Shown one piece after another: positions 1 to 39,341 of a DNA stretch of 39,341 nt. This DNA is from a virus (taxonomy: Duplodnaviria > Heunggongvirae > Uroviricota > Caudoviricetes): the IMG/VR virus record IMGVR_UViG_2901984674_000003; one strand, written 5' to 3'. The notes below the pieces were generated by a model. It was given only the letters and a program-made list of their open reading frames with translations. It had not been told where the DNA came from and ran no database searches. A program made the position numbers and the translations under genes. The number at the start of each line of letters is the position of its first letter. Within the stretch, counting starts at the first letter, position 1.

Positions 1-94
1 TCACTGAAATAACGTAGTTCTCTAAGAACTTAGTCTAGACAACAAAACTTGTATTACTACAAGTTACCTACTTTAGTAGGTGGTTACTGTTGAC
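1..94 (-). ncRNA. 5' part of a HEARO/IscB-type omegaRNA (end of an IS200/IS605 element that continues left of the window)
   Basis: Minus strand reads GTCAACAGTAACCACCTACTAAAGTAGGTAACTTGTAGTAATACAAGTTTTGTTGTCTAGACTAAGTTCTTAGAGAACTACGTTA. It has a GTCAA start, an ACCTAC-TAAA-GTAGGT hairpin, a CTTGTA/TACAAG hairpin and AGACTAAG...CTACGTTA, all typical of HEARO 5' ends. No iscB ORF is in the window. Confidence 0.75.
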
Positions 95-423
95 ATTCCA
101 TAGCCTTACCTCACTTTTTTGTTTTTTTAATTAATGACCCCACTGAGTACTCGAAACTCATGTCTATCCACCTAGCAGCAACGATAGGTATAGAATAGGG
201 TCTAACCTACATTTGACTCTACTCACAAATACGAAGAAGTTACAGAATATAGTCTTACGAAATCAAACGGAAAAACAACTGTAAAATACCGTCCTTTCAT
301 AAGATTTAAGGTAGAGTAGAGCAAATGGAACTCGGTTTACCGCAAAAATATTAAATTGTAATCGGTAGGATTGTCCTACCTATAACCTACCAACCTTTTA
401 CAACTGATAGGACTAACCAAGTT

Positions 424-690
424 CTAGGTTTCTTCATAAAAATTATGATAGGTTTGACCGACTAATTGATATTCTTTGACCTTAATAGAATCAGGTAAAT
501 ATTCATCGCCCTTAGATCTAAAAATATCGGCAACTTCCTCAGCGTGTTCTTTTGTAGAGCAAATAGCAATGTTATGCTCAATAAGAACCGTTCTAGTATG
601 GTATTTCTCAACTTTTACCTGATACTCAGTACCTGTCACAATCCAAATTTTATTCATGCAAATCTTCCTCTTTAACAAACACACCGTCAA
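424..690 (-). CDS. hypothetical phage-like protein
   Basis: ORF in the co-directional gene run; the real start may be the second Met (MNKIWIV). Confidence 0.6.
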   Translation of the reverse strand: MTVCLLKRKICMNKIWIVTGTEYQVKVEKYHTRTVLIEHNIAICSTKEHAEEVADIFRSKGDEYLPDSIKVKEYQLVGQTYHNFYEET

Positions 691-1204
691 TCATTTTGCC
701 TTTGCGATTCTTGATTTCGTTGTATGCCATTTCTAATGTTTCTTCCAAGGTAGTGTTGTATTCCTTAGCAATGTCATGTAAGCATTCCATAGTACGTTCT
801 ACTGAAAGATGTTCAAACTCAATAGGACGGTTTCTGTTGTATGCACTGATAATTCGTGAGCTACTGAAAACTAAGTAATTGAACACTTTGTTTACGTCAA
901 AGTTACCCTCTTCCTTATGTTTTTGGGCAAGGTCATCATACTCAGTCCAGAAATTGCCTTCTTCTTCAACTTGTTTTTTAAAGTCGATACCACGAATTAA
1001 GCAATAGATAATTAAGGTTACTTGGTAATCACCTAAGCTATCTTTTACCCCAGAGTCACCATTGATGTTGTCTTCTAACATAGCCAGCCCCAACTCGCCT
1101 TGCTCTTCAATCAACTTAGTGTATTGAGTTCTTGCTTCAACAGTGTCTAAACCCCTGTCTTTAGCCCATTGCTCAACCTTATCCAGTAATTCTAAATAAC
1201 TCAT
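650..1204 (-). CDS. MazG-like nucleotide pyrophosphohydrolase (phage type)
   Basis: KLIEEQGEL, DSLGD and AYNEIKNRKGKMIDGVFVKEEDL motifs typical of phage MazG-like proteins. Confidence 0.85.
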   Translation of the reverse strand: MSYLELLDKVEQWAKDRGLDTVEARTQYTKLIEEQGELGLAMLEDNINGDSGVKDSLGDYQVTLIIYCLIRGIDFKKQVEEEGNFWTEYDDLAQKHKEEGNFDVNKVFNYLVFSSSRIISAYNRNRPIEFEHLSVERTMECLHDIAKEYNTTLEETLEMAYNEIKNRKGKMIDGVFVKEEDLHE

Positions 1205-1356
1205 CAGTCATCATGCCTACTTTCTTTTTTAGGAATATATAGATGTTTTGTATCTATGATAATATCGTTCAAAGAACCTTTGTATTGGTTCTTCCTAGCT
1301 TCTCGATCTTTGATTTTCTTCTTAATATATTTCTCGATACGTTTTACAAGTCCCAT
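1204..1356 (-). CDS. small basic hypothetical protein, 50 aa (MGLVKRIEKY...), not in the ORF track
   Basis: GGAGGG RBS; its TGA overlaps the next ATG (TGATG), suggesting translational coupling. Confidence 0.65.
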   Translation of the reverse strand: MGLVKRIEKYIKKKIKDREARKNQYKGSLNDIIIDTKHLYIPKKESRHDD

Positions 1357-1380
1357 GCCTTTACCCTCCCTTCTTAGGTT

Positions 1381-1830
1381 CTAGGTTTCTAGTCTTGGCC
1401 CTTCATCATACTTCCAGCTAACAGTTAGAATTACTGGATCTTCATTGCTTATTTCAAGGCTTAAGTCTTGATCGTCAAGAACTTCAAGCCATTCTCGCAA
1501 CGTCGGAATATCAACGCTTGGTTTATCTTCTTTCTCAGCTAGATAGAGTTGGTTTTTGTATTTGTTGATGAAATCGTCCAAGCTATAACGGAGTGAACCT
1601 TTATTTTCAGCAGCTTTAGTCAAGTCAAACGATGCTAATTCTGCTACCTTAACAATATCAAAAACAATCATTTTTGCAAGAAGATATGTATTGTATGCCA
1701 CTGGAAGTAGCTCATCATCAGTTTTGCCTTGTATATAATCTTTGATTACTTTGACAACATCATGGTTTGCATTCAGATCATCAAGTAAAGTACCATCTAA
1801 GACGTTGTCCCACTCGAATAGATTACCCAT
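1381..1830 (-). CDS. hypothetical acidic protein
   Basis: 149-aa ORF with GGAGGT RBS, tightly packed with neighbours. Confidence 0.7.
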   Translation of the reverse strand: MGNLFEWDNVLDGTLLDDLNANHDVVKVIKDYIQGKTDDELLPVAYNTYLLAKMIVFDIVKVAELASFDLTKAAENKGSLRYSLDDFINKYKNQLYLAEKEDKPSVDIPTLREWLEVLDDQDLSLEISNEDPVILTVSWKYDEGPRLET

Positions 1831-1832
1831 AG

Positions 1833-2228
1833 CTACACCTCCAGCGTTAGTTCTTCTGTTTCTTCTTCAACTTTGATAATTGGCTTGTCCTTACCTCTTA
1901 ATTCACTAACAAAAGCTCTAAACTCATCTGCTGAATGTACTTCTAACAGTTTGCTACGGCTTAGGATAACCGTTGGTGCGTCAACCATATCATTGCGTGT
2001 CTTAACTTCTGCAAGGTATGTTACAGGCATAGAACCTTTGATTTTTACACGTATGGCAAAAGCTCTTGCATTATCGTTTTTCTTATCTACAAACATAGCG
2101 TGGATTGACTTGATTACATCACCACGTACACCGTAAGATGAAGGTTTATAACCATATTCTTCAGCGATGCTTAGGCTTTCTTCAAATGTATCAACCAGCT
2201 CTTGCCTTACATTAGCGAACATTTGCAC
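1833..2228 (-). CDS. hypothetical protein
   Basis: 131-aa ORF, GTG start, AAAGGA RBS. Confidence 0.7.
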   Translation of the reverse strand: MQMFANVRQELVDTFEESLSIAEEYGYKPSSYGVRGDVIKSIHAMFVDKKNDNARAFAIRVKIKGSMPVTYLAEVKTRNDMVDAPTVILSRSKLLEVHSADEFRAFVSELRGKDKPIIKVEEETEELTLEV

Positions 2229-2257
2229 ACGCTCACGTCCTTTCGTTTATCTATACT

Positions 2258-2644
2258 TTAATTCCAATAAAATTCGTAAGTCTTAAGTTTGTATGAAAGA
2301 TCGATATATGTTATATCTACATATGTTCCTATCTTGTTACGTTTACATACTTTTTCTAGTTCCTTATAGATATAATCCTCATCGCTATGCAAACCATTTC
2401 TTACCATAATTTTTTTGAAATAGTCAGAGTTACAAATCCAATAATCTCTACCTTTTTTTGCAGAAATTATGAACTCCTGTTTTAGATAATTAAACATAAT
2501 TGGAGCCTCATTCTTAGCTAATTCTCTCATTTTAGCTTTTTCTTTTTTCTTTTCGACTTTTTCTTCAGTTTGTTTTGCTTTTGTTATTTTTCTTAGCTCA
2601 TCAGCTAATGATTTTTGCTTTGATATACCTAACTTTAGCCACAT
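2258..2644 (-). CDS. hypothetical phage-like protein (start corrected to MWLKLG at 2644)
   Basis: AGGGGG RBS precedes ATG 2644; the longer track ORF runs into a structured non-coding motif. Confidence 0.7.
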   Translation of the reverse strand: MWLKLGISKQKSLADELRKITKAKQTEEKVEKKKEKAKMRELAKNEAPIMFNYLKQEFIISAKKGRDYWICNSDYFKKIMVRNGLHSDEDYIYKELEKVCKRNKIGTYVDITYIDLSYKLKTYEFYWN

Positions 2645-2680
2645 ATAAATCCCCCTAGCTATTAGTTTGTTTTTATGTAT

Positions 2681-3183
2681 GCCCTGCTGCGTTCTCAAAA
2701 CCGCACGAACTCTCAAATCATGGTTACAGGGCTAGTTAGTTACAAGGCAAGGAAACGGAATAATATTATATGCAACAAGGTCACTCACGACCTTTCAAAT
2801 ATTATTTACCTCGCAACCTAGTAGAGTATTCAAAAGAATGTAGTATTTGTATAACGCTTAGGCACTTTGTTATAACCGACTACAAAATCCTTCGGCAAGA
2901 TGTGGTTAACGGAAAAATTTGACTGAAATATAAATAAAAATTTAAAATCAAACCTACACCTTGCCTATGCCCTACCTTGCCTTCAGATACAAGCAACCAC
3001 TCAAATCGTGTGGATATAGGGCTTTGTGCAAAATTTTATAAAAAAAGGAATTTTACTGTTTTTATAAGACGTGTCCTTTAAAGCCAGTAGCTTTAGTTTG
3101 TTTTTGCAAAGAACAGTAAACTTTGCAATGCCCTACCTTGCTCTCGAAAACGTAAGACCACCCAACTATTGTGGCTGTAAGGC
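2681..3183. repeat. three copies of a ~53-nt stem motif (2681-2732, 2969-3022, 3130-3183)
   Basis: Each is closed by GCCCT...AGGGC-type arms; two copies share TGCCCTACCTTGC; a fourth copy lies at 14711-14763. Confidence 0.75.
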
Positions 3184-3224
3184 TAATGTTGACGGAAAGT
3201 AGGTTACACGCTAGGACTAACAGC

Positions 3225-3770
3225 TTATCTGTAGTTAGTTCTAACCAGTTTGTTTCTTGTAACAGGCTTGATGGGCTTTTGCAAATCCATGTTGTTAGCT
3301 TCAATCATTGCTTGCAACACCTTGTGACGATACCTAGGTACATTGCTTTGCAAAACAACTTGCTTGTAGGTTAGCACCGTAGTTCCAGCTGGATATTTCT
3401 TGTCAGCTTTCTTATCGTTTTCTTCTAACTTGATGTTACTTTTTGCAACAATCTTAGTCCCAGCACTGGTCTTTAGGAAATAACAATCCTTACCCCTGTA
3501 GTTTTTGATACGATAATCTTCTACCTTATAAGCAGCTGTTTTAACGGAATGACTTAAGTCCTGGTTAACCTTAAGGTAAAACATCGCTGTAGCCAAAATC
3601 ACAAGTATCATTTCTATCAAGTACTTTTGAGTTTTGACTACTGACTCATCAGTAAAATGAACAATGTACAACATTGGTAGGACACAAGCTACAATGCCAA
3701 ATATAGCCAGCGCTAACAAATATGGCACGATTAGGTAAATCAGTTTATCAAAAAGTAGAAACAAATCCAT
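3225..3770 (-). CDS. two-TM membrane protein, paralogue family A
   Basis: Two hydrophobic segments, then a YKV..Y...Y.LKT..GTKIV...GT...Y..P.Y domain shared with 8885, 11554, 17881 and 18467. Confidence 0.75.
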   Translation of the reverse strand: MDLFLLFDKLIYLIVPYLLALAIFGIVACVLPMLYIVHFTDESVVKTQKYLIEMILVILATAMFYLKVNQDLSHSVKTAAYKVEDYRIKNYRGKDCYFLKTSAGTKIVAKSNIKLEENDKKADKKYPAGTTVLTYKQVVLQSNVPRYRHKVLQAMIEANNMDLQKPIKPVTRNKLVRTNYR

Positions 3771-3958
3771 GGTGCAACCTTCTTTCCTAAAGTATGTAGT
3801 AATGGTTTTGGCTTGGTTAAGCCTATGACTTAGTACCCTTCGACAAGTGCTAAGTCTAACGTTTGTTTGAGATCCTGATTTTTACACGGCATAAAGTTGT
3901 GAATGTATACCGTCCAAACGTTAGCAGTTTTGTGACATGCTAGGGTCAAGCATTGTCG

Positions 3959-4165
3959 TTACTTGCTTTCTTCTAATTCAGATAAAGTTTTGTTGAGCTT
4001 AGTATCTGTTGTTTGTATAAAATCTAGCAACTCACCAAAAGCATCGGCTAGTTTCTTTTCATTATCTTCTGCATTCATTGCTAAATTCATACTTTTAGAT
4101 TCAATTGCATTGAATGCAGCTGCAACTAAGTCACGCTGTTTAGTTAATTTTTCAGTTTCAGTCAA
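3959..4165 (-). CDS. small coiled-coil hypothetical protein
   Basis: 68 aa, TTG start, overlaps the upstream stop. Confidence 0.6.
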   Translation of the reverse strand: MTETEKLTKQRDLVAAAFNAIESKSMNLAMNAEDNEKKLADAFGELLDFIQTTDTKLNKTLSELEESK

Positions 4166-4445
4166 TGTTAACCCTTCTTTCTGAGTTTTCCTTTCCCATT
4201 CCTAGTGCTAATGCCATGAAGATTAGTTTGTCTGCGTTACACATATCATCGAAAAGTTTATACAAGATATAAGGTGTATTTTCGTTTTTACCTTGAATCG
4301 AAGTTCCTATTAAACCATCGTTTCCTAAAGCTACAAGCACTTCGTCATACCCTTGTTTTTCTAAGATTTGTGCGATGGTATCAGCTTCTTTGTAATTTTC
4401 TTTTGCTTGTCTTACTTTTTCGTTTATGCCAATCATATTAGCCAC
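4158..4445 (-). CDS. hypothetical protein
   Basis: 95 aa, GAGGTG RBS, downstream of a consensus promoter. Confidence 0.7.
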   Translation of the reverse strand: MANMIGINEKVRQAKENYKEADTIAQILEKQGYDEVLVALGNDGLIGTSIQGKNENTPYILYKLFDDMCNADKLIFMALALGMGKENSERRVNID

Positions 4446-4519
4446 CTCTTAAATCCGTTACTAAAGAAATCTAATATACGATACTTTAAACGTAAGTTTC
4501 TCGATTAATTCATAAGTTT

Positions 4520-4570
4520 ATTATACCCTGTTTCCAACATTTAAGCAATTCTTTTTATTAACTTTTTCAA
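4520..4570 (-). promoter_or_regulatory. sigma70-type promoter with upstream TTGAAAAAGTT box
   Basis: TTGCTT(4548-4543)-17 nt-TATAAT(4525-4520); box at 4570-4560. Confidence 0.75.
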
Positions 4571-4581
4571 ATTGAATTATT

Positions 4582-5151
4582 TCAATCCCTGAACTTGCCT
4601 ATAAAATAAACATTGGTTGTGCCTATTTGCATGGCTTTCTCAGCATTGCGAAAAGGTAGGTCTTCTTTCTTGTACTTAGATATAACGACTTTTCCATCGA
4701 AAGTATAAGTATGGTAACCTTCAAACATCAGCCAAAAGTTGTAATAACCTACGTTGTTTCTGACAGCATAAACCGACATTATTAACATTATGATCAGGTT
4801 CATAACAATCGTTGGACTAGACTCTGGTTTTAACGTTAGTACAGGTATAGCACACATCAGCAAGAAGTTAGTTATTCCTGGACTTTCCAACTTCCAATTG
4901 GAGATGTCGATCGGATCTTTGCTACGATTTTTAAAATCGACTTCTGCAGAACTCAACCACCAATCGCTTGCAGTAGATGAAAGTATCGTGATTACAACAA
5001 GTGTAATCCATAACCCTGGATTAACACTTAGCAAAGCCTCAACGCTATCCTTAGAAAAATCGTGCAAGTTAGCTAAGAAAACTAGGATAAATACAGGCAC
5101 GTACGAAGACCAAAATAACAAGATTTTGAAGATTTTTGATAGCATCACCAC
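4582..5151 (-). CDS. four-TM membrane protein resembling KwaA of the Kiwa defence system
   Basis: SSYVP in TM1, N-F-L-L..-IP after TM2, YYN..L...GY..Y after TM4; no KwaB-like neighbour. Confidence 0.45.
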   Translation of the reverse strand: MVMLSKIFKILLFWSSYVPVFILVFLANLHDFSKDSVEALLSVNPGLWITLVVITILSSTASDWWLSSAEVDFKNRSKDPIDISNWKLESPGITNFLLMCAIPVLTLKPESSPTIVMNLIIMLIMSVYAVRNNVGYYNFWLMFEGYHTYTFDGKVVISKYKKEDLPFRNAEKAMQIGTTNVYFIGKFRD

Positions 5152-5166
5152 AACCTCTTTTCTAAC

Positions 5167-5280
5167 CTAGATTTTTATTTTTGAAAGATATTTACCAACA
5201 ACAGCCAATACCTTATTCAACTCTTTTTCCATATTTTGGAATATTCTGTACACCGAAAGAGCATTACTCTCATTTGCCAT
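5167..5280 (-). CDS. small hypothetical protein, 37 aa (MANESNAL...)
   Basis: Overlaps the end of the methyltransferase gene; GGAG upstream. Confidence 0.4.
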   Translation of the reverse strand: MANESNALSVYRIFQNMEKELNKVLAVVGKYLSKIKI

Positions 5281-5746
5281 TAACAAACACACTCCACCTT
5301 GTTTTACTTCGTTTATCGCCTAGAATTGGCTTTTGTTCAAACACTTCAAACACATCTTTAATTTTGATTTGATCTTCGTTCCATTTAAACAGCAGCACAC
5401 CATTAGGCTTTAGCACTCTCATACACTCATCAAAGCCTTGTTTTAGGTCTTGTTTCCACGTATCTTTATTGAGTTTTCCATACTTTTTAACTAACCAAGA
5501 GTTAGATCCAGCGTGAATCAAGTGCGGTGGATCAAATACCACTAGGTCAAAGCTATCATCAGCAAATGGTATATTTCTAAAATCAGCCACTAGGTCTGGG
5601 TTGATCTTCACTTCTCGCACAACATCTCGATCGGTATAAGCCAACACTTCATCACGGATATCCATGTACGTAGTGTTAGGCTCGTGCTTGTCGTACCAAA
5701 ACATTTTTGATCCACAGCACACGTCTAGTATTTTCATCGACATCAC
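5270..5746 (-). CDS. class I SAM-dependent methyltransferase, phage type (probable amino-methyltransferase acting on DNA)
   Basis: ILDVCCGSKMFW SAM-binding motif and VVFDPPH catalytic motif. Confidence 0.85.
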   Translation of the reverse strand: MMSMKILDVCCGSKMFWYDKHEPNTTYMDIRDEVLAYTDRDVVREVKINPDLVADFRNIPFADDSFDLVVFDPPHLIHAGSNSWLVKKYGKLNKDTWKQDLKQGFDECMRVLKPNGVLLFKWNEDQIKIKDVFEVFEQKPILGDKRSKTRWSVFVNGK

Positions 5747-6273
5747 CTGTCTTTGCTTGGTTTAAAAATAACTGTACTTCCATCATCAGTTAGATAAACA
5801 TATATTTGATAGCTCTTCAGATATTCAAGCACAGCTTCGTCCAACACGAAATAAACATCAGTAAACTTTTCTTTAACAATATTTTGGCTATCACTAATAC
5901 CTTTTTTAGCTTGGTTTATAATTTTTAAAACAATACCATTCACCATTGAACCTATTTCAAAATTCTTGGTTGCTATATCGTGTGCGTTTTCTGCTGTTAT
6001 AACACCGATACCACCACTTGCCTTACATTCTTTACTGCTTAATTTAGGATAAGTATAAGCCACTAAGAATGTTTGTGTATCGTTAGTTTCACCAGCTGAT
6101 ACGCTGACTCCATAGCCTAATTTCTCTAACATGTTCTTTACAGCATTAGCATACTTAGTAGGTACTGCAATCTTAGTGCTATTCATGCCTATTTTAGCTG
6201 CTGATAAGATTTTGTTTTTTACATACGTAACCGTTAGTAAATCAATTTCTTCTACGTCCATCATATTCCGCAC
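5743..6273 (-). CDS. hypothetical protein, paralogue of 17364-17855
   Basis: Shared K.vDl...I...A..G.....L..LGY.V pattern. Confidence 0.7.
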   Translation of the reverse strand: MRNMMDVEEIDLLTVTYVKNKILSAAKIGMNSTKIAVPTKYANAVKNMLEKLGYGVSVSAGETNDTQTFLVAYTYPKLSSKECKASGGIGVITAENAHDIATKNFEIGSMVNGIVLKIINQAKKGISDSQNIVKEKFTDVYFVLDEAVLEYLKSYQIYVYLTDDGSTVIFKPSKDR

Positions 6274-6593
6274 ACCGCCTCGGTTAAATGTCTACCAATA
6301 ATTCGGATAATTCTTCCAATAGTTTCAATATTCTCTAAGTCAACAGCCCCACTTTCATCTGTTTCAAATTCAAACCAGTTTCTTACATAGTCGATTTTAT
6401 TGATATAGATATGGCTAGACTTATAGTAGATTTTGACCTCAGATACCAACGTTTCTACGAACTGTTCATCACGTCCGTACTTAAAACCATGGTTATCCAA
6501 TACAACGACTTCTAAGCCACTGAATCTATCACCAAAATTTAGAGGAAACAGAGTCCTTAGCTCATTCATCATGTTCTTCATGTTTTCATTCAC
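6261..6593 (-). CDS. hypothetical protein
   Basis: 110 aa, overlaps both neighbours as expected for coupling. Confidence 0.65.
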   Translation of the reverse strand: MNENMKNMMNELRTLFPLNFGDRFSGLEVVVLDNHGFKYGRDEQFVETLVSEVKIYYKSSHIYINKIDYVRNWFEFETDESGAVDLENIETIGRIIRIIGRHLTEAVCGI

Positions 6594-6858
6594 GATCCAA
6601 TTGCTCCTTTACAAGCTCTCTTTCATCTTTGCTCAGCCTATCGTATAATCGTACAATCAGCTTACTGGCTAATCTATCATCAAATATGCCACCGTTATTT
6701 AGTAACCCTAAAATTAAGGCAAACTTTTCTCTTTCTTCCAAACCCCTGATAGTTCCTACTAGCTCTGTTTCATTATCAATTAAAACAACGAACTTCTTAC
6801 ACCCAGCTTGATTAATAGTTTTGATAACTTTGTTTGATAATTCTTTTGCTTGATACAT
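6586..6858 (-). CDS. hypothetical protein
   Basis: 90 aa, GGTGGTGA RBS; weak resemblance to 4158-4445. Confidence 0.65.
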   Translation of the reverse strand: MYQAKELSNKVIKTINQAGCKKFVVLIDNETELVGTIRGLEEREKFALILGLLNNGGIFDDRLASKLIVRLYDRLSKDERELVKEQLDRE

Positions 6859-6869
6859 ATAATCACCAC

Positions 6870-7052
6870 CTAACCTCTATTAAAAGCCACAATAACTAAG
6901 CAAAAAGAAGCAGATACTAAAAGCCCTATAACGTAGACTAGAAGTAAAAATAACGGATCGTCATTAAATAGCATACTTATTACAAATGATAAGATTAGCA
7001 TTATCAAAGAAATCAATAATACGATTAAAGCTATAATTTCTATTGCTGTCAT
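6870..7052 (-). CDS. small two-TM membrane protein
   Basis: 60 aa, almost entirely hydrophobic, AGAAGG RBS. Confidence 0.65.
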   Translation of the reverse strand: MTAIEIIALIVLLISLIMLILSFVISMLFNDDPLFLLLVYVIGLLVSASFCLVIVAFNRG

Positions 7053-7086
7053 TAGTTTCCTTCTTTCTAACCTTAGTATTTCTCTT

Positions 7087-7323
7087 TTACAACTTTAAAT
7101 TCCATGCTGCAACCGATAGTGATGCAACTATTCCTACTAGGCTTAGCAAAAACACAATCCAACAAATTACACAAGCATTCTTCGATAATTCTAAGTCATC
7201 TTTGGTCAATATCGCTCCATAAGTAAAGATCGACACAATCATTGATATTTCAAAAACAATCCACGACCATGGTATTTGATGTATGCCAGGAATTTTGATG
7301 GCTAATAAATACACAGATGTCAT
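7087..7323 (-). CDS. small membrane protein
   Basis: 78 aa hydrophobic; ATGA overlap with the ATPase stop. Confidence 0.6.
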   Translation of the reverse strand: MTSVYLLAIKIPGIHQIPWSWIVFEISMIVSIFTYGAILTKDDLELSKNACVICWIVFLLSLVGIVASLSVAAWNLKL

Positions 7324-8330
7324 GCTTGCCCTTCTTTCTGCTTCTTATGCAAAATAGAAAACTCACGCTGAGTGAAGTCAAAAGCATTTACGGTAGGTAT
7401 ATCGCCGTACAACCTAATATACAGTTGTCTAAGATAATCATACGGATCATCTGGATCGCTAAAAGCTAACGATACTTTGATAAGATTTCTCAAATTACCA
7501 GGGTTTGGAACATCACTATATCTAATAATTTTTTCAAAAAAGTTCATGTCCTTACGTAAACCCTTGTATTGCTTCATATATTCTTTTAATAAATATTTAG
7601 CCACTTCGATCTTGTCATTTTCGGTATAACGATCAAAATCTACCGTTGCATCAAATCTTCTCGCTAACGCTTTATCTAAATACTTAAATAAGTTTGTCGT
7701 AGCAATTAAGACTACATCTGGATTTAGATTATCGAATTGTCGCAAAAACGTTGATGTAACACGTCCCATCTCTCGAGAATCATTTTGATTGATACGATCA
7801 AGTGCAACGGCATCTATTTCGTCAAATAAGATAATGTATTCTTCTAAGGACGGTAGTTCGTTTATTGCTTTGAACATTTTTGTTACATTTTTCATCGACT
7901 TACCTAACTTACTGTCGATTAGACCGTTAAAATCAACTATCAGTAGCTTCCTGTTAAGCTGTTTCGCTATTTGCTTAGCACTTTCCGTTTTCCCTGTACC
8001 TGGGGAACCAACAAACAAGAATTTGTTAATACCTGGTGCCTTACGTTTAACAGCATTAACTATCCCATTAATATCATTCGTGATTGCCTTTGGTAGTAGC
8101 ATATCTTTTGTATCTAATTTAGCTACAGTTAAGTTATCTTCTACAATTGAGTCCTCTGATTTTTGAAAGATTGATTTACGTGATGATATTATCTGCATAA
8201 TCTCTTGCGATAACATCGAATCCCCTTTATTATAAAAGTCATTAGCAATCCTAACTGCTTGATTTTTAAACTCTAGCTCGTTGTCTGCATAATGGTATTT
8301 AACAAGGTCAATTACATCAGCTTTCTTCAT
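7320..8330 (-). CDS. AAA+ ATPase of the family normally paired with an S8 subtilase (IetA-like)
   Basis: Walker A GSPGTGKT, Walker B ILFDEID, ATTN and ALARRFD; N-terminal MKKADVIDLVKYH...F...A..IA..F...GD..LS..I pattern. Confidence 0.8.
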   Translation of the reverse strand: MKKADVIDLVKYHYADNELEFKNQAVRIANDFYNKGDSMLSQEIMQIISSRKSIFQKSEDSIVEDNLTVAKLDTKDMLLPKAITNDINGIVNAVKRKAPGINKFLFVGSPGTGKTESAKQIAKQLNRKLLIVDFNGLIDSKLGKSMKNVTKMFKAINELPSLEEYIILFDEIDAVALDRINQNDSREMGRVTSTFLRQFDNLNPDVVLIATTNLFKYLDKALARRFDATVDFDRYTENDKIEVAKYLLKEYMKQYKGLRKDMNFFEKIIRYSDVPNPGNLRNLIKVSLAFSDPDDPYDYLRQLYIRLYGDIPTVNAFDFTQREFSILHKKQKEGQA

Positions 8331-8335
8331 TAGTT

Positions 8336-8857
8336 TTACCCTTCTTCCTTACTCTTAACCAACTTGATTTTTTTGATTTTCTCCTTATAGATAATACTGT
8401 TAATCTCAGATTGTTTGAGAATTGGTACATACTTGTATATAGATGTTATGTTAATATTATCTTCGTTAGTTTCAGTCGATTTAACCCCATCTAATATGTA
8501 TGTGAATACAAAATCTCCTTCTGGGCTATCAGTTATCGCAACCCATAAACACTTCTTGGTTTTGTAGAACTCACCAGCTTTGATATTGTCCGTGTTTTTA
8601 ACCGTAGGATACACTTTCGCATGATCAAATAGCCTAACGTTAACACTCAAATCTTGTGCAACTACAGAATAAGTAATATTGGAACTGTAGTCAGCATAAC
8701 TTGCGATTATATGCAAAACAACGTATTTCTTACCACTGACCTCAACCACGTCGCCGACATTAAGACTTGGGTTCTCAAAGCTTTTTCGCTCAATTCGTAG
8801 CCAAGTAGTTACAGTTTGTCTTCTTTTTTTGCTTGTGATTTTCCCTAACAGTTCCAT
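8336..8857 (-). CDS. hypothetical beta-rich protein
   Basis: 173 aa, AGGAAGG RBS. Confidence 0.65.
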   Translation of the reverse strand: MELLGKITSKKRRQTVTTWLRIERKSFENPSLNVGDVVEVSGKKYVVLHIIASYADYSSNITYSVVAQDLSVNVRLFDHAKVYPTVKNTDNIKAGEFYKTKKCLWVAITDSPEGDFVFTYILDGVKSTETNEDNINITSIYKYVPILKQSEINSIIYKEKIKKIKLVKSKEEG

Positions 8858-8884
8858 AATCTAGCCTTCCTATCTACGTTTTTT

Positions 8885-9430
8885 CTAATCCTTCGCTTCA
8901 TTTTTTACGTATTTAAAAGTCATTAGCATACTTGGGTTTTTAGCCTGCGTAAGCATTTTAGTCAATATTTTTGATTGATATTCAGGCAAACCATCTGGTA
9001 TTTTTAACTCAGCATATTTAATTTCTGTAGTTCCAATTTTGCGTTTATCATCAGTTAAAGCTTCCATATGTACAACGTCAACCTTATCTTTATCAATAAC
9101 TTTTACACCTTTGTTTGTCCTAATCGTATAAAACTCTTTTCCACTAGCTTTTGATAACGAGTATGAGTCAACCTTATATTCAACAGGTTCAGCAGTGTTA
9201 TCGAAATCGTGGATCATCATAAATCTAATTGCAAAAATTTCTAAAAAAGTTAATAGTAAATTGATTACAAACAAAATAGATATTAGCTTGATATTTAGAA
9301 ATGACCCACTAGTTATGAATGTATAGATAACAGCAATTATAAGCTGGATAGTAAAAAATAAGGTACCAGTTGTTGCAAATATATGATTATCTTCGTCTGC
9401 TAGCACCATTGTATATATTAGCTTTTTCAT
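8885..9430 (-). CDS. two-TM membrane protein, paralogue family A
   Basis: Aligns by eye with 3225-3770. Confidence 0.75.
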   Translation of the reverse strand: MKKLIYTMVLADEDNHIFATTGTLFFTIQLIIAVIYTFITSGSFLNIKLISILFVINLLLTFLEIFAIRFMMIHDFDNTAEPVEYKVDSYSLSKASGKEFYTIRTNKGVKVIDKDKVDVVHMEALTDDKRKIGTTEIKYAELKIPDGLPEYQSKILTKMLTQAKNPSMLMTFKYVKNEAKD

Positions 9431-9455
9431 CGAATTTAACCCTCTCTAGCCTTCA

Positions 9456-9600
9456 TGTTTAGTGATCTTCCAATGATGAACTACACACCGATTAAAATTG
9501 GTGGTTTCTGGGAACTCTAGGTAGTATTTAGAACTAAGTCTAACTTACAGAACCTAGATATATTACCATGGTACGTCCCATACCGTTTTGCTTATTTAAG
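9456..9600 (-). ncRNA. TnpB omegaRNA (reRNA) with flank-derived guide starting at 9475
   Basis: Lies between the tnpB 3' end and the right-end hairpin/TCAT; the 5' limit is uncertain and may extend into tnpB. Confidence 0.65.
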
Positions 9601-10864
9601 CTACTTGCTTTAATCCTTTAGCTAAGATGTTTCTAGCTGCGTTAACATCTCTATCGTGATGTGTACCACAATTATTACAAGTCCACTCACGAACATCTAA
9701 TGACTTCTTACCTGTATTTACACCGCAATTAGAACATACTTGTGAAGTGTAATTAGGATTAACTATAATTAGTTGTTTTCCATACCAATTACACTTATAT
9801 TCCAACATGGAACGGAATAAGTACCATGAACCATTAGCGATTGCTTTTGCTAGTTTATGATTTTTCATCATATTCTTAGCTCTCAAATCTTCAATAACGA
9901 TAGTATCGTATTGTTTAACCAACATTGTGGTTAGCTTATGCAAGTAATCTTTACGTGTATTAGCTATTTTAGCTTGTAGTCTAGCCTTAGTTCTTTGTGC
10001 TTTTTGTAGATTTTTAAAATCATTAAAATCTCTAGGAACTAATACTTTAGAGTATTTATCGCTTTCAATACAAACTTTAGCTTGATGTCTACGCTTAGAA
10101 AACTTACGTTGCCACAAGTTAGCTTTTCGTTCTAAATCTTCAACATGGAATGTATCATATTTTATTCCGTCAGAAGAAATAGCCAAATCTGCTACACCTA
10201 AATCTAATCCAACTGCTTTATTTGTCTTAGGTAACAATGCTTGATTTTCACATTCTACCTGTAAAGATAAATAATAACGACCAGTTGTATCATAACTTAG
10301 GGTATAGCGTTTAATTCTACAATCGGTGAGTTGTGATGTTTTGCTAGTTTTGATATATCCTAACTTAGGTAGTTTCATGTATCTTTTAGCTACGATATGA
10401 ATAGTGGATTTACCTGTATATGATTGTTTGTAGAATTTCCTAGACTTAAATCTAGGCTTACCAAAACCAGATTTAAAGAAGTTCTTCCACGCTTGATATA
10501 GATTTTGACAATCTACTTGTAAGGCAGAACTGTCACTTTCTTTTAAGAAAGGATATTCAACTTTTAATGGCTTTAACAACCTATGCAACCTATATTCAGT
10601 CAACATAGGTAAATCTTTGTTGTTTTGATAACGTTCATTCATCATAGCTAACATATTATTCCAAATGAAACGACTATTTCCAAACATAATATCCAATTGT
10701 TCACGTTGTTTCTTATTTGGATAGATACTTAATTTCACACCTTTTAACATCTAACTCACCTCACTATCATTCTGCAAAATTATAATAATAATTTTAACTT
10801 GTATATTATAGTTTTGGGGCTTACATCCCACGATTAAAGTCGTAGGCTTTCAGCCTTATTTTTA
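9476..10864 (-). mobile_element. non-autonomous IS200/IS605-family element (tnpB only, IS1341-like)
   Basis: Left-end hairpin 10827-10846 is preceded by guide AAAG, which predicts a TTAC cleavage site (present at 10868-10865 and 10882-10879). Right-end hairpin 9486-9503 is preceded by GAAA, which predicts TCAT (present at 9479-9476). No tnpA. Confidence 0.85.
9596..10750 (-). CDS. tnpB: TnpB RNA-guided endonuclease
   Basis: N-terminal HTH (IYPNKKQ...FG..RFIWN), RuvC-I GLDLG, RuvC-II IEDL, CxxC/CxxC zinc finger and RuvC-III DRDVNAA all intact. Confidence 0.95.
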
Positions 10865-11043
10865 GTAAATTTCCAATTGTAAGGCAAATCATAGCTCTTA
10901 ATAATTATGAACACATCGCTCACGTTTAGTCCCATCTCTTTTGCCAGCTCTTGCATCAGATAATCTGGGTGCTTGACGCAAAGTTCTTTTAGTTTGTCAA
11001 TTCTTTGTTTGGAATATTTGTCTGTCCTTGACATGATAATCAC
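10834..11043 (-). CDS. small HTH-like protein whose 3' end runs into the IS left end
   Basis: LMQELAKEMGLNVSDV helix-turn-helix-like segment; last codons fall in the IS left-end hairpin. Confidence 0.6.
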   Translation of the reverse strand: MIIMSRTDKYSKQRIDKLKELCVKHPDYLMQELAKEMGLNVSDVFIIIKSYDLPYNWKFTKNKAESLRL

Positions 11044-11097
11044 ACCTTTCTTCTATAATTAATCGAAGTGCAATTTAGACTATTCTTACACTCCGAA

Positions 11098-11301
11098 TTA
11101 ACAATGTCCTTCCTTGTCAAAAATTCTAAATTCAACTTCCAGTTTAGCCATTGTTTCAAAAAACAATGCTATATCTTCTACAATCCATAGTTCAAATAAT
11201 GCTAGATCAAAAAAATAAAATAACCCCATAAGAAATGTAGCTGCGTTTGCTAAAAGTGTTACGATTAACGCTGTAGTCAGTGCTTTACCTAACAATCGCA
11301 T
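11098..11301 (-). CDS. small membrane protein
   Basis: Hydrophobic N-terminal half, GGGGAG RBS. Confidence 0.55.
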   Translation of the reverse strand: MRLLGKALTTALIVTLLANAATFLMGLFYFFDLALFELWIVEDIALFFETMAKLEVEFRIFDKEGHC

Positions 11302-11321
11302 AACAATCTCCCCTTTGCTGT

Positions 11322-11435
11322 TTACTTAGCTGTTGGTTTTGCTTTTTCTAATTGCTTTTCTTCTAGCTTTTTCTTGATACGTCTTTGCTTCTTCTTAACG
11401 TATGATCGTTTGTGTTTTTTAGCCTTTTTACCCAT
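11322..11435 (-). CDS. 37-aa very basic peptide (MGKKAKKHKRSYVKKKQRRIKKKLEEKQLEKAKPTAK), not in the ORF track
   Basis: GAAAGGA RBS 8 nt before ATG; fills the gap between neighbours. Confidence 0.7.
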   Translation of the reverse strand: MGKKAKKHKRSYVKKKQRRIKKKLEEKQLEKAKPTAK

Positions 11436-11553
11436 TATTTCAGTCCTTTCAAATTAATTAATAATCATAGTTGATCTTAGCTTCTATCCTAATTATCAGC
11501 TGTACCAAATCTATAATTGAATTTTTAGCTTGTACAGAAGTTAGCTCCTTGTC

Positions 11554-11988
11554 TTAATAGTCATACTTATACGTTGTTACAATCAGTTCTGACGGTGGAT
11601 TATACATTAGAAATAATCTTTGCCAAAAATGTTGGTTACTTTTGGTTTTTCTAAGTTCTACCGACTTAGTACCGTCTTTGTGCTTACTGTTAGGCAACTT
11701 GTTTTCACGAACCACTCTAGCTGTAAGAGTTAGCGTCTTTCCATCTTTCGTTTTGATATTATACTTATCAGCTAAAATTCCTCTATCTTCTACCATGGTG
11801 TAATGCTTGACCTCAACTAATTTTGGCTCGTAGTACCTACTATCAGCTGGCATCACACCTAAAATTTGAGTCATTGGAGCGATGAAAAACAAGCTAATTG
11901 TAACTACGAAAAATAGTAAGTCAAAAAACTTGTCCCATAGTTTGTCTGAAAGCATTCCTACACACCTCTCCCATATCTTTTCTTCCAA
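11554..11988 (-). CDS. membrane protein, distant member of paralogue family A
   Basis: TM segment then Y.IKTKDG...SKHKDGT motif. Confidence 0.6.
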   Translation of the reverse strand: MEEKIWERCVGMLSDKLWDKFFDLLFFVVTISLFFIAPMTQILGVMPADSRYYEPKLVEVKHYTMVEDRGILADKYNIKTKDGKTLTLTARVVRENKLPNSKHKDGTKSVELRKTKSNQHFWQRLFLMYNPPSELIVTTYKYDY

Positions 11989-12458
11989 GCATTATACGTG
12001 TAGTATTTCTTACCGTTGATTAATTTGTGTAACCTAACAGCTTCACTAATCAAATAAGTTGACTTGCCTGTTTCCATTTGCAAATGTCCGTACAACTTGT
12101 TTTTATTATGGTAGACCTTATATGTTTCTGTCATTTGATCTACTTCATAGATACGTGATTTTCTTTCGTAATATCTATCAATAACTTCTCTTAGACCTAA
12201 TTTTTCAGTACGGTAGTAGTTATAGGTGATTCCAGCCTTAGCAAAAGCAGGGGCTGGTGCTACGTCATCTTCAATTAGACGTCTAATCTTGTCGATAATT
12301 TCAGGTGTAACTTCAACAGTTTGGTACTTTTCATTCCTTGCATTAAGAATTACCTGCCTGTCTTTTTCAAGGTAAGATGGAACTCCTGATATATTTTCGT
12401 CCCACTCTAAAATTGGTTTCCAAGCTTCTAACCGTATTACACTTTCTGTCACACTCAT
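11958..12458 (-). CDS. putative DNA-binding protein, paralogue of 14124-14675
   Basis: Shared RLE.WKPI.EWD..ISGVP.YLEKDRQ.ILNAR; C-terminus resembles NUMOD1-type helical domains. Confidence 0.7.
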   Translation of the reverse strand: MSVTESVIRLEAWKPILEWDENISGVPSYLEKDRQVILNARNEKYQTVEVTPEIIDKIRRLIEDDVAPAPAFAKAGITYNYYRTEKLGLREVIDRYYERKSRIYEVDQMTETYKVYHNKNKLYGHLQMETGKSTYLISEAVRLHKLINGKKYYTYNAWKKRYGRGV

Positions 12459-12491
12459 TGCTACACCTCCTTCTTATACTTTGTACTAGCC

Positions 12492-12746
12492 CTACCGTGG
12501 TTGAGTTTCATAAGCATATAAATCAAGCCTATATTCAGAATATCTACCAAAGCCTAGTTTAGTTTTGTCTGGTAGCAATCTTCCAGTTTGATCTAGCTGC
12601 TTGAATAACTTCTTAGTAACTTCAAAATGCGTTGCTTTAGCTTGAAGATACTTGATAGCTTTACTCTTTGAATAAAATGTTTTTTGTTTATTTAACTTTT
12701 CGTCCTTACTTAGCTCGTAAGGATTGATAATCTCTTGTTTTTGCAT
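12492..12746 (-). CDS. hypothetical protein
   Basis: 84 aa, GGAG RBS. Confidence 0.6.
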   Translation of the reverse strand: MQKQEIINPYELSKDEKLNKQKTFYSKSKAIKYLQAKATHFEVTKKLFKQLDQTGRLLPDKTKLGFGRYSEYRLDLYAYETQPR

Positions 12747-12749
12747 GTT

Positions 12750-12953
12750 TTACTCTCCATTTACCATTTTTATAAAAAGCACAATGACACAAATGACTAT
12801 TGATGTAAATGCAGGAGCATAGATTAATGCGAATAATACTTCTGCATGTTCTATTTTTGGTTGGAATATTTTTAAGTGTGGTAGTGTCAAAGCTAAAATT
12901 ACAGTCATAGCCAATAATATTAGGGTCAATACAATATACATCACCTTTACCAT
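12750..12953 (-). CDS. small two-TM membrane protein
   Basis: 67 aa, two hydrophobic segments, AAGGAG RBS. Confidence 0.65.
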   Translation of the reverse strand: MVKVMYIVLTLILLAMTVILALTLPHLKIFQPKIEHAEVLFALIYAPAFTSIVICVIVLFIKMVNGE

Positions 12954-12961
12954 CTCCTTTT

Positions 12962-13258
12962 TTACAATGCTAGTGTTTCTTTGATTACTACAGCAATATG
13001 AACTCTACCACTAGCTAATACTTTTTTCGTCATCTCTTTATCAAAATTTAGCATGAATTTAGAGCCATCTTTTTCTAAGATAAAATGCTCAGTTACATCT
13101 TTGCCTTCTTGTTTGACTTCCACTAGTTCTACAGCTGTTACGTTGTTAGAAATACTGTTGCCCACAGCGTATCTGGTAACCTTTTTAGCTTCGTTAGGAT
13201 CTAGTTTAGGTAAGTCCATGCTAAGGTAGTATGTGGCTGTGTTTACATTGTCTGCCAT
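12962..13258 (-). CDS. hypothetical protein
   Basis: 98 aa, GAAGGT RBS. Confidence 0.65.
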   Translation of the reverse strand: MADNVNTATYYLSMDLPKLDPNEAKKVTRYAVGNSISNNVTAVELVEVKQEGKDVTEHFILEKDGSKFMLNFDKEMTKKVLASGRVHIAVVIKETLAL

Positions 13259-13276
13259 GATTTTTACCTTCTTTTT

Positions 13277-13825
13277 TTAGACTTCATCAATTAATTTTTC
13301 ACAAGCTTGCACGACTTGTTTAACTTGACTAGGGTTTAGAAAAGCTTTGTTATAACAATTAACTTGCCATGTTGGTTTAGGCTTTAACCCACTGTAGTAC
13401 CATTCAAGAACTTCTGGCTGTAAGAAAACTGAATATCCAGGGTAGCCAAAACTTCCGTGCGTTTCTTTAGTGATAATTGCATGCAAAATCATGTGTTCAA
13501 CAGCGTCGCAGTAAACCAAGTTCTCTTTTCTTTGCCAATCGAACGGATAGCCAAAGTGTTGTAAATAGGTTTTGTTAGCTAGGTTTAGACCTTGGTTTTC
13601 CATAACGTGATGACAGTACAATCCTTCTTTAGTTCGGCTGATTGACTTACCCTTAACCAAAGTCTTGCGCTCGCCTAGTATAAAGCTTGTATAACTATCT
13701 TCGGTAAAGTAATCTTCTATAGCTCCACCATACTTTTTCTTTAGCGTATCTACAGCTTGTTGGTATGGCATTTTAGCCAACTCTAAATATCCCTTAAATC
13801 GTTGCTCTTGACTTTCGTTTTGCAT
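13277..13825 (-). CDS. HNH-like nuclease-fold protein
   Basis: GLYCHHV.E...ENLVYC...EHMILH arrangement (HH...N...H...H); AGGAGG RBS. Confidence 0.55.
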   Translation of the reverse strand: MQNESQEQRFKGYLELAKMPYQQAVDTLKKKYGGAIEDYFTEDSYTSFILGERKTLVKGKSISRTKEGLYCHHVMENQGLNLANKTYLQHFGYPFDWQRKENLVYCDAVEHMILHAIITKETHGSFGYPGYSVFLQPEVLEWYYSGLKPKPTWQVNCYNKAFLNPSQVKQVVQACEKLIDEV

Positions 13826-13839
13826 AACGTTTCCTCCTT

Positions 13840-14070
13840 CTAATATTTGCGTAAATAATCTTTAATAACGGCTAATTTTTGCTTTTGTGTTAACTTCTCA
13901 AATTCTTTTCTTTGCTTTTTATCTAGCTCTTGCGTAAACCTGTCATAAACGTTGCAAGGCTCTTTTTTATCCTTTGTTTCTACCATATAATCACATTCTT
14001 TCTGTTTCCAAAGAAATCTAAAATACGATACTTTAAGCTTGCAAACTACCGTTGGATCAACGTTTTTCAT
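13840..14070 (-). CDS. hypothetical protein, probably leaderless
   Basis: ATG lies 7 nt downstream of a TATAAT box; no RBS. Confidence 0.6.
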   Translation of the reverse strand: MKNVDPTVVCKLKVSYFRFLWKQKECDYMVETKDKKEPCNVYDRFTQELDKKQRKEFEKLTQKQKLAVIKDYLRKY

Positions 14071-14076
14071 ACCTTT

Positions 14077-14127
14077 ATTATATATCGTTACTCAATATTA
14101 AACAATGTTTTTTGTTAACTTTTTCAA
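14077..14127 (-). promoter_or_regulatory. sigma70-type promoter with upstream TTGAAAAAGTT box
   Basis: TTGTTT(14105-14100)-17 nt-TATAAT(14082-14077); box at 14127-14117. Confidence 0.75.
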
Positions 14128-14675
14128 TTTACTGTTACTAAAGACCAATCACCATCAAAATCAAACTTTGATTCCATGTTTTCTTTCTTCCATGTTTTAT
14201 ACGTGTAATAAGTCATGCCTTTCATCATAATATGAAGTTGCATTAAATTCTTAATTGACGATACGGTTTTGTTTGTTTCTTCGTGTATGCGTCTGATTAA
14301 GCCCACACGGTCATGATAAATTCTCACCACTTTGTTCTTTTCGTCTATTTCATAAACCCTTGACGTTCTTTCTTTATAAGCGTCAATTGTATCTTTCAAA
14401 CCTAGTTGAACCGCTCTGTTATAATCATAACTCATCTTAACTTCTCTAAAAGCAAACGTAGGTGAGTTATCTTCTTCAATTAATTTCTTGGCTTTTTTAA
14501 GCCTGCGATCAAAGCTTAGTTCTTTCCAATTAAGCTCTACTCTAGCGTTTAGAATTATCTGCCTATCCTTTTCTAAATAAGGCGGAACTCCTGAAATATC
14601 ATCGTCCCACTCAGAGATAGGCTTCCAATTTTCTAAGCGACTTACGCTTGGAACGATATTTCTCACGACACTCAC
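14124..14675 (-). CDS. putative DNA-binding protein, paralogue of 11958-12458 (GTG start at 14675 or 14666)
   Basis: N-terminal identity with the paralogue begins at VSV; the track start lies in a structured non-coding motif. Confidence 0.7.
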   Translation of the reverse strand: MSVVRNIVPSVSRLENWKPISEWDDDISGVPPYLEKDRQIILNARVELNWKELSFDRRLKKAKKLIEEDNSPTFAFREVKMSYDYNRAVQLGLKDTIDAYKERTSRVYEIDEKNKVVRIYHDRVGLIRRIHEETNKTVSSIKNLMQLHIMMKGMTYYTYKTWKKENMESKFDFDGDWSLVTVN

Positions 14676-14710
14676 TTCCTTTTTTGTATGTAGTAGTTGC
14701 TTCAGCAAAT

Positions 14711-14763
14711 ACCCTGCCGTACTCTCAAAAATACGTGAACTCTCAAATCGTGGTATGCAGGGC
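14711..14763. repeat. fourth copy of the ~53-nt stem motif
   Basis: CCCTGC...TCTCAAAA...CG(T/C)GAACTCTCAAATC(G/A)TGGT...CAGGGC closely matches 2681-2732. Confidence 0.8.
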
Positions 14764-14933
14764 GGTGTTGCAAAGCGTCAATATAACGCATGGAAGGAAA
14801 ATGTACCACACTTCCCTTCGCTTTAGATTTGCCTTACAACACACAACAGTAGAACCTAGTTGCTGTTGGTTGGGACGGTTCTACTGCTAATGACCCAGCA
14901 CTCTTTGACAAGTGTTGAGCCTACGGTTAGTTA

Positions 14934-17339
14934 CTATTCTTCGTCATCACGAATGGAATAGAACTTACCAGGGTTCTTTATAAGTTCGTTTACGTTATCC
15001 ACTTCTGGTAAAGCAAAGTCTTCTTCAGTAAATTCTCGCTTGATTTCTTTCTTGTAATCACGTAATTCTTTGCCTTCATTTACAGCTTCTAACAATCCTG
15101 TGAAATCACTTAGCTCCATGCCATTCTTAGCTGTGATTTCCTTGTCACCACTTTGTTTGTAGTAATTTGCAATCCATAAAGCAAGCTTTGGAGAAAAGTA
15201 GATCTTTTGCTTTAGCAATGTTTCTAAATCAAGCACTGTGTTATACCAGTCGTTGTGCTTAGTTCTAACCCTTCTTTTTGGATCTTCTAAGATGGTACGT
15301 AACTGTCTGGCTTGCTTGTAGTATGGTAGCTTGACCTTAAGCATGTTTCTAGTACCATAAATAACAAAGCCTTCAACGTCGGTACGATTTTGCTGTTCAT
15401 CTATAAACTTACGTAATTCATCTGGAGTATTGAATTTTTGATACTCTAGGTTAAGATGTTTATCCATTAAGTCTAGTCTAACCTTACCTTCTTTGTCATT
15501 ATTAACGATCGCCAAAGGCATGATAATGTAGTCATATAAAGGGTAATCCTTGCTGTAATCAATGATATGTTCGTTGTACTTGACGTTAATAACTTCAAAC
15601 AACACTGAGGTATTACGGTTGTCTGGATCTTTGTAAAAGCTAGTTAAGTTCTCACCTAAATTTTTGCCGATACCGTAAGGATAAAGTTTCTTGTCAAACA
15701 TAAGGGCTTTACCAATTAACATACTATGAAAGCTGCTTCCACCCTTAGATAAAAAGTGAATATTACCATCTTTTTTATCGTAAAAAGCAATCATTAAAAA
15801 TCCGTTCCACTTAGTGTAGACTCTAGCTGGATAACCAACATTTTCTAAGGTTGACGTAGGTGTTTGTCCTTCGTTGAAGAACTTCTTAAACCCACGGCCA
15901 ACAATCTTGTCCCCACGAGTGAACAAACCTCTAGCGTTAGTTGTAGTTGGAGTCCAACGATTGTTGTTAAACACTTCTCTAGTAAAGTTGTGAGCTATAA
16001 TGCCATCACCAATGTCAACGTCACGTATATCTTCGTCATTGAATACATCTTCTACAAAGTTAGATACATTTGTTCTGGCTACGGTTGAAATAGATGTCTT
16101 TACACCATTTTCAGCTAACTTTAGTTCATAGTATGGGACAAAATCATCATTACATAGGTTAATGATATTGTTATTATCGTCTGGCTTGTACGCAAATACA
16201 TTACGATGCCCATGAATTTGTTCTACTGGATCTTCAACGTTTGTTGTAGCGTTAGCATAAGTCTTATCAACATCACGATCATAAGGTGAGCCAGTTTCTT
16301 TAAGGTTAATACCTAAAGTAAACACACTTTCATTTAACAGATGTAACGGCTTATCCATAGCTACAGGTTCAATGCCAGCATGACTAACCAAGTACTTCTT
16401 GCCATTAAAGCTAAAAGTAAGGTAATCTTCCAAACGCTTAGTATAGTTGGATAGCAGTTCATCTAAATCGTCTTTAGAACCTACTTCATCTAATAATGTA
16501 GGATAGGTTATACGTCCAAATTGGCCGCTAAAATTACCTGTTGTTAGGTATTCTTCAATGCGTTGTTCGTGGTTGCCACGTAAGAAAAAGATGTTATTTC
16601 CCTTTAAAACATTAGCAAACTTCAACGTTTCTAAATTTTTAGTACCACGGTCTAGCAAATCTCCGCAGAAAACGTAAGCTGTACCTCGTTTATGGTTAGC
16701 AAAGATTTCGTTTAAACCATCATACTCACCGTGAACATCACCGATAACCTTAATACAATCAAACTTATCACTAAAATCTGGATATTCAATTGTATTAAGG
16801 CTTTCTTCTAACCTTGAAACACAATCTTTAGGATCTAGCACCTTGACCCATTGTGGAATTTGCTTTTTATGTGCGTACCAACGGTTAACATACCTTGTAA
16901 TAACTTCTCTACCAACTTGACGTGTACGTTTGGAATCACGCTTGACAAACTCGTCGATTAAAGCGTTCATGCTACCATATTTCTTGGCTTGGTAGCTCAT
17001 AAAATCAACTAAGTAAACCTTATACCTATACTTAATCCTAAGCTTATTGAATTGTCTAAACGCTCCACGATACAACATAGTGCTATCAACAAATGTTGTT
17101 TCACCGTTTTGCATACGTCTTTCTACAGCTTGATAAATTGTGTCCCATACCAAGTGTTCATTGTTTTGATTAATTTCGTGTTTATGTAGCTTTTCACTTG
17201 TATCTAGTGCTAAGCTATAGTTACCAAAAAGCGTTCGTACCTTATCAGCAACGATTGTATAATCTTCTAAATTATGTTCTTTAATAAATGTAGACTTCCC
17301 ACTAGCAGGAGATCCCATTGTTAGATATAACTCTCGCAT
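14934..17339 (-). CDS. polynucleotide kinase - metallophosphoesterase - T4 Rnl1-like RNA ligase fusion (RNA repair enzyme)
   Basis: P-loop GSPASGKST; GDVHG/GDLLDRG/GNHE phosphoesterase motifs; ARGLF...KFFN...KWNG ligase motifs. Confidence 0.85.
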   Translation of the reverse strand: MRELYLTMGSPASGKSTFIKEHNLEDYTIVADKVRTLFGNYSLALDTSEKLHKHEINQNNEHLVWDTIYQAVERRMQNGETTFVDSTMLYRGAFRQFNKLRIKYRYKVYLVDFMSYQAKKYGSMNALIDEFVKRDSKRTRQVGREVITRYVNRWYAHKKQIPQWVKVLDPKDCVSRLEESLNTIEYPDFSDKFDCIKVIGDVHGEYDGLNEIFANHKRGTAYVFCGDLLDRGTKNLETLKFANVLKGNNIFFLRGNHEQRIEEYLTTGNFSGQFGRITYPTLLDEVGSKDDLDELLSNYTKRLEDYLTFSFNGKKYLVSHAGIEPVAMDKPLHLLNESVFTLGINLKETGSPYDRDVDKTYANATTNVEDPVEQIHGHRNVFAYKPDDNNNIINLCNDDFVPYYELKLAENGVKTSISTVARTNVSNFVEDVFNDEDIRDVDIGDGIIAHNFTREVFNNNRWTPTTTNARGLFTRGDKIVGRGFKKFFNEGQTPTSTLENVGYPARVYTKWNGFLMIAFYDKKDGNIHFLSKGGSSFHSMLIGKALMFDKKLYPYGIGKNLGENLTSFYKDPDNRNTSVLFEVINVKYNEHIIDYSKDYPLYDYIIMPLAIVNNDKEGKVRLDLMDKHLNLEYQKFNTPDELRKFIDEQQNRTDVEGFVIYGTRNMLKVKLPYYKQARQLRTILEDPKRRVRTKHNDWYNTVLDLETLLKQKIYFSPKLALWIANYYKQSGDKEITAKNGMELSDFTGLLEAVNEGKELRDYKKEIKREFTEEDFALPEVDNVNELIKNPGKFYSIRDDEE

Positions 17340-17363
17340 TAACCTCACTCCTTCGTTTGTGTA

Positions 17364-17855
17364 TCAATAAAAATAATCCTTAAGGTAGACCTTAACTTCA
17401 TCACCATCTTCATACACTTTGACTTTTCTTTCAGATAAGAATTTTAGCAAACCGCTATTCAGGTTAATTTCATTAGCTTTATAAACAAGTGTTTCTTTAT
17501 TGTCTTCCTCTAAACGATGGCTAATATCATCTAAAACTTGACGGTTAGCTTTGTTTTGTTCTGCTAATTGTTCAGCTTCAACGGCTGTCAAAATGTTGAT
17601 TGGAACAAAGATATAAGGCCCTTGTTGTGGCTTTGTAAAGACAATTTTTAACATCAAATAGTCAGGGCCTATAGTGGTTGATTTGATTTTTCTTTTATTA
17701 ACAATATAGCCTAAGTTTTTAAGGGTATATTCGATATTATCTATCTCATCTTTTGCCCAAACTACTTGGATAAGATTATATCCTAAACTTGCATGTTCTT
17801 GTATCAGCATTGCAGCTTTATTTAGTGCTGCTAAATCTACGTTTTTCATTTCCAT
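17364..17855 (-). CDS. hypothetical protein, paralogue of 5743-6273 (start corrected to MEMKNV)
   Basis: GAAAGGA RBS before ATG 17855. Confidence 0.7.
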   Translation of the reverse strand: MEMKNVDLAALNKAAMLIQEHASLGYNLIQVVWAKDEIDNIEYTLKNLGYIVNKRKIKSTTIGPDYLMLKIVFTKPQQGPYIFVPINILTAVEAEQLAEQNKANRQVLDDISHRLEEDNKETLVYKANEINLNSGLLKFLSERKVKVYEDGDEVKVYLKDYFY

Positions 17856-17880
17856 AATAAAAAGTCCTTTCTTATTTGAC

Positions 17881-18444
17881 CTACACTTCTTTAGACACAT
17901 AATTAACGATATTTAATTGATTTTTGCACTCATTTCTTCCTTCAAACGATCCCATTTTTTTATCATTAAATTTTTCTCTTTTGTACTGAGGCAAGTTTTT
18001 AACAAGCTCTACTTCGATATATTCTATATCCGCAGTTCTTGCCTTATGCTCACTATCAGCAAACCTATCCTGTTTGTTAACAAGTACAGTGTTTGCTTTG
18101 ACAATTTTTGTTTCGTTTTCAGTTTTGATTAAGTAGTAAGTTTCTCCATCATCATTCGTGCGTAAAATTTTCTTTGTGTATGCTGTAGCCTTATATTTTA
18201 CTCTTCTAGTTATTTTCTTTAAATCTGCAATAACAATTGCATCAGCTATCAGGTAAATAAAAAATGGTATAAGACAAACACCGATCGTAGCAAAGAATAT
18301 AATTGTTATGTTTGTTTCCGAGACAACTTTATTATGTGGCAAGTAAAAAATAATCATTATCAAAGTCCCAATATAACCTAAATAAATCATGAAAAAAGTA
18401 ACGAAATCGTCTAAAAAATAAGCTATTCTATTGATTGTTTTCAT
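17881..18444 (-). CDS. two-TM membrane protein, paralogue family A (start corrected to MKTINR)
   Basis: AGGAGG RBS; tandem paralogue of 18467-19207. Confidence 0.75.
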   Translation of the reverse strand: MKTINRIAYFLDDFVTFFMIYLGYIGTLIMIIFYLPHNKVVSETNITIIFFATIGVCLIPFFIYLIADAIVIADLKKITRRVKYKATAYTKKILRTNDDGETYYLIKTENETKIVKANTVLVNKQDRFADSEHKARTADIEYIEVELVKNLPQYKREKFNDKKMGSFEGRNECKNQLNIVNYVSKEV

Positions 18445-18466
18445 TTTCTTCCTCCTAATTTTTCTT

Positions 18467-19207
18467 CTAAAGCGATGCAATTACACTTAAAGTTATTGAT
18501 ACTACTAAGATTACTGATATTAACATGGAAAATAATACTAGAGCTGCTAATGGGTCAAATGAGTCTTCACTTTCTTTTGTTTGAGTAGGTTCATAAGGCT
18601 CATAAAATGCTTTTTCATTTTTTGAAGCTTGTTCTGATACGTAATATGTGATGTTTAATTGGTGTTTAATCTCCTTATACCTTTCAAAGCCCATATATTC
18701 CTTAAAGACTTTTTTCTTGTATTCAGGCAAAGCTTTATCAAATTCCACTTCAACAAATTCCACTTTCTTAGATCCTACTTTATGTTCGTCATCAGCAAAC
18801 TTATCTTGCTTATTGATAAGTATAGTGTCAGCTTTGACAACTTTTTCGTTCTCACCATCTATATTAATTACATAATATTTTTCTTCTTCATCACCTTTAT
18901 ATGAAGCCTTTTCTTTATAATCCAAAGCCTTATGCTTTGTTTTTGTAGTTAATTTTTTGAAATCTGATAGAATACTTACATCAAATATCCTCCTGAAAAT
19001 CATAATTGCAGCACTAGTTATAAGTGCTACTAATATAAGAATAAACATATTGGTATTGAATCGATTCATTGAACCAGTCTTGAAAAAATCTATCAATGCG
19101 TATATTGTCCCAATTATAAATTCACCAATTAAAGTAATGATAGTTATGCATACATAATTATCATAATCGTTGAAAAAATAAGCTAATCTGTTGATTATTT
19201 TTCGCAT
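18467..19207 (-). CDS. membrane protein, paralogue family A with an extra C-terminal TM
   Basis: INR.AYF and KQD.FAD.EHK shared with 17881-18444. Confidence 0.75.
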   Translation of the reverse strand: MRKIINRLAYFFNDYDNYVCITIITLIGEFIIGTIYALIDFFKTGSMNRFNTNMFILILVALITSAAIMIFRRIFDVSILSDFKKLTTKTKHKALDYKEKASYKGDEEEKYYVINIDGENEKVVKADTILINKQDKFADDEHKVGSKKVEFVEVEFDKALPEYKKKVFKEYMGFERYKEIKHQLNITYYVSEQASKNEKAFYEPYEPTQTKESEDSFDPLAALVLFSMLISVILVVSITLSVIASL

Positions 19208-19219
19208 AATAACACCCCC

Positions 19220-20287
19220 CTACGCTAGTTTCCCCAGCATGCCAGCCAATTCTTCATTATCATCTTCAGCGTTTTCTTGGTCTTGTCCCCAGCCTTCTTC
19301 AGGGTGAGAAACAAGCTTGTTGCCTTCCTTTTGTGTAAGCGTGTTGTAGTAAGCAGAACCATCAGCAATTAATGGAGCTTCTTCAATACCGTTGATGTAA
19401 TTGTTAGCTTTAACTAACCACTTGCAGAATTGTTTGTAGCCTATGTCCATACTTTGATCATCAATGGTAAAAATGTCTAAGCGTGGTGTTTTTTCCTTAG
19501 TCACAACAATGTAGTGATAATCAATGGTGTAATCGTGATAACCATTGTCTAATAATAGTTGACGATATACCCCAGCTTGCCATGGGAAAAGTTTTTCAAC
19601 CGTCCATTCAACAGGCATATAGCGATGCTTACCAAAAATGTCATCGCCCCAAGCCCAACCACTTGGATCATAGGACTTAGCTGTTTTGTAGTCGTAAGCG
19701 TGAATTACTTTTTCTTGTTTATCGACTACATAAATGTCTAGCTTGCCCTTGTATTCAACATTGTCATAACTTGATTTAAATGGTTGTTCAATCAATACTT
19801 CAAAACGTTCTTGGTTAGTAACTTGTGAAATCATAGTTTGCATGATAATTTCTTTAACTGGATTGCTGTTAATCACAACGTTAAACCATTCTAAAATCGG
19901 TTTGTTGGTAGCTTTCAATTGACCTTTAGTTTTACCCTTAGATGAAAATAAGTCTGAATATTCGTTTTCTTCTAGTGGCTTAATCTTATCAAAAGCGTAT
20001 TGCTTAGCCTTTTCTAACAAGTTATCAACCCAAATTGAGCTGTCTTTTTCTTTGGTTAGTTTTACGTTTTCTTCATTGTTTATGTATTCCATTGAAAACT
20101 CAAGTAGGTCATGGAAGTATCTACCTTGAAGCAAAGCGTTGTTATCATCAAACCATGGAAATTCACCTAAATAGTTAGCCAATGCTCGCTTAGGGTTTTG
20201 AGCAAACAAGCGTACACTTGAAACGGACAAAGTTTTATCTTCATAATATTCGTTATCTAAATTCATTTTTAAACACGTCCTTTTCAC
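19220..20287 (-). CDS. PD-(D/E)XK nuclease-like protein (phage RecE/DUF3799-like)
   Basis: YY...LSVSSV N-terminus, KGKLD...DYKT and QAGVY motifs. Confidence 0.8.
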   Translation of the reverse strand: MKRTCLKMNLDNEYYEDKTLSVSSVRLFAQNPKRALANYLGEFPWFDDNNALLQGRYFHDLLEFSMEYINNEENVKLTKEKDSSIWVDNLLEKAKQYAFDKIKPLEENEYSDLFSSKGKTKGQLKATNKPILEWFNVVINSNPVKEIIMQTMISQVTNQERFEVLIEQPFKSSYDNVEYKGKLDIYVVDKQEKVIHAYDYKTAKSYDPSGWAWGDDIFGKHRYMPVEWTVEKLFPWQAGVYRQLLLDNGYHDYTIDYHYIVVTKEKTPRLDIFTIDDQSMDIGYKQFCKWLVKANNYINGIEEAPLIADGSAYYNTLTQKEGNKLVSHPEEGWGQDQENAEDDNEELAGMLGKLA

Positions 20288-20328
20288 TTTTATAAAATTA
20301 CATATTGCGATACTATATTAACAAGTTA

Positions 20329-20378
20329 ATCTTACCATTATCAGTCGTTTTTGTAAACTTTTTTATAAACTTTTTCAA
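20329..20378 (-). promoter_or_regulatory. promoter of the leftward operon with upstream TTGAAAAAGTT box
   Basis: TTTACA(20357-20352)-17 nt-TAAGAT(20334-20329) with extended TG; box at 20378-20368. Confidence 0.65.
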
Positions 20379-20404
20379 AAAGAAAAAATAAACAATATTA
20401 TTTG

Positions 20405-20432
20405 TTGTTTTTATCAACTTTTGTGTTATACT
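20405..20432 (+). promoter_or_regulatory. HU promoter
   Basis: TTGTTT-16 nt-TATACT with extended TG. Confidence 0.6.
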
Positions 20433-20506
20433 ACAGTTGTAAGCGAAACAAAAGCCTTAACATCAAGGGTTTCGCAAGTAAATTTAATTTTTTTAGAGGT
20501 GTTTTT

Positions 20507-20779
20507 ATGAACAAAACAGAATTAGTAGAAGTCGTTGCTAAAAAGATGGGTACAACTAAAAAAGAAGCAGAAGCAGCTGTTTCAGCATTTACAGAAACAG
20601 TTAAAGAAGCCTTAGCTGAAGGCAAAAAAGTACAATTAATTGGCTTTGGTAACTTTGAAGTACGTGAACGTGCAGCTCGCAAAGGTCGTAACCCACAAAC
20701 AGGCGAAGAAATTGATATTCCTGCAACTAAAGTACCTGCATTCAAACCAGGTAAAGGATTTAAAGATGTTGTAAAATAA
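20507..20779 (+). CDS. hup: DNA-binding protein HU (90 aa; start at MNKTEL)
   Basis: [32 protein letters not shown] signature; GAGGTG RBS. Confidence 0.97.
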
Positions 20780-20797
20780 ACGGCTACATAGCTATAT

Positions 20798-20833
20798 AAA
20801 AAGAACATTCAAACTAGTGAATGTTCTTTTTTT
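20798..20833. terminator. bidirectional intrinsic terminator
   Basis: AAAGAACATTC/GAATGTTCTTT stem with A- and T-tracts between convergent genes. Confidence 0.85.
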
Positions 20834-20841
20834 CTATGCCT

Positions 20842-21873
20842 TTATTCGTAAGCCGAACGATCTTCTAAGTCTGGTACAAGCGTAAAGGCAAGATGTTCTG
20901 CCCTGTTGCTGTCAGCTCTACCAGCATTAGTAAAACAAGCCGTGATTCGTTCTGGGCTAACTTGGTTTAACAAAGCTTCCCACTTACTGCGTGGCAACTT
21001 GTTAGTCAAAGGATTATCAGCGTATGTTTCTAGGATTTTTTCAATGTGTAATTGATTGATCTTTTCGTGGTTAATAAATTGGTTTAACCTTGCGTTGATG
21101 TAATTGTTGTCAACAGCATCGGCTAACCAGTCTTGTACCGTAGCGTCAGAGTCTTCTTCAATCATGTTCAAATAATCATCTACAGCATCAGGTAGATCTT
21201 GTTCTACGATTGTATCAGACACGTTAGCTAAGCCAACCTTACCTAAATCACTAGGTGTTAGTCCAAGATCGGATAAAAAGTATTCTACCCTAGCGTCAAT
21301 CTTTTGTTTTATGCCTTTTCTTAACGCTGGGATAATCTTATTCTTTAAATCAACCCTTTTTTCTTCTTTAACCCACATCATAAACTCATCATCAACTTTG
21401 GTTAAGTCTAAGCGCATAATCTTTTCACCTGGATATTTAGCTTTGATGAACTCACGGTATAAGTCGTAAAGCGTAGCGGTATTACCAACCTTTTCTTCTA
21501 AGATGTCTAAAGCTCTTGAATTTATATAAAATCCAAGATTGCCCTCAATTTTCCATGAGTCAACATAAATGTATCTAATATCACGAGAGGCATCGCTTGA
21601 TATAAACTCTTCAAATAGCTCTGGTGCATTTTTAAAGATATGCCCTTTTTGTCCTTCTTTTCTAGCGAAGATGTGAACTTCGTTGTTCCAGTCGGAAATA
21701 TTCTTGTCTATGTGTTTGAGAATCATTGCTTGAACCTTACCATCAGAAATATTTAAGTTCTTTCCTTCAGCTAAATCACTAGTTAATTCATACAAGTAAT
21801 TTCTGATGATAGGCTTAACTTCAGACATCAAATCTAGGTTTTTCTTATATTCTTCTTGCGATGTAACAGCCAT
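20842..21873 (-). CDS. acidic helical protein, paralogue family B
   Basis: C-terminal EKINQ.HIEK...PLT.KLPRSKW.ALL..VSPERI.ACF...FTLVPDLED almost identical to 21929-23023. Confidence 0.85.
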   Translation of the reverse strand: MAVTSQEEYKKNLDLMSEVKPIIRNYLYELTSDLAEGKNLNISDGKVQAMILKHIDKNISDWNNEVHIFARKEGQKGHIFKNAPELFEEFISSDASRDIRYIYVDSWKIEGNLGFYINSRALDILEEKVGNTATLYDLYREFIKAKYPGEKIMRLDLTKVDDEFMMWVKEEKRVDLKNKIIPALRKGIKQKIDARVEYFLSDLGLTPSDLGKVGLANVSDTIVEQDLPDAVDDYLNMIEEDSDATVQDWLADAVDNNYINARLNQFINHEKINQLHIEKILETYADNPLTNKLPRSKWEALLNQVSPERITACFTNAGRADSNRAEHLAFTLVPDLEDRSAYE

Positions 21874-21928
21874 TTTTAATCAACAACCTTTCTTGTTTTA
21901 AAGAAATCTAACTTGCGACTCTTTGTGT

Positions 21929-23023
21929 TTAGGCGATGTCTTCGAGGTCTGGAACTAAGGTAAAGCCTAATTGTTCAACCTTGTTGGCATCGACGTTACC
22001 ACTCACGTTAAAGCAAGCTTCAATTCGTTCTGGACTAACCCTAGAGCTTAACAAAGCAGCCCACTTACTGCGTGGCAACTTGCTAGTTAATGGATCCTCA
22101 GTCATTGCTTCAACTAGTTTTTCAATGTGTACTTGATTGATCTTTTCTTTGTTTACAAATTGCTTTAGCCTTTCGTCAATGTATCTGTTGTCATACACTT
22201 CTTCTATCCAATCAGGTACGTCATAACCATCTTCTGAACTACTGTTAATAGCTTCATCTTCTGCGTCCAAATAATCTTCAATTGCATCTGGTAAATCAGC
22301 GTTAACCATTTCGGCTACCACATTGCCTAAGCCAACTCTGCCTAAATCGCTAGAGCTTAATCTAAGGCTTGCTAAGAAGTCACCTAGTCTAGCGTTAACC
22401 TTTTCTTCCATGCCTTTTTTAAGGTAAGGCTTAACGTATGAATTAACCCTGGATTGTCCATTTTCTTTTTCCCATTGCATAAATTCATCAGTAATCTTGC
22501 TTAGATCAACCTTTAAAATCTTTTCGCTAGGATAAGCTTCATCAAGAAATTTATGATAATCGCTATTTGATACATTACCTAAATTTTCAACTAAAGTTTT
22601 TCTTGCTTTTTCGTGCATATAATACTCAATGTTACCCTCTAATTTAAGCCTGGACTTAAAGTCAGAAATAAGGGCTTGTCCATTTCCTTCACTCAAAAAT
22701 GAATTAAATAATTCTTCAGGGCTTCCTAGAAACTCTAACTTTTTATCCAGTGAATTAGCAAAAAACATTAGCCCATCATGCCATTGTTCAAAATTCTTAG
22801 TAACAACCTTAATAATAACTTCTTGAACAAGTTTATCATAAGGGTTGACACCACGTTGTTGTTCAAAGTCAATTGCTAGTTCAATTAGGTGACTACGTGC
22901 AATTGCTTCAGCTTTTGGCACAAGTGTTGTATTACTTTTGCCGTTAAATTGCATACTAGCCCAGCCTAATCCGTTAACATGTTCTTTTCCTATACGTTCT
23001 GTAACACTTGACATAACTATCAT
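21929..23023 (-). CDS. acidic helical protein, paralogue family B
   Basis: Tandem paralogue of 20842-21873. Confidence 0.85.
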   Translation of the reverse strand: MIVMSSVTERIGKEHVNGLGWASMQFNGKSNTTLVPKAEAIARSHLIELAIDFEQQRGVNPYDKLVQEVIIKVVTKNFEQWHDGLMFFANSLDKKLEFLGSPEELFNSFLSEGNGQALISDFKSRLKLEGNIEYYMHEKARKTLVENLGNVSNSDYHKFLDEAYPSEKILKVDLSKITDEFMQWEKENGQSRVNSYVKPYLKKGMEEKVNARLGDFLASLRLSSSDLGRVGLGNVVAEMVNADLPDAIEDYLDAEDEAINSSSEDGYDVPDWIEEVYDNRYIDERLKQFVNKEKINQVHIEKLVEAMTEDPLTSKLPRSKWAALLSSRVSPERIEACFNVSGNVDANKVEQLGFTLVPDLEDIA

Positions 23024-23035
23024 ATCCTTTCTTAA

Positions 23036-23071
23036 AATGGCGGTGTTACAACCCTTTGCACCACCGCCATT
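23036..23071 (-). terminator. GC-rich hairpin between family B genes (terminator or processing site)
   Basis: AATGGCGGTG/CACCGCCATT 10-bp stem; short T-tract. Confidence 0.55.
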
Positions 23072-23076
23072 AATTC

Positions 23077-24378
23077 TTAAATCATCTGTTCTTGCAAATA
23101 TCTAGTAAAAATTCTTTCAACCATTTGATCGCCTAGTTTAGCAAAGTTGTATAACTCACTTTCGTATTTAGCTACGACATTTCTAAGTACAGCGTTGATG
23201 TCATCGTTGCTATAACCAAAATCTCTAGCTGTATCAACAAATCTGTTTAAATAATACTCACGAGCTTTATTAGCGTCATACAAGGATAAAATCAAGTTGA
23301 TTAAATCTATTTCATTTAGGTAATCATCAAAGCTTGCGTCAGGGTTATCTTTTAAGTAGTCCTTAAAGTCAGCGTACATTTCAGACATCTTGCTATCAAC
23401 GAAGTTTTCCATGCTGGCACGATTGCGTAGCACATTGTATGCTTGTGGATAGCCCTTGCTTAGCTCAACGACTTTGTTTAACTTACTCTTAAGGTAACTT
23501 TGAACGTGAACGTAAAAGCCACCTTCTTTGATGTCTTCCAACACGTTTTCTGTTAGTTCTTTTTGACCTTTAACAAGATCTTCAAAAAACGTTTCTAACA
23601 CAGTTTCAGCATCGTATTCAACATACACATTTAAGATGTTTGCGTTATTGTTAGCCTTGCTTATCACTTGGTTAACATCATCGCTAGGATAGCCCATGTA
23701 AGACAAGTCTTGCTTTAAGCGTTCGAGAAGCTTGTTCTTTTCTTCTTCTTGCTTGCCTTCAAAAGCTCTTCTAAAGAGTGGATAAATAGTTCTGTCGATG
23801 TTTTCCATGAAGTAATCTTCAACGTGATAATTAGGCTTAGCCTTAGCTGTATCTAAGTAGTCTTGATAAAAACCATCAAAATTATCATCAATCCAGCGTT
23901 GAGCAAAACTTTGTGCAACCGTAGCTGTCAAAAGTGAATTTTGATCTTTGCTTACAGTTTCAACGAAACTACCAATATACTCACTGCCAGCCTTTTTAAA
24001 AACATCTTTAGCTACCTTTTGATTATCTATCATATCACGGTTGGAAAAATCAGGTACAGGCACGCTGTTGACTTGATTCCAAAATTGATAGCTTACCGTA
24101 AAGTTATTAAAAAAGCTTTTTTCTACGTCTTGACCTGCAAAGTTTGCATCATCATATTGGTTAACGTAGATGTCATAAAACTCATTAACTGCAGGTTTTA
24201 AGGCTTGAATACACTCTTTTTTAAACTTGTTAGCTTTGACGTAATTGTCATAGTAGCTAATATCGTTGCAACCAAGCTCTTTTAGATAGTTATCAATGCT
24301 CTGTAAAACCAAATCATTTTCTGCATAATTTGCGGTTGCGTCCTTAAGTGCATTAATCATGTTTTGATCTTTGATCAT
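23077..24378 (-). CDS. acidic helical protein, paralogue family B, with an internal duplication
   Basis: W/FID...Y.D(F/Y).D..K...(F/V).(D/E)Y module occurs twice and matches the C-terminus of 24398-28756. Confidence 0.85.
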   Translation of the reverse strand: MIKDQNMINALKDATANYAENDLVLQSIDNYLKELGCNDISYYDNYVKANKFKKECIQALKPAVNEFYDIYVNQYDDANFAGQDVEKSFFNNFTVSYQFWNQVNSVPVPDFSNRDMIDNQKVAKDVFKKAGSEYIGSFVETVSKDQNSLLTATVAQSFAQRWIDDNFDGFYQDYLDTAKAKPNYHVEDYFMENIDRTIYPLFRRAFEGKQEEEKNKLLERLKQDLSYMGYPSDDVNQVISKANNNANILNVYVEYDAETVLETFFEDLVKGQKELTENVLEDIKEGGFYVHVQSYLKSKLNKVVELSKGYPQAYNVLRNRASMENFVDSKMSEMYADFKDYLKDNPDASFDDYLNEIDLINLILSLYDANKAREYYLNRFVDTARDFGYSNDDINAVLRNVVAKYESELYNFAKLGDQMVERIFTRYLQEQMI

Positions 24379-24397
24379 CGCATACAGTCCTTTCTTG

Positions 24398-27300
24398 CTA
24401 TTGAATTACAGTTATTTCAGGCTCAAAGGGGTGTTTCTCAAAGATTTGTTCAACTACTGAATCACTTGAGTTCTTTCTTTCAGCTGAAGCAAACGACCAT
24501 AATTCTAAGTCTGTCATTTCTTTAGCTACACGTACACATTCAATACTAGAATGACCTAAGCTAGAGGCTTTATCCATGAATTTTTGAACCCATGTATCTT
24601 TGGCAGCACTAGCGTCAAAACTATTAGCAACTACTTTGTTGAAATCAACTTCTTTTAGATATTCTTCAAAAGTTAAGGCAGAATCTTCTTTTTTAGCATC
24701 AACAAAATCTTCGTACAAGCTATCAGCATTAGCATCAATCCATTGATCCATCTTAGCTTTGTTCAACATTACGTTAAATGAATAATCAAAGCCCATACTG
24801 TTTTCATCAATAACACCATTAGCAAATGTTTCAAAGCTTGCATGAGCTGTTTTAAGCAAAGCACCTTTATTGCTTACTTCTTCATCTGTTACCCATTGTG
24901 GCATTGGCACTGAGTTAAAGGCATTTTCAAACTCTGAACTGTTGATAAAGTCGTTTAAGAATGTATCTTCAACATCATCAACGAAAACATTATCATAAGT
25001 TTTAGCAAACTCTTTTTGAGCCTTGTTTACAACTGGTAATAAGCGTCCGCAATAATCTAGGAACTTGCGATATTCCTTAGTTATATCTGGCTTATACCCT
25101 TTTTCTTCTGCTTTACGGCGAACGTAGTTTTCAATTCTAAGATCAAAGCTATTACCATCTGGGAAGAAGTTAGCTAAATGAGATCTTATTTCTTCTTTTC
25201 TTTCTGCTAGTTTATCTTCAAAGTCATCTTTCTTTAAGGCAAAGAACAATTCACGTTTGTCTTTAGCATCAGCAAATGATTTATAATTGTTAGCTACAAA
25301 GTTTGTTACCTCATTTTGATAATAGTAAGTTGTTAGCCCTTTTTCAGTGTATTCAATTCTAACTTGTCCTTGCATGATTTCATCTACAATTGACTCTAAA
25401 TCATTTAAGTCAGCATCGTTGTCTTGAAGTAGTAACAAGTTAATTAGTAAGTCTGATTGTTTGCGTTGATATAAAGCTTGCTTAAATTCGACGAAGTGTT
25501 TATTGATTATCTTAAGTACGGTAGCTCTATCGACTTCTTTTGGCTTGTTATCATCTGAAACATACATAAACGTATGGTCTAACGCTGGAATCCTATCAGC
25601 AATATCTTCTGCTGTGTAATCTTCTGTTTCAAGTTGGAATCTTTCACTATGGAAGTTTATATCTTCAAGTAAATCAAGTACTCTTTGTTTCTCAGTAGCA
25701 TTACCTGTTCGATACAAGTTAGCTACCCTAGATAAATCTTTATCGTTTAAGCCATAAGTAATTTTTTGTGAAATTTCAGAAATTGACATTTCTGGGTTCT
25801 TTAAATACTCAACTACATCACTTTCATTTACTTCATTATCTTCAAAGTAAGGCATTGTGTTTATTGCTTGCTTTAAGTGCATATCAAAGTGAGAGTCAGT
25901 CATAAGTAATCTTGCAAACTCATTAGCATCACTGCTTAATTCTCTTTCAACGTATTCATCTTCAAAAAGATCCTTAGCATTTGATAGGTTTGGTTCAACA
26001 CTAAGTAAAAACTTCTTAAGCATCTCAACGTGTTCTTGATTACTAGGATCATAACCACGTTCTTTAGCTGTTTCTAACAGTTTATCGTAAACATCGCTAT
26101 AATCAGTTACCCTACTTGGTAATGAATTATTTAAAACGTCTTTTACTATACGAACTCTAGCCATACGTCTTTCTTCGTGTTCATCAGCAACTAATTCAAA
26201 GAATGTTGTTGTCTTATCTTTAGACTTAGTAAAGGCTTCTTTGTTTGCTTCAACTACTTTTTTAACGTCATTTAAACCATAAGTATCAGTGAAGTTATCT
26301 TCTTTTGGATAAGTAAGAGTAGTTTGTCCGTCCATTACTTGATCGGCTAATAGTTCAATGTCAATTGACTCGTCTTCTACATAATCGTAATCATCTTTTT
26401 GATCCTTCCATAGATCATGCAAAATTTCTGTCAAGTCATCAAATGAAAGAGTCATAAATCTACTACGTTTGATGTTATTAAGAACAAACTGTTTATTGTT
26501 CTTAAAGAATGTTGCAAGACTAGCAATTATAGACTCTATTTCACCGTTCCATTCAGCGGAATCAAGAGTAGCTTTCTTCACTTGTTCGATTAACTCTGAT
26601 TGGTGGCTTTGGTAAATCATTAATGCAGCAATGGCTGGTGTTTCAGGAATACTTTGTCCTTGATTGCTATTAGCGTTGTCGTAAATTTCCTTAGCTTTTT
26701 CTTCAATAAAATCAGAAATAATTGCTTCACCTTTTTGCAAGAATCTAGCGAAGAAATCATCATTCAAAAGGTCAAAATCAAAGCCATAACTTTGTTGAGT
26801 AACTTTGTTAAAGATGTTAAATGAATACTTATCTTTTTCTAGTTCTTGTTTTAAGTCATGCCAACGTTCTTGCAATAGTTCGTTTCGATCTTGCTTGTCT
26901 AATTGTTCTTTCCAATCTGGAGTTCTTTCAGCAATGAACTTATCCAAATCCTTTTGGTAAACCTTAGCCTTTTGCCAGTCAGCTAATTTAGAAACTTTTC
27001 CTTGCCAGTAACGAACGTTAACTTTATTGTATGGTTCGGTTTGACGAACTTCTTGTAATAACTCTGTCTTTACTTCTTCTAACAATAAAGCAAATGGGAA
27101 ATGTTCTTCGTAGTATTGACTGATAACTGCACGGTGGGAATCAAGGTAACTTCTAACTACATCATCAACATTGTTTTCATTAATATCTGTAGCTTGTGCC
27201 ATAATTGCTCCAGTTAATAAGTCTGTTTCATCAGTAATAAATTTAGTCTTTAGATCCATAGTTTTAGCATAAGCACTTTCACTGTCGATTAAGTTTTCTG

Positions 27301-28756
27301 CTAAAAATTCCTTCCAAACGTCATCTGAAAGCTTGTCTAAACGAGAAACAACTGCCCCACTTACAAGTGAGAATAATTCATTGTTATCTTTGTTATCAGC
27401 TTTCTTATCACTTTCAACTCTAAGCAAGTTCTTAGATAATTCATCAATGATTGCTTTATCGTGAGTTGAGTTATTGTAGCGATATAAGCTCAATAAGTTT
27501 TCTGCGCCTGTTTGGCTTGCAATTCCATCACGGTATTTATCAACTACGTTATGAGCGATGTCTTCAGCGTCTTTTAAGAGTTCGCTTGGGTTAACTCCAC
27601 GAAAATCATCACTAACATTTTCAACAGCTCTTTGTGCGTAAACATCAAAAGCAACGTTGTTATCTTCAAAACGTACAAGCAATAGTTTCTTGATTATATC
27701 AGCAAATTCAGCGTTATATCGTGTTAGGATTTCGTTTGATGTAATTTCTTTATTAGCATACAAGCGTAAGTCATCATCGTCTAAGAAAGTCTTGCTTCCA
27801 CTGCTTAATGAAATACCTAATTCACCAAATAATTTCTTGATTGTTGTGGCTCTTGAATAATCGCTTAATTCATCAATACCTATATCTTCTGCACTAACTT
27901 TAGCTAACTTGTCATTAATCATAGCGATAATTGATGCAAAGTTAGCTGCTGTTTCAGAAGTTATTTGATATACTCTTGCTTCTTTGCTTTGGATTTCATC
28001 AAAGTTGTATACAAAGGTTAAATCATCACTGCCATTTACGTTCTTGAAGAAATCCATTCCGTATTTCTTTATAGCTGAAAATACTTTTTTATCAGCAGCT
28101 TTGCCTGCGTATGATGCACTACCTTGAGCTTCAATACCTTTGATTGTATAAACAACTTTTACTGATGAATCTTTAGTGCGAACTGAAACATTTTTAACTG
28201 CTACAGTTGCTACAAACTCAATACCACCTAAAGTTGTAGTAAAGGTCTTTTTACCTTGATTTTTAATAGCACGAGCAACCATATCTTTGAAGATTGTTTC
28301 TTCGTCATCTTTTTCAAGCATTTCTTTAAGTTGTTTTTCATCGCCTACACCTAAATATAAGCGTACTACTTCTTGTCGTGCTTTGTTTGTTAAACCATCA
28401 AAATTAACGTTTCTAGCGTACTTGTTTAAAGTAATTTGAGCTTCGTTAGGATAATATTTTTCCATGTAATTACTTAAAGCGTTCCAGTTACTAATACTGC
28501 TTACATGAGCCTTAACGAAAGCTAAATCATCAGCTCTAGTTAATTCTGTTGGATCAACGTAGATGTTATAGTTATCACCAAAGATTTCAATCATTGAAAC
28601 TTTGTTATTGCTTGAATAGCTGTTTGTACGTCCTCTAGCACCAAAAATACTTGCAAATGTTTGGCTATCAGTTACACCTTCTGTTTCACGTAGTTCGCCT
28701 GTGCGATGTCCTTTACCTGTTCCAGCATGGCTAATCTTACCTACGTATAAAGTCAT
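24398..28756 (-). CDS. 1452-aa acidic helical protein with internal repeats, family B
   Basis: Long uninterrupted ORF with GAAAGAAGTGA RBS; no signal peptide, TM or recognisable catalytic motif. Confidence 0.9.
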   Translation of the reverse strand: MTLYVGKISHAGTGKGHRTGELRETEGVTDSQTFASIFGARGRTNSYSSNNKVSMIEIFGDNYNIYVDPTELTRADDLAFVKAHVSSISNWNALSNYMEKYYPNEAQITLNKYARNVNFDGLTNKARQEVVRLYLGVGDEKQLKEMLEKDDEETIFKDMVARAIKNQGKKTFTTTLGGIEFVATVAVKNVSVRTKDSSVKVVYTIKGIEAQGSASYAGKAADKKVFSAIKKYGMDFFKNVNGSDDLTFVYNFDEIQSKEARVYQITSETAANFASIIAMINDKLAKVSAEDIGIDELSDYSRATTIKKLFGELGISLSSGSKTFLDDDDLRLYANKEITSNEILTRYNAEFADIIKKLLLVRFEDNNVAFDVYAQRAVENVSDDFRGVNPSELLKDAEDIAHNVVDKYRDGIASQTGAENLLSLYRYNNSTHDKAIIDELSKNLLRVESDKKADNKDNNELFSLVSGAVVSRLDKLSDDVWKEFLAENLIDSESAYAKTMDLKTKFITDETDLLTGAIMAQATDINENNVDDVVRSYLDSHRAVISQYYEEHFPFALLLEEVKTELLQEVRQTEPYNKVNVRYWQGKVSKLADWQKAKVYQKDLDKFIAERTPDWKEQLDKQDRNELLQERWHDLKQELEKDKYSFNIFNKVTQQSYGFDFDLLNDDFFARFLQKGEAIISDFIEEKAKEIYDNANSNQGQSIPETPAIAALMIYQSHQSELIEQVKKATLDSAEWNGEIESIIASLATFFKNNKQFVLNNIKRSRFMTLSFDDLTEILHDLWKDQKDDYDYVEDESIDIELLADQVMDGQTTLTYPKEDNFTDTYGLNDVKKVVEANKEAFTKSKDKTTTFFELVADEHEERRMARVRIVKDVLNNSLPSRVTDYSDVYDKLLETAKERGYDPSNQEHVEMLKKFLLSVEPNLSNAKDLFEDEYVERELSSDANEFARLLMTDSHFDMHLKQAINTMPYFEDNEVNESDVVEYLKNPEMSISEISQKITYGLNDKDLSRVANLYRTGNATEKQRVLDLLEDINFHSERFQLETEDYTAEDIADRIPALDHTFMYVSDDNKPKEVDRATVLKIINKHFVEFKQALYQRKQSDLLINLLLLQDNDADLNDLESIVDEIMQGQVRIEYTEKGLTTYYYQNEVTNFVANNYKSFADAKDKRELFFALKKDDFEDKLAERKEEIRSHLANFFPDGNSFDLRIENYVRRKAEEKGYKPDITKEYRKFLDYCGRLLPVVNKAQKEFAKTYDNVFVDDVEDTFLNDFINSSEFENAFNSVPMPQWVTDEEVSNKGALLKTAHASFETFANGVIDENSMGFDYSFNVMLNKAKMDQWIDANADSLYEDFVDAKKEDSALTFEEYLKEVDFNKVVANSFDASAAKDTWVQKFMDKASSLGHSSIECVRVAKEMTDLELWSFASAERKNSSDSVVEQIFEKHPFEPEITVIQ

Positions 28757-28799
28757 GATAAATCACTTCTTTCCGAAATATTTACCTGTTTTTGTACAC

Positions 28800-28922
28800 A
28801 AAAAAAGTACCGCAAATAAATACAAAAATGTAAATATTTACGGTACTTATTGCTTTATTTAAGCATTGTACGAGGAGTATTCACTGGCATAACCAGTCAC
28901 CCACGACCCCTCAACAGGTTAA
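28800..28922 (-). promoter_or_regulatory. structured 5' leader/sRNA ending in a terminator upstream of the 1452-aa gene
   Basis: Promoter TTGTAT(28955-28950)-17-TATAAT(28932-28927) with extended TG; GAGGGGT/ACTCCTC stem; AAGTACCG/CGGTACTT hairpin plus T-tract. Confidence 0.55.
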
Positions 28923-28975
28923 TATAATTATAACATGAAATTCTTTGCAATACAATGCGAGGGCTTTTCTTTGTA

Positions 28976-29256
28976 ATAAAAAATCCCCACTGCAAGAAGC
29001 AATGAGGACTGGTTTTGAAAAACGATTAATCATATGCTATACTAATCTTGTATAGAGATGATAGCTAGAATGTTAGCTACAACTAAGATTAATCTAAGCG
29101 TCCATTCTATACGTACTGCAATACGTATGTAGCAACGCTTTGAGCAAAAATCTGCTAATTAACATCACCAACTTCTGTATCGCAAATTTCCTAGAATGAT
29201 ACATTAGTTATTATAGCTTATAAAAGCCTTTAAATCAACGATTTGAGGGCTTTTTA
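28976..29256. ncRNA. overlapping sense/antisense small-transcript pair
   Basis: Plus promoter TTGAAA-17-TATACT (29015-29043) with terminator 29222-29256; minus promoter TTGATT-17-TATAAT (29238-29210) with terminator 28976-29008. Confidence 0.55.
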
Positions 29257-29263
29257 TTATGCA

Positions 29264-29291
29264 AAAAAAGATAGGTATTTCTACCTATCTT
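29264..29291 (-). terminator. intrinsic terminator
   Basis: AAGATAGGTA/TACCTATCTT stem plus T7. Confidence 0.8.
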
Positions 29292-29304
29292 CAACAGTAA
29301 TTAA

Positions 29305-29493
29305 CTATTTTTCTTTACGTTTGCCTAAAGCACCTAGTCCTAACAAGGATCCTAGTCTAACTAGGACTGCACCAACAGTTGTACCCTTACTTTGCTTTTC
29401 GCCAGTTTGTGGTAACTCAGTAGTTGCAAACTTAGGTTGTGCTTTAGCTTGTGGCTTAGCATTAGCCTTAGCTTCAACTTTAGGAGCTACTTG
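29305..29493 (-). pseudogene. C-terminal remnant of an LPXTG surface protein
   Basis: Reads QVAPKVEAK...ELPQTGEKQSKGTTVGAVLVRLGSLLGLGALGKRKEK*; no in-frame start before the upstream stop at 29551-29553. Confidence 0.8.
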
Positions 29494-29503
29494 AAAATGA
29501 AAA

Positions 29504-29538
29504 AATAAAAATAGATCAGGTTTTGACCTATTTTTATT
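29504..29538 (-). terminator. intrinsic terminator after the recombinase-like gene
   Basis: AATAAAAATAG...CTATTTTTATT inverted repeat. Confidence 0.65.
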
Positions 29539-30250
29539 CTTCGGTTTTGCCTAGACCTAAGTCTAGCATATACTTGTAAGTATACCAATAGTTATACTTT
29601 TTCTTTAGGCTACTTACTCTTGCTTTAAAAGTAAGCTCGTTAATTTCATCAGCACGATGAACTAAAGGTCTATTCAAAACAATCTTTTTGAGTTGTGGGT
29701 TAATCTTAACCATCTTTGAGTCAGGGTTAACCGCAGAAAATACACCTAAAAAGTACGCTGCTTTCAAGGAAAATCCAACTCTTTTATTTAAAATTGCTAA
29801 ATGGCTTCTAAAGGTTGGGAATATATAGTGTTCACCTGATGTGTTAACCAACATATATTCTTGACCTTTAGGAATTAATTCTTTGATTAACTCAGCAATA
29901 TCTTCAGGAATTACATAAGATCTTCCATCAAAGCTAAACTTATTGCCTTTTAAATCTTTTGTTTTAATGTTGATTAAATCTTTGACTGGGAATCCAGCAA
30001 ATGCTAAGTAATAGGTAATTCTATCGCCGTGATTTCTTAATGAGCCTATCTTTTCTAAGAACTCTTCTCTGCTAAGCATTGTTAGATTCCTAGTTTCATG
30101 CTTTAGAAAATCTAATACATACTCTAAATCATTACTTTCTTTTAAAATTTCAATTCGTCTATCAATAATTCGTTCATCGAACTGGTTTGTCAAAAGTTCT
30201 TTGAACAATTTTTCTCCTTTAGCTATTCTTTTCTTTTCTTCGTCTGTCAT
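29534..30250 (-). CDS. tyrosine-recombinase-fold protein with a degenerate active site
   Basis: YLAFAGFPVKDLINIKTKDL matches integrase box I (L...G.R..EL..L...DI) but with R replaced by P; no H-x-x-R box II is visible. Confidence 0.55.
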   Translation of the reverse strand: MTDEEKKRIAKGEKLFKELLTNQFDERIIDRRIEILKESNDLEYVLDFLKHETRNLTMLSREEFLEKIGSLRNHGDRITYYLAFAGFPVKDLINIKTKDLKGNKFSFDGRSYVIPEDIAELIKELIPKGQEYMLVNTSGEHYIFPTFRSHLAILNKRVGFSLKAAYFLGVFSAVNPDSKMVKINPQLKKIVLNRPLVHRADEINELTFKARVSSLKKKYNYWYTYKYMLDLGLGKTEE

Positions 30251-30265
30251 AAAGAACCTTCTTTC

Positions 30266-30847
30266 TTACTTAAATAAGTCGCTAGGAGTAAGCACTGTTT
30301 TTACTTTTTCTTCTTTTTCATCTTGATTGTTGTCATCAGTTGCATCAGAAGAGTACATTTCATCATTATCTTCATCGTCATAATCATTGTCGTTTTCAAC
30401 CTCTGAAAGCAACTCATTATTAATACGTTGAATAGTGTTCATAACATATCTTACATTAGCAACTTCAGTCTTTGATGTAACAGCAAACACTTGCTTACCT
30501 AAATCAACTTGTAACAAATCCCCTTCTTCACGGTGACTAACGGTTACTGTATAGTTTAGTAACTTAAAGGGTTTAAAGTCTAAAATCCTCACGTTATCAT
30601 CGTTGACTTCATAGTTGATTTGAATTTTTTTATAATTGTTATTTCCACGTTTAATAGGGAAGAGTTTAGCCTTACCTAAAATGCCGTTTTCAAAGTTAGC
30701 ACTAACCTTTTTAACAGTCATTTTCATAGTGTCAATTGCACCAAAGAGTTCAATCATGCGATCAGACCCTGGCTCAACGATTTCTTTAACTTCTACTTCA
30801 TCAGCGTTTTTATAAGAAACTTGGTATTTGAAGTCGTATCTTGGCAT
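30266..30847 (-). CDS. hypothetical beta-rich protein with an acidic C-terminal tail
   Basis: D/E/N-rich tail ending PSDLFK; GCGAGGTG RBS. Confidence 0.75.
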   Translation of the reverse strand: MPRYDFKYQVSYKNADEVEVKEIVEPGSDRMIELFGAIDTMKMTVKKVSANFENGILGKAKLFPIKRGNNNYKKIQINYEVNDDNVRILDFKPFKLLNYTVTVSHREEGDLLQVDLGKQVFAVTSKTEVANVRYVMNTIQRINNELLSEVENDNDYDDEDNDEMYSSDATDDNNQDEKEEKVKTVLTPSDLFK

Positions 30848-30934
30848 CAGCTAGCACCTCGCTTTCTACATATTTTTTATATACTTATGCTTATTACTAT
30901 TTTAACACAAAAGTATTGGAAAAATGTACAAAAT

Positions 30935-31040
30935 ACAAAAAATAAACCTGGGCAAGGATCCTTGTGCCTAGGTTCGTATAAAATGCTCCCAATTCAGGAC
31001 GTACCTGCCACGATGCGTGGTCTGGGAGGGTTTGATCTAC
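30935..31040 (-). ncRNA. candidate ~105-nt structured sRNA
   Basis: Promoter TTGACC(31073-31068)-17-TATAAT(31050-31045); three-way junction 30986-31028; terminator 30944-30974. Confidence 0.55.
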
Positions 31041-31082
31041 TTTTATTATAGTTTAATGTTGACTATTGGTCAAAGCTTATAA

Positions 31083-31697
31083 CTAATTAATTACATCAAT
31101 TGCTGTGAACTTGTTTTGGTTCATGTCGTAAGTTACGTTAAACGTCTTTGTTCCTTCTTTAGTGCCAGCCATATTAACAATGCTGTATTTAACGATAACC
31201 ATACCCTTTAGTTCATTGTCTTTATATTCGCTTAAATAAGCGTTAGCACTATCAAAGGACGATTCTATGCCTAAACTATCTACAACAGAAGCGTTCTTTT
31301 TATTTCCAAATATATCTTGCTTATTCAAAACGTCTGTTGTTACTAAATTACTAGCCTTGCTTTTACGGTTAGTGTAATCGTTAGAATTACTGTAGGTATA
31401 AATAATCTTGAATAAAGTGTTTGCTCGTGCGTTTAATGTCTGTGTGCCAACGTATTGTCTGCCGATAGGCTTAGTTTTAGCATCACCGTTTTCACTTACA
31501 TAATAGTAAACCTTCTTGCTAACATCGCCTTTTTTCTTGTTATAAGCGTCTTGTGCTTTTTCTATTTTATCTTCGCTTTTAGATAATTCATGCTGAGCTT
31601 TAACGCTTTGAACTCGTAATACTAAAAAGAATATTAGCAATAACACTGTAATTCCCCCTAGTACCATCAATATAACATTTTGTTTCTTGTCACTCAT
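31083..31697 (-). CDS. membrane-anchored conjugation protein (VirB8/TcpC-like)
   Basis: N-terminal TM, coiled coil and an NTF2-like beta-strand C-terminus; T4SS context. Confidence 0.55.
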   Translation of the reverse strand: MSDKKQNVILMVLGGITVLLLIFFLVLRVQSVKAQHELSKSEDKIEKAQDAYNKKKGDVSKKVYYYVSENGDAKTKPIGRQYVGTQTLNARANTLFKIIYTYSNSNDYTNRKSKASNLVTTDVLNKQDIFGNKKNASVVDSLGIESSFDSANAYLSEYKDNELKGMVIVKYSIVNMAGTKEGTKTFNVTYDMNQNKFTAIDVIN

Positions 31698-31709
31698 AAT
31701 AAAGCCCTC

Positions 31710-32330
31710 CTACTTATCCACTGATACAAGTTCGGTAAAGGTAACAGTTCCATCAAGTTGTGTCTTAGTGTTGTAATTAAAGCTATACATAACTTTCTTG
31801 CTAGAAACTTGTTGTGTTGCGGATTCATCTTCAACTACTGGCTTGTAATCAACTAAGATGTTAACTGGTAGTGTATACTTATCAACATCAAACTTGCCAA
31901 ACGATACACTTACAGAATTTAAACCATTGCTTTTAGGATAGTCTTTACCGTTTATCTTTTGAATTACAGTTTGAAACATAACCTTGCTTGCTAAGTGGTT
32001 TGAGCCAAGCTTTGTAGCAATATCGTTTTCTTTAGCCTTATATTCATCTTCAGTCTTAGCGTTGTAAGCCTCAGTGATAGCTTGTGAGTAATTGTTTCTT
32101 AAAGTGTTTTCGATATTGTCTATATCAATGTTTTTAACTTTATTTCGGATAACTTTTTGATAACCTTTGACCGTTAAGTTATTAGCATTGGCTTGATAGT
32201 TTTCTATCTTAGCGTTGTTTTCACTAATAGCTTGCTTTGTTGCTTTAATTTGACGTGGATATATAACTAACGTAAGAACCAACAAGAACACGTTGATTAC
32301 TCCTAGAATTACCATTAAAACTTTCTTCAT
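31710..32330 (-). CDS. membrane-anchored conjugation protein (VirB8/TcpC-like; start corrected to MKKVLM)
   Basis: Same architecture as 31083-31697; GGAGGA RBS. Confidence 0.55.
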   Translation of the reverse strand: MKKVLMVILGVINVFLLVLTLVIYPRQIKATKQAISENNAKIENYQANANNLTVKGYQKVIRNKVKNIDIDNIENTLRNNYSQAITEAYNAKTEDEYKAKENDIATKLGSNHLASKVMFQTVIQKINGKDYPKSNGLNSVSVSFGKFDVDKYTLPVNILVDYKPVVEDESATQQVSSKKVMYSFNYNTKTQLDGTVTFTELVSVDK

Positions 32331-32350
32331 GTTTTTTCTTCCTCCTATAA

Positions 32351-33892
32351 TTACCACCAGTTGTGTGCTTGCCAGAATTGCTTTGCTTTAACCCAAGTAC
32401 CATATCTATTCTTCATGTAACTTTGAGCTACACGATCTTGGTTTTCTTTAGATAGGTCACCGTTTAAATAGGATAAATCTAACTGATAAGCACCGTAATA
32501 TTTACCATTTCTAGCATTATAACGACCGCCAGATTCGTGTGCGATAATCCACTTTCTAGCACTGTCTTCGTCTGAACTTAAGCCACCAGTTGCATCGTCT
32601 GAACCACCTTTTTTAAGGCCGTTCTTGATTGTTTCTAGTGGATCAATCCAACCACCACTTGAATCCCACGAATGAGAAACAGCTTGATCAAATGGTAGCT
32701 TTGTTATACCAATATGAACGTGTTCTGTATCACGAATACCAATTACATCGCCTGTTTTTACAACATCATCTACTTTAACCTTAATATTACTCTTTGAACT
32801 TGCAAATTCCTGATAAACAATAGATAAATTGTCATCACCTTTAGTTACAACATACCACTCTAATCCACCAGCATAATCTACTTTGACAACCTTGCCACCA
32901 TGGATTGCGTGAACTTCTTTACCTGGGTGATCGACTGAACCAAAGTCTAAGCCATCGTGATAACTATTAGGTCTCTGATTACCTGGATGAGTTCCGAATA
33001 GTTGAGCATCCATAAATGAACCTTCGCCAACGTCAGGGAAAGGCCAACCCCATGAACCACCAGGAGAAGCACTACTATCTTTTGAACAATCAGTATCATC
33101 ATCTTTAGAATCAGTAGTTGCTGTACCTACATCGCCAGCAATGTCATCAGCGTTATAGTATTGTGCATATCCAGCTTGAAATCCAGGTAAGTAATCTGCA
33201 ACATCAGCTGTGAAATATCCATGATTGTGCATTACGGTTAAATAATCTTCCATTTCCTTAGCACTAGCTTTTTTGGAGTTGCTGTCACTAGCTGATTTTA
33301 ATGCTTCTGGAACGGCTGGGAAAAGCCCACTGATATACGCTTCACCAAACACTTTATAGCTAGGGAAGTTCATATAGCTACCGTCACCTTCAGCGTGTCC
33401 TGAACCTAAAACTACACCTTTTTTAGCTAACCATTCAGGCGGTTGACCTGACAAACCACCTAAGTTATGAGCGTCGTTGTTTAAAGCAGGATTAGCACTT
33501 AAGTTAGCCCCTGATTCTTGTACCCATTGAGCATAAATCAAACCTGGGTCAATCTTAATGTTGTAAAGCTTTTCGCCAGCTTTGGCAACAGCTCGTGCTA
33601 ATTTTTTACCATTCTTTGTTCCAATTGGAGCTGGTGTGTTTTCGTCAAAGTCAACAGAAACATCTGTATGAACGTTTTTACCACCGCTTGCGTCAGCACC
33701 ACCACTACCTTCGCTACCGCCTGAGCCATCATCATCACCTGAGTCACTAGTTATTGTATAACAACCGTTATTTTGAAAGCCTGAGTCAAAAATAGAGTTG
33801 GCACTAGCTACTGCTGGATATATTAGTTGAATAATTAGTAAGGAAAGTGTTAATAGCGATGCTAAAATATTTATTTTCTTTGTAAAGTCCAC
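32351..33892 (-). CDS. conjugative peptidoglycan hydrolase: lysozyme-like, M23 peptidase and Apf/SLT-like domains
   Basis: N-terminal signal/TM; AQW..ESG...HNL.G; HDGLD and HVH M23 motifs; C-terminal ESGG.YNA.NG.Y.GAYQL...W..HNWW. Confidence 0.85.
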   Translation of the reverse strand: MDFTKKINILASLLTLSLLIIQLIYPAVASANSIFDSGFQNNGCYTITSDSGDDDGSGGSEGSGGADASGGKNVHTDVSVDFDENTPAPIGTKNGKKLARAVAKAGEKLYNIKIDPGLIYAQWVQESGANLSANPALNNDAHNLGGLSGQPPEWLAKKGVVLGSGHAEGDGSYMNFPSYKVFGEAYISGLFPAVPEALKSASDSNSKKASAKEMEDYLTVMHNHGYFTADVADYLPGFQAGYAQYYNADDIAGDVGTATTDSKDDDTDCSKDSSASPGGSWGWPFPDVGEGSFMDAQLFGTHPGNQRPNSYHDGLDFGSVDHPGKEVHAIHGGKVVKVDYAGGLEWYVVTKGDDNLSIVYQEFASSKSNIKVKVDDVVKTGDVIGIRDTEHVHIGITKLPFDQAVSHSWDSSGGWIDPLETIKNGLKKGGSDDATGGLSSDEDSARKWIIAHESGGRYNARNGKYYGAYQLDLSYLNGDLSKENQDRVAQSYMKNRYGTWVKAKQFWQAHNWW

Positions 33893-33914
33893 TTTTTATC
33901 ACCTTCTTGTAAAA

Positions 33915-33941
33915 AAATAAGGAATAGTATCAACTATCCCC
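33915..33941 (-). terminator. intrinsic terminator inside the transfer region
   Basis: GGGGATAG/CTATTCCT stem followed by TATTTTTTT. Confidence 0.65.
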
Positions 33942-35938
33942 TACAAAATCAAATGAGTATCAATAACTGTTCCTAATAAATCCCTAGCTCTATACACGTA
34001 AAAGCGACTGTTTGCATTAGCTAATAATTCATCACGAACACGTTTAGATAATTCTTTGTTCCAAGAATAGTTAATATCTTTCAAACTATCAGGAGTTAAA
34101 CCACCCAAAACAACTAAGTCTTGCGTTGAGAGAGGGTAAATAAAACTGTTTAGAGTTTTGATATTCATTTCCTTGTTATCTCGTTCTTCCAAAGTTGTGA
34201 TTAAACCAATACCTTTTTCGTCCATCTTTTCACGATAAGGTTTTAAAATCCTTGGAGAAACTGTGACGCTATCTAAACCATGAATGACAATCATATCGCC
34301 TGGCATAGCTCTATTAGCAACATAAGATAAAGTGTTCAAGAACATTGCACCTTTAACAACACGGTTATTAGATAGTTTAGATAAATCGTAATAAATGTTG
34401 CGATCATAGTATGTGAACTTATCAGGTATGTTGGTCTTGGCATTGAATACTTGAGGGTATTGATTAACGGCTGTTTTTACTGCTCGTAACAAGAGTTGCG
34501 CTCTATCACCAGCGTTTTCACCAACTTTCCTTTCTCTAGCTACAACTGAGTCTAATTCCAAAACAAAGTCACCTATTGTTGGATAGTTTTGATGTTGTTC
34601 TGTAGCTAAAATTCGCCAAGCTCTAGTTGGTTCATTTTGTGGATCTAAGGTATAAATACCATTACCACCAGCACGTTTAATTACCCAGTCAATCAACTGT
34701 TCCTTTAACATGCCCCTGATGTTAGCGTATTGGTCTGAAGAAACAGCATTTTCACCAAGTAACATCATGATAATTTCAGTAACTTTTTCAAAGTTGTCAT
34801 TAGCGTCGACTTCAACGTTTTCTTTAGTACCGTATACTTCCAAAGTATTAAGCGTGTATTTTTGCATGTCTAAAACCTTAGAATTAGGTGCATGATAATC
34901 AAACGGAACTAGGTTGATGTGATGCGTTCTTTTACCGTTAACTAAATAGTTATCTTCGGCTATTACATGCGCCCATGCACTACCTGAACGGTTTGTTTCA
35001 ATTGGATATTCAAGTCCGTTCAAAGAATATCTAACGCTTGTACCACCAGTAATAACAACTGCATGTCTGATACCGTTAAAATCAATGATTGAGGAGTTGT
35101 TATACAAAAGCGATTCTAGGTCTTCGCCTACGTAAACTCCTTGTGGATCGACAAAGCCTGAACTTGGTAAAAACAAGCGACTAGCCGCAACCGACTCCAT
35201 ATCAGCGTTATGCCATTTGTTAGCCGAAATCTTATTAAACAAACTGAAAAGCTCTTCTTTTTGCTTAAAGATTTTACGTACAATCATAAAGCCAGGAATA
35301 CCGCTGTCTTTTTAGTTTTGTCTAAGTTCATCAACAGTTTTTTTCAACTGTTCTGGAGTATCAGCCCAAACTACAAGTGAAATGTCACTATCAACGATGT
35401 GTTCATTTTTAGCTAATTCATTAGTTAATTGAATATCTTCTAATTCAAGTCTTTTCTTTGAGTTTTCACGTTCGTCTGTTGACTCTTCAGAATTTAACAT
35501 GGTTACTTTTCTTGAATGTAGCTTTTTAGAAAAGATTTCATTTTCTGTACCTTTACTCATACCCTTTTCACGATAGGCAAAATAAATGTCCCCATCTTTA
35601 AGTTGTTGAGTTGGAATTAACTTTGTTAACCAACCAATAACTTCAGGGTTGTGAGTACCATATTGAACCAATACGTCAAACACTGAAACATAGCGTCCGT
35701 TGTATTCGTGAATATAACCATCAAATTCAACGTAACCTTTGTCTGATGTAAACCCAGGTTGACCGATAAATTTCTTTTTGCGAGCTTCAGCTATTTTTCT
35801 ACGTTGCTTAGCCCTTTTCTTTTCAGCCTTAGTCATCTTGTATTGAACTTCAGGCTTCTTAGCTTTTTTAGCCTTTGATTTTTTATTCCAAAACAAAATA
35901 CCACCGCCCTTTTCACTTATTAAAATTATCGTTTGCAT
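33941..35938 (-). pseudogene. VirB4-like protein split by one in-frame TAA (35312-35314), with degenerate Walker motifs
   Basis: ORFs 35312-35938 and 33941-35287 are in the same frame, separated by TAA plus 8 sense codons; VVITGGT and IVIHGLD sit where Walker A and B are expected. Confidence 0.55.
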
Positions 35939-36779
35939 AAAGCTTATTAATCAATTTCTTCAACTCATCGCCTTTTAGCATATGATATGTAACGACCATG
36001 CCTTGATTAAAGAAGACTTCATGCGCTCTAGCTTTCTTCATCAAGCTGTCATACGATTCGTTATCAAGCACGATGTAAGTTTCTAAGACTTGAGTATCTT
36101 GTAAACCAGTAACAATTCTTGAAAGTGTTCTTTGCCTTAACTGCATCTCACGAGTAGCGTTAGGGTTTAGGGTCTTAGGCTTTGTTCTAGGTATTCCAAT
36201 AAAGTTGACCGTTGTTCTAATCGTATCTTTTTCTAAACTGTTAATAGCGTTTTTGTTAATTATTTTTAAATAAAGTAAGTCATCATCAAAAGAAGTTTGA
36301 GATACCATACCTTGAACTTTATACACTAAGGTATAGTGAGTTCTACCTTTATACTTGCTTTCAAGCACCGTACGATCAGGGGTTCTACTAGAGAACTTGA
36401 AGTAACGGTCTTTTCGCCAGTAACGCTTGTTGGTATCACCGAATTGGCTAAGCAGATAATTAATAGAAATTATCAACTGGCTTCCTTGCGATGGATTAAC
36501 AAACAATGCGTTTAAAGCAATTAAAAACGAACCTATAATTACACCAACAAACGGAACACTGTTTTTAAGCAAGCCTGCACCAGTTGTTGAAAGCCCTAAT
36601 GCAAGCAAAGGAAAAATCGCAAATATAACCAAAGACGCTAAGATTGATAACAACGTAGATACTAAGAAGTCGCCCAAGCTCCCCATCGACCGTGAAATAG
36701 AATCAATGCGCTTGATTTGATCTAAAGCTTCACTTCTAAGCGACATCTTATTACCAGAGTCAGGTTGAAATTGAGCCAT
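35913..36779 (-). CDS. PrgI/VirB3-like conjugation membrane protein
   Basis: Two N-terminal TMs plus a cytoplasmic domain, directly upstream of the VirB4-like gene. Confidence 0.55.
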   Translation of the reverse strand: MAQFQPDSGNKMSLRSEALDQIKRIDSISRSMGSLGDFLVSTLLSILASLVIFAIFPLLALGLSTTGAGLLKNSVPFVGVIIGSFLIALNALFVNPSQGSQLIISINYLLSQFGDTNKRYWRKDRYFKFSSRTPDRTVLESKYKGRTHYTLVYKVQGMVSQTSFDDDLLYLKIINKNAINSLEKDTIRTTVNFIGIPRTKPKTLNPNATREMQLRQRTLSRIVTGLQDTQVLETYIVLDNESYDSLMKKARAHEVFFNQGMVVTYHMLKGDELKKLINKLYANDNFNK

Positions 36780-36784
36780 TGTAC

Positions 36785-37084
36785 CTACCTACTTTCTTTG
36801 ATAAATTCGCTGAACTTTAACGCTAAGGCACACAAAATTAAAGTAGCTGAGCTAATCACACCGTATAAAGGCACTGGACTAGCTACCCCTGTTTGTGGCA
36901 AAATCTCTTGTTCTTGGCTTTGTGTATCAGTATGTTGAGCTGTTTGTCCTAAGTCTTTAAGAGCTACAACTTCACCTTGTTGTTCACTATCTTGTGAACT
37001 TGTCTTTTGTGCGTTGTCTTGACTTTGATTTTGATTTGATTGATCTTCATGAACAACCGTGTCTTTAATAACTGCATCTGTCAT
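36785..37084 (-). CDS. small LPQTG-motif protein without a signal peptide
   Basis: Q/D/S-rich N-terminus, LPQTG, hydrophobic segment and charged tail. Confidence 0.7.
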   Translation of the reverse strand: MTDAVIKDTVVHEDQSNQNQSQDNAQKTSSQDSEQQGEVVALKDLGQTAQHTDTQSQEQEILPQTGVASPVPLYGVISSATLILCALALKFSEFIKESR

Positions 37085-37099
37085 AAAATTTCACCAACC

Positions 37100-39079
37100 T
37101 TATTCATTTGTTAAAGTGATACGATGTTGTCTTCCGTCTTGGTCTGTATAATGACCTTCTGTACTGTTATCCATAGTTACTTTGTACTTGTGACCATCTT
37201 TGGAATAAGTCCATGTATCACCTTTTTGATAATTCTTAGCACCGGAACTAGAAACAACAGACTCTTGAGAGCTTGATACACTAGTTGTTTGTGCTTGGTT
37301 ATTATGGTTTGTAACTAAAGTTGTTACCCCAGCTGTGATAATAACTACTGCAATTAAAGCTACGATAAAGCCTGCAACCAATCCCCAAACATTCTTCTTT
37401 TTAGCTGGTTCTGTAACAGGTTCTACTGCTGGTGCTGGAGTAGGTGCTGGAACTCTGTCAATTTTAATGTTATTCAAAGCGTCATTAGCTGTTTGTAACT
37501 TCTCATTACTTGCAACTAAAGCCTTGTTGTTCTTTTGTAAGCTTTCAATGTTGTTTTGAGCATCAGTTACACGCTTTTGAGAATCAATTAATTGTTGTTG
37601 TAATGAAGATGTACGCTTTTGTACTTCTTTTTCAACACGAGCTTCAATCTTTTCTTGCATTGTCTTATTGAAGATATTTAATTGTTCTTGAGCGCTTTTA
37701 GCGTTTAATTCAGCAGCTTCTTGTTGTTTCTTAACGCTTTCTGTAACTACACCAACTTGGTTAGCAAATTGTGTTGCTTCTTGTTCAATTGCCATTGTTT
37801 CTTGATGAACAACTTGTTCAAAATCGTTAAGCACTTGAGCAATATCAATTTGGCGGAAACGTCTTTCTAAGAAACGTTGTCTTTCTTCTTTATAATGATC
37901 TTGATAATCCTTTTTCTCTTTAGTTGTTGCAAATTCAGCTTCATCAATGTAACGTTGACGTTCTTGATTAACTCTTTGTTGTTGTTGAGCTAAATGATCG
38001 TTATCATAATTTGTTTCTAGGATTGTACGTTGTGCTTCAACAAACTTTTCACGATTACTCATGTATTCTTTTTGCATTGCAGCTTCCATTTTTTCTATTC
38101 GATTGTTCTTAGAAGTTTCAATGCTCTTTAACCTAAGATCATGCTTTTGCTTAGAGTTAAGAAAATCATCTTCAAACTCTTGTTCAAACTTAGGTGCATG
38201 TGCCTTTAAGATGTTGTAAATCGTGTAAATAGCTTCATCTCTTGCAATAAATACAGTTGATTCACTCTTAACAATTTGAGCTTGAATTTGCTTATGTGTG
38301 TATTCATCATATTTAGGAAAACTGATTGCTTCATTGTTTTCAAAAATGTCAGCAGCTAAAGTTAATAAAGGATCTACCGCACCTTGAGCAATGTGATTTT
38401 CAGGCTTAGCTTCAACAGCTGTTTGTGCTGGAAGATTATCATTTGCATTTGCGCTTTCATCAGCACTAACGTCCAAGCTAGCATCTAAAGTCTGATCGCT
38501 TGTTTGCGCATCGTTTTTACCTGACAAGTCATAAAGCTCTGAGTCATCATCTTCTCCATTAACACTTGGAATAACCGCAACTGCTTTGTTAGCTGGGGCT
38601 TGCGTTTGTGTTTGCACAGGGGCTTGTTCTTGTGCTGGAGTTTGCGTTTGTACTTGTGTTTGTGTTTGAACATTAGTACCTGGGTTTAGGTCTAACTTAG
38701 CTTTATCGTTAGGATAGTATTGTTCTTTAATGCGTTTGATTTCATCTTGGATTTCTGGCATATGACTATTAACAAAGTCTTCCAAAGCATATGGCAAAGT
38801 TAAATCTAATTCACTAACTTCCATAGAGTTATCATCAGCAAAAATCTTAGTTAAAGTATCACTTGGATAATACATTTGATTTTGTTCATTAATAACCCCT
38901 AAACTAACCGTTCCATCAAAATTAAGTAAATCACCATATAAATCTTGATCAGACTCCCTGTAAGCCAAAGCGTAGCCATCTTCTGTTTTGATAGCATTGT
39001 TATTTTCAAAAAAATCAATTGCTCCTTGGCTTAAGTTCGTTGCTTGAAAACCTAACGCAAAAGATATTTCGTTTCTCAT
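37100..39079 (-). CDS. conjugation-region membrane protein (acidic N-terminus, long coiled coil, one TM, small external domain)
   Basis: 659 aa, GGAGG RBS, QT- and PA-rich linkers. Confidence 0.75.
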   Translation of the reverse strand: MRNEISFALGFQATNLSQGAIDFFENNNAIKTEDGYALAYRESDQDLYGDLLNFDGTVSLGVINEQNQMYYPSDTLTKIFADDNSMEVSELDLTLPYALEDFVNSHMPEIQDEIKRIKEQYYPNDKAKLDLNPGTNVQTQTQVQTQTPAQEQAPVQTQTQAPANKAVAVIPSVNGEDDDSELYDLSGKNDAQTSDQTLDASLDVSADESANANDNLPAQTAVEAKPENHIAQGAVDPLLTLAADIFENNEAISFPKYDEYTHKQIQAQIVKSESTVFIARDEAIYTIYNILKAHAPKFEQEFEDDFLNSKQKHDLRLKSIETSKNNRIEKMEAAMQKEYMSNREKFVEAQRTILETNYDNDHLAQQQQRVNQERQRYIDEAEFATTKEKKDYQDHYKEERQRFLERRFRQIDIAQVLNDFEQVVHQETMAIEQEATQFANQVGVVTESVKKQQEAAELNAKSAQEQLNIFNKTMQEKIEARVEKEVQKRTSSLQQQLIDSQKRVTDAQNNIESLQKNNKALVASNEKLQTANDALNNIKIDRVPAPTPAPAVEPVTEPAKKKNVWGLVAGFIVALIAVVIITAGVTTLVTNHNNQAQTTSVSSSQESVVSSSGAKNYQKGDTWTYSKDGHKYKVTMDNSTEGHYTDQDGRQHRITLTNE

Positions 39080-39099
39080 AAATAGCCTCCGTTCTAATT

Positions 39100-39131
39100 A
39101 TTAAAAAAGAGGACGTTTGAATCGCCCTCTT
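39100..39131 (-). terminator. intrinsic terminator inside the transfer region
   Basis: AAGAGGGCG/CGTCCTCTT stem plus T-tract. Confidence 0.65.
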
Positions 39132-39151
39132 ATGTGGGCTTTTAAAAGCCA

Positions 39152-39340
39152 CTAATTTGTTAAGTTGAAATCTCCACCAAGGTTATTAGCGAAGCTTTGT
39201 AGGCTAACAACAGACCATGCAATTAATGCACCGCCAACGATTACTGTTAGCACACCCATGCCAATACGTTTCCAGTCTTTGTTGTCGTTGAACCAGCCTT
39301 TAACAATGTCAAAAGCTCCACGTCCTACTAAGACTAATCC
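39152..39340 (-). CDS. partial TcpD/VirB2-like small membrane protein (3' end only)
   Basis: Open frame GLVLVGRGAFDIVKGWFNDNKDWKRIGMGVLTVIVGGALIAWSVVSLQSFANNLGGDFNLTN*; two TMs separated by a charged loop. Confidence 0.55.
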   Translation of the reverse strand, partial: GLVLVGRGAFDIVKGWFNDNKDWKRIGMGVLTVIVGGALIAWSVVSLQSFANNLGGDFNLTN

Positions 39341-39341
39341 A

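Follow-up and report, generated by a model that had tools for sequence, protein, structure and literature searches.

A kwaA gene without kwaB on linear megaplasmids of Ligilactobacillus salivarius: a lineage under purifying selection and a putative decoy of the Kiwa defence system

Kiwa defence requires both kwaA and kwaB, and deletion of kwaB abolishes it in E. coli, according to the preprint of Zhang et al. (bioRxiv 10.1101/2023.02.26.530102). As described there, KwaA forms a tetramer with a central pore, which the authors suggest could open on a trigger, and bears a barrel described as six-stranded, made from the intracellular loop and the C-terminus. The same preprint reports that four of five Kiwa operons lower conjugation more than twofold, that the KwaA and KwaB trees are partly incongruent, from which occasional independent transfer is suggested, and that Lambda Gam, a published Kiwa inhibitor, binds KwaB. 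Its main survey, according to its methods, kept complete operons only, and lone KwaA genes were therefore left out by design. The term 'anti-Kiwa' was absent from the literature searched, and among the matches listed for 'KwaA' together with 'phage-encoded' no title or beginning of an abstract pointed to an orphan KwaA. Among the genes that serve plasmid establishment and anti-defence, orphan methyltransferases are a leading class according to Samuel et al. 2024 (PMC11541004), in the main text of which Kiwa is mentioned 0 times.

Here we examine a kwaA-like gene lacking a kwaB partner in a stretch of 39,341 nucleotides filed as IMG/VR virus record IMGVR_UViG_2901984674_000003 (the window, in what follows), in which all open reading frames (ORFs) accepted as genes are on the minus strand. 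The mechanical ORF call spans positions 4582..5151 (minus strand) and begins at a GTG, giving 189 amino acids. The likelier start is the ATG at 5145, favoured over the GTG at 5151 because a GAGG at 5157-5154 lies 8 nt upstream of it and because relatives begin with MLSKIF; the gene then occupies 4582..5145 (minus strand, stop codon included) and encodes 187 amino acids. The ribosome-binding site, read from the sequence as AAGAGG (5154..5159, minus strand), is kept among the copies for which DNA is available, and relatives, mostly of 187-191 amino acids, start at the equivalent ATG. Length is constant at 187 codons in all four copies with DNA, and 25 of the 27 protein clusters at 72-96% identity to the orphan measure 180-191 amino acids, the two outliers (167 and 121 amino acids) covering just 88% and 63% of the query.

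The product belongs to the KwaA family by profile and structural comparison. The PADLOC KwaA model PDLC00214 aligns residues 5-184 with profile positions 2-180 of 181 (E 3.9e-49, 165 bits), a match far beyond chance, and six more PADLOC KwaA models match the protein, each at E 2.4e-4 or better. A profile of the orphan family retrieves the solved E. coli KwaA 9mrg from the PDB at E 4.5e-16; the family profile was required for this, as the single sequence gave no match in the same database. The local Pfam copy yielded only sub-threshold noise with the orphan protein, and precomputed PF28043.1 annotations are present on 24 of its 27 close relatives. The AlphaFold2 model (pLDDT 84.2) places helices at residues 4-25, 43-74, 91-103 and 110-129 and six beta elements, two of them in loop 75-90 and four in the C-terminal part. 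The seven top Foldseek matches to this predicted model are all KwaA chains (TM-score up to 0.68), and VIA-align superposes model residues 1-186 on residues 2-195 of 9mrx_A (Z 14.6, rmsd 3.6 A, 175 of 187 residues), the best unrelated chain after KwaA reaching Z 3.8. On its predicted structure the orphan is thus a true full-length KwaA, with four membrane helices and a cytoplasmic beta-barrel. A Kyte-Doolittle scan (19-residue window, threshold 1.6) picks three membrane helices and not four because TM3 is short. A preliminary description of this DNA had assigned the family from motifs, an assignment that proves correct by the PADLOC model, the PDB profile match, Foldseek and VIA-align; two of the checks it had proposed, a KwaA HMM and a structure prediction, both return KwaA. 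Its four membrane helices correspond to the four long helices of the model, aligned over the full length with a four-TM KwaA structure, and its motifs SSYVP (residues 13-17) and YYN..L...GY..Y (residues 134-147) are present, while the third, given as N..L..IP, has the right residues with a spacing one residue longer (N93-xx-L96-xxx-I100-P101).

The E. coli KwaA structures (O55:H7 / ECOR; 9mrg, 9mrr, 9mrx) share the full-length fold predicted for the orphan at about 14% identity over aligned residues. The family-conserved T-Y at the start of TM3 has become M-C in the orphan, which, unlike E. coli KwaA, is found in a Gram-positive host, on a linear megaplasmid. Conservation of the loop region does not extend across clades, and the profile alignment spans E. 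coli residues 5-152 only, so that mapping onto the orphan of the residues through which E. coli KwaA contacts KwaB is unreliable.

The E. coli system has kwaB, whereas the replicon of the orphan lacks it. None of the 48 ORFs of the window matched the PADLOC KwaB models, tblastn with the closest-clade KwaB gave no match to the window even with E allowed to reach 10, and hhalign comparison of four neighbouring proteins with the KwaB profile revealed no KwaB (probability <=0.35% for the 95-aa and 181-aa proteins described below). Likewise, PDLC00224, PDLC00227, PDLC00236 and PF16162 found no KwaB in the 166.6-kb plasmid NZ_CP123973.1 or in a 180-kb IMG/VR relative. As positive controls, the PADLOC KwaB models scored 4e-104, 2.5e-162, 2.3e-38 and 1.9e-24 in control genomes; these models carry the weight of the result because PF16162 missed the L. 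salivarius-type KwaB (G069) in its own control. The claimed absence of KwaB holds for the replicon, as covered by the window and two near-complete relatives. A kwaB gene (DUF4868) in operon with kwaA, the criterion for Kiwa, is not found at this locus.

Elsewhere the two genes are paired. Among 401 Lactobacillaceae genomes searched, KwaA was found in 11, with KwaB adjacent in nine, and KwaB adjoins KwaA in all eight prophage-like IMG/VR contigs with a KwaA of the near clade. L. salivarius itself has a complete Kiwa operon, carried by a circular megaplasmid; the KwaA of this one L. salivarius Kiwa is 22% identical to the orphan over 147 aligned residues, and its KwaB is 17% identical to that of L. 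caccae (KwaB alignment). These counts bear on whether the orphan is simply half of a split but ordinary Kiwa, with its KwaB partner supplied by the chromosome or by a different plasmid in the strain. The scope of the KwaB searches, outside which the window's own chromosome falls, leaves room for such an arrangement; the incongruent trees of Zhang et al. (bioRxiv 10.1101/2023.02.26.530102) hint at independent transfer of the two genes, and the cytoplasmic domain on which KwaB would dock is conserved. Nevertheless we hold it to be improbable. The adjacency in 9/11 genomes and 8/8 viral contigs, wherever the context was read, argues against it, as do the PF16162 scan, in which the eight KwaB-positive genomes of the 401 Lactobacillaceae all contain KwaA as well and no solitary KwaB appears (a scan insensitive enough to miss the KwaB of G069), the sole L. 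salivarius KwaB found, which adjoins its own KwaA of a different subtype, and PLSDB, where neither KwaB type matches any plasmid of the strain that carries NZ_CP123973.1.

The nearest relatives of the orphan are the KwaA proteins of kwaB-kwaA operons from Limosilactobacillus and prophage-like elements (PDLC00214 with PDLC00224, e.g. L. caccae L004), 38-40% identical to it for the nearest kwaB-linked KwaA. Searched against the genome contigs, the window protein alone gave no match, and P0028 as query found the two Limosilactobacillus loci. PDLC00214 is the best PADLOC model for both groups, which also have the C-terminal signature GYHxYxF...QIGTTNxYxI in common. In the Limosilactobacillus-type operons a KwaB gene of roughly 310 amino acids ends a few bases before kwaA (three of four genomes, the fourth retaining a remnant, and 8/8 viral contigs); in the orphan lineage a methyltransferase gene and a variable spacer occupy its place. 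In a tree of 79 KwaA proteins, 30 of them from the orphan lineage, the latter form a single branch (SH-aLRT 100) on a stem of 1.3 changes per site, nested in a clade in which kwaB is adjacent wherever the context was read. By its place in the tree, the orphan descends from a complete kwaB-kwaA operon of the Limosilactobacillus/prophage-like type and changed greatly along its one long stem; the tree fits the preliminary suggestion of a captured defence subunit.

The substitution pattern indicates that the gene is kept by purifying selection, strongest on the cytoplasmic part. Over the six pairs formed by four copies, dN/dS is 0.16-0.27 with dS up to 0.89. The cytoplasmic loop and C-terminus show the smallest dN (0-0.13) and TM1-TM2 the largest (0.22-0.30), the near-identical pair of window and L003 apart (0.012). 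Between the window and L011, dN is 0 in TM3-4 and 0.23 in TM1-2, and the N-terminal membrane half looks to have been exchanged between copies. In the near bacterial clade, 12 columns of the C-terminal domain and seven of TM3 reach at least 70% conservation; the orphan clade retains 11 of the former and only three of the latter.

These rates speak against a functionless remnant, decaying since the loss of kwaB from a Kiwa operon, an explanation with precedents in the family. In L. vaginalis (L005/L007) an intact kwaA (PADLOC E 7.9e-81) lies behind a 41-aa C-terminal remnant of kwaB, so that, like the orphan lineage, this species has an intact KwaA without a working KwaB, and in another Lactobacillaceae genome kwaA is a fragment with two stop codons. 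The L. vaginalis protein is moreover the sister of the orphan clade, with an SH-aLRT support of only 88. Unlike the orphan, however, the L. vaginalis gene has stayed where the operon first stood, within a bacterial genome; its branch is short (0.26), and there is no sign of long retention. Given dN/dS and dS as above, 25 of 27 clusters of full size, 187 codons in all four copies and a conserved ribosome-binding site, decay is disfavoured and appears very improbable.

The surroundings of kwaA agree with the preliminary description, which had named a methyltransferase, a small ORF and a promoter as neighbours. Directly upstream and in the same orientation (5270..5746, minus strand) lies a gene for a SAM-dependent DNA methyltransferase without a recognised restriction partner (PHROG 954 'DNA methyltransferase', E 2.4e-77; PADLOC MTase_II, 3.3e-67; orphan-MTase model, 1.3e-56; also Pfam Methyltransf_11 and Methyltransf_25). 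It precedes kwaA in all four loci for which 1 kb or more of upstream sequence is available (L003, L011, L013 and L026), and the two genes are probably co-transcribed. The spacer between them holds a 37-aa ORF (5167..5280, minus strand) without a Pfam match and is variable: it is missing from the IMG/VR relative, in which 29 nt separate the two genes; most of it is filled in NZ_CP123973.1 by an annotated 106-aa ORF, part of the 37-aa ORF still matching just 5' of kwaA; and one metatranscriptome contig omits 5176-5272. Just downstream of kwaA, a motif scan identified a near-consensus sigma-70-type promoter, TTGCTT-17-TATAAT with an A-rich upstream tract (4548-4520, minus strand, within the element 4520..4573), pointing toward the genes that follow. 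The promoter belongs to a dispersed element of roughly 52-65 nt, of which repeat family D1 links this copy to 14066-14130; in the 180-kb relative, 10 further places match the copy at 14076-14127. A search for intrinsic terminators within 2200-8500 gave none.

Beyond the promoter lie genes for three proteins of 95 (4158-4445), 68 (3959-4165) and 181 amino acids (3225-3770), all on the minus strand and without PHROG, PADLOC or Pfam matches, the N-terminal half of the last looking hydrophobic in its translation. They follow kwaA in all five loci with downstream DNA (L003, L011, L012, L014 and L026) and are treated here as its context, with no functional tie claimed. These neighbours count in favour of the idea that the orphan would signal to a nearby-encoded partner unrelated to KwaB, as a re-partnered sensor of benefit to the resident plasmid and its host: together with a 176-aa protein encoded upstream, the three are conserved with kwaA and have no known function. 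The strong promoter divides kwaA from the downstream genes, however, and as the spacer to the methyltransferase varies, no fixed partner gene is apparent.

The window held no complete PADLOC defence system. Its one-directional small genes and partnerless methyltransferase resemble the establishment and anti-defence islands described by Samuel et al. 2024 (PMC11541004), and kwaA is clustered with an orphan methyltransferase in one orientation as leading-region anti-defence genes are, which is an association only. The repeated elements of the window read as ordinary double-strand sigma-70-type promoters. Neither a relaxase nor an oriT is among the 164 annotated features of NZ_CP123973.1, which PLSDB types as non-mobilizable, and for this reason the label 'leading region' cannot be claimed.

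The replicon itself is a member of a family of linear, conjugation-like megaplasmids of L. salivarius and no catalogued phage. In PLSDB, positions 1-12000 of the window match a linear L. salivarius plasmid at 90% identity over 75%; NZ_CP123973.1 encodes a KwaA 93.6% identical to the orphan, and the 180-kb IMG/VR relative, rated 97% complete, one that is 94% identical. The related plasmid encodes RepB, RepA, ParM, ParA, a sortase and a surface-exclusion gene; its transfer-like genes comprise an FtsK/SpoIIIE protein, an AAA ATPase, an M23 peptidase, the sortase and a SEC10/PgrA exclusion protein. One-strand genes, some PHROG matches and the 97%-complete relative had suggested a large lytic phage, a reading rejected on account of the plasmid match, the plasmid genes and the lack of any match, by DNA or with two proteins, in a collection of 50,697 phage records. 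The replicon may be a phage-plasmid. Since it is a linear L. salivarius megaplasmid, plasmid transfer is as relevant a challenge as phage infection. Compared with the 401 Lactobacillaceae genomes, the window DNA returned mostly TnpB and methyltransferase matches and identified no host; window genes had two weak counterparts (83% and 70% identity) in one genome, G069, which PLSDB comparison of its Kiwa locus assigns to L. salivarius. In the nearest virus record (G001) the contig ends before the kwaA region, and its lack of KwaA is uninformative.

Only one of the 11 Ligilactobacillus plasmids matching this part of the window has kwaA, which is therefore not core to the replicon. This weighs against the suggestion that the protein has left defence and counter-defence altogether and serves plasmid transfer, envelope homeostasis or ion transport with the KwaA fold retained. 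The long stem of 1.3 changes per site does denote heavy remodelling, and the related plasmid is rich in envelope-linked functions (sortase, M23 peptidase, a LysM protein, flotillin and adhesins); still, the family signature is fullest in the KwaB-docking domain, kwaA accompanies a methyltransferase and not transfer genes, and it is not core to these plasmids by the count just given. Such a role seems unlikely to us.

Our preferred reading, to which we assign a probability of about 0.35, is that the orphan KwaA is a KwaB-binding decoy, a putative counter-defence factor that would help the plasmid evade Kiwa. The preliminary description had put forward a decoy or dominant-negative anti-Kiwa factor, or else a stand-alone defence or exclusion protein, ideas on which the evidence here is indirect. 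The plasmid would produce the orphan inside a Kiwa-carrying cell, where the protein would insert into the membrane and capture the KwaB of that cell through its conserved cytoplasmic beta-barrel, the part on which KwaB docks in the E. coli structure. With the pore and interface helix TM3 altered, the activating signal would not be passed on, and KwaB would stay parked at the membrane, kept from binding the incoming DNA, while the adjacent methyltransferase would shield the same DNA from restriction enzymes. The point of action proposed is that of Lambda Gam, namely the neutralisation of KwaB; Gam, however, is a soluble DNA mimic unrelated to the Kiwa subunits, whereas the orphan would putatively mimic the membrane subunit. 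More specifically, a signal-dead KwaA might soak up KwaB or poison the KwaA-KwaB fences, a mobile element thereby turning the sensor against its own system; we put this forward as possible, though doubtful.

The points counted for the decoy, besides family, fold and descent, are the lack of kwaB on the replicon where KwaA-KwaB pairing is the norm elsewhere, the C-terminal columns kept (11/12) beside TM3 (3/7) under purifying selection, the methyltransferase upstream in 4/4 loci, the absence of a complete defence system from the window, the Kiwa operon known in L. salivarius, and the published findings cited above on plasmid methyltransferases, on the need for both Kiwa genes and on the drop in conjugation. 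Against it, cross-binding is not obvious because the orphan and the KwaA and KwaB types concerned are so divergent (the identities of 22%, 38-40% and 17% given above), and selective pressure for an anti-Kiwa factor may be weak because Kiwa is rare (KwaA in 11/401 genomes, L. salivarius-type KwaB in only one PLSDB record). A fast, exchanged-looking N-terminal half also suits variable outside partners better than it does a cytoplasmic sponge.

That last feature leads to the explanation we consider nearly as likely as the decoy, if likewise tentative and somewhat doubtful: a sensor working to the advantage of the resident plasmid and its host, either re-partnered as discussed above or acting alone, in which case the KwaA tetramer would be a membrane-stress-gated channel causing abortive infection or excluding incoming phage or plasmid DNA. 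The tetrameric pore, possibly opened by a trigger (Zhang et al., bioRxiv 10.1101/2023.02.26.530102), would suit this role; the clade-specific changes concentrate in pore-lining TM3, with four of seven conserved columns changed, and the membrane and extracellular half evolves fastest. Assembled contigs from two RNA libraries of one cultured organism span kwaA, which attests the presence of relatives and does not demonstrate transcription; the RNA data being assembled contigs only, the parts left uncovered in the two metatranscriptomes carry no meaning. If these contigs stem from real RNA, expression in the resident state fits a host-protective role at least as well as a decoy. Conversely, KwaA alone is not known to protect, deletion of kwaB abolishing defence in E. 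coli, the strongest constraint falls on the cytoplasmic domain and not on the pore, and, as regards exclusion, the related plasmid already has a dedicated SEC10/PgrA-type surface-exclusion gene.

The results describe a lineage of lone KwaA genes kept by selection on a mobile megaplasmid whose host is a gut commensal with probiotic use. If the decoy reading is true, a signal-dead orphan would stand as the first Kiwa inhibitor to mimic a subunit, and no anti-Kiwa factor would have been found on a plasmid before it. Should it block Kiwa, this would show that copying a membrane-based immune sensor allows plasmids to evade it, and the protein would offer a tool to dissect how KwaA holds and releases KwaB; should it instead protect alone, the sensor half of Kiwa can act as an effector.

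The preliminary description had assigned the product of the window gene to the KwaA family by its motifs, and the assignment proved correct by PADLOC models, by profile comparison with the PDB and by comparison of an AlphaFold2 model. KwaA is the membrane sensor of the two-gene defence system Kiwa, in which it acts with the DNA-binding KwaB (DUF4868). The PADLOC model PDLC00214 matched residues 5-184 of the orphan protein (E 3.9e-49), another six KwaA models matched it at E 2.4e-4 or better each, and PHROG 7312, of unknown function, matched as well; the local copy of Pfam gave no significant match. As a single sequence the protein found no match in the PDB, and a 36-member family profile retrieved solved structures of E. 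coli KwaA (9mrg among them, E 4.5e-16). The AlphaFold2 model built from this family alignment (mean pLDDT 84.2, pTM 0.77) comprises six beta elements and four long helices, three of the four membrane helices being picked up by a crude hydropathy scan, which misses one because TM3 is short. The best seven Foldseek hits of the model in the PDB were KwaA chains, all others having E about 1 or worse, and VIA-align placed it on 9mrx_A, the KwaA of a KwaA-KwaB complex, over 175 residues (Z 14.6, rmsd 3.6 Å; Z 3.8 for the next unrelated chain).

The mechanical call put the ORF at 4582..5151 on the minus strand (189 aa from a GTG). The ATG at 5145, yielding 187 aa, is most likely the actual start, as AAGAGG can be read 8 nt before it and the relatives, mostly 187-191 aa long, begin with the same MLSKIF. 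The motifs previously listed were found in the protein; N..L..IP exists, but its spacing was off (N93..L96...I100-P101). The neighbours named alongside them were also located, namely a 37-aa ORF (5167-5280), a DNA methyltransferase (5270-5746) and a near-consensus promoter, TTGCTT-17-TATAAT (4548-4520, minus strand). This promoter sits 3' of kwaA and points into the following genes, so that kwaA closes its transcription unit; no intrinsic terminator was found in window 2200-8500. A dispersed element of ~52-65 nt, resembling a sigma-70-type promoter preceded by an A-rich tract, is present at 4509-4573 and 14066-14130 (minus strand). Its copy at 14076-14127 matches the 180-kb IMG/VR relative at 10 further sites, and the element probably drives the many short transcription units of the one-directional arm.

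The claim that this KwaA occurs without KwaB holds in the window, in two near-complete relatives and in four metagenome loci, with positive controls. At a cut-off of E 1e-3, no PADLOC KwaB model matched any of the 48 window ORFs of 60 aa or more, tblastn with KwaB of the closest clade returned nothing from the window at E up to 10, and hhalign of a KwaB profile against four kwaA neighbours gave probabilities of 1.1% or less. Since the window represents only 39 kb of a replicon of ~170-180 kb, two near-complete relatives with the same gene were also searched, NZ_CP123973.1 and a 180-kb IMG/VR record, whose KwaA are 93.6% and 94% identical to the orphan, respectively. Six-frame searches with PDLC00224, PDLC00227, PDLC00236 and PF16162 revealed no KwaB in either, nor was any found in four other orphan-lineage loci from metagenomes. 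The three PADLOC models recovered KwaB in control genomes (4.2e-104, 2.5e-162, 2.3e-38 and 1.9e-24); PF16162 failed on L. salivarius-type KwaB in its own control, and the absence of KwaB therefore rests on the PADLOC models.

Among 401 Lactobacillaceae genomes, 11 contained a KwaA match, directly adjoined by a KwaB gene in nine, with the order kwaB then kwaA in eight of these nine pairs. The two unpaired cases are decay products: in Limosilactobacillus vaginalis (L005/L007) an intact kwaA (L005 1019-1573) is preceded by a 41-aa C-terminal kwaB remnant, a natural case of KwaB loss, and the other genome holds a kwaA fragment carrying two stop codons. Full-length KwaB ends just upstream in all eight prophage-like IMG/VR contigs with near-clade KwaA, and a Lacticaseibacillus paracasei plasmid also carries the pair. 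A complete Kiwa can occur in L. salivarius itself, as in genome G069, where KwaB (PDLC00227, E 7.4e-163) and KwaA (PDLC00217, E 3.7e-75), in that order, adjoin a type I restriction gene, in a stretch 99.9% identical to the 248.5-kb plasmid NZ_CP047413.1, the sole PLSDB record with this type of KwaB. That the orphan belongs to a split Kiwa with a chromosomal KwaB is improbable in our estimation; the PF16162 scan detected KwaB in 8 of the 401 genomes, and all eight also had KwaA.

A phmmer search run exhaustively over 1.84 billion representatives returned 49 clusters (E 1e-3 or better); outside the orphan lineage, the closest showed 44% identity. The 30 orphan-lineage rows of a 79-protein KwaA tree formed a single branch (SH-aLRT 100, stem 1.3 changes per site), which under midpoint rooting only is nested within the kwaB-linked clade of Limosilactobacillus and prophages, with L. 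vaginalis KwaA as its sister (support 88). This nesting fits the earlier idea of a captured defence subunit. Across the four orphan copies with DNA, dN/dS was 0.16-0.27 with dS up to 0.89, values beside which a dead relic is hardly credible. The dN minimum fell in the cytoplasmic loop and C-terminal domain (0-0.13) and the maximum in TM1-TM2, where five of the six pairs gave 0.22-0.30 and the near-identical window and L003 copies 0.012. Between the window and the orphan-lineage locus L011 the protein is identical across TM3-4, yet dN is 0.23 in TM1-2, which suggests that the N-terminal half was exchanged between copies. Where a column is conserved to at least 70% in the near bacterial KwaA clade, the orphan clade retains 11/12 such positions in the C-terminal domain, 3/7 in TM3 and 0/1 in the cytoplasmic loop (D88S). 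In E. coli KwaA, according to Zhang et al. (bioRxiv 10.1101/2023.02.26.530102), loop and C-terminus build the KwaB-docking beta-barrel, and TM3 lines the pore and tetramer interface. Set against this retention of C-terminal positions, a membrane role unrelated to defence or counter-defence seems unlikely.

An initial reading of the DNA as a portion of a large phage genome was dropped, as the INPHARED phage collection gave no match to its DNA or to two of its proteins and PLSDB matched a linear L. salivarius plasmid. Window 1-12000 matched 14 PLSDB records, 11 of them Ligilactobacillus, the best being the linear plasmid NZ_CP123973.1 (166,598 bp; 90.3% identity across 75% of that stretch). The L. 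salivarius plasmid pLMP1046, established as a linear and extrachromosomal replicon by the PFGE and Southern blots of Raftis et al. (2014, PMC4165912), likewise matches a portion of the window. The 180-kb IMG/VR record is collinear with the entire window at 84-94% identity; the 'nearest' virus record (G001) stops short of the kwaA region and has no bearing on kwaA. NZ_CP123973.1 encodes RepB and RepA initiators, ParM, ParA and toxin-antitoxin pairs, together with a sortase, an M23 peptidase, a large AAA ATPase, an FtsK/SpoIIIE protein, an SspB-type adhesin and a SEC10/PgrA surface-exclusion protein, a conjugation-like gene content of Gram-positive kind; its annotation includes no relaxase, and PLSDB types it as non-mobilizable. 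A set of proteins with identical accessions (RepB, a transposase and four hypothetical proteins) is annotated twice in this record, in inverted order near its two ends (L027 and L039; ~14.9-21.7 kb and ~159.8-166.5 kb). The duplication is a long terminal inverted repeat or else an artefact of assembly. A MazG-like pyrophosphatase (650-1204, minus strand) is 100% identical in protein to its NZ_CP123973.1 counterpart, and its DNA is 91.7% identical to that of a gene carried by the circular plasmid pMP1046B, with a paralogue nearby in the orphan-lineage locus L012. Three copies of the salivarius-1 RNA (Rfam RF03030) lie at 2679-2732, 2967-3022 and 14709-14763 (minus strand), scoring 52-58 bits against a gathering score of 50.

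In all four loci whose upstream DNA reaches 1 kb or more, the methyltransferase gene lies 5' of kwaA (no match in L012, which has 629 nt), and genes of 95, 68 and 181 aa follow 3' in five of five loci. The methyltransferase-kwaA spacer is variable: it holds the 37-aa ORF in the window, measures 29 nt in the IMG/VR record and consists mostly of an annotated 106-aa ORF in NZ_CP123973.1. Only one of the 11 Ligilactobacillus plasmids matching this part of the window has kwaA, and a related plasmid carries different small genes in the region, so that kwaA is an accessory cassette of a mosaic arm. Contigs from two RNA libraries (one cultured organism, two studies) span kwaA at ~94% identity, such contigs being no proof of transcription. 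PADLOC found no complete system in the window, its single components being the methyltransferase, an IetA-like ATPase and a TnpB read as Cas12f-like. The AAA ATPase (336 aa, 7320-8330, minus strand) matches IetA models (best E 1.1e-39) and PHROG 3757; no IetS-like partner was found among the 48 ORFs scanned, and it may be a second lone piece of a two-gene defence system within this arm or a generic AAA ATPase. The TnpB, a 384-aa RNA-guided nuclease of the IS200/IS605 family, occupies 9596-10750 (minus strand) as an insertion in the arm; relatives have IscB or other TnpB copies at nearby places, indicating that these elements move within the plasmid family. An 804-aa fusion (14934-17348, minus strand) joins kinase (AAA_33), metallophosphatase and T4-type RNA ligase domains, the architecture of an RNA-repair enzyme. 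Phage enzymes of this kind reverse tRNA cleavage by host anticodon nucleases, and by this analogy the fusion may be another counter-defence gene.

According to its methods, the published Kiwa survey retained only two-gene operons (Zhang et al., bioRxiv 10.1101/2023.02.26.530102). The term 'anti-Kiwa' was not found in the searched library, and no orphan KwaA was evident from the titles and abstract openings of the listed matches pairing 'KwaA' with 'phage-encoded'.

Our results show that a true KwaA, descended from a full Kiwa operon, is maintained by selection on a mobile megaplasmid that lacks KwaB. We tentatively propose, with a probability of roughly 0.35, that it is a counter-defence factor against Kiwa. 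In its favour, defence requires both Kiwa genes and four of five Kiwa operons cut conjugation more than twofold, as given by Zhang et al. (bioRxiv 10.1101/2023.02.26.530102); the host species L. salivarius has Kiwa; and kwaA is linked to a methyltransferase without a recognised restriction partner, orphan methyltransferases being a leading class of plasmid establishment genes according to Samuel et al. (2024, PMC11541004). However, the orphan shares just 22% identity with the KwaA of L. salivarius Kiwa, Kiwa is rare among the sampled hosts, the membrane half is fast-evolving, the resident plasmid may express the gene and no oriT is annotated on the related plasmid NZ_CP123973.1. A stand-alone or re-partnered sensor, a doubtful reading in itself, is nearly as likely. 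As a counter-defence factor, the orphan KwaA would enter the membrane of a cell that has Kiwa, where its conserved beta-barrel would hold KwaB and, owing to the changed sensing and pore part, would fail to release or activate it.

What the first reader, a model, noticed from the sequence alone, without database searches (positions are those of the whole stretch)
20842..28756. 8-kb array of four related, motif-less acidic helical proteins (343, 364, 433, 1452 aa) built from shuffled repeats
Seen: the 343/364-aa pair share a near-identical ~80-aa C-terminus. The 433-aa protein has a duplicated module (WIDDNFDGFYQDYLDTAK / FVDSKMSEMYADFKDYLK) that recurs at the 1452-aa C-terminus (WIDANADSLYEDFVDAKK) and more loosely in the pair (MVNADLPDAIEDYLDAE). 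The 1452-aa protein has its own internal repeat (QVMDGQTTLTY...ANKEAFTKSKDKTTTFF versus EIMQGQVRIEY...NNYKSFADAKDKRELFF; AKERGYDP versus AEEKGYKP). There is no signal peptide, TM or catalytic motif. The array has a dedicated promoter and leader and lies between the T4SS and the early genes. Known: large polyvalent/DarA-like proteins and acidic DNA mimics protect incoming DNA. Inference: a previously uncharacterised multi-subunit establishment or anti-defence system, such as T4SS-co-transferred DNA mimics or a scaffold or compartment shielding the plasmid.
Basis: partly seen in the sequence, partly recalled or inferred. Interest (0 to 1): 0.75.

Follow-up and report, generated by a model that had tools for sequence, protein, structure and literature searches.

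The report
Orphan modular protein operon on plasmid
A linear Ligilactobacillus salivarius megaplasmid carries a real four-gene operon of soluble, mildly acidic proteins that share building blocks and match no known protein family or structure. One block also occurs alone next to the DNA-transfer motor gene of related plasmids, so a role in plasmid transfer or establishment is the best guess, but it is untested.

Summary
The four ORFs (343, 364, 433 and 1452 aa, minus strand) are real and under purifying selection (dN/dS 0.05-0.17). They form one operon with its own promoter, a structured leader and a terminal terminator.

The claim that all four are related is only partly right.
- The 343/364 pair are full-length paralogs.
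- The 433-aa protein is two copies of a module found at the 1452-aa C-terminus.
- The 1452-aa protein has an internal repeat.
- The pair is linked to the giant protein by a different ~155-aa module, M.

An HMM built only from free-standing ~165-aa proteins of Enterococcus, Lactococcus, Pediococcus and Lactobacillus plasmids finds module M in three of the four proteins. In E. faecalis and L. lactis plasmids, that free-standing gene directly follows the FtsK/SpoIIIE coupling-ATPase gene.

The giant protein's N-terminal ~460 aa defines a family of 37 clusters. Among sequenced plasmids it occurs only in Ligilactobacillus. Confident AlphaFold models (pLDDT 89-94) have no convincing PDB or viral match. 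Pfam, NCBIfam, PHROGs and PADLOC gave nothing.

Charge density is too low for an Ocr/ArdA-type DNA mimic. The best guess (about 0.3) is that these are accessory proteins linked to the transfer machinery or to plasmid establishment.

First-stage readers flagged the same array in two other genomes.

The parts
28927..28955 (-). Putative operon promoter: TTGTAT, 17-nt spacer, TATAAT with an extended -10 TG
   Evidence: Read from the sequence. The scan lists an overlapping promoter-like site at 28950-28921. An upstream terminator-like hairpin at 29010-28975 closes the preceding unit.
28800..28912 (-). Structured 5' leader: a GAGGGGT/ACTCCTC hairpin (28912-28872), then a GTACCG...CGGTAC hairpin followed by T7 (28846-28800), about 45 nt before the ATG. 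It looks like an attenuator.
   Evidence: Sequence and RNAfold of the 169-nt leader, -56 kcal/mol. No shuffle control was run and function was not tested.
24398..28756 (-). 1452-aa protein (P0004): N-terminal family domain plus module M, two R repeats and a C-terminal W module
   Evidence: dN/dS is 0.17 against the ZSA5 plasmid ortholog.
27377..28756 (-). N-terminal family domain, aa 1-460. Layout: SH3-like small barrel (1-76), helices, an alpha/beta sandwich (about 150-295), then a helical bundle.
26897..27352 (-). Module M copy in P0004 (aa 469-620)
   Evidence: An HMM of five free-standing proteins from other genera gives E 4e-14. BLAST matches single and repeated copies in other family members.
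26045..26362 (-). Internal repeat R1 of P0004 (aa 799-904)
   Evidence: BLASTP against aa 1119-1223: 30% identity, E 2e-10.
25088..25402 (-). Internal repeat R2 of P0004 (aa 1119-1223)
24431..25066 (-). Module W at the P0004 C-terminus (aa 1231-1442)
   Evidence: Matches both halves of the 433-aa protein, E 1e-16 and 1e-11.
23077..24378 (-). 433-aa protein (P0003): two tandem W modules, at aa 51-192 (23803-24228) and aa 285-427 (23098-23526)
   Evidence: dN/dS is 0.15. Only close relatives were found, the most distant at 54% identity.
23034..23068 (-). GC-rich hairpin followed by ATTTT between the 433-aa and 364-aa genes. It may be a partial terminator.
   Evidence: Sequence and RNAfold, -20.9 kcal/mol. 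Function not tested.
21929..23023 (-). 364-aa protein (P0002): a unique N-terminal half plus module M (aa 197-323 = 22055-22435) and an acidic PDLED tail
   Evidence: The ortholog in plasmid NZ_CP123973.1 has a premature stop at codon 167.
20842..21873 (-). 343-aa protein (P0001): paralog of P0002, with module M at aa 177-307 (20953-21345)
   Evidence: dN/dS is 0.05.
20798..20833 (.). Hairpin flanked by an A-run and a T-run: a bidirectional terminator between the operon's end and the convergent HU gene
   Evidence: Sequence and RNAfold, -19.7 kcal/mol.

Best explanation
**What is shown**
This is one operon of lineage-specific, cytoplasmic, non-enzymatic-looking proteins on a linear, conjugative-type Ligilactobacillus salivarius megaplasmid. 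The proteins are assembled from a small set of helical modules.
- The giant protein combines an N-terminal domain that defines a family, one copy of module M, two R repeats and one W module.
- The three smaller proteins are free copies of these tail modules. The 433-aa protein is W plus W. The 343-aa and 364-aa proteins are each a unique N-terminal half plus M.
- Gene anatomy, module relationships, purifying selection, synteny and the absence of known domains or folds are all tool results.

**What is inferred**
- Module M proteins work together with the FtsK/SpoIIIE-type coupling ATPase of this Gram-positive transfer system. The basis is that in E. faecalis and L. lactis plasmids the free-standing M gene directly follows that ATPase gene.
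- They would act either as substrates or adaptors handed to the ATPase, or as factors needed at the end of transfer or early in establishment.
- In Ligilactobacillus the module has been fused to a large N-terminal domain and multiplied, giving a polyvalent-like set of accessory proteins.
- The T4CP association and any translocation or establishment role remain inference.
For: - **Operon.** Intergenic gaps are 19-55 nt, with a shared AAGAAAGG ribosome-binding context. There is a promoter and leader upstream and a terminator after the last gene.
- **Selection.** dN/dS is 0.05-0.17 against the 97%-identical plasmid NZ_CP123973.1.
- **Modules.**
- **Module M synteny.** The free-standing M gene starts 23 nt after the FtsK/SpoIIIE gene in E. 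faecalis NZ_CP141099.1 and 48 nt after it in L. lactis NZ_CP117407.1.
- **Shared slot.** The L. lactis transfer operon shares three proteins and the HU gene with the window. The array therefore occupies the slot of the free-standing M gene, between the hydrolase block and HU.
- **Plasmid type.** The replicon carries a cell-wall hydrolase, a large AAA ATPase, FtsK/SpoIIIE, a PgrA surface-exclusion protein, an adhesin and a sortase.
- **N-domain family.** Members have variable tails and repeated M modules, and two paralogs lie in tandem on an L. murinus plasmid.
Against: - The link to the T4CP is adjacency only, seen in two plasmid lineages.
- In this plasmid type the FtsK/SpoIIIE gene lies on the other arm, about 65 kb away in NZ_CP123973.1.
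- A Pediococcus plasmid carries module M with no transfer genes annotated in the 10 kb examined.
- No translocation signal is known for these systems.
- The 364-aa gene is broken in a close relative.
Confidence: 0.3

Rival explanations
1. The proteins are DNA-mimic anti-restriction proteins of the Ocr/ArdA kind. Their acidic helical surfaces would imitate DNA and soak up restriction or other DNA-binding defence proteins in the recipient.
For: - All four are acidic, with pI 4.6-4.9.
- Some free-standing module M proteins are strongly acidic, at -0.15 to -0.22 net charge per residue. They are about the size of ArdA as I recall it.
- The genes lie just downstream of transfer genes.
Against: - Charge density here is only -0.06 to -0.08 per residue, matched by several unrelated ORFs in the window.
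- The E. faecalis free-standing copy is only -0.08.
- There is no ArdA or other Pfam match.
Confidence: 0.12
2. This is a polymorphic effector or competition locus. A conserved N-terminal delivery domain would carry variable C-terminal effector tails, and the downstream genes would be spare tails or immunity-like partners used against rival plasmids or cells.
For: - The N-domain is conserved and always N-terminal, while the tails vary from 770 to 1880 aa in total length.
- Two paralogs lie in tandem on one L. murinus plasmid.
- The downstream genes repeat tail modules, as orphan cassettes do.
Against: - No toxin, nuclease, peptidase or other enzymatic domain is found in any of 35 members.
- The tails are under purifying, not diversifying, selection.
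- Each downstream gene has its own start codon and ribosome-binding site and encodes a complete protein.
- The N-domain does not resemble LXG or other known trafficking domains.
Confidence: 0.1
3. The proteins are a maintenance factor for the linear replicon, for example a telomere-associated, nucleoid-associated or partition scaffold working with the adjacent HU protein.
For: - The hosts are linear or hairpin-ended plasmids. NZ_CP123973.1 is recorded as linear, and pLMP1046 was shown to be linear (PMC4165912).
- In E. faecalis the free-standing M gene lies about 1 kb from the centre of a perfect palindrome that looks like a hairpin end.
- An HU gene is a conserved neighbour.
Against: - Acidic proteins are unlikely to bind DNA directly.
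- The array is about 48-56 kb from the end of NZ_CP123973.1.
Confidence: 0.1
4. The proteins are cargo unrelated to plasmid biology, for example an undescribed defence system or a host-adaptation function.
For: - The plasmid carries many accessory systems: TnpB/IscB, toxin-antitoxin pairs, RNA repair and adhesins.
- The family is restricted to a narrow host range.
Against: - There is no PADLOC match.
- No NTPase, nuclease or sensor domain is present.
- Module M keeps a conserved position in transfer operons across genera.
Confidence: 0.08

Closest known systems
Polyvalent proteins of conjugative elements and phages (Iyer, Burroughs and Aravind 2017; cited from memory, not read here)
   Same: Very large multi-domain proteins encoded near transfer genes of mobile elements. 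They are built by shuffling modules that also occur as free-standing small proteins.
   Different: Polyvalent proteins are recognised by fused known enzymatic or anti-defence domains and catalogued LPD domains. No Pfam domain of any kind was found in the four proteins or in 35 family members.
ArdA / Ocr DNA-mimic anti-restriction proteins
   Same: Acidic, non-enzymatic proteins of mobile elements. Some free-standing module M proteins have a comparable size and charge.
   Different: There is no sequence match. The predicted architecture is a helical bundle. Charge density in this operon is about a third of that of the classic mimics as I recall them.
P1 DarA/DarB-type co-delivered protective proteins
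   Same: Large orphan proteins encoded as a small operon and proposed to protect incoming DNA.
   Different: Those are packed in a phage capsid. No homology was detected in PHROGs or the phage collection. No delivery route has been shown here.
Coupling-protein-associated adaptors and substrates of type IV secretion (such as VirE1/VirE2 and IcmS/IcmW; from general knowledge)
   Same: Small acidic helical proteins encoded beside or functionally tied to the coupling ATPase, and large substrates that act in the recipient.
   Different: Those belong to Gram-negative systems and are not homologous. The only evidence here is gene adjacency.
pELF-type enterococcal linear plasmid tra operon (PMC13492992)
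   Same: A linear Lactobacillales plasmid with an FtsK-type transfer ATPase inside an operon made mostly of orphan genes.
   Different: As tabulated in the paper, pELF2 has a 458-aa ATPase and twelve small ORFs, with no giant protein. I did not compare the sequences directly.

Membership tests
Polyvalent proteins (LPD-containing) | Presence of catalogued LPD or enzymatic/anti-defence domains (Pfam models) | tested here: not met
   Pfam scans of the four proteins and of 35 family members found no domain at E<=1e-3, apart from one stray BrxC hit in one member.
Polyvalent proteins (LPD-containing) | Large modular protein of a conjugative element whose modules also occur free-standing | tested here: met
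   Module M occurs fused, repeated and free-standing. Module W occurs both fused and as the 433-aa protein.
ArdA / Ocr DNA mimics | Sequence or profile match to ArdA (Pfam) or to an Ocr-like family | tested here: not met
   No hit in Pfam or PHROGs for the four proteins or for free-standing module M proteins.
ArdA / Ocr DNA mimics | Very high negative charge density arranged like the DNA backbone | tested here: inconclusive
   Net charge is -0.06 to -0.08 per residue here and -0.08 to -0.22 in free-standing M proteins. Surface charge geometry was not analysed.
Conjugative relaxase (MOBQ-like N-terminus) | Invariant catalytic tyrosine near the N-terminus plus a histidine triad | tested here: not met
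   Tyr4 is replaced by Phe in three of 35 members, and no conserved His triad is present. There is no relaxase Pfam hit.
Known anti-phage defence systems (PADLOC) | Match to any PADLOC model | tested here: not met
   No hit at E<=0.01.
Any solved fold (N-terminal domain 1-300 and 1-700) | Structural match well above background | tested here: inconclusive
T4CP-associated accessory protein | Conserved adjacency to the coupling ATPase gene | tested here: inconclusive
   Met for the free-standing module M gene in E. faecalis and L. lactis. Not met in this plasmid type, where the FtsK/SpoIIIE gene is on the other arm.
T4CP-associated accessory protein | Physical interaction with, or translocation by, the coupling protein | not testable with these tools
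   Needs multimer modelling or bench assays.

The most novel reading that the evidence does not exclude
Module M and the N-domain family would be a new class of proteins transferred or used by the FtsK/SpoIIIE-type conjugation systems of Lactobacillales linear plasmids. They would be built on folds not yet seen in solved structures, and would protect or organise the incoming plasmid in the recipient by a mechanism unlike known DNA mimics or polyvalent enzymes.
Probability: 0.15. Interest if true: 0.75.

Novelty: new variant of a known kind. Interest (0 to 1): 0.45.

Why it matters
How linear plasmids of lactic acid bacteria and enterococci transfer is poorly understood, and the enterococcal ones spread vancomycin and linezolid resistance. 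MOB-suite types every plasmid examined here as non-mobilizable, although they carry transfer-type genes.

A domain that keeps a fixed place next to the coupling ATPase across four genera, and that has expanded into an 8-kb operon in Ligilactobacillus, is a concrete and testable handle on that biology. The confidently modelled N-terminal domain has no structural neighbour, so it is also a reasonable target for structure determination.

If deleting the genes has no effect, the locus is simply one more orphan plasmid operon.

Tried and rejected
**Ideas rejected**
- Phage origin. The RNA ligase, PD-(D/E)XK nuclease and M23 'tail' hits, plus an IMG/VR record classed as viral, first suggested a phage. 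The annotated relative instead has RepA/RepB, ParM/ParA, FtsK/SpoIIIE, PgrA, an adhesin and a sortase, and no capsid or terminase gene is annotated. There is no match in the phage collection.
- Novel relaxase. The N-terminus MTLYVGKISH recalls MOBQ N-termini. I rejected this because Tyr4 is Phe in three members, there is no His triad, and no Pfam hit.
- HK97-like capsid fold, suggested by the long beta-hairpin plus long helix. Neither Foldseek nor VIA supports it.
- Direct relationship between the 343/364 pair and the 433-aa protein. Not detected. Module M against the 433-aa protein is weak: E 0.011 at 4% probability, and E 2e-4 at 44% probability with a larger profile.

**Searches that found nothing useful**
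- ESM Atlas.
- PDB sequence and profile searches.
- The search for related loci in genome, viral and metagenome collections. Only two contigs turned up, for one distant member, with an uninformative context.

- The window's own assembly is not held, and relatives cannot be drawn for a virus record.
The 343-aa, 364-aa and 433-aa proteins and residues 700-1452 were not modelled.
Full report
**Replicon and context**

All ORFs of at least 80 aa in the region lie on the minus strand. The 7.9-kb stretch is 97.1% identical to positions 47817-55727 of Ligilactobacillus salivarius ZSA5 plasmid unnamed2. That record, NZ_CP123973.1, is 166.6 kb and is recorded as linear.

That plasmid carries the following genes:
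- replication and partition: RepA, RepB, DnaB, ParM and ParA;
- transfer-type genes: a sortase, a 955-aa AAA ATPase, an M23/lysozyme-type hydrolase and an FtsK/SpoIIIE protein;
- surface proteins: a PgrA surface-exclusion protein and an isopeptide adhesin.

It is therefore a conjugative-type megaplasmid and not a phage. IMG/VR nevertheless holds a near-identical 93-kb record classed as viral. L. salivarius linear megaplasmids have been demonstrated experimentally (PMC4165912).

Upstream of the array lie the hydrolase (32351-33892) and several small ORFs. Three of these have homologs in the transfer operon of an L. lactis plasmid. Downstream, on the opposite strand, is an HU gene. After it come a PD-(D/E)XK nuclease and a kinase-phosphatase-RNA ligase fusion.

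**The genes are real and form one operon**

The four ORFs are separated by 19, 53 and 55 nt. Each start codon is preceded by a purine-rich ribosome-binding site, AAGAAAGG in three of the four.

Signals read from the sequence, in minus-strand order:
- a terminator-like hairpin at 29010-28975, which closes the upstream unit;
- a promoter at 28955-28927, TTGTAT-17-TATAAT with an extended -10 TG;
- two leader hairpins, the second (28846-28800) followed by seven T about 45 nt before the ATG;
- after the last stop codon, a hairpin flanked by A and T runs (20833-20798), facing the convergent HU gene.

These are sequence readings only, not evidence of function.

Against the ZSA5 orthologs, dN/dS is 0.05 for the 343-aa gene, 0.15 for the 433-aa gene and 0.17 for the 1452-aa gene. 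The ZSA5 ortholog of the 364-aa gene aligns without gaps but has a stop at codon 167. One of the two paralogs can therefore be lost.

**How the four proteins are related**

- The 343-aa and 364-aa proteins are paralogs along their whole length: 42% identity, E 1e-93.
- Residues 51-192 and 285-427 of the 433-aa protein both match residues 1231-1442 of the giant protein, at E 1e-11 and 1e-16. I call this module W.
- The giant protein has an internal repeat, 799-904 versus 1119-1223, at E 2e-10. I call this module R.
- The pair shows no detectable relationship to the 433-aa protein.

A third module does link the pair to the giant protein. Residues about 465-625 of the giant protein recur once to three times in other family members, and also stand alone as proteins of about 165 aa. 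I call this module M.

To test the link independently, I built an HMM from five free-standing proteins only. They come from E. faecalis, L. lactis, P. pentosaceus and L. johnsonii plasmids and one metagenomic cluster. The HMM hits the following:
- the giant protein at 469-620, E 4e-14;
- the 343-aa protein at 177-307, E 7e-12;
- the 364-aa protein at 197-323, E 4e-8.

Every other ORF in the window scores E above 0.09, and the 433-aa protein is not hit. Profile-profile comparison agrees, at 73% probability and E 3e-5. It aligns the conserved TEPYG..SR.YW motif with DPLTSKLPRSKW.

The actual connections run through the giant protein, and they use two different modules.

**The N-terminal domain**

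A full HMMER scan of 1.84 billion representatives with residues 1-700 found 37 clusters, 33 of them at E below 1e-10. The match nearly always starts at residue 1, and total lengths range from 108 to 1880 aa.

Nearly invariant positions include M1, Y4, G6, G20, T29, F38, G39, K52, D68, R162, G178, G212 and Y425. No member has any Pfam domain.

Among PLSDB plasmids the domain occurs only in Ligilactobacillus:
- this plasmid type;
- the pLMP1046 type, as an 1866-aa protein with at least two M copies;
- an L. murinus plasmid with two tandem paralogs of 1341 and 1152 aa.

AlphaFold2 with the 35-sequence alignment gave confident models: pLDDT 88.8 and pTM 0.72 for residues 1-700, and pLDDT 93.9 and pTM 0.85 for residues 1-300. 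The predicted layout is a small five-stranded barrel (1-76), a helical region, a three-stranded sheet packed by long helices (about 150-295), and then helical bundles.

Fold searches gave the following:
- Foldseek against PDB and BFVD found nothing at E<=1e-3.

All of these lie within the tool's stated background, so no fold is assigned. I do not claim a new fold, because AlphaFold DB could not be searched.

**What points to function**

The only functional lead is position. In E. faecalis NZ_CP141099.1 the free-standing M gene starts 23 nt after the FtsK/SpoIIIE gene, at the end of a transfer-type operon. In L. lactis NZ_CP117407.1 it starts 48 nt after that gene and is followed a few genes later by HU.

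The L. lactis operon shares three proteins and the HU gene with the window. The L. salivarius array therefore sits where the free-standing M gene sits in those plasmids. In this plasmid type, however, the FtsK/SpoIIIE gene is on the other arm.

The E. faecalis record contains a 7.3-kb perfect palindrome with no spacer. Its centre is about 1 kb beyond the M gene. This looks like a hairpin end read through by the assembler.

My best reading, at about 0.3, is that module M proteins are accessory factors tied to the coupling ATPase or to the first steps after transfer, and that Ligilactobacillus plasmids have expanded them into a polyvalent-like operon.

**What argues against the more specific ideas**

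- DNA mimicry. The four proteins carry -0.06 to -0.08 net charge per residue, no more than several unrelated ORFs in the window. Some free-standing M proteins do reach -0.15 to -0.22.
- Defence system. There is no PADLOC hit.
- Relaxase. Tyr4 is Phe in three members, and there is no His triad.
- Toxin or effector locus. No enzymatic domain is found in any member, and the tails are under purifying selection.
- The pELF-type enterococcal tra system (PMC13492992) is organised differently and offers no counterpart.

**Limits**

- The window's own assembly is not held.
I therefore have neither expression data nor contexts for most family members.
The three smaller proteins and residues 700-1452 remain unmodelled.
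- First-stage readers noted the same array in two other genomes. I treat those notes as leads, not as evidence.

**Verdict**

This is a real, conserved, orphan operon. Its modular build is confirmed, with corrections to which modules link which proteins. It has a plausible but unproven tie to the transfer machinery. It is moderately interesting as a handle on Gram-positive linear-plasmid conjugation, and it does not show a new mechanism.

Noticed in passing
L014:3185-17700 (E. faecalis NZ_CP141099.1): A 7258-nt perfect inverted repeat with 0 nt between the arms. Transfer genes are mirrored on both sides. The 'circular' record probably contains a hairpin end of a linear plasmid read through by the assembler.
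   Followed up: partly
L008:9011-16386 (L. lactis NZ_CP117407.1): The same mirrored gene order is seen: GTP pyrophosphokinase, bacteriocin, HU, pepG1 and two hypothetical genes, then the reverse. This suggests another hairpin-type end next to the transfer operon.
   Followed up: no
L001:21084-22178 (NZ_CP123973.1): The ortholog of the 364-aa gene has a premature stop at codon 167 and is annotated as two short CDSs.
   Followed up: yes
L001:28284-30108 (NZ_CP123973.1), corresponding to window ~28960-29530: In the relative, an IS200/IS605 tnpA plus transposase pair is inserted in the intergenic region upstream of the operon. The window lacks this insertion.
   Followed up: no
window 33941-35938: Two ORFs of 448 and 208 aa correspond to a single 651-aa CDS in NZ_CP123973.1. 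The gene may be split in this window, or may carry a sequencing error. The 448-aa part is 48% identical to a 618-aa transfer-operon protein of L. lactis.
   Followed up: partly
window 20402-20779 (+): An HU-family gene converges on the operon's end. It is 51% identical to the HU of the L. lactis plasmid, so HU is a conserved neighbour of the transfer region.
   Followed up: partly
window 14934-17348 (-): An 804-aa fusion of P-loop kinase, metallophosphatase and T4-type RNA ligase 1 domains. It looks like a Pnkp/Rnl-like RNA repair enzyme.
   Followed up: no
G001 (IMG/VR record, 93 kb): A near-identical plasmid segment is catalogued as a virus with 86% CheckV completeness. The annotated relative has plasmid replication, partition and transfer genes and no annotated capsid or terminase gene.
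   Followed up: partly
L006:3829-15459 (L. murinus NZ_CP040853.1): Two tandem N-domain family paralogs (1341 and 1152 aa) with a 538-aa orphan between them. A site-specific DNA methyltransferase gene lies about 1.5 kb upstream.
   Followed up: partly
cluster of P0016: One partial member of this Ligilactobacillus-type family is labelled Campylobacter jejuni in NCBI. This is probably contamination of that assembly.
   Followed up: no
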